Shown here piece by piece: positions 1 to 64,000 of a stretch of 64,000 bases of DNA (position 1 is the stretch's first letter; the number at the start of each line of letters is the position of its first letter). Source of the stretch: Torpedo marmorata (taxonomy: Eukaryota); the NCBI GenBank assembly GCA_977017645.1, contig OZ360224.1, positions 80,538,001-80,602,000 of the forward strand, written 5' to 3'. The notes beneath the pieces are model-generated. The model saw only the letters and a program-made list of their open reading frames with translations. It searched no databases and was not told the origin of the DNA. Made by a program: the position numbers and the translations under genes.

Positions 1-2260
1 CGAAAACAACTTATCCCAATCCACACATTCTAGATCCTTTCTCATTTCCTCAAAATTGGCCTTTCTCTAATTTAGAATCTCAACCCGAGGCCCAGACCTA
101 TCCTTCTCCATAATTAACTTGAAACTAATGGCATTATGATTACTGGACCCTAAAATATTCCCCTACACATACTTCTGTCACCTGTCCTGCCTCGTTCCCT
201 AACAGGAGATCCAATATTCCACTCACTCTAGATGGTACCTCTAAATATTGATTTAGAAAGCTTTGCTGAACACATTTGACAAACTCCAAGCCATCCAGCC
301 CTTTTACAGTATGGGAGTCCCAGTCAATATGTGGAAAGTTTAAATCTCCTACTATCACAACCTTATGTTTCCTGCAGCTGTCTACTAGCTCTCTACAGAT
401 TTGCACCTCCAATTCTCGCTGACTATTGGGCAGTCTATAATACAACCCCATGAGTGTGGTCATATCTTTACCGTTCCTCAGCTCCACCTATATAACCTCA
501 GTAGACGAGCCGCTGGTCTGTCCTGCCTGAGCACAGCTGTGATATTTTCCCTGACGAGCAATGCCACTCCTCCCCCTTTCATCCCACCCCCCATTCTATC
601 GCATCTAAAGCAACGGAAGCTTGGAACATTGAGCTGCCAGTCCTGCCCTTCCTTCAACCAAGTTTCACTAATGGCCACAATGTCATAATTCCACGTGCCA
701 ATCCACGCTCTAAGCTCGTCTGCCTATTCTACAATACTCCTTGCATTGAAATAGATGCACTTTAGAAAATTTCCACCACGTACAACCCGTTGACTTCTAA
801 CGATGCATGCAATTTTCACATCATCTTTTCCCTCCTCCACTCCTTTATCTGCTCTGGCACTCTGGTTCCCATCCCCCTGCAAATCTAGTTTAAACCCACC
901 GGAGCAGTACTAGCAAACCTTCCCGCAAGGATATTAGTCCCCCTCCAGTTCAGATGCAAATCGTCCTGTCAGAACAGGTCCCACCTTCCCTGGAAGAGAG
1001 CCCAGTGATCCAGAAACCTGAAGCCCTCCCTCCTGCACCATGTCTTTAGCCACGTGTTAAGCTGCATTATCCTCCTTTTTCTAACCTCATTAGCACATGA
1101 CACGGGTAGCAATCCTGAGATCACAACCCTGGAGGTCCTGTCCTTCAACCTCGCACCTAACTCCCTGAACTCTCCTTGCAGGACCTCCTCGCCCTTCCTA
1201 CCCACGTCATTGGTCTCTATATGGACCACAACATCTGGCTGCGCACCAACCCTCCTGAGAACGCCATGAACTTGATCTGAAGTATCACGGACCCTGGCAC
1301 CAAGGAGGCAACATACCATCCAGGACACTCGATCTCTTCCACAGAACCTCTTATCTGTCCCCCTAACTATGGAATCCCCTATCACTACAGATTGCCTCTT
1401 CTCCTCCCTTCCCTTCTTAGCCACAAGGCCAGACTCTGTGCCAGAGACCTGATCTCCGTGACTTGTCCCTGGTAGGTCATTTCTCCCCCCCCCCCCCCCC
1501 CTATCAGTATCCAAAACGGTATACGTGTTATTGAGGGGAACTGCACTGCCCTGCACTGACTGTCGGTTACCTGTCCCTCTCCTGACTGTCACCCATCTAC
1601 TTTCCTCCTGCCTCCTAGGTGCGACAGCATCCCTGTAACTCCTGTGCATCACCCCCTCTGCCTCCCGAATGATCAGGAGTTCATCCAACTCCAGTTCCCT
1701 AACTCGGTTGATGAAGGGCTCAAGCCCGAAACGTCAGTTATGTATTTCTACCTTTGCTACATAAAAGACACTGTTTGACCTGCTGAGTTTCTCCAGCATT
1801 GTGTTTTTTACTTCAACCACGGTGTCTACAGATTTTCGTGTTTTATTTCCCTAACTCGGTTTGTCAGGAGCTGCAGTTGGATGCACTGCTCGCAGATGAA
1901 GTCGTCAGGGATACTGTTGACTTCCCTTATAATCCACATCCTGCAAGAGGAGCTTGTCCCTGCCCTTGCTGCCATTCCCACTATCTATGAAATAGGAACA
2001 AAATGTTCAACAAACCTGTCCTTACCTGGCCTCAACTCCTGCATCTTCTCCTCAGTCTCTGCTCACCAAAGCCTCTCGAGTCAAAGCCTCAAAGTCCCAC
2101 TCCTACCCTGAGCCGCTCACACACTGGCTGCTCTGCTTGTGCTTCCCCTCTTTTATTGGCTAGAATTAATTGGCCAATGGAGAGATTCAAAAGAACACTT
2201 ACCGATCCCGCTGCCAATTTATCTGCTTGGAACCTGCTTACTTTGCCCCTCGCTCGCAGC
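1..2260 (-). mobile_element. CR1 LINE, 5' part: ORF1 (Zn-finger/leucine zipper + SGNH esterase) and start of ORF2 (APE endonuclease); degenerate
   Basis: ORF 969-1688 has VVIGDSIVRG...VVVHIETNDVG (CR1 esterase). The upstream part from the ATG at 1975 reads SSSCRMW...FICEQCIQLQLL. ORFs 140-678 have AISETWL, GGGVALLV, VGDLNFP, ILDLLL (APE). Frameshifts and a premature TGA before DDLHLN. Confidence 0.9.
1710..1846 (+). mobile_element. Solo Penelope pLTR fragment inserted in CR1 ORF1
   Basis: Near-identical to 42785-42922; flanked by direct repeat TTCCCTAACTCGGTT (1695-1709, 1847-1861). Confidence 0.9.
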
Positions 2261-2284
2261 TTGTTCCCACAGTCCCAAGTCGAG

Positions 2285-2520
2285 ATCCTTAACAGAATCT
2301 GAGGTGGTGTTTCTCTAGTTTGCATTTTGCCTCACTCTGGGAGTGCAGGAGGCTGAGGAAGGATAGGTTGCTATGGGAATGAGGGGAGGGGGTTAAAATG
2401 GCTTGCAACCAGGAGCTCTCGATGTGGCCTCCTCTTTTTTGGTGAAACAAAGCAACGTGTTTACCGAGCATCTGTGCTCTGAGTGCAATGGCCATCTCGA
2501 GCTCCTGGTTGCAAGCCATG
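2285..2520 (-). mobile_element. Old Penelope-like 3' fragment (GIY-YIG C-terminus) with internal inversion
   Basis: Minus translation HSHSNLSFLSLLHSQSEAKCKLEKHHLRFC resembles the PLE C-terminus HSHTHMSVHGL...TRKLEEQHLIFRLG; inverted arms at about 2398-2429 and 2490-2519. Confidence 0.7.
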
Positions 2521-3715
2521 CTCACAAAATGTGCATTCCTAACACATGCCGTAACTGGAGAAGTCCACAATTCATGCAAAATGCTTAATCTCAACGAGAC
2601 ATCTGCAAATTTCTTTATTTCAAATGATCTGCTGTCTGACCAAAAATAAGCATTTAACAAAGACCTATTTGGGAGAGTGAACGTTAAATAAGAAGAACGA
2701 GTAACTTCAAAACAGTGGAACACAATTTCAGAGAAGTCTGAAATACCATCAGTGTTTTGGTTGTGACATATGATCTCTTGTCCGTAAAAGATTTAGAGGT
2801 TACATGATCAAGGTGCTTAAGCAGCTTTGAGGAATTGGTAGGGTTTATTTCCTTTGGTGAGGATGGCCATTACAAGTGGACTTAACCTTAAAGTGGGAGT
2901 CAAGCTATCCAGCCATGAAGCATTCCTGTTCATGGAGGGTGTTGGTAATCCAAAACTTTCTACCCAATAATTCATTTATTTATCATTGTCACATGCACTG
3001 AGATGGATCAAGAGCCTTCTTTTGCGAGCCATTCAAAGGTTAACATAGAGTCGCCACGTTCCGGTGTCATCCTGCAAAATAAAATAAACTAATAAAGAAA
3101 AGAAAGTCCTTTTGGAGACAGCAGATCGTCAAGGATCGCACCACCTCCTCTGATGCAGCTGAGCTTGAGCTCCCGTATTCAGCTGCCTGCTCTTTATCAC
3201 ACCTCCTTGACCCCTGTGGACATTTGAAGGTTCAGCACTGAGATTTATTTTTAGGCAAAGGCCACAGAACCAAAGCTGATGGAGCAAAGATGGTCTCAGT
3301 GAATGCACAATGGCCAGATCTGATGTCAGTGGGTTGGTTATATATTGGTCACAAGCTGAACAAAATCTACTTTTACGTATCCAGTTGCCTTTCTGCTGAC
3401 AGGTGTCGTACTGGTTCAGTAAACATGTCACATTTTTTCTCCTATTAGTGCAAACTTCATTGAATAGTAGGGTTCTAATTAGATAACCTAAACCACCATT
3501 TCAAGAAGGAAAAATATCACCGAGAGATGTGAAGCCAAAACAGAATTTGTTGGGAGCTGAGTTTGTATCTGAAAAAAAGTAGAGCCATTAAAGTTTACAA
3601 TGCAGAAAGCAACTTTGGGGTTCCTGGCTCTTTGACTAATTGAATCAAAAAATAATTCCTATTCTCCACTCCTTTTTCCCATAGCCGAGTAAGTATTCTC
3701 CCGCTGTTTTCTCCC

Positions 3716-3940
3716 GCACGGTTAGCGTAGCTATTACAGCGCCTGCAACCCTGTAAAATCAGGCACTGTCTGTAAGGAGTTTGTACGTTCTCCCCGAATC
3801 TGCGTGGTTTTCCTCTGGGTGCTCCAGTTTCCACACACCCTTCCAAAACGTACGGAGGTTGCAGGTTAATTGGTGTATTTGGAGGGCATGGGCTCGTGGG
3901 CTGGAAGGGCTTGTTACCGTGCTGTACGTCCAAAAAAATA
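3716..3940 (+). mobile_element. tRNA-derived SINE (HE1/V-SINE-like)
   Basis: GCACGGTTAGCG head, CTGTCTGTAAGGAGTTTGTACGTTCTCCCC core, CR1-like tail GTTACCGTGCTGTA; homologous to 47581-47860. Confidence 0.85.
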
Positions 3941-3989
3941 TTCACCTCCATACACTTTGACTTGTATTTTAAATAACAATGGATGGCAA

Positions 3990-4340
3990 ATGGCACACGC
4001 GGTGGAGCTGCTGCCTCACAGCTCCAGTCACCCACGTTTGATCCTGATCCCAGGGGCTTGTCTGTGGCTGCACAAGTTTCCTCTGAGTGCCCTGGTTTTC
4101 TTCCACATCTCAGAACTGTTGGTTTAGGAGTTTAATTGGCTAATGTACTCTTTCCCTAGTGTTGAGGTAAGTGCAGTGTTGGGTAGTTGGAGGGAGGAGG
4201 AGGTGGGGTAAGATTTGATAAGAATGTGTGGATAATAAAAACAAATGGGATGAGTATCAGATTGGTGTTAAAGGGTCTTTGATGGTCAGCGCAGACTCTG
4301 TGGGCCAAACGGACCCATTTCTGTGCTGCATGACTTTATA
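3990..4340 (+). mobile_element. Older V-SINE-like copy
   Basis: GGCACACGCGGTGGAGCTGCTGCCTCACAGCTCCAG head; tail GGGCCAAACGGACCCATTTCTGTGCTGCATGAC. Confidence 0.65.
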
Positions 4341-5199
4341 ATCACTCACCAAGCGTAAAAGAAAATCTTTCCTTTATCTTCATTATTTCAAAAACAAACA
4401 GTATTAGAGCTTCTCCAGATGTTGGATGCATCCTTGAATGTGTGTTGGTTTAAAGCGATGGTTTCCATTCCCAACATCTGTCTGATACATCTGCAAGGCA
4501 TGTCCTTTGTGGTTTAACATACTGCGTTGGCCAAATCTGTACACAGTAAATTAACTATCCTCAGGCTACAGTTATTATATAAATTTGTCATTACATGTTG
4601 ACTCTTGTTCTCTGTGTTCCTTTTTATAAAAATGCAAATTAAGTTTGTAGTGCAGACAGATAAAACCATAATTTCATGAAATATGCATTGGAACATCCAG
4701 ATCACTGATTGTATGTTCCCAGCAAGATTTCCACTGTCGATATTTGCAGATTATTTTTTCCCCAAAAAAAATAATGCATTGCCTCACATTTACCTAATTT
4801 ATTCCCACTATATTGCACTTGTCACTGAGCTGATCTTATCTCAAAGTCCTTTAGTCCTCAAATATCATTCATGTTAACAAATTTTGCAAATATTTTGTAA
4901 ATATTTTTGCAAATTGAGCAGTATATACCAATATTGTAATTTCCCCTCTCCTTTTGCATCTCCCTTGGTAACAGCTGATGTTGTATTGACTGTCATGGTG
5001 AGTGTCCTGCACTTATTTCAACCATGCTTCCTCTGTGATGGCAACAATATTATATTCCCACCTGCTGATCAAGACTGAATTCCTCTGGCTTATTAATCAG
5101 ACTTCTTGCATGAAAATAGATGCAATTCGGCCTTGCATTCTTCCCCTGTGCCTTATCAAACCCATACCTGCTCTGCCCACTGGACTGACTTAGTTTTCC

Positions 5200-5900
5200 T
5201 TCTATATTTGACCGCCAGCTATACATCTAATCTGTGTTCTATTTCCCTGCCAAATTAGTTTAAACCCTCCCCATCAGCACTGACAGACCTCCATGCAAGG
5301 ATCTTGGACCCTTTCCAGTTCAGTTGTATCTTGTATCAGTCACAGCTACCCAAGAAACTGTCCCAGTAATCCAGAAATCTAAATCCCTCCCTCCTGCACC
5401 ATTGTTTCCACCACAAATTCATCTGACTTCTTATACTCAATATCAGTATAAGATCAATATCACACTGAAAGTAAAAAAGGGGGCACGGTTAGTGAAGCGG
5501 TTAGCGCAACGGTATTGCAGCACCAGTGACCCGGGTTAGAATCCTGTAAAGAGTTTGTACATTCTCCCTGTGATCTGCGTGGGTTTCCTCCAGGTGCTCC
5601 GGTTTCTTCCACCCTCCAAAAACGTACGGGGTTTGTAGGTTAATTGGTGTATTTGGGCAGCATGGGCTTGTGGGCCTGAAGGTCCTGTTACCATGCTGTA
5701 TCTCTAAATTTAAATTAAATTAAATTACAATTAATCCAGAGATTGTAACCTCAAAGTTTCTGATCTTCAGTTTATGACTCAACTTCTTAAATTCAATAGG
5801 CAGGATCTCATTCCACTTCTTATCTTTGTCATTAGTATCAATGTGAACCACAACCTCTGGCTGTGAACCCTCCCTGTTCAGAATGCCCTGCAATCATTCG
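5200..5900 (-). mobile_element. Degenerate CR1 ORF1 fragment interrupted by a SINE
   Basis: Diverged match to 880-1260 (TAGTTTAAACCC..., CCCAGTAATCCAGAAATCTAAATCCCTCCCTCCTGCACCA). Confidence 0.65.
5479..5727 (+). mobile_element. tRNA-derived SINE (HE1/V-SINE-like)
   Basis: GGGGCACGGTTAGTGAAGCGGTTAGCGC head, shared core, (TAAAT)n tail. Confidence 0.85.
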
Positions 5901-8117
5901 TTGTTCTTGGCTAGGTCAAATATAAAAATAAATTCCAAAGATTAAATAAAGAACCAAGGGATAGCTAAAGAAAGAGAAGGACCTATAATTGTCCACAAAA
6001 GGTAACCCGAATTTGTGGGAGAGGGGGATGTGGGCAAGACTAAGATTGAAATATACAGGCCAGACCCAGTGAAGGAAAACTGATTTCTTCCCATAAAGGA
6101 GGTGGAGAAACAAGGAATTGGGGCAATATACCAACATGGATCAAGAGCTGAATATCAGACAGAAAACTGTGGCAATAAACAGCTCTTTCTCAGGATGGCA
6201 AGCTGTGACTGATGGGGTCCGACAGGAATCAGTGCTTCAGTTAGTTACAGTGTTCAATTAGCAATTTGACAGCAAATTTCTTCATACTTCTTCCTTGCTT
6301 TCCTAATTTCATTCCAATACTTTCTACACTTTTCCAGGTTTTCTGTTCTTTTGTGTTCTATTTATCAAGTAATCTCTCTTTTGCCATATCTTGCCCTCTG
6401 TGCTTGTCATTTGGCAGTACTCTAGATCCAGGTTGCCCAACTCTCTGTAGGTGCAGAAATCCATAATGCACTACACTTGGCCAGTGGCTTTCTACGATAC
6501 AGTCCATTCCAATAATCCTGACTTGGTTGACATTGAAATTACGTTCTAGATGACGTGTGTTACTCAGCCAGGTGTACATGACAATCGCAGGAATGCCATC
6601 GAGCTGATGGGAAATTTCACTGCATTGTCTGGTGGACATTCACCCCTTAAGTCTGTGTTGGAGCATTGACTGACAATCCCAGTGGGAAGCTGAATTTGCT
6701 GCAGATACAACTGGATGTTGCATAAAGCAGCAAATAACCTGAAGCAGTAGTGTGGCTCAAACTGCTGCAGAGTTGTGAATGGAACACTTGGGTGTGTGGT
6801 GACCCCAGTCGCAGGATTCACAAAGACAGAAAACCACTTTAACATAGAAACATGTCGCTGTTGAGAAATAAGGGATGATTTAGTCACTCAATGTGGATTA
6901 GTGGTATTTGTAAAGTTGCATGATTACTCAATGTGGTGTTTTTCGACTTAACAGTGTGATGAGTATCATGTTCTATTCCCATCCGTATGAGTCCTCTGTA
7001 TTTCTGCAATACATATTCCCATTGATAAAATAAAGTTTCAGTTGATAGGAAATATGCATTTACCATCATCGTTTGCAACAAGCATAAGTATTTACAAAAC
7101 TAATTGAAAAGGTGATCTCATTATTAAATTGCCTGAACACTGTGGGTTTGTGACAATTTGGATACACCTGAATGGAGTGTAAAAGACCAGCCATGCTTCC
7201 TAATGCAATGCTGTGCCAATAGAGTGGTAAGACAAGTAAATGCTGTGCTGTGCACTTTGCAGACAGGTGATGTAGACTAAACCGCTATACTTTTTATTAA
7301 ATTCACCTAATTCCAAAAGTGAAAGATCAAAAATTGCAGTGGTTCTTGGCAGCACTGATCCATTTGGTCAACTGACTCAGCTCCTGATATGCTGTATTAG
7401 GAGGTGAAACCTCAAGTCCTATACCATTACACAGAAACCCCTTGCCTCTGTCAGATTCAGATGGTGGGCTTGACTGATTCCCACTGGCCTAACAGCAACA
7501 GAGGATTGAGTCCAGACTGACTTACATAATACAATTTACTCTTGAGGAATAATACGTAAATTAAAGGATGAATTATGTAAGATGAGCTTCCTAGTCAACC
7601 ATATTGATCGACTTGTCCAGAAAACTATAATGGAAAGTGAGCTACAGTGATATTTATCGAGGCTTGTGTTAAAGTGTTTCTGGAGTGGGAAATCAAGTAT
7701 TTGTGTAGAGGGATGCATATAACAGAGTTGTGTGGCATCTAATTCCACCCATTAGATAACTTCATTGGAACCCATTATTTGGTCTCTGTCTGAGGACAGG
7801 TGTAAGGAAATGTATCTTCTCACCTGGATGCACAAATCACTTTTAATGTAAATTAGTCACTGCAAGTATGGAATACACTGCTGAGATATAATAGCTGGGA
7901 CTTTGTATCGACATTCAAGAACTAGCATCTCAAAATCTATAAAATTTGCAATGTTCCAATGATAAAATGATTCCCCTTGCTACAGTTATTAGGGTTCCAT
8001 TTTAAACACATCCTCAACCTAAAAAATAGCAAGTGATGTGCACCGGAGGAAGACATAGTGATGCTTCCAGGGAGAGGTTCTCTTTTCACTTGGTTCTGTG
8101 GCCTGGTTATTAACATA

Positions 8118-8572
8118 CAGTAAAACCCCTGGTTTCCGGCACCTACGGGGATTGGTAGATGGTGGATAAGTGAATTTTCTGGTTGCTTGAGATTGCATGT
8201 TGCGTGATTGCCCGCGCATACTAGCTCCCGACACCCCGGCCGCCCGCACATACTAACTCCCGACCGCCCGCGCATACTAACTCCCGACACCACAGGCCGC
8301 ATCCAAGTTCCCAACGCCAAGGGCCGCATCCGACCTCGGGCTCCAAGCAGGAGCGGGGACGTCGGGCTCCCGGCAGGAGCAGGGATCTCAACCACTTTGG
8401 AGACCCCTACTCTAGGAAAGGTAGAGTGCGGTATTGTTTTGACTTACGATAATTTCGACTTACGATGCGAGTTCCGGAATCAAACCCCATCGTAAGTCGG
8501 GGTCTACCTGTATTTACTTTCCGTGATTTCTTTTGCCGGTTGCTTGAATTCCGGATAACAGGGGTTTTACCA
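8118..8572. mobile_element. Tc1/mariner (pogo/Tigger-type) MITE with nested second Tigger-like terminus
   Basis: TIRs CAGTAAAACCCCTGGTTTCCGG (8118-8139) and CCGGATAACAGGGGTTTTACCA (8551-8572), flanked by TA; internal end CGTAAGTCGGGGTCTACCTG|TA at 8491-8512. Confidence 0.8.
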
Positions 8573-9514
8573 TATAATGTATGGCATAGAAACTGATTGA
8601 AAATCAATGCCAACATTTCTGAGAAAAGATAATACAACTTTGTAGAGTTAATGCCTCTGGTAAAGATGACAATGGCCAAGAGATGTTGTAATCGCCTCAT
8701 TGCTCTTGACATAAGAACAGGAGAACCAGCAAATCTTTCAGCTCCAGATCATTGGCCAAAAAGAGTTCTATTCAAAATTGTGCTCCCTGGGTGTTGGTGA
8801 AGGATGCAATTTGCCTTCTAGTGCCTGCCTACACTTACGCATGAAGAATGTGCTATTGGATTAGCTATCAACTGAGTTAGATGAGAAATTGAAAAGAACA
8901 AAGTAACATTTTACAAAGAGTAATTTTTCTTTCTGCAGATTGTGAAAAGTGTTACTGGTGTTAAATTTTTCCATCCTCCACTCAGCCCTTCTGCCTGATC
9001 TCTGACATTGAGGAAAATGTACCCATAGAGCTCACGGAAAGCTTGGGCCTGTTTTGTAACTCATTCTGCTGACTTACTGCCTCGCCTGCCATTCTCATCC
9101 AAACCCCAGTTCCTCTGGTCTTCCTGCACTCCATTGCTATTTTCTTGACAAACAGTAGCCTGGATTTGAAAGTAATAAAACTAATGAGAGAATACCAGTA
9201 AAGCACTTACCAAGTTATAAGCGCTTTGTTGTATTTTACAAAATTATATATGTTGAGAACCTAAAGTTGTATTTCATCCAATAAAGGTAATTGGCCATGA
9301 TTAGCAATTGTACCTTAACATAATCTGATTTTGATGGAATGGAAAATTCAGTTTAATTCTGAAGAAAAGTTGACACAGTCTCTTTAAAAAAAAGAAATGA
9401 ATCTGGGCTGCCAACTAGATAGCATTAAATATCTTGCTGAGTTACTTTTAATGAAGCTTACTTGCTTTGGATTGGCTGAACTTTCTAATATGGTTTCAAT
9501 TGTTCTGACCACAG

Positions 9515-11515
9515 GTATGTGACTGGTGCAAGCACATCCGACATACAAAAGAATATCTCGACTTTGGAGATGGAGAGCGACGGCTACAATTCTGCAGTGC
9601 AAAATGCCTCAATCAGTACAAAATGGACATTTTTTATAAAGAGACACAGGCCAATCTTCCTGCTGGCTTGTGTAATACGGTGCACCCTCCAGTAGAAAAA
9701 AAGTCCGATAACACAGCCGTGCAACTACTAACTCCGGAGTCTTGGAACATGCCACTGACTGATGCTCGGAGAAAGCCTCCATCTCCCGTGACACCTTCCT
9801 CTCAGTCTCAAGTCCCCATCCCTTCTGCATCTACTGCCCTCTCCCCGTCTGATCCTGCCAGTAGTTCTGCTGCCAAACTCCACACTCCAATCTCGAAGCC
9901 AATAGCTGCAAATGAGAGTCCAAACGTTCCTCCGATCCAGCTTCAGCAGCCAGCCAACATTGTGCCTCCAGTGGGTGTCCCTCCAGGTAATCCCTCCATG
10001 GTCATGACAAATCGAGGACCTGTCCCTCTGCCAGTATTCATGGAACAGCAGATGATGCATCAGATCCGTCCACCATTTATCCGAGGACCACATACTCCAA
10101 GCCCAAATAGTCCCCTGTCAAACCACATGATTTCAGGTCTTGGTCCCCCATCGGGTGGTTCCAGGACCATGGGTCCTAATTCAATCCCGATGCACAGGCC
10201 AATGCTTTCACCACATCTCCATCACCCATCAGCACCCTCAGTGCCAGCCAATCATCAAGGGTTACTTCCCCCGGCAGCACCCTTACCTAATGTTTCATTT
10301 CCACCTGTTAATATGATGCCAAATAGCCACATGCATGTCCCACACCTTTTAAACTTTGGAGTGCCATCACTTGCACCGTTAGTTCCTCCTCCGACTCTCT
10401 TGGTGCCCTATCCTGTCATTGTTCCATTGCCTGTGCCCATTCCAATCCCCATTCCAATTCCTCACATGTTTGACTCCAAGAACACCAATGGGATTTCCGG
10501 TAGTGCTGAGAGTTTCATTCCAAGCACAACTAACAATGAAGATGACACTAAAGAGCCAAACAGTTCTTTGGCATCGAATCTCGGGCAGCAGGGAGCTTCC
10601 AAGCCTATTAAAGCCTCAACTAACTGCTCAAGCCATTCTTTGAACCAGCCATCCATGCTTCTTGACACCAGCAGGAGTGAGATTGTCGATCTAACTGTCA
10701 AGCCTAATGGTCCAATTAAAAGTGATTTTTCTTTCTCTGATGGAGTGGACTTTCTACACGATGAGGTGATAGACTTGACCATGAGCCACAGAAGCAGACT
10801 TAATCACGTTGGTCACAAACCTCTACATGCTTCTGTGAAAGTTGAAAATGAAGGCAGAAGTGTTGTAGATTTGACTCTTTCCAGTCCGGATAAACGGAAC
10901 TGTATTGACTGTAGGGATTTTCCTCATTTGAACCCTATCGAAACAAAGGTGTTATCTTGCAGCGGTGCTTCCCACTGCAGCACTCTCCAGCTAAATTCAG
11001 GAAGCTCGGGAGGTGACTCGGATCAAACACCTTGTAATCTGGTTATGAATGGCACAAAGAACGTGGACCTTTCCCACTTCTCAGAAAACCCTTCAGACCA
11101 GCAGCAGCAGCAGTCACAGCCACCGCCACAGCAGCAGCCACCGCCGCCGCCGCAGCAGCAGCCGCAGCAGCAGCTGGAGGAGATCGCTGTCAGCGAGCTG
11201 GAGTCAGTCAAAGAAAACAACTGCACATCAAACTGTCAGCTGGAGTTAGAGGCAGGTAAGAAGGCCTCAATTGAATCACCCCTGGGTGGGGTGGACAGGC
11301 AGGATGTAAATCATAATCCTGCAGATGAGGACCATGCATATGCCTTGAGAGTAGTACCCAAGACGGGCTGCTTGATTCAGCCTGTGCCAAAAGCGACTGA
11401 AAAGACTGCCATAGCACCCTGCATAACCTCAACGCCAATACTCAACACAGGGCCCGTGGACAGTGAGCCGCCACTGAAACGCAGATGTCTCCGGATTCGA
11501 AACCAGAACAAGTAA
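9515..11515 (+). CDS. SOBP: Sine oculis-binding protein homolog, large last coding exon (second FCS zinc finger, Pro-rich region, SIM-like motifs, C-terminal NLS)
   Basis: Acceptor ...TTCTGACCACAG|GTA at 9514/9515, in frame with ORF 9623-11515. Reads [49 protein letters not shown]...[25 protein letters not shown]...[15 protein letters not shown], recognised as vertebrate SOBP. Upstream exons not seen in the window. Confidence 0.97.
11099..11173 (+). repeat. Coding CAG/CCG trinucleotide tract (polyQ/polyP) in SOBP
   Basis: Encodes [25 protein letters not shown]. Confidence 0.9.
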
Positions 11516-14500
11516 AGGTTTGTTTTGAAATGCGTTTACAAAAGCCTGAAGGCAGCACATATTGAATACAAACGAAGACACAAAGAGACGTATCTATCTG
11601 CCCACTCTGACTTTGAGCATTGCAACAGTCATTAATTGTATTTTTTTTAAAAGCCTCTGGTTTAAAGTTAATTGGCTCACGATTTTTCCTCCAAAAAGGT
11701 TTTAGCCACCTGACTGAAAGTTGTTTCCACTGGTGATCAAATAGATTATTTAGCGATTTGAAACATGTGACTTGCGCAGTGGCAAAGCTCATTGATGTTG
11801 CATTCTCTTGGGTATGCTGATTAATCATGAGTTTGGTGTGGATTTCTCACACCATTTATGGACCTTCTATGGAAGGAAACCTGGTCTTTCGTCAATTGAT
11901 AGAAATATGGTAGTATTCCGTTTAATATACAAGGTTACGAGGAATGAACATTTGATTTTCTTGTACACTTGATGTATTCTAGATACAGCATTTTTGTCAG
12001 TTTATATTCTGATGATAGGTAGAGAAAAAGCAAACACTCACTCAAAGATCACAATTATCACCATGGCCTTTCTTATCAATCTTAAAAAGTTGACAACAAT
12101 ATTAATAATACATTAGCAAAAGTTCTTAAAACATGGATGTTGAGTTCACGTGGACAACAATTATATTTTTTTTGACATGGTTCTCATTGAGTTTGCTGAA
12201 GAGATATACCCCTTAAACAGCCATATGATTTGGACCATATCTGGTATTAAACTGAACAATGCAGAAAAAGAAGAAATGGAAATCATGTTTTGATCATTAG
12301 ATTGACACCAGTGCAAAATCTCATAAAATTAAGATCGCAAATGTCGTTGTCATGATTATATGTTTTAACTAATATTTGCCTTCCTTAAACTCCCATTAGT
12401 TTGTCAAGGGAATATGAAGAATTTTTTAGAGAAACCAATGATGGTACTAGGGAGCTAATATGACCAGAAAGGACACAGTTTTGCTCTTTGAGGCAATTGA
12501 CAGTGAAAATGGGTGGGCTGAAAGGATTGGTTAAACTGACAGGACTAATATAACTCAAGCCTCTGGTTCAAGTAAATTATGTAGAGTGCTCTTCATATGC
12601 AGGTCTAGTAGCACACACAATATGAATTTGCAGTAGAAAGGACAGATTTAAAGTGATGATACCATTTTTATTGCCTGTAATTCCAGCTGAGATCCTTAGT
12701 GCTTAACATTTCCTTTATTTTACATCATGAAAATGGAAGACTGACTTGCGATATCGCCGGACATAAGTTCACGGGCTAAATTTTTTATGTGGGATGGTTT
12801 GAAATGCTTCACCACTTAAAAAGGCAAGTTTGTGTGTGCTGGCTTTTCAGAATGTTGTGGATGGCAAAGGAACCTATGGAGAGAGAAAAGTAAAAGGTGG
12901 GGTGGATTAGACATATTCTCCCATATATAATTAAATGCCATTATGAATAGAATGCAGTGTTCCAACAAGTGCTTGGTAAAGAATGTTCTTCATTGAAATA
13001 GTTTGCAATTCTATTTACATGGGAATGTAAAACCTGAAGGTAGGCATCAGAATCATAAATTCAGTAGTTCCTTGAAAATAAAGCTAAGAAAGTTAAAATT
13101 AAGGTGTGTCTTAATTAGAAGCAAGTATAAGTAATCAAGCAATGGGTGAAAAGGAGTTTGACTGAATTAGGATACAGGCAGCAAGGTTACTTTAAGCCTG
13201 AATAGAGGAGCAAATAATTCAGTCCTTCATGGGACATGTGCATCACAGCCAAGGCCATCATTAATTGCTCTTAATTGTCACCTGCCTTGTTGATTACTTC
13301 AGTGGAGAATTAAGAGCCAATCACATTGTTGGTTCTGGAAGCTATGTATAAACCAAGGGAGGAAAGCAAATTTTATTTCCTGAAAAACATTGGTGACATG
13401 GGTTTCGCTGCGGTCTTATTACAGAATCCAGCTCTTTGAAATTAAATTCTCCGATTCTAACTCAGCATTTCATGCTTGTCCAAAAGCAACCACAATGCTA
13501 CCTTATGGCTTTGGGGACGTGGACAGTATTTCTGTATTTGAGCCAGTGTTAGTTTTTTTTAATATTTATGATCATGAAACCAACAAACTTTCAGACCACT
13601 TCACTAATAAATTAATAAAATAGCCTTAATTGGGCATATTCATATGTAGAAATTTGAATGTTATAAAATGGCCTGAAATGAAGATTAATGTCATCCATTA
13701 AAAATTATCCATTAAAAAGAGAGCATTCAGCTCTCTTGGTTGACTAAGGATAGCAGAGTAATTATTTCATATGACCTGAGTAAAGTACAAACTAAGCTGT
13801 TGAATAAGATAACTGTATTGCTGAGTTCGACCTATTCTTGTGCTAGAAACTAGATGCATACCTTTGCTATACTACAGCAAGTTAATAACATTATGTGTTG
13901 CAGTTTTTGCAAGTACTAATTGCAGTTCATCATTATACAAGAAAATACATAAATCTATAAACCTAAAGTATTACAATGTTATTTGGATTACATTATGAAA
14001 TTTTAAATACATTAGGTTTTCTTAACATGATACAGTCAATGTCAGATAATTGTTTTACTGAATTTGTGTTATACAATGATTTTAAAAGGAATTGAGCATT
14101 CTTTTCAATGTGCTATTATCTGGATGGGTGAAAAGTTTAATTTGTAGTCACAACTTTGCTTTGAGAGAAGTGAACTGTAAATCACCAGTGCTTCGGTCAG
14201 CTTTAGCCTTCAGTCTGCTCAAACATGCAGATATAGCTTAATGGGCTGTCAAACTTCAGAGTTGCAGGATAAAGTTTGAATTTGTAAATAACCTGCTTCG
14301 ATCCCACATTGTGCCTTGTCCTTGATGAAACAAATTATTTTGGAGTTGTTTAAACTTGGAGGTTTTTTTTTTCTGGTGCAGTAGGGATTTTTAACTGGTT
14401 AGTTCACAATATACAGACCAAACATCTGCTGCAGTGTTACACCAGGAAATGATGATTGGGTCAGATGAAGATGTTGAGCATGGTCACTGGCATGGACCAG

Positions 14501-16179
14501 CTGGGTCAAATGGCTTGATTCTGTGCAGTATATTCAATACCCTTTTCTATAATATTAGTAAACCTGGTTGTACAAATCAAATGAAAATGATTTCTGAATT
14601 CTGCAAATACACAATGATTTTTCACTTTTCCATTGCCATTCTTACTTCAAATGAGGTTTGTCTTTTGACTTTGTCCATCCGTCCATCATTTTCCACGTTT
14701 TTTCTCTTCAAATGTCTCCCCATGCTCTGGGCCCCTGGAGCACGGGCTGCTGACCCTTCGTATCCCTACAATTCCAAAGAGATCTGGCAATGTTCAGAGA
14801 TTTTTTTTTAATTGTGTGTTTTTTGACAAAAATGTCCCACTCCGAGAGAACAACTGGTAAGTAGAGCTGCAATATTCCTCCCTGCTAGGAAACATACTGA
14901 TTTCATCAGTGAATGGCTCCATCATCCAGTACTTTTGTTTAATCCTTCTACAGAAAGCTACTGAAGAATATTTGCCACTGTTTTCCTTTGGCCAGATGTT
15001 CCAACTTTGGAAGGGGTTCTTTGTCTTGTAGCTTTAAGTCATCATTCAAGTGACCTTCGACTACCTCAGTCCTTGCAAATTTCCCATACTGCGAAGGATT
15101 GAGAATCGCTCAAAAACCTTTCAATGTACAAACTGTGAAGGCAATATTACAGGGATTACAACTATATAATTAACCCCTTGGACTCTGGCCATTTTTAACC
15201 TTTCATAATATATTCTCTGGACTGGGTCCATGGGTAAACTACAGTACGAACACCAGTATGAACCAGTTGGTGGTTGGGTATAAAACCAGTCCCGGAAAAT
15301 GGAGCATATGCGCTTGTTGGTAATCCCTGGAAACAGGGACACAGAGTCCAAAGGGTTAAGAACGATTGCTGGCTAAGGTTAAGCTTCCATTTTTAAGGTA
15401 GAATCTCACTGACATGTACAAGTTTACAGTTTTGATGCCCTGTGAAAGCATGACTGGGAGGGATGCATTGTATTTTCGTGAGGGTGTTTGAAGGATGTAG
15501 GGTTTGTAGGGCCATATATTTTAAGTTTAGCAGAAATCATAGACTTGCATCTTGGAGGCCTTCAATCCATCATGCCCTTCCAGTGCCTTGATTGAGCCAT
15601 CCAATTATTTGCTGCTCTCTCTCCCAAAACCCTATATATTATTTTTCTTTGCAAGGATACATTCAATTGCCTTTAAACAGTTAACTTTAAAACTTCTTCC
15701 ACATCTATGCAGGCAGTATATTCCAGATCATAACTTGCCGTCAAGTTCCTTGTTGTCTATTTCTCTGCTGGTAAAAGTAATTTTTCCTTATCCACTCTCA
15801 AATTTCATTATTTTGACCTCCTTCAACAAAACACCTTGACTTCTCCATGAAAATTAATTGAGATTAGTTCATTCTCTTCCCAACCGTCACCTCTCATCCC
15901 TGAGACTATCTAGAAAATCTCCCGTGCATCATCTCTGAATGAGTGGAAAGTTTACAGATTCACTGCCTACAGTAGAAAGCAGTCAAAGATTGGAGAGAGA
16001 GAGAGAGTTGTTTTTCCTGCTTGTGTATTCATGGCTTTTAGAAATGTTAAAAAAAAAAGTCACTCAAAAACTACTTTTGAGCATGGCAACTTGATCCAAT
16101 CCCAACAGCCCCATGCAATCAACTAATACTGTAATAATCGGCGCCAACCACTTTAACAGGACTTCTTTCCTCATGTTGT

Positions 16180-16345
16180 TAAACAAGGACATCTGTAAAT
16201 GCTGTTGAGTGCAATATAAAAACATGCTGGAGAAACTCAGCAGGTCATGTAACATCCATAGAAAGTAAAGGGCAACCAACGTTTCAGGCCTGGGCCCTTT
16301 GTCAGGTATATGTGTGACCTGCTGAGTTTCTACAGCACATTTAAT
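16180..16345 (-). mobile_element. PLE pLTR derivative with short fold-back arm
   Basis: ATGCTGGAGAAACTCAGCAGGTCA...AACGTTTCAGGCCTGGGCCCTTTGTCAGG followed by inverted TGACCTGCTGAGTTTCTACAGCA. Confidence 0.75.
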
Positions 16346-16587
16346 TTTTTAATTTAGCCATACAGCACGGTAACAGGCCCTTTCGGCCCTCGAGCCCGTG
16401 CTGCCCAATTACACCCAATTGACCTACAACCCCGGTACGTTTTGAAGGATGGGAGGAAACCGGCGCACCCGGAGGAAACCCACAAAGACACGGGGAGAAC
16501 GTACAAACTCCTTGCAGACAGTGCCGGATTCGAGCCCCGGTCGCTGGCGTTGTAACAGTATTCCATTAACCGCTACGCTAACAGTGT
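16346..16587 (-). mobile_element. tRNA-derived SINE (HE1/V-SINE-like)
   Basis: Reverse complement of the family seen at 47581. Confidence 0.85.
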
Positions 16588-16844
16588 ATTGCATTTTTCC
16601 CTCATATTTCCATTCAGTACTGAGAATACTAAAAGGAGTGTTTCCCCTCACAGACAACATATTTGAAGGAGAAAGGAGTGCAGGGCAAATGAGTGAGGTT
16701 AATTGGATATCCCCAAGACAGCAGATTGGAGCTAAATGGCAGCTTCCTGTGCTCTCTAATTGTCAAGGCAAGAATTGAATTGCGGTTGTGTAACTGCTTT
16801 CTTTTATGATCCCTAATCAAAGTTTTTACAAATTTACTACCGTC

Positions 16845-17075
16845 TTTACAGCGCCAGCGATCGGGTCCAGACCGGGGTTCGAGTCCTGCGCTGTCTGTAA
16901 GGAGTTTGTACGTTCTGCCCGTGTCTGCGTGGGTTTTCTCCAGGAGCTCCAGTTTCCTCCCACCATTCAAAACGTACCGGGGGTGTAGGTTAATGGGGTG
17001 TAAATTGGGCGGCACGGACTTGTGGGCCAAAATGGCCTGTTACTGTGCTGTATGTCTAATTTTTTTTTTAAATTA
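16845..17075 (+). mobile_element. tRNA-derived SINE, 5'-truncated
   Basis: TTTACAGCGCCAGCGATCGGG...GGGGTTCGAGTCC (B box), shared core and tail. Confidence 0.85.
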
Positions 17076-18722
17076 GAGTTGCATGGAGAGTTCACATAAA
17101 AAATGGCTTGAGTTTCCATTCCTCAACATCGCCTTAACTTCCTATCCCTGCACTTCTCCCCTATCATAGCCACCACAAGCCTAGCATCTGACTCCACTGC
17201 ATACTATTACAGTAAGTTGCAGGTTTGATGTCCTTTGTAGTTGTATGTGAAATATTATCTACAGTTGCTGCCTTTCAATTTCCACTGACTAAATGTGATT
17301 TTTCTAACTTGTTAACTAGTATTTCACTGTTTATCGAGTAGCTTTATTGCTGAGTCCAGTTCAATTCAACACCCTGCTAAGATTGCATATGAACCTACCA
17401 AAGAATCCCTACAGCATGGAATTGGGTGTTTTGTTTCAACTGCTGGTCCATATGAGCTTCTCAAGTCGTCAAGTCAAGTCACCTTTATTTGTCGTTCATT
17501 ACCATATACACAGTAAGATGAGGTAGCGTTTCTCCAGGACCATGGGCAGATGTACATAAATATCATAATACAATTAAAAAAAACTATAACATGCTAATAC
17601 ACATATATATCAAGAAATTGAGGAGCCTGATGGCTTGGGGGGAAAAACTGTTGCACAATCTGGACGTACGATCCCGAGTGCTTCGGTACCTCCTTCTAGA
17701 TGGCAAAAGGGAAAAAAGTTTACCAAAGGGGTGTGAGAAGTCCTTCACAATGTTATCAGCCTTCCTCCTGCATCGTGTGTTGTAATGTCCGTCATGGTGG
17801 GAAGAGAGACACCAATAATTTTCTCCACTGACCCCACTATCCTCTGCAGGGTCTTTCGGTCCCAAACCAAGCGATGATGCAATTTCTCAGAATACTCTCA
17901 ATACATCCCCTGTAGAATGTAGTAAGGATAGAGGGTGGAAGATGAACTTTCCTCAGCCTTCACAGGAAGTAAAGACACGGCTGGGCTTTCTTGACTATAG
18001 AACTGGTGTTGAGGGACCAGGTGAGACTCTCCGCCAAGTGCACTCCAAGAAACTTGGTACTCTTTACGACCTCAACGGTAGAGCCGTCCATGGTCAATGG
18101 AGAATGATCCCCCCGGGCCCTTCTGAAGTTGACAACCAACTCTTTCGTTTTATTTACATTCAGATGCAGGTTGTTGGCTCCGCACCATTCCATTAGCGAC
18201 TGCACCTCATCTCTGTATGCTGACTCATCATTCTTGCTGATAAAGGCCCACCACGGTCGTATCATCAGCAAACTTGATGATGTGATTCGAGCTGTGTTTT
18301 GCTGCACAGTCATGAGTCAGCAGAGTGAACAGCAATGGACTAAGCACACAGCCCTGGGGAGCCCCCGTGCTCAATGTAATTACCTTAGAAGTGCTGTTTC
18401 CAATCCGGACTGCCTGAGGTCTTCCCGTCAGGAAGTCTAGGATCCAATTACAGAGGGTGTTGTTTAGGCCCAGCCCGCTCAACTTCCCTATCAGGTACTG
18501 AGGTATGATCATGTTGAATGCCGAGCTGAAGTCAATAAACAGCATTCGAACATACGCGTCCTTATTTTCCAGGTGGGTGAGGGCTAGGTGGAGGGTGGTA
18601 ATGATGGCATCATCCGTAGAGTGGTTTGATCTATATGCGAACTGCAGGGGGTCCAGTGAGGGGGGGCAGCAGAAGCCTGATGTGCCCCATGATGAGCCTC
18701 TCGAAGCACTTCATGACAGTAG

Positions 18723-19333
18723 CACTTCACTTGTACATCCAGAGGACTTATTTACTGCATCCGGTGCTCCCTTTGTGGCTTTCTATACATTGGAGAGACC
18801 GGTCGTAGATTGGGAGATCGCTTCGCTCAGCACCTCCGCTCGGTTCGCAACAACAGCGACCTCCCAGTGGCCAACCATTTCAATTCTGGGTCACACTCCC
18901 ACACTCACATGTCTGTCCATGGCCTCATGTACTATCCCACCCAGACTACCCGCAAACTGGAGGAACAACATCTCATATTCCGTCTCGGCACTCTCCAGCC
19001 AGATGGAATTAACATTGACTTTTCTGCTTTCCACTAAACCTGCTTGTTGTTCCCTTCCCCTCCCCCCTCACCTGTCCTTCCTGTGTTTCTCCAGCTACCC
19101 AGCCATCCCTCCTCCCCCTCTTTGCTACTGTCCCCTCCCTCCTTTCTCCACCTATTATCTCCTGCCTTTCCCACCCCCCTTCCCCCCTCACTCCTTTGTT
19201 CGGACGTCTGCCGGCATTTTCTCATACTTTGAAGAAGGGCTCAAGCCTGAAACGTCGGTTATGTATTTCTACCTTTGCTACATAAAAGACACTGTTTGAC
19301 CTGCTGAGTTCTCCAGCTTTTGTGTTTTTTACT
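18723..19333 (+). mobile_element. 5'-truncated Penelope-like insertion (GIY-YIG end + pLTR)
   Basis: Near-identical to 45938-46543; flanked by TCATGACAGTAG (18711-18722, 19333-19344). Confidence 0.92.
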
Positions 19334-19578
19334 CATGACAGTAGATGTGAGTGCGACAGGGCGGTAGTCATTGAGGCAGGACACTGTCGACTTCTTCGGC
19401 ACGGGGATGATAGTAGCGGATTTGAAGCACGTTGGAACCACGGCACTGCTCAGGGAGATGTTAAAGATGTCGGTAAGAACATCAGCCAGCTGGGCCGCAC
19501 ATCCCCTGAGCACTCTGCCGGGAATGTTATCTGGACCAGCAGCTTTCCGTGAGTTAACCTTACTTAACACTCTCCTCA

Positions 19579-19751
19579 CATTTTCTCATACTTTGAAGAA
19601 GGGCTCAAGCCTGAAACGTCGGTTATGTATTTCTACCTTTGCTACATAAAAGACACTGTTTGACCTGCTGAGTTCTCCAGCTTTTGTGTTTTTTACTCAT
19701 GACAGTAGATGTGAGTGCGACAGGGCGGTAGTCATTGAGGCAGGACACTGT
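19579..19751 (+). repeat. 173-bp local duplication of 19215-19387 (pLTR end + LINE flank)
   Basis: Direct copy at offset 364, sharing private variants (GAGTTCTCCAGCTTTTGTG). Confidence 0.9.
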
Positions 19752-22519
19752 GAAACACAGCACCTGATCATTTGGAGGAGGGGTTGTCTTCTTTGCCGCT
19801 ACATCATTTTTCGCCTTAAAACGCGCGTAGAAGTTGTTCAGTGCATCTGGGAGGGAGGCATCACCAGCACAGTGTAGTCTTGTGGTTGGTGATATCTTGA
19901 ATGCCCTTCCACATGCGTCACATGCCCTTGCTGTCCCGAAAGTGACTCTGAATTCGCTGGGCATGTGCACGCTTTGCCTCCCTGATGGCCTTAGACAGCT
20001 TGGCTCTCGCAATAGCTAGGGTTACCTTGTCGCCCGCACTGAAGGCAGAGTTTCGGCTCCTCAGCAGCACACGCACCTCTGCAGTCATCCATGGCTTCTG
20101 ATTAGAGTGAGTAATGATGGTCTTGGGCACAGTGACTTCGTCAGTACACTTACTAATGTCACTGATGCCGTATACTCCTCCAGATTGATGCAGTCGCCAT
20201 CGGTTGCTGCTTCCCTGAACATGTGCCAATCAATACGCTCAAAGCAGTCCTGAAGTGCATGGATGGCACCTGCTGGCCAGGTTTTAACCTGCTTCTGAAC
20301 TGGTCTGGAGCATCTGGCGAGCGGTCTGTATGCTGGGGTTAGCATTACAGAGATATCCGAGGTGGGGGCGGGGCTCCGCCCGATACGCGTCGAAATGTTC
20401 GTAAACACAAGGTCCAACGTGTTCGCCCCTCTCGTAGCAAAGTCCACATACTGATGGAATTTAGGTAGCCCTGACTTGAGGTTCGCCTGGTTGAAGTCCC
20501 CAGCGATAATCAGCAGTCCATCAGGGTGTGTGGTCTGCAGTTCGCCTATAGCCCCACACAGTTCCCAGATCGCCTCCTTGGCATTAGCGCTGGAGGGGAT
20601 GTACACTCCAACTATGAGGACAGTGGTAAATTCCCGTGGTAGGTAAAATGGTCTACATCTGACAGTCACAAATTCCACCAGTGCTGAGCAGTGACTGGAG
20701 ACTAGTACAGAGTCCTTACACCATTCTGTGTTGATGTAAACACACAAGCCACTGCCACGGACTTTTCCACAGAGAGCAACATCTCTGTCAGCCCGAAATA
20801 AAGCGAGTCCATCCAGCTGAATGGCGGCGTCCGGGACCCTGTCGCTGAGCCACGGTTCAACAAAGACCAAACCACAGCAGTCCCTGTACTCACGCTGCGC
20901 AGACCTCTGGAGTTGGATGTGGTCCATTTTATTCTCCAGGGAACAGACGTTGGCGAGCAGGATGGATGGGAGAGTCGGGCGGCAGGGGTTCGCTCTCAGT
21001 CTAGCGCGCACCCCCGCTCGCTTCCCATGCTTCCTCCACCTCGCACACCGCTTTCGTCTTCTCCGCGATCCCGAGGCTTTAAAGTCTAATCCCCGCAGCA
21101 GCCCGTGGTCGCGTAGCTTGACCCGCAGATCTTCCCGGAGGTAAGTAGAGGAGTTTCTGAGTATTTTTAAAGACTAAAGACTGAAGAGTATGGTCTCCGA
21201 TCATACTCTGTTCCACATCACCCTTCCATCTTTCTATTCCTTGTACCCTTGCATATTTATGTAGCCTGATCATTAATGCATCTAAGCTCTTCACCTCAAG
21301 TACTCCATGAAATTGTAGGCTGCACCTTATAACTGTTCCCTGGGTAATGAGAGTTCCCCTGCATTCCAATTAAATTTACTAGTGATTATTAATATTTATA
21401 TCCCTTGGTATTTGATTTCCCCAAACATAGAAATATCTTCGCTATGCTTGTCAAACACCTTTAAAAAGAGAACTTGCACAAAGTTTTTTCTTTTCAGTCT
21501 GAATTCAGCCTCCAAACTTTTTTCCTCCTTCTTTAGTGTCTCTATACCTTTTTGTAATGTGAAGACCAGAGCTGTACATTGTGAATTAGGTGCTGTGGAG
21601 TCCACCACATCTAGACTACTCAACAGGTCATAAGCAATGGAACAAGACTGCACAGTATTCCACAGAAATAGTTGCTCCAAACACTCAATTTATTTCCAGC
21701 TGTTTGAGGAGTTTTGGCATTTCCAACGGTACAGTAGAATAAATCAACCGATCTGGAAGAAAATACATGACCAGCTGTCTGTCAAATCTGCATTGCAAAC
21801 AACAGAACCAAAGTGCGGTAACATTTGTGGTACTTATATTTTCTTCACAAATAATTCGTTTGAATGACTGCTCACAGTGAAAATCTTAAACAGATGTTTA
21901 AAATGGATTTCACTTCCTTCTTCATCGTAGTCTTAAAAAAAACTTAAATATTCTTATTTCTCTGCTTTAGTGAATGTATTCATTTGTCATACATTACTTG
22001 TCCTAACATTACTTTCCATTCCAAATAACACCTTGGCATTTTGGATAACACATTCTAGGAATGGTATTCAATATCTTTCCTAGAATGTGATACCCAAAAT
22101 TGCATACTGTGCAATTGTTCTGTACAAAATTACCTTTGTTTACTATTATTCTGAATACACATTATAAACCTAAAATGATGATTTTTTTTGTAAGATATGT
22201 CTACATATTTGAACATCTTTCAGTTTCTATCATTCTTTGCTTTTCCTCACAAGCTAACATATCCCTGCCCTACCCAAACACAATTCTATCTGTTGCCCTT
22301 TCACTTCTGAGTCTGCCTTCCTCGATTCCTGTACTATCCTCTTTAATGTTAACCTGGACCCCAAAAGCCCTCATGTTTTTATATTGTGTCCCAGACTTCT
22401 TCCACATCATCTCTTTCTGCCCATTTCCGAATGCTAACAATTACCTAAAAATAAATGCACCTGATGAGTTAACATCTTATTGGCGTGACAATTTATTGGC
22501 TAAACTGTGCACAAATTGA

Positions 22520-22635
22520 TGTCAGTCTCGATAAAAGGTCCCGACCAAAAACCTCGACTGACCATTTCTACCTATGGGTGCCGCCTGACCTGCTAGGTTG
22601 CTCAAGATTTCAGCATCTGAAAGTTTTGTGTTCTG
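22520..22635 (+). mobile_element. Old PLE pLTR-derived repeat
   Basis: CTCGATAAAAGGTCCCGACCAAAAACCTC...GCCTGACCTGCTAGG. Confidence 0.6.
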
Positions 22636-23318
22636 ATGATGTCAGTTTAGTTTCCAGAAATTCCATACCGGATAGTGAAGTCTTTACATGTTGCTGTGTA
22701 CTAGCAAGAAGTGTGTACCTTGACCTAGGTGTGTCACTCTCTCTCAATCAGAAGGCCATTCAACAGGTCTACTACGTGCTGCACTGAAGGAAGTTACCAC
22801 ACTCCTGCACATCTTTATGGTTTTGAAGTAGTTTAACCTGCCAGTTTAATCCTTGTTGAATCTTTCAGCATTTAATTGCTCTCCTGGGCAGTGGCAAATT
22901 AGTTTGAATTATAATCATGCCAATCTCTGTTTTCCTTGTGACAGATTTAATGAAATGATTTGGTGATTTTTTTTTATTAGTTCTTATTTGACAAGTAATT
23001 TTGTAAAATCAGCAATTAGTGAGCACTGTCCAAATGGGTGGGTGTTATTACCAATTTAATTTTTCAAGAGAACTTGAATTTGTATAACATCTTTCACCAT
23101 ATCAGAATAATTGTATCAATTCACAGCAATGAATGAATTCATCAGGAACCCAAAACACTAACAAAGAGCAATGATTAATTTTGGTGCTTTTGTTTGAAGG
23201 GTAAAAATGTTGGCTTGGTCACCCATATTGCTATCCTTTTGTTTTGAATATTCTGATATTGTATGTGCGCCTGATGTACCTTAAGAAACAGAGAGACCCA
23301 GGTTTCCATGTGTATAGT

Positions 23319-23557
23319 AAAAACACAAAAATGCTAGAGGAACTCAGCAGGTCTCGCAGCTTCCATAGGAGGTAAAGATATATGACCAACGTTTCGGGCC
23401 TGAGCCTTCCTCATTCACACACCTTGAGGAAGGGCTCAGGCCCGAAACGTCGGTCATATATCGTTACCTCCTACAGACGGTGCAGGATCTGTTGAATTCC
23501 TCCAGTATTTCTGTGTTTTTACTGCAATCACAGCGTCTGCAGACTTCTGTGTTTCAC
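23319..23557. mobile_element. Non-autonomous PLE fold-back element (two inverted pLTR arms)
   Basis: Arms about 23319-23413 and 23425-23520 are reverse complements; TSD TCCATGT(G/T)TATAGT at 23305-23318 and 23558-23571. Confidence 0.9.
23421..23454 (+). ncRNA. Minimal hammerhead-like ribozyme motif (PLE type)
   Basis: ACC-TTGAGGA-A-GGGC TCAG GCCC-GAAA-CGTC-GGT: variant core, stem II, palindromic ACGU stem III, GUC cleavage triplet, 3-bp stem I. Confidence 0.6.
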
Positions 23558-26500
23558 TCCATGTTTATAGTTCCCTGAATGTGGCCACACAGGTCAGTAG
23601 GGTGGTGAAGATGGCATATGGCATGCTTGCCTTCATCGATTATGGCATACAATGTGAGAATTGGGATGTTATGATGCAACTTTACAAAACACTGGTTTGA
23701 CCGCACCATAGAGTATTGTGCACTGATCTGGTGGGTACACTCTAGGAAGGATGTGATTGTACTGGAGAAAGTGAAGAACAGATTAGTGTAGATGGGTAAA
23801 AGGTTCAGCATGGCCATAGTGGGTCGAAGAGCAAGTTTCTGTGCTGTATGACTCTAAATTTGCGTATGTTCTATTGGTGCAGCACCCCCTACATCGATCT
23901 GATTTTGTCTCTGAAACAGACTGTTAACTCATGGGCTTAGGACTAAGAGGCAAGAGTGATAACTGTAGCTCAAGCCTGACACTACTTGCCATTCCATAGC
24001 AAGGTGCAGAGTTCTCGGTCAACCAGTATCATCATATTTAGATTTGGCTGCGTGTTCTAAACCTATGGCCGAATGTGGTTTTGTGCTTCACTCAAGGTCA
24101 AACATTATATTCCAGTGGAGAACTGACACCAAACATATTATGAACTTTAAATGGGATGCTAAACGCAGTTTAAACCTAACCCAAATAGTGATACACCTGA
24201 ACAGCTAATGCATATATCTAGGTTGTGGAACTTGCAGCTGATTTATGTTGAATTTAATCTCAACATTACATCTTCTAGGACCTGCTCTCCTCTAAGCAGA
24301 GTGAGACAGGCCAGTGTAAATTAAACCTACATGTCAGTCTATTCATACAATTTTTATTTCCTACAATTCAAAAATTGCACACGGACACTTTTATCCACAT
24401 GTTTTTGGGATGTTCCATTGTTAACATTTGTTGTTCACCCCTAAGGGAAGAGTAACCTTCAGTTCCTTCTATAGAAGGAGTGCCCACATGGCTGTTAGGA
24501 AATGAATTCCAGCATTTAGCCCCAGCAACAATAAATAGCAATATCTCAGTCAAGCTGACGTGTTGCTGTCCTTGTACATTTAGGTGGTCGAGTTCACAGG
24601 TTTAAAGTGCTTTTGAAATCTTGGTGAATTGATGCTTAGCTTCTTGAGAAATATGGATATTGTCTGGTAACCACTAACGATGGCAACCATTGTTCATTGG
24701 TAGTGGAGAGAGTGACTGTTTAGGGTGTTAGTTGGGGGAGTGATCAAGCGGGTGGCTTTCTCCTGGATGATGTTGAGCTTCTCAAGTGTAGGATCCAGGT
24801 ACACGAAGAGCATTCCATCACAATCCTAATTTGTATCTTGAAGATAATGGGAGTCATAAAGTGATTTGGTCTTGGGTCATTTCTTCTAATTGTGGTATTT
24901 ATTGGCTCATCCAATTAAGTTTCTGGTAAATGATAACTCAGAATGTATTGAATGTATTGTTGAATATCGGGGAGGTAATTGACTACTACTTCTGACATGA
25001 AATTATAATTGTCCATGTTCTCATGGCTTGTCTCTGTGTGCCCTCGCATAGTCCTCACTTTATTGACCAATGTTTTTAGCACGTTGCAGATGTTACATTT
25101 TGTGTTTATCCTGATTATATTTAAAGTGCAGCTGTTTAGGTACGTTTCCTGATGACCCTCATTTGGGATCTTAACAGAATAATTCCTCCTGTGAGCCACA
25201 GAACATGAGGGGAGTGGCTTCTGATAGCCAGCAGCAAAGAACCCAGCTAATGTCCAGCAGTATTAATCAGTGATGAACATAGTTCAGTGCTTTGATCTGG
25301 AGAAGGTAATGTGCAACCCTGATATGCTAATTAAATGGATATTTGTTCATAAATAGGCACAGCATTGGTTTTCAGTGAATTTTGAAATCTAAAATGGCAC
25401 TGGAGTGCAGTGACTTCTTTCCAATGTCTGGACACCAAGCAAAACTAAGCTTTTCACAGTATATTGGTACATATGATAATAAACAATATATCTAAATTAT
25501 TGTCAATGGTCTCTACCACTCCACACCTCCCTTTTTACCTCATTATTTCCACAAATATACTACGGGTAAATACTGGGCCAATTGGAAATCACTTCCACCA
25601 ATCGGTGAGGAAACAGTTCCATAATCCTGACAATTAGGAGAGAACTTGCCTTCAATGACTGGGTCAAACACAACCATTAATGGAGGATCATTTGCCAAGA
25701 AATGCATTGGAAGGTCAAAAAGTAACAACCAAAAGCAAAATGAGTGAATCCTCCAATGAATGTGGTAAATCACAACCCTCTGCATTAATTAACCAATTTT
25801 ATATAGCAGTGGACACTATTTATCCACTAATGCACTGACTCAGATTTTGTGGTCGACAGTGATCCTTGCAGTTCCACTTGCTCATTGTACCTGTTCTTGC
25901 CCATATGTTTTGTGGAGTTTTGCACTGGAAGTTATGGTGTTTATAAATCTGATTCCGCACAGCCCTTCCTCTTAGGGTGTCTGTATTCTGCAATTTCCCA
26001 CTGTAACAATTACATGTATAACCACCACATTTTACCAATTTCCAGGATAGATAGTGGACAACTGTCTTCGTAGAATTAAAATGATAAACGCTGTAAATTC
26101 TCAGTGGTCAGATGGCAATGTTGGGGTGATGAAATTCAGAGGGAAGATTATATATTGGCACCACATCATCATTCATGGGTAGGTCATATAATACCTATGT
26201 CATTTGAAGTTTTATTAGGGAGGAAGTGACCAATCATGATGCCAAAGTTCAAATGAAGCAATAGGTTAGTACAAACATTAGAGACACTGAGATTAATGCA
26301 ATAAAATATCCATAATGGGATTAACAGTTGACAATAAAATTGAGGAATTGTTTATTGTCATATGTACCAAGATACAGTAAAAAGCCTTGTTTTGTGTGCT
26401 ATCCAGGTAAGTCAACTCATACAATGGGCAGTGCAATAATAAACATCCAGTGTAATATTACATTGTGAAATGGTTCAGAGCATAGAGCAAAGTACAAGAA

Positions 26501-27249
26501 CATAGTGCAGGGTTTTGAGAAAGTACAGTTAAAAATAGTGTGAGAGTTCCATTTAACTGAATAATAACAGCAGGAAATAGGGAAGGATCCACATTAAAGA
26601 TGGATACCTCGATACCTGACAATTTTAATATTTATTGCATGCTACCCTGAACTTTAAGAATTATTTTATCCACTCCCTAGTATTGATGGCGAATGTGGAT
26701 TTCTGTGTCAATAGTATTACCACACCAATGCTTGTACAGAGGAATCTCGTTCTGTATAGCATAGCTATGGCCTCGTGTATCAGTATAGCCTCAGATTTGG
26801 TTGTCCATAATATGATGCTGCATCTTCATAGAAAGAAAGTGGAAACCCAGAATTGTGTTGTACTTTGTCATAATGTATCTTTTTCAAAGTACCAAAATGT
26901 TCATGGGTATTAGTTACTATAAATGTACAGCCATATTTTCATTAAGTAGACAACATGCTGGTTAGTTTTCCATGGTACAATTCCATAAAGGGCAATCAGA
27001 TAAATGACCTTTAGTGCTGTTGTTTGTTTATTTAAATGTTATTCAGAACATTGGGAGATCATGGTTTGAATACCATTACATAATCTTTAATTTGGATTTA
27101 ATTTAAGAAGAAAATAAAAAGAAGCATGACTGATTTGATCCCATGGATCTTCTCTGCCACTCATAAGACCATGAATTATCTTTTTACTTTAATGCTACTA
27201 AATCCCATATTCTTTGATTCCCTTGCTATGTGAAAATCTATATCTTTCA

Positions 27250-27800
27250 TTTAATTTATGCACAGCCCTCTTGTGCAATGGATTTCAAAATTTCAGTGCC
27301 CTCTGGGTGAAGAACTTTCTCTCACAGCCCTTCAATTTGAAATAATGACCCCTTGGTCTAGAAAAAACAGCCAGGGAAAAGATCCATTCCCCATGTTAAT
27401 CCCCTTCCAAATTTTGTCCTATTACCTATCATTTTTCTAAACTCAAAGGTTGAGACCCAATCTGCTTCATCTCCTCGTGCGACACACCTACCACCCCAGG
27501 AATCGATCGAGTGAATTTTCACTGCAGTCCATCTTTCAACTGCAAGTATATCCTTTTGTGGGTAAGGAGACCAGACCCGTGTCCAGTTATGGTCTCACCA
27601 ATGTTTTGTATAGTTGGAGTTAGATGTCTCCTTTGTCGTGCAGGTTAATATACTATTTGCTTCCCCAATTTCTTGCTGTTCCTATTTATTAACTTTCAGT
27701 GAATTGTGTACATGGACACCCGGGGCCAACTGAACAGCTTCACCTTTAAATCTCTCAATATTGTGCCATTCTATTTTTTTTAACCAAAGCAGATAACATT
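27250..27800 (-). mobile_element. Degenerate CR1 3' fragment
   Basis: CCCTCTGGGTGAAGAA...GGAGACCAGACCCGTGTCCAG...GGTCTCACCAATG typical of antisense CR1 3' region. Confidence 0.6.
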
Positions 27801-28379
27801 GTATTTCATTTCCTCATCTTACTTGTTCTTCATTTTTTATTATCAAGTTACCGTTTGATTTGCTCCTCAATGGTATTTATTACCTTTTTTATATGTAGTA
27901 ATTTTCGGGTATTATTTGAAATAATATGCTTAAAAAGGACGTGGCAGTTCACACTTTGTGACTTAGTCACAGGGCTGCATTTAATCAATTGGCAGGAGTT
28001 TAATAAACACTGAAATTATTCCCATTTACAACCCACACTGAAACAAAAGGCTTATTTTATGTGAAAAATACTGCCTATCCATCATGCATTATAAATAATA
28101 CCAGATGCCTAACAGGGAATCACGCCAGTAATCCGATCAAGGGGGTTGAGATGACAAACGCTAAGCACGCGAGCTTTGCTCGTGTGGTTTATGATGTCAT
28201 CCAAACCCTTCGGTTGCAATATTGATTTCTAATATATTGGGAGGCATCCAGTCTACTCCTCATGACTGAGAGCTTTGTGTATTCCTGACTGTTTGCAATA
28301 GGTGTCAAACACAATTCACATTCATCCTAAATTCTTCATAATCACCAACGTTCTTTACAAGGCGCAAAGATGAAAATGC

Positions 28380-28505
28380 AACAAAAAAATAGAAAATGTT
28401 GGGAACACCTGGATGAAGGAACCTTTGACCTGAAACATTAACTCAGCTTCTTTCCATGAACGTTGCTTGATCTGCTCCGTGTTTCCAGCATATTCTGTTT
28501 GTAGT
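28380..28505 (+). mobile_element. Old PLE pLTR-derived repeat
   Basis: CTGGATGAAGGAACCTTTGACCTGAAACATT...TTCCAGCATATTCTGTTT. Confidence 0.6.
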
Positions 28506-30427
28506 TCTAAGCCAAATGTAACAGCAGCTCCTCAATATATAGCAACTTATTTTGCAGTTAAGGTAAGTGTCAGTTCTTAAGTTTCTGATAGCTGTTTCTT
28601 ATGTATGCAAATATCAGTTACTTTCTATGCAGAGAGATCTGGAGGGAATAATAATATCAATACTCTGTCCATGGAGGAATGTACTTGGAAGAATAGAAAA
28701 GAGAATCAGTCTGTTTTAAAAAAAAATCTTTCCTTGTTTATTTCAATCAAAATGTCTGCAATTCTGTCCCAATACCATGTGGTAGTCTTCATCACCTCAC
28801 ACCTTAAATCAATATAAGGGAATAAGATATAGAAGAGAGCTTGTATTTGTATTGTGCATCTGACAGCAGCCAAAACATAATATGTTCAGTGAACTTTTCA
28901 AGAATAGTTACTGTTGTAACATAGGCAAACGTACTGGCATTGTGCACAGCAAGATCCTATTGAGCAATGATCTAGATGTCTACTTGTTTGTCTTTGAATG
29001 TCAGAGTTGCATTTAAGCAATTCTTAGCCAATCAAGGAAAAACTGAGTCACAGAAAATCCTACACCCACTCATTTTCCCTTTAACCTATTCTTCCTCCCC
29101 CCCTTTTCCATGTTTTCCTACCTACACTGGGACCAAGTTACGTCTCTGGGATGTGGGAGGAAACTGGAGTATTTAGAGGAAACCGATACAACCACAAGGA
29201 GAACTTGCAAACTCTGCAAAGGTCAGGATCAAATCTGGGTCACTGGAACTGTGAACTATTTGCTGTGCCACTAAGTCACCCTTCGATTATACACGCACGC
29301 GCTTTTGGGACTAGATTACAAACCGGTATGTTGGCAAGTCTCTGGAGTGTTGCTTCAGCCATGTTTTTGTGATCTAAAGCTTGAAGAGCTACCTCTAAAT
29401 TTATATAGGAAACATTGAAGAGGAGCCTGGCTAGTCATGGGATAGAGCAAATGGTTCCTAATGTGAATAATCACATCAACTCTGGATGGAGGTTGCACCA
29501 TAGTCTGAAGAAAAAGAATCAGAATACTGGAAATGCTCAGCAGATCGAGCAGTAGCTGTACAGAGGGAACCATTCAACATTTTACCTGGATGATCCTTCA
29601 TCAAAATTAGGAATAGCTGGAAATGCAAAAATTCCAAAGAGAGTGGAGAGCTTTCAATGATTTCAACAGTAGGAACAAGGACAAAGAAATTTGCAAGTGC
29701 TGAGCCAGTTTTTCATACATGAAATGGGTACCCATGATCTAGTTTGATTGGCAAATGCCCCAGTCCATTTCATGCCATGAGTAAGCTTTTGGATATCGTA
29801 ATGGTATGCTCTGAAAACACACCATTACGACATAAGACAATCCCATTCACCTAAGAGGTTCCTTTATGAAATTAATGTACCTAAGTGAACGGTTTGCCAC
29901 AAGCTAACCCTCACTCAGCAGTTCATGGTACATTTGGTCAATGGCAATCCTGCAGGATGCTCTCCACGGCTCATGCCCTCTCTCCACCCCCAGCAGATTT
30001 GTTCCTAGTTTGTCCTCTGTCCATCAGGCAATTTCTGACTTTTAGTTCATTTCTCCACTATTTCTGTCAATTCTACCTTCTGTACTGGAACTTGTATCCT
30101 CTTTGGGAACAGTTTAATTCATGGTCAACCAGGTATGTTTGCATTTGGGGCTGGAGTAGGAATGCAAGCAAATAAAATGATGGTAGGGAGCTGGAGTTGG
30201 TGGCAGGTTGGAACAATGCGCAGAAGGGCATTTCCAAATGTGGGGCTTTAGAAAACACTCTGCAGACTTGGCTTCACTCAGGAAGAATACATGACCACAA
30301 CACCTCTAAGAAACAAGAATGTAATGACTCTTGATCACAAGTAACCAATTTCACAGGACTTTTGTGCATTGTCATGCACTTCCTTTTGGGCATGATCTCA
30401 TTTCTGGGCTGTGATGTCTTACCACAC

Positions 30428-31680
30428 TTTGAGATTTCAGAATTATTGTCGGAGTACTTACATGACATCACATACAACCCTGAGATTCTTTTTCCTGCGG
30501 ACGAGGCAGAATTACCATTTATTGGCAGTGCACAAAAAACTGACTCAACGTACACATGTAAACAAATAAAGAAATGTAAACAAATTGCAATACAGAGAGA
30601 AAAAAAACCAATAAAGTGCAACGGTAAGAGTCCTTAAATAAGTCTGATTGAGTTTGTTGTTGAGGAGTCTGATGGTGGAGGGGTAGCAGCTGTTCCTGAA
30701 CCTGGTGGTGTGAGTCTTGTATACCTCTTTCCTGATGCTAGCAGTGAGAACAGAGTGTGTGCTGGCAGATGTGGATCCTTGATGATTGCTGCTGCTCTCC
30801 GATGGCAGCGTTCCCTGTAGATGTTCTCGATGGTGGGGAGGGATTTACTCGTGATGTCCTGGGCTGTGTCCATTACCTTTTGCAGGGCTTTACGCTCGGG
30901 GGTATTGGTGTCCCCATACCAGACCATGATGCAGCCGGTCAGCACATTTTCCACGACACATCTGCAGAAATTTGCCAGGGTTTCCAATGTCATACCAAAC
31001 CTCCACAAACTCCTGAGGAAGTAGAGGCGCTGACGTGCTTTCTTCACCATGCAATTTGTGTGTTGAGTCCAGGAAAGATCCTCTGAGATACTAACTCCCA
31101 AGAACTTATTGCTCACCCTCTCCATCTCTGATCCCCCCAATGATCGTACACCTCTGGTTTTCCCTTCCTGAAGTCAACAATGAGCTCCTTGGTTTTGATG
31201 ACATTGAGTGCGAGGTTGTTGTTGGTGCACCATTCAGCCAAGTTTTCAATCTCCCTCCTGTATGCTGACTCATCACCCCTTTTTATACAACCCACTACCG
31301 TGGTATTGTCAGCGAATTTGTAGATGGTGTTGTTGTACCGAGCCACACAGTCATAGGTGTATAGCGAGTAGAGCAGGGGTCTAAGAATGCAGCCCTGTGG
31401 TGCTCTGATGCTGTTGGAGATTGTGGAGGAGATGTTCTTACCAATCCTCACTGATTGTGGTCTGGAGGTGAGGAAATCAGGATCCAATTACACAGTGGGG
31501 TGTTGACTCCCAGGTCTTGGAGTTTGCTGATCAATTTTGAGGGGATGATGGTGTTAAATGCCGAACTGTAGTCGATAAAGAGCATCCTGACGTATGCATC
31601 TTTGCTGTCCAGGTGCTCCAGGGCTTTGTGTTAAGCCAGTGAGATGGCATCCACGGTAGACCTGTTGTTATGATAGGCCA
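30428..31680 (-). mobile_element. Rex1/Babar-type LINE 3' fragment (RT C-terminal half)
   Basis: ORFs 31113-31487 (APQGCILRPLLYSLY, YKFADNT) and 30634-31140 (KFLGVSISEDLSW, KKARQRLYFLR). Confidence 0.88.
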
Positions 31681-32521
31681 TTTATTTGTTGCTAACAGAT
31701 TATTGCATTGTAGTTTTAAAGATTAAAATGATAGATGAGCAAACGGGTGGAAGGTCGTTCACTGAAAGCATTGCTTTCGTACGTGAGAGGTCCAGCATGC
31801 TGTATGGGAAATTGCAGTTACCGGACCCCATTTTTAATCATCTCTCATCCATGTGATACTTGTCGCCCCTACTCCACTGACTAGAACTTCAATCCGCGTG
31901 TTTTTTCATTGCATTTCAGTGTAGATTTCCCCAGAGGACAGTGGAAATATGGAACATACAATTAATTTTGAGATGGTTATTGTCTTATAAAGCATCTGGT
32001 TATATATTTTGTGCGATATGTTCTTTCCTACTTCATTTAGTTCCTAAATATATTTACAATCAACACATTTACAAATTCTTTAAAACTAACAAACTTTGAA
32101 TTGGACTACATACGTGCTGAGATGATGAACTGCACGTAAAACACAATGGTCTCTGTGAAAGATCCTGGAAGAGATACAAATTAAAGAATTTTACCAGATT
32201 GCATTTGGAGTCGGTGAGTGTTTATGAAGCACTTTCCCTCTATTATAGTGGATACAGTCCAAGATTGGGATGGTCACTCACAGTCTAAGGAGACTGATAG
32301 CTTGCATTAGAATCATTCTGTGCAGCTCAAATTGTCAAGGTAAAAATTGCTTCAAAAACCAGCAGTTAGAGACAGAAAAGGGAATAAAGTAAATTGACAC
32401 TGAAAGGTACAGTCAAATCTGTGGAAAGACCAAAAAAAGACTGTTAAATGGTAAAAGAGGTGCATTTCCTTGAGTTTATGATGACCTTCAATGAGGCAAT
32501 GTTGGGGGAAAAAAAAAACAG

Positions 32522-32621
32522 NNNNNNNNNNNNNNNNNNNNNNNNNNNNNNNNNNNNNNNNNNNNNNNNNNNNNNNNNNNNNNNNNNNNNNNNNNNNNNN
32601 NNNNNNNNNNNNNNNNNNNNN
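32522..32621. other. Assembly gap (100 N)
   Basis: Run of N. Confidence 1.
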
Positions 32622-33430
32622 CCAATTGATACAGTGGTGAAATTTCAAACGCTCGTGTTTTTTATTATTATTATTCAGTGCTAGAGGAAGTCGGTGAGAC
32701 AGACTCTGCCACCCCCCACGCACGGTCCTTTCACACGGACTAAAATTAACCAATGCAAACACTGTCACGAAAATTGAGAGGGGCTCGTGTGTTTTTTTTT
32801 TTTAATTCCCCAATTTTAAAGAGAAATGTGCAATTGAATCCGCGGATGCTGGGTGGATAAACAGGGTAGGATATTCTTGTCTGCACTGTCTGTGATGGTT
32901 CGAGCCGAGAATGTACAGTGCGTCCTATAACAGCCTGCTGCCAGTGCCCTTGAAGGAGACCGGCTGTGTATATTTCGGGAGTCTCGTTTTGCATGGTGGT
33001 TTACGTTGTGCAATCAGCAGTTTGTTTCGATGTTTTGTGTATTTTTTTTAAAGTCCGATAAATATGATACCATATCAATATGCATTTTTTTTTTGTTTAA
33101 TTGTGGCAAGCGGCGACATTCCTTTCTTAGCTCCTTCTCCAGTACGATGGTGCTGGTGATGTTTACGTGAGCTATTAATAGTGGAGGGCGGACACGGGCG
33201 CAGGAGAGGCCGTCTGTACCCACCTCCTGCACAAACTTTGGACAGCAGCGCAGTGCGTTGCAACCAGGACCTTTTTGTACACAGATGTTTGTTTTTCCTT
33301 TTTATCTTTGAATCTAATTGTTATGTGTTTTTCCGTCTCTCTCTCTCAGCATTATCCATCAGGTGCGTTTTACTCTTCTTGCTTTCCTTTTCAGAAAGGC
33401 AATAGCTGTGCAGTGGCCGGCTGCAGTCTG

Positions 33431-33458
33431 CAATCACAGCGTCTGCAGACTTGTTTCA
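33431..33458 (+). mobile_element. 28-bp PLE 3'-end micro-insertion
   Basis: CAATCACAGCGTCTGCAGACTT matches the pLTR 3' end at 23525-23546; flanked by CTGCAGTCTG at 33421-33430 and 33459-33468. Confidence 0.7.
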
Positions 33459-34689
33459 CTGCAGTCTGTCCTTATTTCGCGGGAAGATGAAAGGAAATTG
33501 TATGTTCTCGCCGCTTGCCGTTCAGAGCGGATCCCTGGTTACTGTAACGTGCCGAAATGGGAAGGGATACGATTTTTCCACCACCACCCCCCAAAAAAAC
33601 CCTCAAAATTCTGAAGCCAGTCTTGGAATTGTCTAGAGGTTTGAGGCGGGATATTTAAGTGAGGTGTATGTGTCAAAACACTGAGAAAGAGATTGCATTT
33701 TAGATCCGTTAATATTGGTTTAAATACTACCTCGTTTTCCCTTCTGTACCCATGCACACAACCCCACCCATCTCACTCAGTTGGAGGGTGCGCCAGCAGA
33801 TCTTTCAGCCTGAGGGGTGTCCCTCTGCAGCTACCACCCGTCAGGAATAGCCCATAAGTCTGGTTGGTACTCGTCTCTATCGTAAGCGGTAGTCTTTCTG
33901 CAAAGGGACCGTCCCTCCCCATGGAATGGCAGGCCGCATTAGAGACGGGGCTGTGCCTCTTCGAGGACTCCGAATGTTTCCATCATCGCATCGAGGCGCC
34001 GCAGCGGTGTGCAGAGTTCAGGCAGGGAGACACCTCCGTATCATGCGCTAGGAACGTTGTCTTCAGTCGACCAAGGCAGTAGAATGGCCACGCGTGGGTA
34101 CATGCCAGCCTTGCCCTGGTCAGCGAACATGCCGCGCTGTATTTGGGCTCCAGTTCAATGGACCAACAAAACACAGCTTGTGACCATTTTTGGTAACGGC
34201 GGTTCCGCCCCAGGAAGTTTCTGTGCGCAGGAGCTGAAAAGAAACGCTCACTCCCAACCCACCTGACAGGCGATCGTTAAATCTCTAATTTGATGCATTC
34301 CATCAGTTTCCCGTTGTGTTACACAGATGATTAAAAAGTACGTTGGGCGGTCAAATAATAACATTGGAGTAAACGTGAAGCTAACTTGGCCGCCTGTCGG
34401 ACAAATTGACCTGATTCACGTGAAAACTCGGGCGTAATCCAATCTCGCCAATTTCCCGCAGATCCAGACCGATTAAAATTGCCCCCAATGCTGATAGCCC
34501 CAAACACTGAAGCTTCGAATGAGGCTTTATCCCAGCGAGAGACCAGCTTCAATATCAGGGTCAGAAAACCACTCAATCCTGTAGCACAGTGATGGCGAGG
34601 AGGGAGTTGAGAAGATCAACTCTCACCCCAATTCTGCTCCTGACAAAATGCTTGGCGAATCGGTTTGTCATAACTATCTCTTTCTTTTC

Positions 34690-36010
34690 AAGAGAGACAA
34701 GTATAAGACATGGCAACATTCCCAATGGAAGCATTGGTACATGTTCGATTCACCCAATGCCTGGGTAAGAGACCACAGGGATGTCAGTATCACCAGAGCT
34801 ACCAATGATAATCTGGTCTAAGAGGCAGTCATCATCCATCAAGAACCGCATTTGATATATTCCTCATTAATAGTCATTTTATTTTCATAAAAGCCTTTGC
34901 CTCCATCAATTGTGGTGAATGTTAAGCTCAGCTGCATCATTGCCCCAATCCTTTTCACCGCCATGCTGCAACTTGCCTCCAACATGCTTCCTGCTGGAGT
35001 GGAGCTGATGTACAGGACAAATGGGAAACCATTCATCCTCGATCATCTTCCTTCCAGAACCAAAGTCAATTCAACCATAAAGCTGCAAATCACAGATAAC
35101 ACACTGGCCAGTGCGTGCGGAGGCTGAGCTCCATCATTGTCCACTCAATCACTAAAGTGTGTGATAGAATGAACCTTACACTTAATATCTACAAAACAAA
35201 GGTCCTCTCCCAACTTCTCCTGTTGTTTACCACACAGCCCAATTCTAAAGGGTCATGAAAAGACCCTGAGAAACACAGACTACTTGCCACGTGTTGGGGA
35301 GGTGAAGATGTCTCCGTGAAGACAGATGTAAATGATGGAAGTTCACAACATCTTTCAGTGCCCCACAACATCCCTGGCTATCTGAAGAAAAACAAGTTCT
35401 GAAACCCAGCACGATGCTATCGCACAGAAGTGATCCTTGCCCTTCTGTACATTTCTGAGATATAGACTACCTACAGCAAACATCTCAAAGCACTGGAGTG
35501 TTCAATGCAACCGTCATTGTCTCCACAGAATCCTCCATATCAACTGACAACATCAACAAACCAGCAGCAGTGTCCTCTCCCAGACCAACATCCACAGCAT
35601 TGCAGTTACTTCAGCCAACTCTCATGGCTGGCGTTCTTATTCACATTACCCAACAGCAGACGCTCAGTCACAACAAGAGATTAGCGGGAGGTGAGAGGAA
35701 ATAATGCAATGATGTTCTCAAAGTCTTCTTGAATAAGTGTCACGTGCCCGCCAACTTATGGAAATTTCTGGTCCATGATAGACTGTTTTAAGTGTATTGT
35801 TACATTATACCTGGTATAGTGAGAATGGTTCTACCTTGAACAGGTCACATCAACATAGAGCTGTGTAAAGTCCCTTCACCGAGAGCATTGAGAAGCTCCC
35901 AAACCTCTCGTCGTCCCACCTGTCCTATCAAGCACCTCCTTCCCATCTACGACGGAGTTCCATATTGGCTTCATCAGCCACCTCACAACTCGCAGAACAA
36001 GTGAAAGCAG
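34690..36010 (+). mobile_element. Decayed RTE (BovB-like) LINE
   Basis: Translation CIIAPILFTAMLQL...LPAGVELMYRTNGKPF...SRTKV...LQITDN (RTE RT region); 3' end encodes an IGFISHL-like motif. Confidence 0.75.
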
Positions 36011-36229
36011 TTCCTGGATTGAAACCTCGACCCTGGGCAAAATATTCCCACCATTACAATTTCATCAGCATCTGTGCATTTTAGCCCAAATAGTTTTCCC
36101 TTGGAGTATTTCTAATATGCCCAAATTCCCTAATAATAATTGAATATACATTGAACATAAAATCCATTGGTAGAGGCTCCCAATTTAAACCTTCAATCAG
36201 GCTGCACCCACTGGGCTTCCAAAATCCAA

Positions 36230-38030
36230 AACAAGGGAAAACCACAGCACAAAAATATGCCCTTCAACCCATCTAGTCCATTCTTCTCCCATCTATGTAC
36301 CTATCCGATCTTAAATGGTGAAATCGAATCCTCATTCACCACCTCTGCTGGCAGCATGTTCCACATTCTCACCACCCTCTGGGTGAAGAAGTTCCCCCTG
36401 ATGTTCCCCTTAGACATTTCACTTTTCACCCTTAACCCATGTTCTCGAGTTCTTGTCTCACTTAACCTCAGTGTGGAAAAAAAGCCTGTTTACTTTTACC
36501 CATCTATATCCTTCATAATTTTGTATCACTCTTATCAACTCTTCCCTCATTTTCTGATGCTCCAAGGAATAAAGTCCTAATCTTTTCAACCTTTCCCATC
36601 AACTCAGCTTTTCATGTCCCTGCAACATCCTTGAAATTTCTCTCTGCATTCTTTCAATCTTATTGATATATTTCCTGTAGTTAAGAAACCAAAATTGCAT
36701 ACAATACTCCAAAGTTGGCCTCACCAATGTCTTATACAACTTCAACTAATATCCCAACTCCTGAACTTAATACTTTGATTTATGAAGGCCAATGTGCCAA
36801 AAGCTCTCCTTACAACCCTATCTAACTGTGATGCCACTTTCAAGGAATTATGTATTTGTATTCAGAGATCCCTCTGTTCTACCATACTCTGTATTTCCCT
36901 ACTGTTTACCATGTAAGTGCTACCCAGGTTTGACCTCCCAAAGTGCATCACCTCACATTTGTCTGCATTAAAATCCATCTGCCATTCTACTGACCATTTT
37001 TCAGAATCAGAATCAGAATCTATTGTCATGAACAAGTCATGAAATTCGGTGTTTTGCGTCAGCATCATAGAGCAATTAACATTTATATTAACCATCTAAC
37101 GACATTACTATAAAAATTATAAACAATAGTGCACGAAAAGTAAGGCAGTGTCTTTGGTTCATTGATTATTCAGGAACCTGATGGCAGCGGGGAAGAAGCT
37201 GTCCTTATGCTGTTGAGTGCTCGTCTTTGGGCTCCTATACCTTTTTCCCGATGGAAGCAGAGTGAAGAGGGCATGGCCTGGGTGGTGGGGGTCTTTGAGG
37301 ATCGAGGCTGCTTTTTTAAGACACCGCCTCATGTAGATGTCCTCGATGGAGTGAAGTTTGGTGCCTGTGATGTCACAGGCCGAGTTAACAACCCTCTGGA
37401 GTTTACTCTTGTCCTGGGAGTTGGCGCCTCCATACCAGGCAGTGATGTAACCAGCCAGAATGCTCTCCACGGTACACCTGTAGAAGTTTATGAGAGTCTT
37501 TGGTGACATACCGAATCTCCGCAGACACCTCACAAAGTATAGCTGCTGACGAGCCTTCTTTGTGATTGCATCAACGTGGATGCTCCAGGACAGATCCGGG
37601 GAGATGTTGACACCCAGGAATTTGAAGTTCTTGACCCTCTCCACGACTGAGCCCTCGATGAGGACTGGGTCGTGTTCCCCTGACTTCCTCCTGAAGTCCA
37701 CAATCATCTGGTCCAGATTCCACTGCAAGCTTTGAAACCCTTCTTCGCTGTTCACCACAACTTTTTTGTCATCTGCAAATTTGCTGATCCAATTTACCAC
37801 ATAATCATTGAAATCATTGATATAAATGACAAACAACAAAGGACCCAGCACCAATCCCTGAGCCACATCACTAGTCTCAGGCCTCCAGTTAGAGAAGAAA
37901 TAATCTACACTACCACTCTCTGGCTTCTACCACAAAGCTAATGTCTAATCCAATTTACTACCTCATCCTGAATACGGGGTGACTGAACCTTCTTTACCAA
38001 ACTCCCATGCAGGATCTGTCAAAGGCCTTA
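36230..38030 (-). mobile_element. CR1 LINE 3' portion (RT), interrupted
   Basis: QGLVLGPLLFVIYIND...ISKFADD; WQMDFNADKCEVMHFG; CR1-type 3' UTR. Confidence 0.88.
37001..37703 (-). mobile_element. Rex1/Babar-type LINE 3' fragment inserted in CR1
   Basis: IVDFRRK...FKFLGVNISPDLSW...KKARQQLYF...SFFPAAIRFLN; (GATTCT)n tail at 37001-37020. Confidence 0.88.
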
Positions 38031-38489
38031 CCAAACGTAATCTGCCTGCAACGTTTGTCTCTGAATTTTGTTTGGCCACCAGTGGTCAAGGTTTCCTTTC
38101 TCACCTGGGCTTTCTGCCTGATCCGCTCTGCGATCAGTTGATATGCCCAGTTACAGTTTCAATCCAGACCTACCAAGGTGCCAGAGAGAAAAAAAAAGCA
38201 CGACACCCTCCATTCCTTCCACCTTTCTTCCCCCCTTCCCCCAATCCCTTTCCAAGTGTGTGGCCATATTCTGGGTGCGCCTCCCTTGGGAGAGGCGCCT
38301 ACTGGCCCATGTCAATCAACAGAGTGCGCCAACACCCAGCACTGCAGCCTGTGCTCAGTGTTTTACAGCACAGAAACTGGCCTTTCGTTCCAGCTCCTCC
38401 AAGCCGAGCAAGTTGTCTTCCCATTTGTCAGTGTTTGGCCCATTTCTCTCTTAACCTCTCCCATCCATGTACCTGCCTATTGTGAAAAA

Positions 38490-38630
38490 GCCGCAGATGA
38501 TCAATAAAGGACCCAGACCTGAAACGTTGACTGACCATTTCTACCCATGGATGCTGCCTGCAAGACATGGCACCTCCAGAAGCTCATTCTTTGCTTGAAC
38601 CCGTCTAGTGTAGCTGTTTTCCCGCGGTTG
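38490..38630 (+). mobile_element. Old PLE pLTR-derived repeat
   Basis: AAAGGACCCAGACCTGAAACGTTGACTGACCATTTCTACCCATGGATGCTGCCTG. Confidence 0.6.
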
Positions 38631-38673
38631 GTGAGGGGAGGGTTGCGATGGGGAGGGCATTCTGCTTCTGTTT

Positions 38674-38912
38674 TCACACGCACACATGCTCACACACACG
38701 CTCTCTCACTCACATGCATGCACACGCTGTCACACACATGCGCTCTCACTCACGTACTCTCACACACACTCTCTCACGTGCAAACGTGCTCTCATGCACA
38801 TGGACACCCGTGCTCTCTCACGCACTCTCACATACACACATGCACACTCACATCACGTGCTCTCACATCACGTGCTCTCACACACGTGTACACACGCACG
38901 CACACACACACA
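38674..38912. repeat. Degenerate (CA)n/(CT)n microsatellite
   Basis: Interrupted CA/CT/CG dinucleotide tract. Confidence 0.9.
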
Positions 38913-39039
38913 GAGTGAGAAAAGCAAGAAGTTGCATTGGTTCTGTCCCTGGCGTCTGGTGGCCAGTTTCAGCGAAATAAACAGACTGGCTGGTTCCTGT
39001 CCCAATCACCATGGTGATCACCTATATTCTGTGTGTGGG

Positions 39040-39240
39040 TCTAAACCTGAGCTTCCCGGAGCCAACCATTTGAACTCCCCCCAATCATTCCCACACTGAC
39101 ATGTCTGACCTTGGCCTCATCCGTTGTCAGGGTGAAGCCAAACATAAACTTGAGGAACAACTTATCATGTTCATCCTTGTCAGCTTTAAAGCAAATGGCA
39201 TGATCATTAATTTTTCTAAATGTAGGTAACCAGCAGCCCC
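39040..39240 (+). mobile_element. Old PLE 3' fragment
   Basis: GCCAACCATTTGAACTCC...CATTCCCACACTGACATGTCT...AAACTTGAGGAACAAC similar to 46080-46190. Confidence 0.7.
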
Positions 39241-39567
39241 CATCTGATTCTACTGTTTCCATTTCTTAGTTACCTACTCCTGTACTTATTTTTCTCTCTC
39301 TAATTTTGAACCATGAACTTTTAAAATAGTCTACTCCAAATGTGATGGAACCACTGCCTGTACCACTAACTTCTCTCACACACACAAGCGTATACACACA
39401 CACATTCACACTCTGACATTAAAGGTCACGCAGCCTGCTCATGAAGTAAATGACATTCACACATCCAAACCTCCGAGATCACCAGCCAGGAACTGTGTTA
39501 AATTGTGACTATTCATACTATCATCATTGTATAATGGTAGAGGAAAGATTAAGCCTTCAGAGCATCA

Positions 39568-39782
39568 CTATTACAGCGCTAGCAACACTGGCTCAAATTC
39601 GGCGCTGCCTGTAAGGAGTTTGTATGTTCTCCCCGTGTCTGTGTGTGTTTCCTCTGGATGCTTCGGTTTCCTCCCACCCTTCAAAACGTACGGGGATTGT
39701 AGGTTAATTAGTGTATTTGGGGGGCACAGGCTCGTGGGCCGGAAGGGCCTGTTACCGTGCTGTATGTCTAAATTTAAAAATT
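39568..39782 (+). mobile_element. tRNA-derived SINE, 5'-truncated
   Basis: Shared core GTAAGGAGTTTGTATGTTCTCCCCGTG and tail. Confidence 0.85.
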
Positions 39783-40269
39783 ACATGACTACCTTCAGCA
39801 GCACTCGATTTCTCTCATCGCAAGCACTCGGCTAGCTTCTACTCTGTATTTGCAAGAATGTTATGAAGCAATCAATCACACCCTCTCCCCTCCCCCATCC
39901 CGTCAGAGGTTTGAGGAGCTCACCAGTACCGCCAGTGACCCACAGCTTTCAAACCCTCCGTCTACAAATGGCATGATGTCGTGACACGGGTGGTTAACTG
40001 GAGGTGTATGGTTGCAGGGCTGTAAAGATCCTCAAGTAAAACAAATGGTTTGAAGGAGTGTCCAAGGCCATTGTCCCCTCCCATTCCCTTGCCTTATAGT
40101 GTCCTCTATCTGACCACCAGTTGATTTGGTTAATCATCCCAGCTGTTCTAGGTACGCTGATTAATATACAATACTCCTACCCCATTCCCCCCACCCCACC
40201 CCCACTCTGTCTCTCTCGTACACACACACATACAAAGTACTGACCTATATTGACAAAAGTGGTCACATG

Positions 40270-40570
40270 GGGTCACAGACTAAGGATAAGGGATTAACCA
40301 TTTAGGATTGAGATGAAGAGAAACCTTTTCACTCAAAGAGTTGTGAACTTGTCGAACTCCCCACCACAGAAAGTTGTTTAGGCAAGTTCATTAGATTTAT
40401 TCAAAAGGGAGTTGTATGTGGCCCTCGTGGCTAAAGGATTCAAGTGGTATGGAGAGAAAGCAGGGATAAGGTGCTGAGGTTACATGATCAGCCATGATCG
40501 TATTGAAAGATGTTGCAGGCTCGAAGGGCTGAATGGCCTTCTCCTGCACCTATTTTCTATGAATCTATAA
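40270..40570 (+). mobile_element. CR1 3' end
   Basis: GATCAGCCATGATCGTATTGAA...GGCTCGAAGGGCTGAATGGCCTTCTCCTGCACCTATTTTCTATG. Confidence 0.8.
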
Positions 40571-41079
40571 TTTAATTCCTGCCAACACTTAGAAACAACA
40601 AACGTGTTAAATTATTCGACGTGTTTGTTTCATTTCTCACTTGGAAATGCAAGAAATATGAAATGCTTCTCTAAAACAGGTCGAGAGCAAATCCACAGCT
40701 GCATTCACGCCTGTCCTTTATCACATTCTAACCACCACTTTGCTCATTTCCATCTGTTTCATGCCAGGAGCACCTAATTGAAAATAAAATCCTTGACACT
40801 GGCCAGTTAAATTCGGACCGTCAGTGACAGGACAAATCCTGATGTTGTATTCCCATCTTCTGTCAGGACAGCTGAACTTAACTACCTACAGAAGTAATAA
40901 ATCAAATTCCCAATGGCATAAAAAAAGAACGATGGAAATGGGTGTGCACCCTGACACCAATTATGACTGAATACTTATCGGTAATTTAATCGTGTCTCTT
41001 CCTGAGAATGTCTTGGAGTTGTAAAATTAGTATTTGTTTGAGAAGACAAAGCGAAGCTGTTCTTTTCTTTGCAAAACAA

Positions 41080-41414
41080 TTATGACTTTTACACAGCCGC
41101 TGCGTAACGGGAAATTCTCGCAAATTTCCTGCAACGCTGGCTGTGTAAGAAGGTAGTGACGGAAATTAGTAACTAATTTCCGTCCCGACATATTTCCTGC
41201 AGCAGCCCTAGACAATTTTGTGGACTGCCTGCAGTCTAAACTGAACTGCAGGCGGTCCGCAACAATGGGCGAATGAATACGACGTCCACCCCCCGAAATC
41301 ACCGCAACGCAGGAAGTTAGTGTAAATGTCCTTCCTGTGTGAACAGCCGCTCCAGAGGGTAAGTATGCAAATTGATGACGGGAAATTCTCGGTACTTATG
41401 TCTAAAAACCCTAA
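41080..41414. mobile_element. Palindrome-rich, CpG-retaining putative MITE (PIF/Harbinger-like)
   Basis: Ends CTTTTACACAG... and ...GTCTAAAAACCC|TAA; several internal hairpins; repeated ACGGGAAATTCTCG near both ends. Confidence 0.5.
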
Positions 41415-42522
41415 ATGTAACTCATGATTTGTGTGTGTACAGGGCAGTATAAGTACAAGTGACTCCCAACAAGGTTAAACTGTTTGTGCTTATCATAAAC
41501 GTGATGGGACACCAACAGAAATGTGAAGGAAAATTGCTCTATTTATGATTGTTATAATTGCAGAAATCAGTTCTATTAATAAAGCATTTGGAAAGGTGGT
41601 AAATAAGAACATCTGCAGATGCTGGAGTCTAGTGCAATACACAAAAGTGCTGGAGAATCTCAGCAGGTCACGCAGCATCCATAAGAAGTAAAAGGCAGTT
41701 AGCATTTCAGGCCTGAGCCCTTCATCAAGATTTTCAAAAATCAGGCAGATGCCTGAATAAAAAGTTGGCAGAAGGGGAAGCACAGTCTAACAGGTAAGAG
41801 GTGATAGGTAGATACAGGTGGGAGGGGGAAGTAGAGAAAGAAGCTGAGGTGATAGTGGAGAGGGCAGAGGTCTAAAAATGATAGCTCTTTGATAGAGGAA
41901 GGAAAGGAAGGGAAGGGGCTGGTGAGCTGGAGGAGAGGGATGAGGGAAAGGGTGAGATCGGAGGGAGGGGGTTAATGGAATTGGAGAAGTCACTGTTCAT
42001 GCCGTCTGATTGCAGACTACCCAGATGTAATATAAGGTGTTGTTCCTTCAGTGTGTGGGTGGCCTTATCTTGGCAGTATATGAAACCATGTCAGTGTGGC
42101 AATGATGTGTGGATTGAAGTGGCTGGCCACTGGAAGGTCCTTGCTGTTGCAGCAGACAGAGCGAAGATGGTCAATGAAGCGATTTCCTCCAATCTCCACC
42201 CAGTCTCGCCAAAGTAGATGAGGCCACATCAGGAGCACTGGATGCAGTAAATGACCCCCAACAGATTCAGAAGTGAAGTGTTGCTTCACTTGGAAGCAAC
42301 AGTGGTCAGGGAGGAGGTGTAAGTGCAAGTGTAGCACTTCTTGGGGTCACAGGGGTGAGTACCAGGGGATTGGTGGGAAGAGATGAGAAACGCGGTCATA
42401 GAGGGAGCAAGCCCAGTAGAAAGAAGAGAAGGGAAGATGTATCTGGTAAAAAACACAAATGCTGGAGAAACTCAGCAGGTCAAACAGTGTCTTTTATGTA
42501 GCAAAGGTAGAAATACATAACC

Positions 42523-42550
42523 GACGTTTCGGGCTTGAGCCCTTCATCAA
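42523..42550 (-). ncRNA. Minimal hammerhead-like motif in inverted pLTR
   Basis: Reverse complement TTGATGAAGGGCTCAAGCCCGAAACGTC. Confidence 0.55.
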
Positions 42551-42784
42551 AGTATGAGAAAATGCCGGCAGGCATCCGAACAAAAGAGTGAGGGGGGAAG
42601 GGGGGTTGGCAAAGGCAGGAGATGATAGGTGAAGAAAGGTGGGAGGGGACAGCAGCAAAGAGGGGGAGGAGGGATGGCTGGGTGGGTGGAAAAAACAGGA
42701 AGGATTCACCTATCATCTCCTGCCTTTGCCACCCCCCCCCCCTTACTCCTTTGTTCGGACACCTGCTGGCATTTTCTCATACTT

Positions 42785-42812
42785 TTGATGAAGGGCTCAA
42801 GCCCGAAACGTC
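42785..42812 (+). ncRNA. Minimal hammerhead-like motif in 5' pLTR
   Basis: TTGATGA-A-GGGC TCAA GCCC-GAAA-CGTC. Confidence 0.55.
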
Positions 42813-42964
42813 GGTTATGTATTTCTACCTTTGCTACATAAAAGACACTGTTTGACCTGCTGAGTTTCTCCAGCATTTGTGTTTTTTACTTCAACCACTG
42901 TGTCTACAGATTTTCGTGTTTTACTTCTGAATTCTACAACAACTCTGTGAAAACTCTTTGAGGG

Positions 42965-45900
42965 ATGCCTACCCTGAAGAAGTTCGCCTTTGCTCTCCGA
43001 AGGGAGTTCTGTGGGATTCTCTCTCACTGCTCCCCATCTGCAACCCCTGCTGCTCTCAAGCTCTACGACCATGTACTCACCCAGACTCGATTCCACAGCC
43101 ACGCTGCCTTCCTTGCTACTTGCCTCCGCCGCCATCTTGTGCCTCGTGGCTTCCAGCTTCGATTCCAGGCCTCGCAGTTTGGCCCTCGCAAGGACCTCAG
43201 GTACCTCCACAGCATCGACTGCTGCTCTCTCCGCTTCTCCCAACGACTCCTCCGCACCACCCTCACCTCGATGCGGAGATACTAGCGGCAACTTGCCCTC
43301 TACCTGCCACAGCTCCGGACCTCGCTGGCCATGGCCTGCAGCGGACCCCTCCTATACTACATCCGCTGCCGGATCCACGCGTTCAGCCGCCGGCTCTACA
43401 CTCACCTGGCGTCCAACAAGAACCATAAGCTTGCCTCCCTCAAGACTGCAGCCTCTGCGACCCATCTCGGCCTCGGCCGCCTGCCCTCTGGAGCTCCCAA
43501 CGCCATGGCCGCCGACCCGATCCCTGGTCCCGGCCGCTGTCTCACCGGAGCTCCCAATGCCACAGCCGCCCACTCCTACCCGCGCCCCGGGCGCCAACAC
43601 GACGGTACTCCTGACGCCACGGCCGCCCACTCCAGCCCGGGCCCTGAGCACCTACTCACCAGAGCTCCCGATGCCTCCACTGCCGACTCCCGACACAGAC
43701 TTTTACCTGCTGGAGCCTCCCACGCTGACTGCCACTGGAGTCCTCATCTCGCTACTGGATCCCACTTACCTATCCCCCTCACTACTCCTTCCCTATCCTC
43801 CTACACCTCTCACTACTCCACCCCCATCTCCCCCTCTCTGCCCCCTCTCCTCCCCAACCCTCAGACCTCATCCCCCCCTCTCTCTGGCTACCCTCCCTAC
43901 CCCACTCTCCCACCCTCCTACACCCCCCACCTCCGACCCCCCCTCCCCCCACCAACACCCCTCCTCCTCCCTCCAACCTCCCCCACCCTCCACCTTCCCC
44001 CTCTGACCTCCCCAATCCTCCCCCTCCCCCCAACACCCTCCACAACACCGATTCCCCACTCCAACCCCGGCTTGGTTTTTACTATCCCCTCCGACCTTCC
44101 CCTCTCTGAGACGGAGCGCTCGGTCCTCAGTAGAGGCCTCACCTTCGTCCCCCTCCGCCAACACCTCAACGAGTTCTGCGCACGCCGTGATGCCGAACTC
44201 TTCTTCCGTCGCCTCCGCCTCCGGGCTCACTTTCATGACCGTGACTCTCCACCCCCCACCCAAGACCCTTTCTCCCACTTCAAGCCTTCTTCCTCTTCCT
44301 GGACACCTCGTCCTGGCCAGCTGCCCGCTCTGGACCTTTTTATTTCCAACTGCCGCCGAGGCATCAACCGTCTCAACTTCACCACCCCCCTCTCGTATTC
44401 CAACCTCACCTCCTCAGAACGGTCTGCCCTCCACTCTCTCCGCAACAATCCCAACCTCACCATCAAACCCGCAGACAAGGGCGGTGCGGTTGTGGTCTGG
44501 CGCACTGACCTCTACCTTGCCGAGGCCAGTCGACAGCTCTCAGACACCTCCTCCTACCGACCCCTCCCACAGGATCCCACCACTGCACATCAAGCCACTG
44601 TCTCCAACACCATCTCCGACCTCATCACCTGCGGTCACCTCCCCTCCACGGCCACCGACCTCATTCTCCCCCACCCCCGCACTGCCCGTTTCTACCTTCT
44701 ACCCAAGATACACAAACCCAACCATCCAGGCAGACCCATTGTTTCTGCCTGCTCCTGCCCCACCGAACTAGTTTCATCTTACCTTGACTCCATCTTTTCT
44801 CCCTTGGTCCAATCCCTCCCCACCTACATCCGCGATACCTCACATGCCCTCCATCTCCTCAATGACTTCAGATTCCCTGAACCGGACCGCATTATCTTCA
44901 TCATGGATGTCCAATCCCTTTATACCTCCATCCCCCACACAGAAGGTCTGAAAGCACTTCGCTTCTTCCTGGACAAAAGACTCGACCAGTCATCCTCTAC
45001 CACCACCCTCCTCCGCCTGGCAGAACTTGTCCTCACTCTCAATAACTTCTCCTTCAACTCATCCCACTTCCTCCAAATCAAAGGAGTAGCCATGGGTACC
45101 CGCATGGGTCCCAGCTACGCTTGCCTGTTTGTGGGCTTTGTAGACCAATCCATGCTGCAAGCCTACACAGGCAAGACCCCTCATCTCTTCCTCCGTTATA
45201 TCGACGACTGCATCGGGGCTGCCTCATGCACCCGCGATGAGCTTGTCAACTTCATCCACTTCGCATCCAACTTCCACCACGATCTCAAACTCACCTGGTC
45301 CATCTCCGATAACACTCTCCCCTTCCTGGATCTCTCTGTCTCCATCTCAGGAGACAAGCTTTCCACCGACATTTACTACAAACCCTCCAACTCCCACAAC
45401 TATCTGGACTACACTTCCTCACACCCTGTCCCCTGCAAAGATTCCATCCCCTTCTCTCAATTTCTCCGCCTCCGCCGCATCTGTTCCCAAGATGAGGTGT
45501 TCCAGTCCAGATCTTCTGAAATGTCTGCCTTTTTCCACAAACGTGGCTTCCCTTCCACCACTATCAACTCAGCCCTCACCCGCATCTCCTCCGTTTCCCG
45601 CTCATCTGCCCTGGTCCCCTCTGCCCCCAGATGCAACAAACATAGAATCCCCCTCATCCTCACCTACCACCCCACCAGCCTCCGCATCCAACACATTATC
45701 CGCCGGAATTTCCGGCACTTACTACAGGATCCCACTACCAGACACATTTTTCCTTCTCCTCCCCTCTCGGCCTTCCGTAGGGACCACTCCCTCTGCGATT
45801 CCCTCGTGCACTTATCCCTCCCCACCCATCGCACCCCCGGCACCTTCCCCTGTGCCCGCAGGAGGTGCAACACCTGCGCCCACACCTCCTCCCTCACCAT

Positions 45901-46252
45901 GGTCCGGGGCCCCAAACAGGCCTTTCAAGTGAAACTACACTTCACTTGTACATCCAGAGAACTTATTTACTGCATCCGGTGCTCCCTTTGTGGCTTTCTC
46001 TACATCGGAGAGACCGGTCGTAGATTGGGAGATCGCTTTGCTGAGCACCTCCTCTCCGTTTGCAACAACAGCAACCTCCCAGTAGCCAACCATTTCAATT
46101 CCGAGTCACACTCCCACACTCACATGTCTGTCCATGGTCTTATGTACTATCCCACCCAGACTACCCGCAAATTGGAGGAACAACATCTCATTTTCCGTCT
46201 GGGCACTCTCCAGCCAGATGGCATTAACATTGACTTTTCTGCTTTCCACTAA
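42965..46252 (+). pseudogene. PLE reverse transcriptase + GIY-YIG endonuclease ORF with one in-frame TAG (43283-43285)
   Basis: ORFs 42965-43285 and 43331-46252 are in the same frame. Motifs IKPADKGGAVVV, FYLLPKIHK, MDVQSLYTSI, GVAMGT, RYIDD, Cys linker CARRRCNTC, LIYCIRCSLCGFLYIGETGR...RFAEH. Confidence 0.93.
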
Positions 46253-46437
46253 ACCTGCTTGTCGTTTCCTTCCCCTCCCCCCTACCTGTCCTTCCTGTTT
46301 TTTTCCACCCACCCAGCTATCCCTCCTCTCCCTCTTTGCTGCTGTCCCCTCCCTCCTTTCTCCACCTATCATCTACCTTTGCCACCCCCACCCCCCTCAC
46401 TCTTTTGTTCGGACACCTGCTGGCATTTTCTCATATT

Positions 46438-46465
46438 TTGATGAAGGGCTCAAGCCTGAAACGTC
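46438..46465 (+). ncRNA. Minimal hammerhead-like motif in 3' pLTR
   Basis: TTGATGA-A-GGGC TCAA GCCT-GAAA-CGTC. Confidence 0.55.
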
Positions 46466-47309
46466 GGTTATGTATTTCTACCTTTGCTACATAAAAGACA
46501 CTGTTTGACCTGCTAAGTTTCTCCAGCATTTGTGTTTTTTACTTCAACCACGGTGTCTACAGATTTTCGTGTTTTACTACAAGATGTATCTGGTGCAGGA
46601 AATTGCCGAGAATTATATACTGGATGCAGAGGCTGGTGGGATCGTAGGTAAGAACAAGGGAACCCCTATCCTTGTTGCATCTGGGGACATGTGTGCGAAA
46701 TAGACTCCCACCTGTATCCACCTCTTTCCTCTTACCTGTTTGTTTGTGCTCCTCCCCCTCCCTGCCCCCCACCCCTACCTTTTTATTCAGCCATCTGCCT
46801 GATTTCCGACATTCCTGATGAAACGCTCAGGCCTAAAACGTGGGCTGCCTTTTAATTCCGAGGGATGCTGCGTAAATGCTGAGTTTCCCCAGCACTTTTG
46901 TATACTGCTCTAATTTGGAAAGGTGGTATTTTTCCAAATGTATCTCCGAAAGTGGCTTCCCTCAGCCACAATCAGTGAAAAGTGGGTCCTTATGATGCAC
47001 GAACACTAGCGTGGGCCTGAAGCCCCAGATCATGACTGATGTGAACGGGTGCCGCTTCTAGCAGCAGCCTCCCCGCCCAGCTCAGAAAGATGCTAAACCT
47101 GCTCAGTAGTCTTTATTTATTCTTGTATTCAGTCCCAAATCGGATTTGACTGTTAATCACTATTTTAACATTTGAATACTGAAATTTAAAGAGTAATTGT
47201 TTGAAACCCCTCTCCAGTTGTTCTCGCTCCCTACAATGTTGATGACTGGAGAAGGGCAATTTAAGCCACTTTAGTAACACAGAGTATCTCTTCACTTCGA
47301 AACATGCTC

Positions 47310-47540
47310 CGCGAATCAGGAGAAAACTGCGGGTGCTGGAATCTTGAGAAAATAATGAGCTGCTGGAGGAACGCGGTGGGTCAGGCACCATCCAGAGAGA
47401 AAAATTGGTCACTCAGCATTTCGGAGCGGCACCCTATATCAAGATTGATTAAAGGGTCCCAAACTGAAACATTGACTACTTCTCCCCATAGATGCTGCCC
47501 GACCTGCTGAGTCCTTCCAGCTTCTCTTTATTCACTCTAG
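47310..47540. mobile_element. Old PLE fold-back element
   Basis: GCTGGAGGAACGCGGTGGGTCAGGCACCATC arm and inverted GATGCTGCCCGACCTGCTGAGTCCTTCCAGC arm, with a degenerate TTGATTAAAGGG...GAAAC motif. Confidence 0.65.
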
Positions 47541-47580
47541 GAACCTGAATATCGGCACACATAGACATTAATATTAAATA

Positions 47581-47860
47581 GGGCGGCACGGTTGGCATAG
47601 CGGTTAGCGCAACGCCTTTACAGCGCCAGTGATTGAGACCGGAGTTCGAATCCCACGCTGTCTGTAAGGAGATTGTACATTCTCCCCGCGTCTGCGTGGG
47701 TTTTACCCGGGGGCTCCGGTTTCCTCCCACCGTTCGAAATGTACCGGGGGTGTAGGTTAATTGGGTGTAGATTGGGCGGCACGGACTCGTGGGCCGAAAT
47801 GGCCTGTTACCGTGCTGTATGCCTAAAATTAAAAAATTTTAATTTTTAATTTTTAAAAAT
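47581..47860 (+). mobile_element. Full-length tRNA-derived SINE (HE1/V-SINE-like)
   Basis: A box TGGCATAGCGG, B box GAGTTCGAATCC, V-like core, CR1-derived tail, AT-rich end. Confidence 0.9.
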
Positions 47861-49693
47861 CATATCCCGATAGAACCTGCGAATTCAAGGCGTTATTTAT
47901 GGAGTGTTTGAAAAGGAAGCGGTATCGCTTTCCAACTCAACTACTGAATACAACACGTACATTCGAGGTTATTTAAATTTAGCCTTCGTGTAAGACAGGC
48001 GATATCAGTTTGGATAGACGCTCGGTAAACAGGCTCCTGACTTTGAAGCGAAGATGGACAAAAATGGTTCGGGCAAAGGGTGAAAACACTCTTAGACTAA
48101 AATAAACATTGCGTCTTCATGTGGCCGTTTTATTGACCTTATGATGGAGAAATAAAGGCAAGGGTCTAAGTAAAATTCTTTGAAATTTTATGTTACAAAG
48201 TTTAGTTTTTACATTAACAATGGTGAAATTCCACAATAAATACCTTGGACTCAATCTTCTTAAAATCTAAACAAAATTGAAAAGCACAGTTTTTTTTTTT
48301 GGCACCTCGGAGTATGGAAGATAAATACATCTGCACTGTGGTATTTGTTTCATCTGTGTGTGCCAGTCATCTCCAGTTTGCAATTAGACTCTGATTAATA
48401 TTGAACACTATCTCCACCCCAGTTCCTAATGTTTCTTTTTGAAGGATGAAAGAACTGCCTTAACTTACTGCTTGTGAACTTACATTGTTCTTGAATGCCT
48501 GCTTCTTTGTTTTCTCATTATTAAGACACACCACACACACACACACACAATTTTCTTATATCTGGTAATGTTGAGTGGTTTCTGAACATTTATGTGATCT
48601 GTTTTAACAGAACTTTACTTGTATATTCAAATGCAGTTATGTAATTGTAACAAGACCATGTAGTGTTTTTATATCTTATTTCAGTATTCTTCCTGAACAT
48701 TTTATAGTATTATTTATTTTAAAATGTTTAAAATAAAGCAAAATGTTTGCATAAAACCAATTGAATCTTTCAATCCATGCAAACAGAACCAAGAAGTTGG
48801 GTGTATAACAGCTCTCAGTAATGGTGGGGCCATGGCATTATAAGAACCATGAAAAATATATATCTTTAGACAAGGAAAGTGTGGCATTAAATTAATTTTA
48901 AGATCTACCATGTCATTCATTTCATCAAAACAGAAAGTTATGGGATGTTTCTTTCTGTGTAATTTAAAAAAATGTTTTTGTGTTTTTCTCCCTTCATGTA
49001 TTACATATGAAGCCAGAAGAAATAAATGCTTAAAAATCCATGTACATTCCTAAAACAGTGGGTGAATATAATGTTGGTCCAAACTTCAGTATGCCTCTTT
49101 GAAAGCATCTTACAATGAGCTTTGCCTATACATTAGCTGTTTAATGGTTGTTCAATCAAGAGACATGAGAATCAAGCACATGAGACCTCCACATCTTACT
49201 GGGATTTTGCCAACTATTCCTATATCTTGGTATAAATTGATCCAGTAACAACCTGCATTTATAAAGCCCCATTTAACTTGGAATTTAACACACAGGTGCA
49301 TGTCACCAAGATGCATGAGAAAGATAGATAGCCAGCTGAATATTTAGAGGAGGTGATCATAAATGGGGTTATGAGGTACAAGGAAATTCCAGTGCGGGGC
49401 CTAAATAGCTGTAAGCTTGACCGTGAGTGATGGAGATCTGCGATTCTCAACCTGAATGTAGAAATGGAAGCAAACAAAATATAGCCAATGCTGAAAATTC
49501 AACTAATTAACAAAAAAGGATGCTGGCAACAGTCAGCAAATTAGATGGGAAAAGGAGAGATGTCAACTTTTGAAGATTGTGGAAATTTCAGATTACAACT
49601 AAGAATTTTAATTTAATGGATTTGGCAAGCCGATGGGAGGAGGATAGTTGGCTGGTCGTGTAGTGAAGACCAGAGTCATTGAGCTATACAGAA

Positions 49694-50582
49694 GTAAATC
49701 ACGAAAATCTGTAGACACCGTGGTTGAAGTAAAAACACAAAATGCTGGAGAAGCTCAGCAGGTCAACCAGTGTCCTTCATGTAGCAAAGGTAAAGATACA
49801 TAACCGACGTTTCGGGCTTGAGCCCTTCATCAAAGTGTGAGAAAATGCCGGCAGGCGTCCAAACAAAAGGGTGGGGGGGAAGGGGTGGCAAAGGCAGGAG
49901 ATGATAGATGGAGAAAGGAGGGAGGGGACAGCAGCAATGAGGGGGAGGAAGGATGGCTGGGTGGGTGGAAGAACTGGAAAGACAGAACAGGGGGAGGGGA
50001 AAGAAAAGGCTAGCAGGTTTAGTGGAAAGCAGAAAAGTCAATGTTCATGCCATCTGGCGGGAGAGTGCCCAGACGGAAAATAAGATGTTGTTCCTCCAAT
50101 CTGTGGGTGATCAGGGTGCGATGGTACACAAGACCATGGACGGACATGTGAGCACGGGAGCGTGACTCGAAATTGAAATGGTTGGCCACTGGGAGGTCGC
50201 TGTTGTTGCAAACGGAGCAGAGGTGCTGAGCGAAGCGATCTCCCAGTCTGCGACCGGTCTCTCCGATGTATAGAAAGCCACAAAGTTCTCTGGAAGTACA
50301 AGTGAAGTGTTGCTTCGCTTGGAAGGCCTGTTTGGGGCCCCGGAACATGGTGAGGGGGGAGGTGTGGGCGCAGGTGTTGCACCTCCTACGGGCACAGGGG
50401 AAGGTGCTGGCGGGGGTGCGATGGGTGGGGAGTGATGAGTGCACAAGGGAATCGTGGAGGGAGCGGTCCCTGCGGAAGGCCAAGAGGGGAGGAGAAGGAA
50501 AAATGTGTCTGGTGGTGGAATCCTGTAGTAAGTGCTGGAAATTCCAGTGGATAATGTGTTGGATGCCGAGGTTGGTGGGGTG
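49694..50582 (-). mobile_element. 5'-truncated Penelope-like insertion with internal deletion
   Basis: Reverse complement of 45665-46578, lacking the IYCIRCSL segment; TSD GAGCTATACAGAA at 49681-49693 and 50583-50595. Confidence 0.92.
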
Positions 50583-51340
50583 GAGCTATACAGAATGGAA
50601 TCTTTCCCTTCAGTCCAACTCATCCAATCTGACGAGGTTGTTCATTCATAAAAGTCCCATTTGCCTGCTTTTGCCCCACATCCCTCCAAACCTTTCCTAT
50701 CCAAGCACCTGTCTAAATGTCTTTTAAATGTCACATTTATACCCACCTCAACAGCTTCCTCTGGCAGCTTATTCCTATATCCACCACCCTCTGTGTGAAA
50801 AAGTTGCCCCTTTTAAATCTCACGTTAAACCTGTGCGCTCTAGTTTTAGACTCTCCTAACCTGGGGAAAAGACTGACAATTCATTTTATCTATGTTCCTT
50901 GTCATTTGTATTTCTTTATAAGATAACCCCTCAGCCTCCTGTGCCCCAGGGAAAAATGTCCTTGTCTATCCAGCCTCTCCTTATAACTCAAATCCTCCAG
51001 TCCTGGTAACGTTCTCGTGAATCTTTTCTGCACCCTTTCTGCTTTACCAGGGAGACCAGAACTGCACATAGTAATCAATATGTGGCCTTACCAAAACCTT
51101 TTACATATGTAACATGAAGTTCCAACTCCTCTACTCAGTGCCTTGACAAATGAAGGCAAGCATGCCAAAAACCTTTTACACCACCCTGCCTAGCCTTGTT
51201 GCCTCCTTCAGAGTACAATGTACCTGTACCTCTCTGTTCCAGAGCACTTTCCAGAATCCTGCAATGTAGTGTTACATTTCATCTCCCATTCCTTTGCCCA
51301 ATTTCCCCATTGATCTAAATCCAGTTGCAAACTTAAACAA
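50583..51340 (-). mobile_element. CR1 3' fragment (target of the PLE above)
   Basis: CCACCACCCTCTGTGTGAAAAAGTTGCCCC...GACCAGAACTGCACA...ATGAAGGCAAGCATGCCA. Confidence 0.8.
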
Positions 51341-51974
51341 CTTTGGTTAGTGTATAGTACTTGTTACAAGAGAGTTTTGGAACCTCTATATAGTGCATGG
51401 AGAGTTCAGAGAGGGAAGAATTGGGAAAGGTACAGATGAAGACTTCAGCAGCGGATGATTCAAGGTAGATGATGTTATAATTGTACTTGTTACTGAAGCA
51501 AACTTAAGGGGTTGGGAAGGCTCTGGAAAGCAGAGGTTCCAAATAATGTAGGAATGGTATGAAACTAAGGGTGGAAGGTGAGGCCACTTTAAAATTATCA
51601 ATGTTTAGTTGGAAGAAATTGGGGTTCACACAAGAAAATGTTCGAAGAGTGTTCCATCTGGGTTTTGCCTTGTTTGACCTTGAATAATAAAATTCAATCC
51701 AGTTTTGTTTGATCCACTTTTACGATCTGGGCATTATTGTTAAGGCCAATGCCATCCCAGATGAATTATTTATTCACTTACAGGCAGACAATAACTGCAA
51801 CATTAAGAACACATCTTGTCCTCCATCTGCATTTACTTTTTTTTATTTAAACTTGGTTACAAATACAGTAAATGATTGTCAGTTCCCTTAGAAATACAGT
51901 AAAAACCTACACATACAAATTTTACACCTTCAAAAGAATGAAGAGAATAAGATTGAGATATCACTGATACTAAA

Positions 51975-52420
51975 TGCAATATAGGCAGGTATTACTCGTT
52001 GATAGTTCTGCAGTGAACCCACTGCCATTCATGACAATCGTGGCAGTGAGCCCACCACATTTATCATGATATTAGTAGTGATAGTATTGACTCCTGACAA
52101 GGCAAATATCTGTGATGTTCTTGATAGAACAGGCAATTATACAATTCCCATTATCTGCTGTTAGTGGGAATAATGCTACTGGCATTCTATTATTCATGTA
52201 GCAATACCATTGGCACTGATTGCAATGTAGGCAATGATGCTATTGACATTGACTGCTCTGCAGGCAATGATATCATTGACATCAATACAGAGTCTTACCA
52301 TTGCCACCAATTATCATAAATGCAGTGAAACTGCCAATCATTCCGATGGTGTCAGTGATACCTTTGCATGCATTCATATTTAGACAGTGACACAATTGCC
52401 ATTCCATCATCATTCCCATT
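51975..52420. repeat. Highly diverged minisatellite, unit about 30-35 bp
   Basis: Recurrent GGCA(G/A)TGA(T)...ATTG(A/C)CATT motif. Confidence 0.55.
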
Positions 52421-52689
52421 TACACTAAAGAGACAGATGTTCCGTGCAATGATAGGAAACAGTAGTGAGTTGAAGGAACAAGAAAAAGATGGAGGTATGT
52501 GGAATTTAATGTTGCGATATGGAAAGTTAATAGGAAATACTGGAATGGTAAATATGAACAGATGTATTATTCAAGTTTCCAATTAATATTATTTGTTTCT
52601 GTAATAGTAATAAACAATTATACATAACTGAAGCTCTCAAACCCAAGTACACTGAATTGTGAAAATAAGATGAAAGTTCAAAAAAAAAA

Positions 52690-52925
52690 CTACAAATGGT
52701 GGAAATCTGAAATTAAAAAGGAAAATGCTGGAATACACTACAGATTGGGCATCTATGGAAAGAGAAAAAGAGTTAACGTTTTCAGGTCAAAAACCCTCCA
52801 ACAAAACTGAGAACAACTTTTTCCCAGTTTTGATGTAGGCCCTTTGACCCAAAACTTTAACTCTGTCTCTCTTTCCACAAATGTTGCTCGACCTGCTAAA
52901 TATTTCCAGTAATTTCTGTTTTTAC
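52690..52925. mobile_element. Old PLE fold-back element
   Basis: GGAAAGAGAAAAAGAGTTAACGTTTTCAGGTCAAAA inverted to TTTGACCCAAAACTTTAACTCTGTCTCTCTTTCC. Confidence 0.7.
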
Positions 52926-54019
52926 TATTTATGTAAAAATAAGGTGATTTTTTTTTTTAAGGTTACAATTATTTCACCTACATTGACCATCTTTAACTGC
53001 CTGCATGAATGTAGGCACATCTATAGATGGATTATTTCAACTAAATAGTCAGAACAATGCTACATATGGCAGTTATTTAGTTCAGATTTGAGACTGGTGC
53101 TGATATTGTTTAAGAGACAGTGAGATTAATACATTTTGCTTTCTGTAGCCATTTGACATTTCCAGCAATTTATTTTCATTTAAAATGTAATCAATGTACT
53201 TAATTTAAACAATACTATTTCAGAACCTTTTTTTTTAACCAATAACCAGATTAAATCAGGGAGTTCAACCTTCATGCAATTAGGTGCATCTGGGTGTAGT
53301 TAAGCATGTACTCCTTACAATGATGCTGAGCAGGTAATAAGCATAAGGACTGAAATGCTACAAACAATATAAAACCTAAAAGAGCTGAAAGAAGTTCTGC
53401 ACAAAGCACCCATTTAAGTTATCCATGACTATCATCAACAATAGTCTGATTGAACTAAAATATAAGGAATGATGGACATAAGAGTTCAAATAGGGCAGGC
53501 TGAAAGTCAGAAGGCCCAATCCCTCTCCAGATGTGTGCATTTCACCTTCCAAAGTGTCATTAACTCATTAGACTCAAGCCATAATTAAGTGCAATCTGAA
53601 ACTTCTAATAAGACATATGACCACATGGTTCATTTTCCAATGATTCGTCACAGTTAATGGCAATTCAACTACACATCTGAGGACTTGTGCTTCCATTGCT
53701 TAAGCTCTGGTTGCACCATCACACGAATGAAATACCTGTCAGCAATTCCTCAAGTTACTCAGTTGAAAACAGGCAGTGACTGTAAAGTGCATTCAGTATG
53801 AATCAGACAATGAACTCAGTCTGAGAAGGAAATGTTTGCATTATTTTGGGTCCATGCTATCATCTATTTACTAAAGCTCAAACACAAGAGCTATTTAAGG
53901 TTGAAATAAAGTCTTTTTGATTGTTTTGTTCTTGATAGGCAATGACCACCTACAACTCATGCTGGAAAATGGGTTGACAGGCAAGCCCCATGCTCCTGAT
54001 TTTTTTCCAGGGAAGCTAC

Positions 54020-54800
54020 CCATCATACAACACAGGCCACTCAGCCCATTATGTCCATGCCAACCAATCTGTGTTAATCCCATTGACCAGCATTTGGTCC
54101 ATAACCTACTATGCACTGGAGATTCATTGCTAGTCCAGAAGCTTCTGGATGATAAAAAATCTGCCTCAGATCCCGTGTAAACCTCATACTCAGCTTAAAC
54201 CTATACCTTTGTCTTAGATACCTCTGCTATGGGAAGAAGATTCTCTCTCTCTCCCTCCCCCTCTCCCATCTACTCTATCCAAGAAAAGAAAGCTGTGGTC
54301 TCTCCTCATAATTGAAAGCCTTCATCCGCTTACTAATATCCTGGTGAATTTTCTCTGCATCCTCACAAGCATAATCACATCCTAGAGTTTGGAAACAAGA
54401 ACTACACACAATATTCCAGCTGACACCTAACCAATATGCTATGAATTTGTACCAAGATCTCCCTACGATTACATTCTATGCCCTGCGTATACAAGACAAG
54501 CATCCAGTATGCCCTATTCACCATCCTATACACCTGTGCAGCACATTCAGGGATGTTTACACTTGATCGTCAAAGTCCTTCTGGCCCTCAACACTCAATG
54601 GCCTGTAATTATATGGCATCTTTCTGCTGCCTTTTTTGAATAATCGTACCACATTTACTGTCCTGCAATCAATAGGTATCTTACCTGAGGTCAGTGGAGA
54701 TCTTAAAATCTCCATCAGGATCACAGCAATCTCCACCCTTCCTCCTATATCAACATAGGATGGATCGCATCATCAGACCCTGTAGATTTATTCCCCTTAA
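54020..54800 (-). mobile_element. Degenerate CR1 fragment(s)
   Basis: ACACAGGCCACTCAGCCCA tail; AAGAACTACACACAATATTCCAG. Confidence 0.6.
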
Positions 54801-54829
54801 TGCCAGCTAAGATATCTGATATTAATCCT

Positions 54830-55105
54830 TTTTAAATTTATATTTTTAATTTAGACATACAGCACGGTAACAGCCCTCTCCGTTCCACAAGCCCATGACT
54901 TCCAATTATACCCAATTGACCTACAACCCTGGTACGTTTTGGTGGGAGAAAACCGGAGCACCCAGAGGAAACCCACGCAGACACGAGGAGAACGTACAAA
55001 CTCCTTACAGACAGCGCGGGATTCGAACCCTGGCCGCTGGCGCTGTAACAGTGCTGCGCCAACCGCTACGTTAACCGTGCTGCCCTCTATGCTAACCGTG
55101 CCGTT
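54830..55105 (-). mobile_element. tRNA-derived SINE with duplicated 5' head
   Basis: Reverse complement of the family; GCACGGTTA(G/A)C occurs twice at the 5' end. Confidence 0.85.
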
Positions 55106-57134
55106 AGTTCTAACATGCTCTGGAATTTCACCATCCCAACTGAAATCTCCACTTACAAATTCTGTCCCCTTAGCGAATACAAATGAAAATTTCCTCTGGC
55201 TCCACATGCAGATTGCCCTTTTGGTTCGTAACGACCCTCACTCTTTCCTTGGTTACCCTCTTGATCTTAATCTACATAAAATGCTTGGGGCTTTCTTTAT
55301 GACATTTTGTGTCCTCACTTTTCCCTCCTAATTTCTCTTTTAATCACCCCCTAAACTTTCTATACTCCTGAGGAGCCTCCCCCATTTTCTGTGCTCCACA
55401 CCGATCATTTGCTTCCTATTTTTACTTTGACAAACCCATGATATTCCTTGTCATCCAGATATCCCTGGACCTCTTGTACTTGCCTTTCAGCCTTACTGGA
55501 ACACATTACTTTAGAAATCTTACTGCACTAAAAAACATTGGAAAGGTCTCTACTTCCAGTTTTGGGTACATTTTGGTTTTAACCATAACTTTCAGATACA
55601 ATAATGAAGGAAGCTTCTGAGAAAACTTAGTTGATGGCAATTCAATTTTAATTTTACAAACCCGTTAACATGTTCTTGAAAAGAACTGGGATATTTCAAT
55701 CTAAAATTTTCAAATTGGGGCACGCATTGTTAAAAAATTCCAAAATGAGTTTGCATTATTCATTCTCCAGTTTTGCAACATTTAAAGACACTGTCTTAAT
55801 TGTTTGCTATTAACCTGGAAACTCCCATGATATCTTAATGCCTCGTTTAACATTTCATTTCAAATTATTCCTATTGTCATTCAATTATAGATATTGGTGA
55901 CACTAATGCAGCACCATAAAATGGAAAATTGAAAATGTTCAGAGCCAAATTGTTGCCAACATCCTTTGAATGTTCATTAGTGTCTCCTCACTCCCCTATT
56001 TTGAAGAACTGGGTTACTAGGTTAGGTAAAATTGGTTATCAAGGGAAAATGTGTGAGGTAATTAGCTGGAACTCGTTTCAATAAAACATGATAAATGATA
56101 AAGATGAGTAAAATATTTCTCAGATAATAACTGATGGTTAATAGTCAATAAACTTGTACTGTACAAATTACATCACAACTATTAATGCTTCAGCGTGGAT
56201 TGTAATTTGATTTTGGGAAATACGATGACAAGGTCCTAAAGTGGAATAACACAACTTCCTGAGAAAGAGAGAGAGATAAAGACTGTGTGTGTGTGTGTAT
56301 GTGTGTCTATGTTTGTGTATTTGCATACATATGTACACTAGAGTTCATGTGTGGGAATGTATTAACAGGTTATAAAATATTTCCAACACATTCTTGTAGC
56401 TTGTGAATCATTCAGTAAACATTAGTGGCCTTTAATCATGCCAGCTATTCTCCATTACTGTAACTGTTTGTTTATTTACAGCGATAGCTGGTGAGGCTGA
56501 TTGCATTTAACAACTGTCAGAGATAAGAGTGGGGTATTTGTAAAGGAAATGTAATGCTAAAAGCTGTTGGCTAAGAGACAGATAAATAAACAAAGACTGA
56601 AAAGAAAACATAATGATCAGGGAAGCAGAGGAGGATGGAATATATGAGAAGATAGCATAATGTGTTAATGCAAACATCACACAATGACATGTGGATATGT
56701 CACAAGATAATGTGGAGATCACCAGACAATATACACATTACAGAATTAAACAAGCAAGCATCAAAAGTACTATACACATTTCACAGGGTAAATGTACGTA
56801 TATATCACGGATAGTATATATAACACAATGTAATGTTATATACCACGATAAAGACAATTAATTCACTGGTTTATAATAAACAAGTCTTATTCCTTATTTA
56901 CTCCGGACTGCAAAGGATCAGGAAAGGTACTGACATTAACTTTGATTGGTTAGATATTCCAGCCCAGTGTGTTTAACATCTTCAGTGAAATACTCTGATA
57001 TAACAGCTGCTTGTCTGTTTAAATTACAGGTAAAGAACTGTTGTTACCTCAAGGACAAACCCCAGGTTCAAGTTGATTACATCTGGAAATCACATTCAGT
57101 TGAGATCTGTGCTGGCACTTCTAGGGAGTTAGAA

Positions 57135-57450
57135 TATAGAACCTAGAACAGTACAGCACAGGAACAGGCCCTTCATCCCACGTATCTGTGCTGAACATGA
57201 TGTCCAAATCAAACTAAAAATCTGCTGCTTGCTCCTTATAGATATCCCTCCATCCCTCCGCATTCATGTGCCTATTCAGAAGCTTCTCAAATGCTACCAT
57301 TAATCTGTTTCTGCCACTGTTCCTGGCAGCCCGTTCCAAGCACTTACCACTCCTTGTGCAAAATATTTGCCTTGCACATCTCCCCTAAACTCCCTGCCCC
57401 CTCACCTTAAATGCATGTCCTCTAGAGTGTGATGGGGAAAAGATTCTGAC
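57135..57450 (-). mobile_element. CR1 3' end
   Basis: TAGAACAGTACAGCACAGGAACAGGCCCTTC antisense tail. Confidence 0.75.
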
Positions 57451-58229
57451 TGGACTTAAAATATCCTGCAGCAATTAAAACTAGTAAAACTAGATTTATT
57501 AAATGGCCTTATTCTTTCTCTAGATTAGGGGAGTAAATATAGTTTAAGGAAAATTTGTAAAATGGCTGGGTGCTGGTTCGACAGCGTTCTTGTTGATAGA
57601 AGCAACAGGTCAAGGTATATAATAAGCAGCCCACGTTTCTCAATTTCGCTCAGTAATACCAGCAGCAAAAGTTCGCTTTTATTGTCCAGGAATTGGATTT
57701 TACCTCTTTACAATGCACAAAGCATTTGAGCTTAGAAATATGATCCAGTAGCATCAGTTGTTTCTGCGGTATTCGCATACATTGATTTAACTGGGTTGGA
57801 TTGCACAAGCAATCATTTCAGGGTGAAATAGCTCGCACTGAGAAATCGCCTCAGAAACCTTTCTATGCATTTCACCTCAGTGGGGCTGACTTTCAGCCGG
57901 TGCCGCTGAGCACCTGTTGATGTCACTCATTGAAGATCACATATTCCCTTCATTGCCAGTATGAATGGGAGAAAGGAGCAACCCATGTCCAACAAGGAGC
58001 ACATTGCACTATGTGGCATTGCCACGATTTGAAGAGACATTTTGCTGACATCAGGACACCTGAATGGACTGCTGCTCAAGCACCACCAAAAAAATCACGG
58101 TGTTCTGCATCTATGTTATTTTTACAGCATTAAATTGCAGAGAGACCCTTTCAAGGGAAGCCTCAGCGGGTGTTACCACTGACAACTCTTCATTCCTGAA
58201 GGGTTCCAGTGTGGATCAGGGAGCTTGGA

Positions 58230-59000
58230 GCAAGAGGCAAATGTATGCTCGTCAGAGAAGACACTACTTCCACAGAATCTGCAAAGGCACCACATCTTAA
58301 CTGAACTTCTTTGATGACCAATGTCTTAGCACATTCAGATTCTCTAAGGCTGTCTTCACTTAAATGTGAGAGCTGTGGGGAGAGCTTTGAGCATGCTCAC
58401 GACTCTGGACTTTTCTTTGTCCAGGTCAAGGTTATCTTCTTGCCATCAAACAGACACAGCAGATCTCTCCCAGTTTGTTCCCCACCACTGCATTACAAGT
58501 CAGCCAGACACTGTAATTGCAGTGGAGATGACTTCTACTTTGGTTTCAGTCACAGCCACCAGGTACCAAGGCCCATAGCTAGCTTCCCTCTGTGTGGGCA
58601 ACCTCTGAATAAGCTCCCATAAGGGCTCCCATTAACAACCTGAATCTTTACAATGAGGAAAAGGTTTTCACTCTCTGAGCATGCAGGTTGTTCAGGATCA
58701 TCGGAGGGATTTCCTCAGGGAAGTATCACATTCCCAGGAAGCTCATGATCAAGAAGACCAGTCTGCCGGACATTTTCAATGACCACCGTGCGTGAATGGG
58801 TGCACTTCTGGGGGCAAGCACTCCACAGACCAATTCACAGCAGCCACCGAGTGCCCACCCCCCACTACAACAGGAGGCAAGCAAGGACCAGAATCATCAT
58901 GGAGATTCTGATGAATGTTTCACTCGGGGAAGCTCTGCGGTATATTGTCATCAGATGCAGAGACTTCATTATTGTGCTGAACTGCAGCCAATCGAGTCAT
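58230..59000 (+). pseudogene. PIF/Harbinger transposase fossil
   Basis: Frameshifted motifs in order: LNFF, KGFHSLSMQVVQDH...FPGS-HD (58660-58749), YNRRQARTRIIME, GEALRY...IIVLNC. Confidence 0.7.
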
Positions 59001-59303
59001 CCGGCGACAGCAGACAGCGCGGGGGCAGATCGGCCTGCAGCCAGGGACCCTTAGTGCCATGCGACTGAGGAACAGAAGGAAGAAAACAACTGAGATCCCT
59101 AACTCGGTGGCTGTTTGCAAATGGCGACAACCCCTTCGCCACGCACTGACCCATGGGTTGCTCCCTCACCTGGAGTTGCTTTAGGACGGAGCTTGCCACT
59201 AGTGTCACAGATGCATCTGACCCACGAGCGCGTCCCTGGGGCAGGCAGGTGTGAGCAACAGGTGCAGCTTTGTGAGGTACCCAGGTGGTGAGAGCACGCT
59301 CCC

Positions 59304-59750
59304 TGGCACGGTTAGCACAACACTATTTCAGCGCCAGTGACCTAGGTTCGAATCCGGCGCTGTCTGTAAGGCGTTTGTGCATTCTCAAAGTTCAAAGTTC
59401 CTTTTATTGTCACGTAATAATACATTAAAAATGTAACATACATGATATATTTTAACTTTTGTCTGCCATAAGGCAAAGAAAGAGTCGCCATGAGCCGGGC
59501 ACCCCTAACAATAGGAGAAAGAGAAGCAAAATAGAGTCCCTTTCAGAGACACTGAGTGTTTGTGGATTCACCTCCAGTGCTCCCACAGCCTCTGCAGCTA
59601 CACAGACACCTGTTCGATTTATCGGCAAACCGAGTCTGTGTGGGTTTCCTACCATGTTCCAAAGACGTAATGTGTCAGTAGGTTAATTGGTCACATGGGT
59701 GTATTTGGGCTCGTGGGCCGGAAGGGCCTGTTGGCGTGTTGTATCTCTCA
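59304..59750 (+). mobile_element. tRNA-derived SINE interrupted by a minus-strand non-LTR 3' fragment (59387-59629)
   Basis: SINE head up to ...TGCATTCTC, resuming at CCGAGTCTGTGTGGG; the insert ends in AATAAAAG(GAACTTT)2 on the minus strand. Confidence 0.8.
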
Positions 59751-60506
59751 AAACAATTGAAGGGGAGCAGGCGAGCATATAAAGGAAAATCTTGGGATCA
59801 AACATGTGACATTAAAATATATGATTGGAGATTTATGTTATATATTTTCTCCTGATCATTGCGAAGGCAATTTATGCCCAACTACTAATCCAAATTTTAA
59901 TTTAAATTCTGTTTTAAAAGCGTTTTCTGAGATGAAAATTCACAGTTCCTTCTGCGAGCATTTACAAGCAGCCGGCTCTTGAATTTTTCCATGTGTTGGA
60001 TTGTGTTGACGTGACATGATTGTAAGCAGCTCGATGATAGGATATTCTGTTGAGTTTGCTTGCTGTGTGTACATTCTGCTGAATCTGTATGGCGAGGGTT
60101 AATAATTCACAGCTAATATTTTGAACACTAATCTCCATTGTCGGTGGTACATCCAGGGCCCCTGACTTTGCATCTACTGCAGAGTCCATGTGGCAGATAT
60201 CACAGAAACACACAAACTCACACTTGGAAAACCAATTCTGTATTAACTCGAGACTGAATACCTTTGTCATGTCCAAGCTACCGGGTGTTCAATCAATCCC
60301 CTGTAAACAATTGTGAAATTGGACAAAAATAGGGTGAAGCCAGACATCAAAGCAGCCAGATGTCCTGCTCTGCTGAACCTGCCTGAGAAATGAAGCTGGT
60401 GGTCTAACAGGTGCTGCTGCATGTTCGGCAGCTTTCATCTCCTTGAAGTTTGACCATTTAATGCTTCGTCGGGATAATCTAACAATACACGAACAACAAA
60501 AGGAAA

Positions 60507-60664
60507 AACACACAGTAAATGCTGGAGGAACTCAGCCGGTCTCATAGAGTCCATAGGAGGTAAAGATATATCTTTACCTCCTATGGACTCTGCGAGACCG
60601 GCTGAGTTCCTCCAGCATTTACTGTGTGTTTTTACAACAATCACAGCGTCCATGTTTCATTCCT
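60507..60664. mobile_element. Spacer-less palindromic PLE pLTR derivative
   Basis: 60504-60633 is a palindrome with 65-bp arms and 2 mismatches; TSD AACAACAAAAGGAAA at 60492-60506 and 60665-60679. Confidence 0.9.
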
Positions 60665-61299
60665 AACAACAAAAGGAAACAAGGAGAGCGGTCTGGAATG
60701 GAAAAAAAAACAATCTGCTGATGGCACGCAGTGGGTAGAGCAGCATCAGTGGGAAGGAAAGGAACCGTCAACATTTCCGATCTAGACCCTTCCTCTGGAC
60801 AGTTTATCTAACATCACAGTTTACAAATCACAGTGTGCACACTGTCCCATTACAGTAGTAGGGAAATTAATACAGCAGCAAACATCCTTGAACAGCAGCA
60901 GTTTGAAATATGTCTTGTACACTTCATTACCCATGCTTATTGTGGACCTTCCCACCCGACCCTACCTGTAAATCAACCTTTACTGCAGTGCTTCCTTTAA
61001 TTGGGATGGTTTATCACTAAAGGTCGCAGCTCTATTCAGAGGCTAGGGATGTTCCTTTACCAGCAGAAATAGTTTTCCAATTGTGGTTCGTTTCTTGAAC
61101 ATGGTGTAGTGGACACGGCACATCCACCACAGTTACAAGAACATTCCTGTACTCCTGCAGGAAGGGGCAAGGTGACTGATGAGCACCCAACCTGACCTTC
61201 CAAACCACACTGCTCTACTAGAGAAAACAGAATCATTCTACTAACCCTCAGCAACAGCTCCAACCTGTATTTCACAGCCTTAGCATTTCCATTTGTCTG

Positions 61300-61565
61300 T
61301 TTTCTCACTCTCTCTGATCTCTCTTATTAATCAATCAACTAGACAGCACTGTAAACATTGGGATCATCTGGGTAACCCTCGCCTCACTCTATCAAGGGTA
61401 TTCCCTCCACCCTATCCATTGAAGACCCCCCCCCATTCATTCTACAACTTTAAATGTATTTGTTTTCTCATTTTCCCAATTCTGACAAATAGTCTTCAAC
61501 ATGAAACACTAAGTCTGTTTCTCTTTCCTGAACTGCTGTGCAGTTCCGTCATTTTCTGTTTTTAA
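61300..61565 (+). mobile_element. Old PLE pLTR-derived repeat
   Basis: CTGACAAATAGTCTTCAACATGAAACACT...CATTTTCTGTTTTT. Confidence 0.5.
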
Positions 61566-61574
61566 TTTTGATTA

Positions 61575-61998
61575 AACCCATCTCAGGAGTATATACTAGT
61601 CGATAGGACTCACTCCCAGTGTACACTGACAGGTTAATCCCTTCCCCTCCCCCCTCAGTGTACCGGTACACTGAGAGGTTAACCTCTCTCCTCAGGAGAC
61701 ACTGACAGGTTAACCACACTTCCCAGTGTATACTGTCAGAGTAATCTCACCCCCACCAGTGTACACTAACAGGTTACCCCCCCCCAACTCCCACCAATAT
61801 ACAGTGACGTTAACCCCTCTGCCAAACTTCTGAGGAGTGGCGTTAACCTCTCAGAGTACAATCTTCAGATAACCCCAGTCCCCAGTATACATTGGCTGGT
61901 TAACACCCCTTCTGAGGGTACACTCGTGGATTAACCCTATTCCCCAGTGCCTGGTTAACCTCAGTGGTTGACTCATCCCATTCCCCACTGTACATGCC
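61575..61998. repeat. Diverged minisatellite with core CAGTGTACACTGACAGGTTAACC and C-rich linkers
   Basis: Roughly a dozen imperfect units of about 30-40 bp. Confidence 0.8.
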
Positions 61999-62918
61999 AA
62001 GTAAGAACCGTTGTTCTTTCATATTCCAGTTTTAGAACCTCAGTTACCCTGCTCTGATGAATGTTAAGAGAATCATACATGAGAAAACCTGTAGATTCAA
62101 CCTGAATGTTACTCTCTGTAGTTGCATCCAACATGTTTTGTGAAGCTATGGTTAGTGCTCTTTGCTTGAGCTCGGTTATCAGGTATCCAAGATTAAACCC
62201 CAAAAGTGCTGAGGGCCTTCAGTTGAAGGAATATATATTTGCGTCTCTACTCTTTACTACATATGCAACAAACATTAGGGCGTCAAAGATACACTGAAAA
62301 TAAGGTACAATCTCTATTTTGCCACTCACTGGAAGCATCCAACAATTAATCTTCCCATACTCTATTGTGTGAAGATTGCTATGTAAAATGTTAACCTTCT
62401 TTCATAGAGAATTATACACCCATTTACACAATTCAATATAACTTCTCAAAGGCAAAGCCATTCACCTTAAAATTAAAATTAGATTATGTTGTACTGTACA
62501 CATTACATAAAGGCCGTTGTTCATTCAGACTGGCATTTATACATTACTGCTACACACCCACTTAATCAATGCTACCTCCAGAAACTTCAGTTCACTATGA
62601 GGAAACAGGCAAAATGTCTCAGGTAATTTTAACCCTGGATATGAAAACGCACCGTATCCACCTCTGATGTTTGCAGGGTTTTTGTGCACGTGGAAATGAA
62701 ACCACAAATTAAATCACCCACAAACCAGCCCTTGTGTGTGTGGTCCTGCTGCAAGGCGTCAGGTTAATCCGAGTCTCTCTTCACCAAACGTTCCAGAAGG
62801 TCACTGAACAACTGCCGCAGGGGGAAAGAGCACCTTCGAAGACAGGAATAGAAACAAAACAAGAACGAGAGAGAAGCGACTTGTCCTCCACTTGCACTGC
62901 TCACGTTCAGCCCTCAGC

Positions 62919-63044
62919 TCAGTATTTGCCCTGCTTCAGTTTATCAATGTGGTAGCAGAGCTTCAGAGCTGGGCCCAGCTTCAGTCCCATGTACTTCATT
63001 ATCATGTCACTCTTCAGCAAGATCAAAGCGTTGCCATCAATCTC
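62919..63044 (-). CDS. SCML4: Terminal coding exon of Scm-like polycomb protein 4 (SAM domain C-terminus)
   Basis: Acceptor CCCCATTTTTTTTCAG| then [41 protein letters not shown]. The GNAL..LKSD residues and the tail-to-tail position next to SOBP favour SCML4 over SCML2/SCMH1. Confidence 0.9.
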
Positions 63045-64000
63045 CTGAAAAAAAATGGGGAGGGGAAGAGAAGCAAATCAACTCATGAAAAGTGGCTCGC
63101 CTGCACCAAATGTGAGTAATAAAGTGAAAATTGGGGATGTTTAAGGGGTAGGATTCAGCTCCTTCAACATGCATGAGGGGAAATGGCAGGCTGACCTCTT
63201 GCGTGGAGCAGCTGAGTTCCCACAATAGTCCGAGCCCAACTCAGTGACCTGTCACTTCTTACAGGACCTCACACCTAGCCTCATTACATTTCCACAAAGT
63301 CTTATCTCTCTAATTTCAAATGGGTGGGCCTAAGCAGTTAAATTACTGAAAGTTATTCCGGTTTGTCATTCAAAGCTGCTGCTTATTTTTTTCATTCAGA
63401 ACCCAAGCATTTGCAGTCTTTTTATCTTGGAGTAGTAATAGAGAGATGCAGCACGGAAATAGGCCCTTCAGTCCATCAGCTGTACTAGCAGCACAGACTG
63501 ACACCTTGCATTGCACACATGTACAAGAGAACCCAGCGTTGCTCAGAGGAGTATGTGGGGATTGAAACGTGTTGATGTCTCTGGAGGTGAACTGCGCGAG
63601 TTAATGCAAAGTGCTCAGAGTCGGACAAAAGATCTACTCAACTCAATCTTCAACAAGCTACAGATAACAAAAGCAAAAATAGGACTATTTTGAAGCATCT
63701 GGCTAACCTCTGCCAAACTGCTAAGGGCAAGTCACTTCATATTTTCTTTGCCTTGCAGCCTTTAGAGTAAATGATCACAAATCTTCAAGAGGTCATCACT
63801 CCACGAAGCCAAGGAGAATTAGTTGGACCAAATGGCCTTCTTTATCTGTGACTTGTCTGTTCAAAAAAAAATTAAATAGTGCCTGCATTGATAGAATGAT
63901 GCGTGACAAAGTTCAAATTCACTGCTTACAAGGATGTTGGAAAACAAACAAAACAAATCAATTCGCCTTGACTTGTGGCTGATCAGAAAGGCAGCTCAGC

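What the first reader, a model, noticed from the sequence alone, without database searches (positions are those of the whole stretch)
23319..23557. Non-coding fold-back retroelement with hammerhead motifs on both strands
Seen: a 239-bp insertion with its own 14-bp TSD, made of two inverted pLTR arms (about 95 bp) around a short loop, each arm holding the ribozyme-like motif. Similar older fold-backs occur at 16180, 47310 and 52690. Inferred: either a repeatable by-product of PLE integration or a self-propagating retrozyme-like hairpin family whose transcript in either polarity is a rod-like RNA with a ribozyme motif. It lies just downstream of SOBP coding sequence, so it could give dsRNA or small RNAs.
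Basis: partly seen in the sequence, partly recalled or inferred. Interest (0 to 1): 0.7.

Follow-up and report, generated by a model that had tools for sequence, protein, structure and literature searches.

The report
Head-to-head Penelope retrotransposon insertion stub
This 239-base hairpin is real, but it is two back-to-back stubs of the end of a common Penelope-type jumping gene with a seam found nowhere else in the genome, so it is most likely an ordinary one-off insertion leftover rather than a self-copying ribozyme family.

Summary
The hairpin and its 14-bp target duplication are real. Both arms are the 3' end (pLTR) of a protein-coding Penelope-like element: 18 of 100 position-ordered copies sit directly behind an RT/GIY-YIG frame. 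One arm carries a 34-nt tail. This inverted-copy-plus-tail layout, and opposite-strand hammerhead pairs, are already published. The hammerheads are predicted inert: U3-G8 core, left copy truncated, about 51 kcal/mol to unfold from the rod. Exceptions elsewhere: one seam rides in a hAT-type transposon (218 hits), and one pair in a younger family shares a seam. Arm 5' ends pile up just before the hammerhead, not at its cut site. Expression was not testable. The scan has reported this kind of stub several times on other DNA of this genome. Already known; low interest.

The parts
23305..23318 (+). Left copy of the 14-bp target-site duplication
   Evidence: 13 of 14 identical to 23558-23571
23319..23413 (-). 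Inverted arm: 5'-truncated pLTR copy without tail, from -30 to +69 relative to the hammerhead cleavage nucleotide (short end, site A)
23384..23413 (-). Truncated minimal hammerhead motif of the left arm (position 3 and stem I 5' strand lost at the seam; one G missing from stem II)
23414..23417 (.). Seam between the arms (a few bases; limits good to about 3 nt); unique in the genome
23418..23523 (+). Direct arm: 5'-truncated pLTR copy starting at about -37
23424..23455 (+). Minimal type I hammerhead-like motif: UUGAGGA core (U3 instead of C3), extra A, 4-bp stem II, GAAA, 2-bp stem III, GUC triplet with predicted cut after 23455
   Evidence: layout as in PMC4209133 section 5
23524..23557 (+). 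34-nt tail, present on one arm only (long end, site B)
   Evidence: 30-40 bp tail in PMC8557442 Fig. 2 legend
23558..23571 (+). Right copy of the target-site duplication
42446..46577 (+). Reference case in the same window: near-complete PLE of a younger sister family with the same fold-back at its 5' end (42446-42924), an RT/GIY-YIG frame (43286-46252), a 3' pLTR with tail, and a 14-bp target duplication
   Evidence: RVT_1 E 2.4e-6, below Pfam's cut-off; GIY-YIG-type and Cys linker motifs read from the translation

Best explanation
The element is the shortest form of a Penelope-like retrotransposon insertion, two 5'-truncated copies of the element's 3' end joined head to head inside one target-site duplication, likely made anew in a single integration event and likely inert since. 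Shown: the arms are the pLTR of an RT/GIY-YIG-encoding family; one arm ends at a fixed short site and the other 33-34 nt further on; the seam is unique. Inferred: the endonuclease nicks both strands about 14 bp apart, each 3' end primes reverse transcription on element RNA, one at each of the two internal start sites that bound the tail, both cDNAs stop early (preferentially just 5' of the hammerhead, perhaps the RNA's 5' end), and host end-joining links them over 0-6 nt of microhomology or a few filler bases. The hammerhead motifs are passengers: in either polarity the antisense arm is transcribed before the sense motif, so the motif is predicted to be zipped into the rod.
For: Parent: 18 of 100 position-ordered loci of this subfamily have the C-terminus of the PLE frame 250-345 nt upstream on the same strand, with YIDD-type RT, Cys linker and GIY-YIG-like segments; the 18 align through the 3' UTR into the arm sequence and end at two fixed sites. 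Continuum: the same 100 loci were classed as 44 with no detected partner, 35 fold-backs and 21 reaching the frame end; after dropping 8 transposon passengers and 1 misclassified locus, 26 of 26 fold-backs have distinct breakpoint pairs, gaps running from -6 to +28, and 18 of 26 have a TSD against 0 of 26 shifted controls. End rule: 23 of 26 have one short and one long end, 3 are unclear, none has two alike; in the younger family 20 of 21 distinct fold-backs do, 1 unclear, and 19 of 21 have a 14-17 bp TSD (counted by hand). Arms of one element share non-consensus letters 53 times against 28 +/- 4 in random pairings, 0 of 2000 permutations (30 loci). Seam unique. Hammerhead fold costs 51.2 and 50.7 kcal/mol in the two polarities. 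Literature: PMC8557442 (inverted 5'-truncated copy plus 30-40 bp tail), PMC11167929 (both strands cut and extended, two internal start sites = tail, ribozyme not needed in vitro), PMC4209133 (dual minimal hammerheads 100-700 bp apart on opposite strands).
Against: Two fold-backs of the younger family share a seam with a 19-nt foreign insert yet have different TSDs (L195, L198), so recopying as a unit is not excluded. L023 and L029 share the minimal palindromic seam (3 loci for the exact 34-mer). The seam search tolerates 1 mismatch in 29 nt in a family about 8% diverged from its model, so a few sister copies could be missed. The arms of this element are only 84% identical over 89 positions with 1 shared variant, so same-template origin is not shown for this copy. 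PMC11167929 found no difference in start site between strands in vitro, which does not explain the strict one-short-one-long rule; PMC3846280 proposes self-priming on an antisense template instead. Only 6 of 44 unpaired arms have a TSD, so that class is not understood.
Confidence: 0.85

Rival explanations
1. Same by-product, different chemistry: one priming event, after which the cDNA (or an antisense transcript) folds back and self-primes to make the inverted arm, as proposed for rotifer Penelope elements.
For: [quoted passage not shown]
Against: It needs the second arm to stop at the other fixed site in 23 of 26 and 20 of 21 cases, which two independent start sites explain directly; 13 of 26 seams have filler bases rather than overlap; both strands are cut and extended in vitro (PMC11167929).
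Confidence: 0.25
2. A non-autonomous fold-back family recopied as a unit by PLE proteins (retrozyme- or SINE-like), the seam changing afterwards by deletion or conversion.
For: All 40 scored of 5947 candidates cover nearly the whole element with shared outer ends; 7569 exact tail-pattern hits; seams cluster in one short zone; the L195/L198 pair.
Against: The 40 were ranked by likeness to a fold-back query, so they are biased; in position-ordered samples fold-backs are a minority with a continuum of sizes; this seam is unique; the L195/L198 seam has only 2 copies, 87.5 kb apart, which gene conversion could also give; the only expanded seam found is carried by a DNA transposon; no tandem same-strand hammerheads.
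Confidence: 0.07
3. An inert stub later used by the host as a dsRNA source (editing, small RNA) in the SOBP transcript.
For: Stable predicted rod; same strand region 11.8 kb behind the SOBP stop, with a donor-like AAG|GTTTGT two bases after the stop, so it may lie in pre-mRNA.
Against: The arms have decayed to 84% identity, like other copies; thousands of similar stubs exist; no sign of special conservation was obtained.
Confidence: 0.04

Closest known systems
EN+ Penelope-like element insertions with an inverted 5'-truncated copy and one-sided tail (PMC8557442 Fig. 2 legend; PMC3846280 Pen2a_Av; PMC2377424 Fig. 1C; passages read)
   Same: Head-to-head inverted pLTR, 30-40 bp tail on one end only, TSD around the whole unit, seam overlap, hammerhead motif in the pLTR.
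   Different: Only the two pLTR stubs remain, with no frame between them; the TSD is 14 bp against 8-10 bp in the rotifer cases.
Minimal type I hammerheads of metazoan PLEs (PMC4209133; passages and section 5 read)
   Same: Short stems, unpaired nucleotide 5' of stem II, 2-bp stem III; the paper reports dual motifs 100-700 bp apart on opposite strands.
   Different: U3-G8 core in 44 of 46 arms that cover position 3; the paper's variant is U3-A8. The two motifs here are about 50 nt apart.
Anolis Poseidon element PAc (PMC11167929; main text parts 1-2 of 4 read)
   Same: Two fixed end sites bounding a tail; hammerhead upstream of them.
   Different: The parent here has a Cys-rich RT-EN linker, which PMC8557442 gives for Neptune and Nematis rather than Poseidon (no tree built); start sites lie outside the surviving frame as far as it could be read.
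Metazoan non-LTR retrozymes (PMC7229834 passages; bioRxiv 10.64898/2026.07.22.740005 part 1 of 5)
   Same: Non-coding, 150-450 bp size class, PLE-related type I hammerhead.
   Different: Retrozymes are head-to-tail tandem repeats with same-strand hammerheads that release monomers and circles; this is a single head-to-head unit with one motif per strand.

Membership tests
EN+ Penelope-like element insertion (truncated) | Sequence is the pLTR/3' UTR of an element encoding RT with C-terminal GIY-YIG endonuclease | tested here: met
   18 of 100 loci
EN+ Penelope-like element insertion (truncated) | Inverted 5'-truncated copy adjacent to the 5' end | tested here: met
   same layout on the full element at 42446-46577
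EN+ Penelope-like element insertion (truncated) | 30-40 bp tail at one end only | tested here: met
   34 nt here; 23 of 26 and 20 of 21 fold-backs have one short and one long end
EN+ Penelope-like element insertion (truncated) | Target-site duplication | tested here: met
   18 of 26 against 0 of 26 controls
Neptune clade | Zn-finger-like Cys motif in the RT-EN linker and placement in an RT tree | tested here: inconclusive
   C-x4-C-x2-C-type linker seen in the window frame and parent pieces; no tree built; Nematis also has the motif
Minimal type I hammerhead | Conserved core C3-U4-G5-A6-N7-G8-A9 / G12-A13-A14 with C3-G8 pair | tested here: not met
   Position 3 is U in 44 of 46 arms; other core letters conserved; left arm of this element lacks position 3
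Minimal type I hammerhead | NUH cleavage triplet | tested here: met
   Position 17 is U, A or C and never G in 60 of 60 arms; U16.1 in 54 of 60
Minimal type I hammerhead | Self-cleavage | not testable with these tools
   Predicted penalty about 51 kcal/mol in the fold-back and 10.6 in the right arm alone
Non-LTR retrozyme | Head-to-tail tandem units with at least two same-strand hammerheads | tested here: not met
   Single unit, one motif per strand
Non-LTR retrozyme | Copies share one unit sequence | tested here: not met
   Seam unique; 26 of 26 distinct
Non-LTR retrozyme | Linear and circular monomer RNAs | not testable with these tools
   No RNA holder listed; only contigs available

The most novel reading that the evidence does not exclude
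Fold-back stubs are occasionally recopied as intact units by the Penelope proteins, with transcripts of the two strands each primed at one of the two fixed start sites, making them the seed stage of a hairpin-type non-autonomous element; the strict one-short-one-long rule and the pile-up of 5' ends just before the hammerhead would then be a genomic record of a two-primer insertion step that starts near the RNA's 5' end and does not use ribozyme cutting.
Probability: 0.15. Interest if true: 0.5.

Novelty: already known. Interest (0 to 1): 0.17.

Why it matters
As a single element it matters little: it is one of thousands of PLE stubs. As a class the stubs are a large natural data set on an open question named in PMC8557442 (how PLE tandem/inverted structures and tails form). 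The end rule and the position of 5' ends can be counted genome-wide and compared with in vitro products, and they argue against hammerhead cleavage setting the template's 5' end. For annotation, such stubs can be mistaken for MITEs, retrozymes or hairpin RNA genes.

Tried and rejected
Rfam: no family at gathering score in the window. Hammerhead cleavage as the cause of truncation: no excess of 5' ends at -2..+4 (5 of 61 against 3.7 expected; 2 of 37 against 2.3); the window's own fold-back centred at the cut site (60504-60650) is the only exact match of its 34-mer, and a gapped version gives 3 loci. Perfectly palindromic seam as a family: 3 loci for the exact 34-mer. L168/L185 as a shared-seam pair: same downstream flank, so one insertion duplicated. 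Alignment artefact for the 5' pile-up: longer copies align through the zone and the 16 unpaired arms there have unrelated upstream flanks, though only 3 of 16 show a TSD. Expression: no RNA holder listed; contigs of 4 runs were laid; the three guessed-RNA runs carry another organism label and pile on the repeat by cross-mapping, so nothing follows either way. One contig of run X1 covers the left flank and about 25 nt of the element, too little to count as bridging. Paper searches with no hit: 'Penelope-like, hammerhead, inverted, shark' and 'Penelope, Neptune, elasmobranch, retrotransposon'; one search listed no PLE paper using 'twin priming' among the 10 of 19 shown. No supplements were read; those of PMC11167929 (Fig. 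S2) and PMC4209133 may bear on 5' ends and core variants.

Full report
Observation. The insertion at 23319-23557 exists as described. Inverted arms of 91 nt at 85% complementarity fold to -148.4 kcal/mol, z = -15.6, with 0 of 200 shuffles as stable. A 14-bp direct repeat with one mismatch bounds it exactly. Each arm has a GAAAC-centred motif on its own strand; Rfam finds nothing in the window at gathering score. The right arm runs 34 nt beyond the region paired with the left arm. SOBP coding sequence (Pfam PF15279, E 1e-95) ends at 11515, 11.8 kb upstream.

What the arms are. The window holds a near-complete element of a sister family at 42446-46577: inverted pLTR, truncated pLTR with tail, a 988-codon stop-to-stop frame with an RT hit (RVT_1 E 2.4e-6, under Pfam's cut-off), a Cys linker and a GIY-YIG-type end read from the translation, a 3' pLTR with tail, and a 14-bp TSD. 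For the finding's own subfamily I took the first 100 of 2257 exact matches of an arm pattern, in position order on contig C1. In 18 of 100 the C-terminus of that frame lies 250-345 nt upstream on the same strand at about 55-85% identity; these align through the 3' UTR into the arm and end at two fixed sites 33-34 nt apart. So the arms are the pLTR of an autonomous PLE family, now broken in the copies seen. The Cys linker points to Neptune or Nematis by the description in PMC8557442; I built no tree.

Family or by-product. The fold-back query returned 40 scored of 5947 candidates, all near full length. In the 30 fetched, outer ends are shared, 21 of 30 have a TSD of at least 11 bp with at most 2 mismatches, and none of the other 29 has this seam; that set is biased towards short fold-backs. 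A profile from 14 of the 18 frame-linked copies (4 left out for poor alignment) classed the 100 position-ordered loci as 44 unpaired, 35 fold-back and 21 reaching the frame end. Eight of the 35 share one seam; all eight start 138-166 nt upstream with the same CAGTGGCGGATT terminus. The seam has 218 exact hits, and in 2 of 14 loci examined the far terminal repeat was in reach, with 8 of 8 and 7 of 8 bp target duplications: a non-autonomous DNA transposon of hAT type (label from my knowledge of 8-bp TSDs) carries that fold-back as a passenger. One more locus (L088) was misclassified. The remaining 26 have 26 different breakpoint pairs and 18 have TSDs against 0 of 26 shifted controls. The finding's seam matches once in the genome at up to 1 mismatch; with about 8% divergence in the family that search would miss some sisters but hardly a large family.

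Results against. In the younger family (70,127 exact hits, first 100 examined), L195 and L198 share a seam with a 19-nt foreign insert, have different TSDs and flanks, lie 87.5 kb apart and are the only two matches. Local recopying and ectopic gene conversion both fit. L023 and L029 share the minimal palindromic seam but differ in arm variants; the exact 34-mer has 3 loci. Only 6 of 44 unpaired arms have a TSD.

Mechanism. Every fold-back that could be typed has one short and one long end: 23 of 26 with 3 unclear, and 20 of 21 with 1 unclear in the younger family (hand count, L185 dropped as a duplicate of L168). Arms of one element share non-consensus letters twice as often as random pairs (53 against 28 +/- 4, 0 of 2000), which fits copying from one source but also later conversion. 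PMC11167929 shows in vitro that a PLE protein cuts and extends both strands and starts at two internal sites that bound the tail. From this I infer two priming events at staggered nicks, one per site, joined head to head. That step is inference; PMC3846280 favours self-priming, and PMC11167929 saw no strand difference in start site. Arm 5' ends pile up 31-40 nt before the cut nucleotide, just 5' of the core: 28 of 61 in the old family (5.3 expected if flat over -104..+10; 93 arms in all, passengers counted once) and 9 of 37 in the young one (3.2 expected, p = 0.004; window chosen after seeing the data). Both arms of the finding end there (-30 and -37), which is why each holds the motif. There is no excess at the cut site. 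In Drosophila Penelope the start site lies in the pLTR 46 bp before the intron (PMC2377424) whose 3' end the hammerhead overlaps (PMC4209133 Fig. 2C legend), so run-off at the RNA's 5' end is a plausible, untested cause.

The ribozyme. The motif has the minimal PLE layout, with N7 variable and position 17 never G in 60 of 60 arms, but U at position 3 in 44 of 46 arms that cover it. In the finding the left copy lacks position 3 and stem I. Forcing the core open with stems II and III formed costs 51.2 (+) and 50.7 (-) kcal/mol, and core nucleotides other than position 3 are predicted paired with probability 0.85 or more. Because the arms are head to head, the antisense arm is always made first, so co-transcriptional folding would not rescue it. 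A fold-back with no hammerhead at all sits at 60504-60650 with its own TSD, so the form does not need the motif.

Expression. No RNA holder was listed and the contigs laid cannot speak to this locus. A donor-like site two bases after the SOBP stop suggests that the element is intronic; this was not tested.

What is known. PMC8557442 (passages) describes the inverted 5'-truncated copy and the one-sided 30-40 bp tail as usual for EN+ PLEs; PMC3846280 and PMC2377424 (passages) show cases; PMC4209133 (passages, section 5) reports dual minimal hammerheads on opposite strands 100-700 bp apart. Retrozymes are tandem, same-strand units (PMC7229834 passages; bioRxiv 10.64898/2026.07.22.740005 part 1 of 5), a test this element fails. 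No supplements were read. Earlier notes of this scan reached the same reading on other DNA of this genome; they are not independent support, and one led me to PMC3846280 and one to the Neptune label.

Verdict. Already known: a truncated head-to-head PLE insertion, confidence 0.85. Interest 0.17. The class retains some value as countable evidence on PLE integration.

Noticed in passing
L246 (G000:C1:57276067-57279101) and L071, L081, L106, L123, L132, L134, L147, L151, L247-L251: A roughly 1.3-kb non-autonomous DNA transposon (CAGTGGCGGATT termini, 8-bp TSD, hAT-like) carries one PLE fold-back near its end; its seam has 218 exact hits.
   Followed up: partly
L195 and L198 (G000:C1:1975333-1977233 and 2062867-2064767): Two young fold-backs 87.5 kb apart share a seam with a 19-nt foreign insert but have different TSDs; only two in the genome. 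Local recopying or gene conversion.
   Followed up: partly
window 42446-46577: Near-complete young PLE with inverted 5' pLTR (100% over 106 nt), long RT/GIY-YIG frame interrupted by a stop upstream, and 14-bp TSD; its family has 70,127 exact pattern hits.
   Followed up: partly
window 60504-60650: Fold-back of a related subfamily with no hammerhead, a 97% palindrome centred just behind the predicted cut site, with a 15-bp TSD; unique seam.
   Followed up: yes
window 1708-1844, 18502-19343, 19581-19706, 41601-41999, 46712-46903, 49694-50585: Further PLE stubs and truncated copies of several ages; 19179-19343 and 19581-19706 share their downstream flank, a local duplication.
   Followed up: no
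window 11513-11523: Donor-like AAG|GTTTGT two bases after the SOBP stop codon, suggesting an intron in the 3' UTR.
   Followed up: no
L061-L160, unpaired arms: Only 6 of 44 arms without a detected inverted partner have an adjacent TSD, against 18 of 26 fold-backs; unexplained.
   Followed up: no
window 22038-22100: A 31-nt near-perfect inverted pair unrelated to the PLE by the profile.
   Followed up: no

What the first reader, a model, noticed from the sequence alone, without database searches (positions are those of the whole stretch)
42448..46580. Near-intact Neptune-type Penelope element one base from a full ORF, nested in an older PLE
Seen: ORFs 42965-43285 and 43331-46252 share a frame and are separated by one TAG, giving about 1095 codons of RT + GIY-YIG. 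The pLTRs are near-identical and the 14-bp TSD is perfect. The target is an older, antisense PLE with the same inverted-pLTR architecture. Known: PLEs have RT + GIY-YIG and direct/inverted pLTRs, and a Cys-rich linker marks the Neptune group. Inferred: the family is young, possibly still active, and mobilises the short derivatives in this window; TAG is probably a CAG>TAG change.
Basis: partly seen in the sequence, partly recalled or inferred. Interest (0 to 1): 0.7.

Follow-up and report, generated by a model that had tools for sequence, protein, structure and literature searches.

The report
Dead copy of recent Penelope retrotransposon
This is a broken full-length copy of an abundant Penelope-type jumping gene, likely of a shark or ray, pasted inside an older relative in a layout already published; it is ordinary, but other copies are intact and nearly identical, so the family likely jumped recently.

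Summary
The anatomy is real: a 4,133-bp Penelope-like element with RT and GIY-YIG, an inverted and two direct pLTRs, a perfect 14-bp TSD, and one TAG in a 1,095-codon frame, inside an older antisense PLE with its own 16-bp TSD. The TAG is private decay: 10 exact TAG versus 1,851 CAG contexts genome-wide, and TAG copies are scattered on the tree. No readthrough design. 'One base from intact' overstates it: about 70 linker codons are out of the family frame, and conserved RT residues are changed. This copy belongs to the family's oldest burst (nearest fetched copy 3.1% away; pLTRs 92-95% alike). The family itself is recent: 5 of 60 sampled loci have a whole ORF, and a clade 0.05-0.4% apart with different TSDs evolved under purifying selection (dN/dS about 0.10). 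Activity today is not shown. Nesting is not enriched (4 of 107 versus 1.8% background). Short pieces in the window are 5'-truncated copies from other waves. The same layout, nested antisense with an in-frame stop, is published for rotifer Pen2a_Av (PMC3846280). The scan noted similar elements and the long/short end asymmetry elsewhere in this genome. Neptune by motif; reference phylogeny not run.

The parts
42448..46580 (+). Full-length Neptune-type Penelope-like element, decayed copy
42434..42447 (.). Left copy of 14-bp target-site duplication
46581..46594 (.). Right copy of 14-bp target-site duplication
42448..42704 (-). Inverted pLTR; outer end at the short 3' end, without the 35-nt tail
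42707..42925 (+). Direct 5' pLTR (5'-truncated tandem copy of the 3' end)
   Evidence: 209/215 identical to 46363-46578, 5 gap columns
42965..46252 (+). Single ORF of the family, 1,095 codons here, interrupted by one TAG
43283..43285 (+). Private nonsense codon TAG (family CAG)
43469..43639 (+). In-frame 57-nt tandem repeat; 3 units here, from 0 to 15 more units in 93 copies measured
43845..44052 (+). C-rich, Pro-rich linker read out of the family frame through compensating indels
44474..45208 (+). RT core: DKG at 44474, DVQSLY at 44906, YIDD at 45197
45851..45877 (+). CX4CxxC linker (Neptune/Nematis type)
45965..46249 (+). C-terminal GIY-YIG endonuclease (IYCIRCSLC ... YIGET)
46363..46578 (+). 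3' pLTR with the tail at 46544-46578 (long end)
42778..42820 (+). Minimal hammerhead-like motif in the 5' pLTR (U3-G8 core); copies at 46431-46473 (+) and 42515-42557 (-)
   Evidence: pattern read against PMC4209133; no Rfam hammerhead hit
41602..42433 (-). Older host PLE, 3' part: degenerate endonuclease and 3' pLTR
   Evidence: 578 identities, 207 mismatches, 127 gap columns to copy L043
46595..46912 (-). Older host PLE, 5' part: about 95 nt of ORF remnant (to 46689) and inverted pLTR (about 46705-46912)
   Evidence: its two pLTRs 160 of 194 identical, 15 gap columns
41586..41601 (.). 16-bp TSD of the older PLE; second copy at 46913-46928

Best explanation
The stretch is a full-length copy of an abundant Neptune-type Penelope-like retrotransposon that sits antisense inside an older Penelope fragment between 14-bp target duplications, was likely inserted by target-primed reverse transcription during the family's oldest burst, and has since gained a private stop codon, linker frameshifts and RT substitutions that likely leave it dead. 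Shown: anatomy, TSDs, nesting, privacy of the TAG, the extra lesions, basal position on the tree, and intact near-identical copies elsewhere. Inferred mechanism: an intact donor made RT-endonuclease protein; the endonuclease cut both strands about 14 bp apart. One nick primed the long cDNA from the outer of two start sites on a tandem pLTR-ORF-pLTR RNA (end with tail). The other nick primed a short cDNA from the inner site, which gave the inverted pLTR. The target was likely hit by chance. The family went on as one ladder-like master lineage under purifying selection up to a very young wave that may still be active.
For: TAG in 10 versus CAG in 1,851 exact 24-mers. The 9 TAG rows in the 87-row tree form no clade: 6 lie in the basal star and 3 in the later clade of support 0.95. 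Window terminal branch 0.021; nearest copy 3.1%. Singleton changes across 36 copies fall evenly on codon positions 1/2/3 (268/250/273). Four linker anchors are out of frame here; the last is in frame in 87 of 94 other copies. E727D hits a position that is E in 120 of 120 homologues and T646I one that is T in 108 of 119. Whole ORFs in 7 of 107 other stretches, 5 of them among the 60 chromosome-ordered loci. L043 and L052 are 99.87% identical over 3,862 nt with different flanks and TSDs. Young-lineage changes are 42 synonymous to 13 non-synonymous, against 648 to 1,333 for 39 old copies pooled, p=8e-11. Ten of 10 inverted copies with both ends typed (of 18 flagged) have one long and one short end, p about 1e-4 if the ends were independent. 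The anole PLE protein cuts and extends both strands from two start sites (PMC11167929).
Against: The window copy's core RT-EN region has no stop or frameshift, and its 17:21 synonymous to non-synonymous ratio (omega 0.41) is lower than the pooled old value of 0.68; this was not tested formally and the copy was chosen for being open. The TAG and the C-run indels were not confirmed at this locus in independent reads. All 4 nested cases are antisense, which is weak but one-sided. The two-nick mechanism is borrowed from a Poseidon-clade element in vitro; self-priming on an antisense template is the published alternative (PMC3846280).
Confidence: 0.88

Rival explanations
1. The TAG is a designed feature: readthrough or a two-ORF layout.
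For: The frame continues after the stop and an ATG follows at 43331. Ten other fetched copies also have TAG. Stop recoding is known in Naiad PLEs (selenocysteine, PMC8557442 abstract).
Against: Only 0.5% of exact contexts have TAG. TAG copies are scattered and 3.4-5.2% from the window copy. Intact copies read Gln through a single ORF. At this base, contigs of runs X1, X3 and X4 read C at depths 76,022 of 76,050, 12,435 of 12,435 and 45 of 45.
Confidence: 0.01
2. This copy is a young, recently functional donor, and its TAG and linker indels are assembly errors or very recent events.
For: The TSD is perfect and the RT-EN core is free of stops and frameshifts. Indels lie in C-runs, where assemblies can err. 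The locus was not confirmed by raw reads.
Against: No relative is closer than 3.1% among 92 copies; the copy is basal. It has 21 amino-acid changes in the core, several at conserved sites. Young copies come through the same C-runs in frame (5 of 9 have whole ORFs), so the assembly does resolve them. pLTRs are only 92-95% alike.
Confidence: 0.05
3. The family prefers to insert antisense into other PLEs, so the nesting is targeted.
For: Four of 107 stretches are nested in an older PLE, all antisense. A rotifer precedent is also antisense (PMC3846280). The anole PLE cuts its own ORF-pLTR junction in vitro (PMC11167929).
Against: Older PLE covers 1.8% of 218,245 distal flank bases; binomial p=0.14; 4 of 4 antisense p=0.125. 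One of the four is the window itself. The sites differ in position along the host element.
Confidence: 0.08

Closest known systems
Pen2a_Av of Adineta vaga (PMC3846280; 12 passages read)
   Same: Secondary insertion into another PLE in opposite orientation; ORF with one in-frame stop; two 218-bp direct pLTRs plus an adjacent inverted pLTR; TSD; tail of about 31 bp on one end only.
   Different: Pen2a_Av is single-copy, 842 aa, has a 9-bp TSD and belongs to a Perere-related Penelope branch. Here there are thousands of copies, a Neptune-type Cys linker, a 14-bp TSD and a 1,158-1,286-aa ORF in intact copies.
Neptune clade of endonuclease-positive PLEs (PMC8557442; passages and supplement part 54 of 59)
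   Same: C-terminal GIY-YIG with CCHH pattern; CX2-5CxxC linker; 23 residues from CxxC to the Cys before GIY (25-27 in four Neptune rows, 7 in three Nematis rows, counted by eye); TMDV.SLY RT motif as in DreriNep1 and XtropNep4.
   Different: Longer N-terminal half, with a 57-nt in-frame tandem repeat and a Pro-rich linker; most full-length homologues are about 890-950 aa. No tree with named references was run, and the paper finds Neptune paraphyletic.
Poseidon PAc of Anolis carolinensis (PMC11167929; parts 1-2 of 4 read)
   Same: Tandem pLTR layout, hammerhead motif in the pLTR, two 3' ends about 35 nt apart (62 long, 25 short of 108 stretches; 21 others).
   Different: PAc is Poseidon clade (no Cys linker) and its ORF starts inside the hammerhead; here the ATG lies about 40 nt beyond the tail. 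No biochemistry exists for this family.
Minimal hammerhead ribozymes of metazoan PLEs (PMC4209133; parts 1-2 of 4 read)
   Same: Type I minimal core, extra base between positions 9 and 10.1, G10.1-C11.1 pair, palindromic stem III region.
   Different: Position 3 is U opposite G8 instead of C. The youngest clade has three further changes that fit the fold by eye. Cleavage is untested.

Membership tests
Endonuclease-positive PLE | Single ORF with PLE-type RT and C-terminal GIY-YIG | tested here: met
   whole single ORFs in 7 other copies. This copy is interrupted by a private TAG.
Endonuclease-positive PLE | Direct pLTRs, optional inverted pLTR | tested here: met
   18 of 107 stretches flagged with an inverted 5' edge.
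Endonuclease-positive PLE | Optional 30-40-nt tail at one end | tested here: met
   Ends cluster at 46543 and 46578, 35 nt apart.
Endonuclease-positive PLE | Target-site duplication | tested here: met
   14 bp exact here; 41 of 107 copies have 11 nt or more, null 8 of 1,500.
Endonuclease-positive PLE | Minimal hammerhead motif in pLTR | tested here: inconclusive
   The pattern is present and conserved in most rows, and stem II folds. But there is no Rfam hammerhead hit at E<=1, fold z-scores are only -1.0 to -1.8, and the core has U3-G8.
Endonuclease-positive PLE | Retained spliceosomal intron in the 5' leader (seen in some PLEs) | not tested
   No RNA holder was listed.
Neptune clade | CX2-5CxxC linker between RT and EN | tested here: met
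   CARRRCNTC at 45851; a similar pattern in 113 of 120 homologues.
Neptune clade | Long linker-to-GIY spacer and RT motifs as in Neptune rather than Nematis or Poseidon | tested here: met
   By eye against alignment rows of PMC8557442 Figs S1-S2: 23 residues versus 25-27 (Neptune) and 7 (Nematis).
Neptune clade | RT groups with named Neptune references in a phylogeny | not testable with these tools
   No named references were available as stored sequences: homologues are unnamed and there is no PDB hit.
Penelope/Poseidon clade | No Cys linker before GIY-YIG | tested here: not met
   The linker is present.
Naiad clade | N-terminal endonuclease | tested here: not met
   The endonuclease is C-terminal.

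The most novel reading that the evidence does not exclude
The family behind this dead copy is a still-active Neptune PLE of a 6.2-Gb shark or ray genome. It has on the order of 150 intact ORFs and evolves as a single L1-like master lineage. Its inverted insertions always pair one long and one short end because a protein dimer primes both cut strands at two fixed RNA sites. That would make it a natural system for working out how PLEs build inverted pLTRs.
Probability: 0.4. Interest if true: 0.45.

Novelty: new member of a known kind. Interest (0 to 1): 0.2.

Why it matters
The locus itself is an ordinary fossil; each of its features has a published precedent. The value lies in the family: a high-copy Neptune-type PLE with intact, nearly identical copies and a clean ladder of subfamilies in a large cartilaginous-fish genome. 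The only PLE biochemistry I found is on a Poseidon element (PMC11167929). A young Neptune family with thousands of junctions would allow tests of the two-start-site and inverted-pLTR mechanism, of the role of the Cys linker, and of PLE contribution to genome size in sharks and rays. It also warns that an open frame across a C-rich linker does not show an intact protein.

Tried and rejected
Readthrough or two-ORF design: rejected. Targeted nesting: not supported. Short pieces as a separate non-autonomous family driven by this copy: rejected; they are 5'-truncated copies with their own TSDs. Rfam scan of 40000-52000: 10 matches, all below gathering score and all on the fold-back at the inverted junction; no hammerhead family. 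PDB sequence search with an intact copy: no hit at E<=1. Insertion polymorphism: contigs of runs X1-X5 were laid twice. No listed contig bridged the junction or showed an empty site, so there is no verdict. X1 holds the right flank (46882-47522) with 10 differences over three contigs totalling 692 nt. Expression: no RNA holder listed. Pfam hit T6SS_VasE on the first ORF (E=0.046) was treated as chance. L076 and L077 (0.2% apart, 70 kb apart, same 5' junction) look like a segmental duplication and were not counted as young insertions. L059 has a 1,158-codon open frame but did not pass the start-motif test, so it was not counted as whole. In one search the hammerhead row of a copy with an upstream tandem piece can be that upstream pLTR and not the 3' one. 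Searches found no paper describing this family in a shark or ray; the Squalomix preprint had no whole-word occurrence of PLE or Penelope in its main text, and its supplements are closed; Repbase and Dfam could not be searched, so the family may be catalogued there. Sequence look-up in earlier scan notes returned nothing.

Full report
OBSERVATION. The frame starts at ATG 42965, meets TAG at 43283-43285 and runs on to TAA at 46250-46252, 1,095 codons in all. Pfam finds RVT_1 (E=2.4e-6) and GIY-YIG (E=0.007), both below their curated cut-offs. The motifs DKG, DVQSLY, YIDD, CARRRCNTC, IYCIRCSLC and YIGET are present in order. The element spans 42448-46580: inverted pLTR 42448-42704, direct pLTR 42707-42925, ORF, 3' pLTR 46363-46578. 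An exact 14-bp TSD flanks it. The pLTRs are 95% (direct pair) and 92% (inverted versus 3') alike by BLAST, and only the outer 106 nt of the fold-back are perfect.

HOST ELEMENT. Both flanks align to the family on the minus strand and are collinear across the TSD, with one gap of about 18 nt. The host is a 5'-truncated PLE of about 1.16 kb. It has an inverted pLTR (160 of 194 aligned bases identical to its 3' pLTR) and an exact 16-bp TSD at 41586-41601 and 46913-46928. It is about 74% identical to the family over aligned columns, so it belongs to an older family. The organism is likely a shark or ray. This is inferred from the best named homologue, a Chiloscyllium punctatum protein at 70% identity over 80% of the query; the genome has 6.2 Gb.

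THE STOP CODON. A search with the 5' ORF region gave 2,666 candidates, of which 40 were scored, at 95-97% identity. Of 29 other loci fetched, 27 have CAG and 2 TAG; that set is biased towards the window's own letters. Exact 24-mer counts over the genome are 10 with TAG, the window included, and 1,851 with CAG. In a tree of the RT-EN core (87 of 108 stretches; 21 left out for under 90% coverage) the 9 TAG rows form no clade. The stop is a recurrent private mutation.

NOT ONE BASE FROM FUNCTION. Against natural whole copies the window ORF has a 15-nt deletion near 43461 and fewer 57-nt repeat units. It also has four frame-changing indels between about 43845 and 44052 that cancel out. Four linker anchors are out of frame with the RT here; the last is in frame in 30 of 33 old and 57 of 61 later copies. 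The C-rich linker has no stops in the shifted frames and is a frameshift hotspot: only 1 of 33 old and 13 of 61 later copies keep all anchors in frame. The core carries 17 synonymous and 21 non-synonymous differences from the old-burst majority. They include E727D (E in 120 of 120 homologues), T646I (T in 108 of 119), S950L (81 of 119) and P677S (78 of 119). I could not confirm these at the locus in independent reads.

AGE OF THE COPY AND OF THE FAMILY. I fetched the 39 closest copies, 60 loci taken in chromosome order from the first 100 listed CAG matches (matches already fetched were skipped) and 8 further TAG copies. The window copy's nearest relative is 3.1% away; it lies in the basal star with a terminal branch of 0.021. 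From that star one ladder-like lineage leads to a clade of 9 copies within 0.4% of each other, on different sites with different TSDs or junctions. L043 and L052 differ at 5 of 3,862 positions. Whole ORFs of 1,158-1,286 aa occur in 7 of 107 stretches, 5 of them among the 60 ordered loci. Scaled to 1,851 matches this is about 150 whole ORFs; that is my arithmetic, and the sample favours young copies because it needs an exact 24-mer. Changes along the lineage to the young clade are 42 synonymous and 13 non-synonymous (omega 0.10), against 648 and 1,333 (0.68) for 39 old copies pooled, Fisher p=8e-11. Young-type markers match 365 places (leader; some are tandem pLTR arrays) and 5,375 places (tail). 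Among 50 of the 60 ordered loci with enough core, nearest-neighbour distances are under 0.5% in 9 (two of them a likely segmental duplicate), 0.5-1% in 5, 1-2% in 11, 2-3% in 11 and over 3% in 14. 'Young' needs care in this lineage. With the epaulette shark rate of 7e-10 per base per generation (PMC10587355, passages), 2% would be tens of millions of generations and 0.1% about a million. This is an inference that ignores CpG decay and RT errors. The youngest distances are similar to the nucleotide diversity reported there (0.002), so polymorphic insertions are plausible but not shown. Contigs of other coded organisms hold the family at 95-99% and above.

TARGETS AND ENDS. TSDs of 11-18 nt appear in 41 of 107 stretches against 8 of 1,500 shuffled pairs. 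Four of 107 stretches, the window included, are nested in an older PLE, all antisense and at different positions. Older PLE covers 1.8% of 218,245 distal flank bases, so neither the count (p=0.14) nor the orientation (p=0.125) is significant. 3' ends fall at two sites 35 nt apart (62 long, 25 short, 2 other, 19 without a 3' end in the stretch). Of 18 stretches with an inverted 5' edge, 10 had both ends typed, and all 10 pair one long with one short end (5 each way), p about 1e-4 under independence. Earlier scan notes reported this asymmetry on other DNA of this genome; a one-sided tail is in print (PMC3846280). It fits two nicks each priming from one of two start sites, as the anole protein cuts and extends both strands (PMC11167929). 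That step is inferred.

HAMMERHEAD. Each pLTR holds a minimal hammerhead-like pattern with U at position 3, matching the description in PMC4209133 by eye. Rfam gives no hammerhead hit and fold z-scores are weak, -1.0 to -1.8. Function is untested.

SHORT PIECES. 1708-1845 is 98.6% identical to several fetched copies and 97.8% to the window copy, with a 15-bp TSD. 18723-19333 is 99.0% to the young clade and 92.5% to the window copy, with a 12-bp TSD. 49694-50583 is 87-89% to the best fetched copies, with a 13-bp TSD. They are 5'-truncated insertions from different waves.

COMPARISON AND VERDICT. PMC3846280 (passages) describes Pen2a_Av as a secondary insertion into another PLE in opposite orientation, with an in-frame stop, two 218-bp pLTRs, an inverted pLTR, a tail and a TSD. 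That is the present finding point by point. The Cys linker, its spacing to GIY and the RT motifs match Neptune rows in the supplement of PMC8557442 (part 54 of 59), not Poseidon, Nematis or Naiad. No tree with named references was possible. Neptune elements are reported as widespread in vertebrates (10.64898/2026.07.22.740005, passages); PMC12602865 was seen only in a search listing. Verdict: a real but ordinary dead copy and a new member of a known kind; interest 0.2. The family, with its intact young clade, is the part worth following.

Noticed in passing
window 9509-11515 (+): A 668-codon open frame matching SOBP (sine oculis-binding protein, Pfam E=1e-95), likely a large host exon; the PLE lies 31 kb downstream, in an intron or beyond the gene.
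   Followed up: no
window 19215-19387 and 19579-19751: An exact 173-bp duplicate made of 119 bp of a young pLTR plus 54 bp of its LINE flank, placed 191 bp away inside the same LINE with a short microhomology; it looks like a local templated insertion at or after integration.
   Followed up: partly
window 43469-43639 and loci L031-L137: The 57-nt in-frame tandem repeat in the ORF's N-terminal half varies from 0 to 15 extra units among 93 copies; the youngest clade is uniform.
   Followed up: partly
L032 and L058, 3' junctions: Two copies inserted at what looks like the same position of a LINE-like RT sequence (similar flank words on both sides); the CR1 label is recalled, not from a call.
   Followed up: no
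G000:C5:20311147-20314394: Ten young-type leader matches at a 363-nt period, four on one strand and six on the other: an inverted array of tandem pLTR units, retrozyme-like.
   Followed up: no
G000:C25:62083399-62091127; L104: Tandem young full-length units about 3.8 kb apart (three leader matches in a row on C25, two copies in L104).
   Followed up: partly
window 969-1733 (-): GDSL esterase-like ORF (Pfam Lipase_GDSL_2 E=4e-10), likely ORF1 of a LINE; a solo pLTR piece at 1708-1845 is inserted at its edge.
   Followed up: no
young clade pLTRs (L043, L052, L078, L079, L092, L104, L106, L125, L126): The hammerhead-like motif of the youngest clade differs at three positions, each compatible with the fold by eye.
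   Followed up: partly
window 23316-23558: A small fold-back pair of older pLTRs about 75% identical to the family, with a C3-type hammerhead-like core.
   Followed up: no

What the first reader, a model, noticed from the sequence alone, without database searches (positions are those of the whole stretch)
42523..46465. Atypical minimal hammerhead-like ribozymes in the pLTRs, over a dozen copies in the window
Seen: YTGANGA-A-stem II-GAAA-CGTC recurs at about 1708, 19229, 19593, 23424, 42785, 46438 (+) and 16280, 23389, 41703, 42523, 49806 (-), plus degenerate copies (22529, 28409, 38500, 46815, 47445, 52830, 61481). The stem II loop varies (TCAA/TCAG/CCAG) while the stem and GAAAC persist. Known: PLE pLTRs carry minimal type I hammerheads that may act as dimers via a palindromic stem III. 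Inferred: this variant (U at position 3, extra A, loop-less ACGU) processes PLE RNA, with the 5' and 3' pLTR copies pairing as a dimer.
Basis: partly seen in the sequence, partly recalled or inferred. Interest (0 to 1): 0.7.

Follow-up and report, generated by a model that had tools for sequence, protein, structure and literature searches.

The report
Wobble-core hammerhead of Penelope retrotransposon
The repeated motif is the tiny self-cutting-RNA motif already known from the ends of Penelope-type jumping genes; here about 138,000 genomic matches carry an altered core base that likely weakens it, and sampled copies run straight through the predicted cut site, so the motif is real but mostly ordinary.

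Summary
The motif is real: 8 intact copies in the window (0.04 expected) and 10 decayed ones; 147,355 genome-wide, 94% with U3. It lies in the pLTRs of a Neptune-type Penelope-like element. The extra A and loop-less ACGU are standard for these hammerheads, and a U3-G8 example is already in Cervera 2014, Fig. S3. This scan noted the same U3 core elsewhere in this genome before (e1-9947845, e1-9979019).
Added here: U3 looks derived by a one-base insertion that re-registered stem I. The core stayed fixed while the flank diverged between U3 subfamilies (0/19 vs 13/38).
The double hammerhead of the window's two copies is predicted far less stable than alternative folds. This fits the anole PLE, where uncut RNA is the template and cutting needs the element's protein. 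Cleavage is untested. New member of a known kind.

The parts
42434..42447 (+). Left copy of 14-bp target-site duplication (last 2 bases overlap the inverted pLTR)
   Evidence: same 14 bases at 46581-46594
42446..42704 (-). Inverted, 5'-truncated pLTR copy; its 3' end is the short end (about +78 from the predicted cut)
42523..42550 (-). Hammerhead motif in the inverted pLTR (U3, extra A, GGGC/GCCC stem II, GAAA-CGTC)
42707..42925 (+). 5' pLTR (truncated upstream copy, 95% identical to the 3' pLTR)
42785..42812 (+). Hammerhead motif of the 5' pLTR; predicted cut after 42812; one extra T in the stem I strand relative to sister copies
42965..46252 (+). PLE ORF from ATG 42965, interrupted in this copy by a stop at 43283-43285 (107 aa, then 988 aa): RT with DKG and YIDD, CX4CxxC linker, GIY-YIG-like endonuclease; 57-nt repeats near 43469-43639
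   Evidence: motifs read from the translation
46253..46578 (+). 3' pLTR with long end (about +112 from the predicted cut)
46438..46465 (+). Hammerhead motif of the 3' pLTR, 3653 nt from the 5' copy; predicted cut after 46465; C-to-T change in stem I and at the stem II base
46581..46594 (+). Right copy of the target-site duplication
41636..42387 (-). Older, opposite-strand PLE (3' part with decayed motif at 41728-41701) into which the young element inserted; it continues at 46593-46689
1708..1735 (+). Intact motif, short young copy that starts at position 3
19229..19256 (+). Intact motif, 5'-truncated young copy
19593..19620 (+). Intact motif, short young copy
23388..23451 (.). Head-to-head pair from an older U3 subfamily (one intact, one damaged motif)
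49806..49833 (-). Intact motif in a 5'-truncated copy (49693-50583)
16278..16305 (-). Damaged motif of a C3 subfamily
46815..46842 (+). Damaged motif of an older C3 subfamily; further decayed homologs near 22529, 28409, 38501, 47445, 52830, 61481

Best explanation
The motif is the minimal type I hammerhead in the pLTR of a very abundant Neptune-type Penelope-like element, with a fixed U3-G8 core; it likely cuts only slowly and with help from the element's protein, and the RNAs that became genomic copies were likely uncut. Shown: the motif, its place in the pLTR, U3 in 94% of matches, a core unchanged between subfamilies, two 3' ends at about +78 and +112, and copies that run through the predicted cut. 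Inferred: the element is read as long tandem RNA; reverse transcription starts at the two internal sites and passes through the motif; the motif mostly sits in an inactive hairpin; occasional assisted cutting (two neighbouring copies pairing by ACGU) trims or turns over long transcripts and does not make the template. Inferred: U3 arose by a one-U insertion that moved the old C3 into stem I. The window's own element is a decayed member.
For: PLE context: RT hit, linker and endonuclease motifs, partial tandem, inverted pLTR, TSD. Published consensus matches: extra base between 9 and 10.1, G10.1-C11.1, palindromic 15.2-16.2. U3 138,458 and C3 5,990 of 147,355. Between U3 subfamilies F5 and F7, 0 of 19 core and stem II positions differ against 13 of 38 flank positions (p=0.002; 0 of 10 catalytic, p=0.03); copies were collected by a downstream anchor. 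Differences fall at position 7, loop II, 17 and stem I. Of 100 copies picked by a 23-mer at +31, 93 span the cut, 0 start within 1 nt of it, 43 end at +73..85 and 57 at +109..113. Anole PLE: two internal RT starts, hammerhead cuts only with protein, uncut RNA is the substrate, no RNA ends at the cut.
Against: No cleavage data and no usable RNA ends. F6 vs F7 alone is not significant (6/38 vs 0/19, p=0.08). The 38-nt flank was chosen after looking, subfamilies were assigned by my own seeds, and a downstream hairpin near +45..+63 is also conserved, so conservation need not mean catalysis. No compensating U3-A8 subfamily exists (1,825 matches with a narrower pattern). The youngest family also has a U-G pair closing stem I. 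A re-ligated circle would give the same copy ends. The short-region tree puts a C3 family (F2) inside the U3 clade. Neptune assignment rests on motifs, not on a phylogeny.
Confidence: 0.55

Rival explanations
1. One reading: the 5' and 3' copies pair through ACGU, both cut, and the unit-length RNA is re-joined into a circle that is copied for more than one round, which creates the pLTRs.
For: A nested double hammerhead can be drawn for every subfamily tested. In 11 of 11 partial tandems with at least 200 nt of upstream copy, that copy is closer to its own 3' copy than to the median of the other 29; it is the closest in 5 of 11. 10 of 14 upstream copies run back into the ORF or off the fetched stretch with no barrier. 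Proposed in print for PLEs.
Against: The same pattern follows from linear tandem transcripts. No 5' ends at the cut (0 of 100 within 1 nt; 0 of 14 upstream copies). Window pair: -8.2 kcal/mol for the double hammerhead against -22.9 for two monomer hairpins and -30.3 for the cofold minimum (C3 controls are also disfavoured, so this does not single out U3). An upstream-initiated transcript would bury the 5' motif in a -351 kcal/mol hairpin with the inverted pLTR. Hammerhead mutants do not affect insertion in the anole PLE in vitro.
Confidence: 0.15
2. The U3 motif no longer cuts. It is kept as a folded signal that the element's protein binds or that positions reverse transcription.
For: U3-G8 persists with no compensating change. 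The monomer minimum pairs the core with its own CGUC-GG into a long hairpin. 5' truncations peak inside the motif: 24 of 100 at -36..-6, 0.98 per 100 nt at risk against 0.20 just downstream and 0.51 just upstream; 15 of the 24 are head-to-head junctions. Insertions near C3 impair a natural hammerhead.
Against: Unpaired catalytic positions (A9, G12-A14) stay fixed. In F5, position 7 is A, which breaks the inactive hairpin and leaves the cleavage-compatible stems as the monomer minimum (one copy folded). Stem I pairing in the hammerhead register is better in the U3 families than in F4.
Confidence: 0.22
3. The motif is a neutral passenger. It is unchanged only because few master elements made all copies.
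For: Individual copies decay freely: 10 of 18 in the window are damaged. Naiad PLEs thrive without canonical hammerheads.
Against: Zero core changes over subfamily splits with 13-17 flank differences in 38; stem I and stem II pairs change on both sides among subfamilies.
Confidence: 0.08

Closest known systems
[quoted passage not shown]
   Same: Type I layout, extra base before stem II, G10.1-C11.1, palindromic CG with no loop III, place in pLTRs, many solo and opposite-strand copies; reported in fish Neptune, Poseidon and Xena elements. Fig. S3 lists a Saccoglossus PLE motif with U3 and G8.
   Different: Their consensus is C3-G8 and their described covariant is U3-A8. Here U3-G8 is the majority state in 138,458 matches, far above the 4,000-9,000 motifs they report for coelacanth and Xenopus (different descriptors). 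No shark or ray is in their Fig. S3 list.
Poseidon of Anolis (PAc), Frangieh et al. 2024, PMC11167929 (read: parts 1-2 of 4)
   Same: Two 3' ends about 34 nt apart downstream of the hammerhead; copies contain the uncut motif; tandem organisation.
   Different: PAc has C3-G8 and its ORF starts inside the hammerhead; here the ORF starts about 150 nt after the cut, and the protein has the Neptune-type CX4CxxC linker.
Natural hammerhead core variants, Perreault et al. 2011, PMC3088659 (sections 8 and 9, passages); PMC7151607 (passages)
   Same: Variants at or next to position 3, including a halophile core written U2a-G2b-U3...G8; insertions near C3 lowered activity in the tested example.
   Different: Those are rare prokaryotic or phage monomers; this one is a dominant retrotransposon motif with no stem III of its own.
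Small hammerhead variants of PLEs that cleave as dimers, Lunse et al. 2016 (not held; only its citation and a review's summary in PMC6765202 were seen)
   Same: Short palindromic stem III, PLE association, dimer cleavage.
   Different: Could not check whether U3-G8 or chondrichthyan examples are in it; this may lower novelty further.

Membership tests
min-HHR of metazoan PLEs | Core boxes U4G5A6N7G8A9 and G12A13A14, A15.1-U16.1, H17 | tested here: met
min-HHR of metazoan PLEs | Watson-Crick 3-8 pair (C3-G8 or U3-A8) | tested here: not met
   U3-G8 in 138,458 of 147,355. One such motif is included in the family's own alignment, so it is filed as a variant member.
min-HHR of metazoan PLEs | Extra base between 9 and 10.1; G10.1-C11.1; stem II | tested here: met
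min-HHR of metazoan PLEs | Palindromic 15.2-16.2, no stem III loop | tested here: met
   CG majority in all subfamilies tallied
min-HHR of metazoan PLEs | Stem I next to the core | tested here: met
   First three pairs formed in 0.91/0.91/0.87 of the 117 youngest copies; either slid register loses at least one pair
min-HHR of metazoan PLEs | Location in pLTRs of a PLE | tested here: met
Hammerhead ribozyme | Self-cleavage after H17 | not testable with these tools
   Only assembled contigs were available
EN+ Penelope-like element, Neptune type | RT plus C-terminal GIY-YIG with CCHH and CX2-5CxxC linker | tested here: met
   RVT_1 E 2.4e-6, 27.8 bits, just under the 29.6 cut-off; the other motifs read by eye; criteria
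EN+ Penelope-like element, Neptune type | Phylogenetic placement with Neptune RTs | not tested
   No reference set was on hand
EN+ Penelope-like element, Neptune type | Partial tandem, inverted 5' copy, 30-40 bp tail at one end | tested here: met
Non-LTR retrozyme | Non-coding head-to-tail repeats with a hammerhead in each unit | tested here: not met
   The two direct copies flank a 3.3 kb ORF region

The most novel reading that the evidence does not exclude
A one-base insertion retuned the ribozyme downwards (U3-G8 with a repaired stem I, later a U-G closing pair), and this attenuation was selected because it leaves the 3' pLTR RNA uncut for reverse transcription. It would then have fed one of the largest hammerhead expansions known, giving a natural series of seven subfamilies in which ribozyme speed can be set against copy number.
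Probability: 0.12. Interest if true: 0.6.

Novelty: new member of a known kind. Interest (0 to 1): 0.27.

Why it matters
What PLE hammerheads do is still open (passage). This genome offers a graded natural series from canonical C3-G8 to U3-G8 motifs in one lineage, so a few cleavage and insertion assays could show whether PLE success goes with faster, slower or no cutting. As a discovery the motif is ordinary: its class, two of its three 'atypical' traits and one U3-G8 example are published.

Tried and rejected
Rfam scan: no hammerhead hit; hairpin-driven miRNA hits rejected. PDB sequence search with the ORF: 0 hits. RNA evidence: no RNA holder listed; 11 runs, all contigs, which cannot show ends; their loose-end consensus suggests the U3 form also occurs in other coded organisms, a weak hint only. 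Coding constraint as the cause of conservation: rejected, the ORF starts at 42965 and an ATG inside the motif stops after 17 codons. A U3-A8 subfamily: rejected. Circle versus linear template from 5'/3' pLTR identity: inconclusive. 5' ends from motif-selected loci: set aside as biased and redone. Tree of about 110 nt, at most 10 copies per subfamily: weak, F2 nests among U3 families. One search found no seed for F1 or F7, so its 'F6' class holds F6 and F7; F5b had no seed. Kinetic data for a single C3U change: not found; two primary papers on the 3-8 pair and Lunse 2016 are not held. No paper with Penelope, Neptune, shark and hammerhead ribozyme together.

Full report
Observation. A strict descriptor finds 8 intact motifs in the window against 0.04 in simulated sequence. 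Genome-wide the pattern TGANGAA-N8-16-GAAACGTY has 147,355 matches against 940 for the reversed control; 138,458 are preceded by T and 5,990 by C.

Context. The finding spans one insertion: a 14-bp duplication (42434-42447, 46581-46594), an inverted pLTR (42446-42704), a 5' pLTR (42707-42925), an ORF and a 3' pLTR (46253-46578). It sits inside an older PLE on the other strand. The ORF starts at ATG 42965, as in most sister copies examined, and has a stop at 43283-43285 here. It encodes an RT, a CX4CxxC linker and a GIY-YIG-like domain (read), the Neptune signature according to PMC8557442 (passages). The host is probably a ray; that comes from earlier AI notes and recall, not from a test.

How atypical. 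In PMC4209133 the extra base before stem II and the loop-less palindrome are consensus features, and Fig. S3 has a Saccoglossus PLE motif with U3 and G8. A halophile U3-G8 core is quoted in PMC7151607. Lunse 2016 could not be read. Only the dominance of U3-G8 is unusual.

Subfamilies. In about 1.2-1.5 Mb of fetched sequence (partly chosen for C3 copies) I saw seven subfamilies, my labels F1-F7. Leaving out C3-selected copies, position 3 is T in 15 of 22 F5, 14 of 17 F6 and 111 of 125 F7, and C in 5 of 6 F4, 6 of 11 F3 and 2 of 4 F2. F4 reads ATAC-C-TGA and F5/F6 read ATACC-T-TGA, one base longer. In F4, stem I pairs poorly in the hammerhead register (0.73/0.27/0.36 of 11 copies) and well in the register that uses up C3 (0.91/0.82/0.73). 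In F5 and F6/F7 the hammerhead register pairs (0.52/0.76/0.60 and 0.91/0.91/0.87). I infer a one-U insertion that freed a position 3 at the price of a wobble. The tree gives only weak support. Between F5 and F7 no core or stem II position changed (0 of 19; positions 3, 7, 9a, 11.1, 17 and the loop were left out) while 13 of 38 flank positions did; F6 vs F7 is not significant. The U3-A8 form is rare (1,825), at the level expected from decay after insertion (inference).

Does cutting shape the copies? I took the first 100 places of a 23-mer 31 nt downstream of the predicted cut (94,534 genome-wide). All 100 end at +73..85 (43) or +109..113 (57); 93 run through the cut; none starts within 1 nt of it and 3 within 3 nt. 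Truncation peaks inside the motif, mostly at head-to-head junctions, which are not independent events. All 11 head-to-head pairs with both members flagged in one locus have one long and one short end, as does the window's element. This matches PMC11167929: two internal RT starts that define the tail, hammerhead cutting only with protein, uncut RNA as substrate. In 30 near-full-length elements, 14 independent upstream direct copies were found; 10 run into the ORF or off the fetched stretch and 4 start at about -103, -11, +9 and +20. Upstream copies tend to resemble their own 3' copy, which fits a circle or a linear tandem equally.

Dimer. A double hammerhead can be written, but for the window's pair it scores -8.2 kcal/mol against -22.9 for two inactive hairpins; C3 controls are disfavoured too (one copy per subfamily). 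The inverted pLTR would bury the 5' motif in any transcript that starts upstream. These are energy-model predictions.

Verdict. A real, conserved minimal hammerhead motif of a known class with a wobble core. Most likely a slow, protein-assisted cutter that does not make the template (0.55); a non-cutting structural signal (0.22), the circle model (0.15) and neutrality (0.08) remain. The scan had already noted the U3 core in this genome; those notes are not independent support. Papers seen: PMC4209133 (main text parts 1-2 of 4, supplement parts 1-2 of 3), PMC11167929 (parts 1-2 of 4), PMC3088659 (sections 8, 9, passages), PMC7151607, PMC8557442 and PMC6765202 (passages), bioRxiv 10.64898/2026.07.22.740005 (part 1 of 5 and passages; its supplements were not seen and may list chondrichthyan motifs).

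Noticed in passing
window 9509-11515 (+): 668-codon open frame matching SOBP (Pfam PF15279, E 1e-95); the element lies about 31 kb downstream on the same strand, intron or intergenic not determined.
   Followed up: no
window 969-1733 (-): 254-codon frame with a GDSL/SGNH-like match, probably ORF1 of a LINE fragment (recall); a short PLE copy at 1708-1845 overlaps its start.
   Followed up: no
window 46505-46530 and all subfamilies, about +40..+63 after the predicted cut: A block that can form a short hairpin is conserved across subfamilies, more than the rest of the flank; a candidate protein-binding or RT-positioning signal.
   Followed up: partly
L173, L184, L201, L207, L212, L221, L223, L233-L236; window 42446 and 46578: Head-to-head insertions have one long (+109..112) and one short (+76..81) 3' end in 11 of 11 pairs, as if the two cut DNA strands prime at different RNA sites.
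   Followed up: partly
window 43469-43639 and L033-L060: 57-nt tandem repeats inside the ORF's N-terminal part vary in number between copies.
   Followed up: no
G000, listing: Many U3-A8 matches have C at position 7, pointing to CpG decay of a further U3 subfamily with C7 that may link F4 to F5/F6.
   Followed up: no
L039 (G000:C40:113652730-113658848): Multi-unit tandem with an extra head-to-tail piece of the pLTR 3' part between upstream pLTR and 5' region.
   Followed up: no
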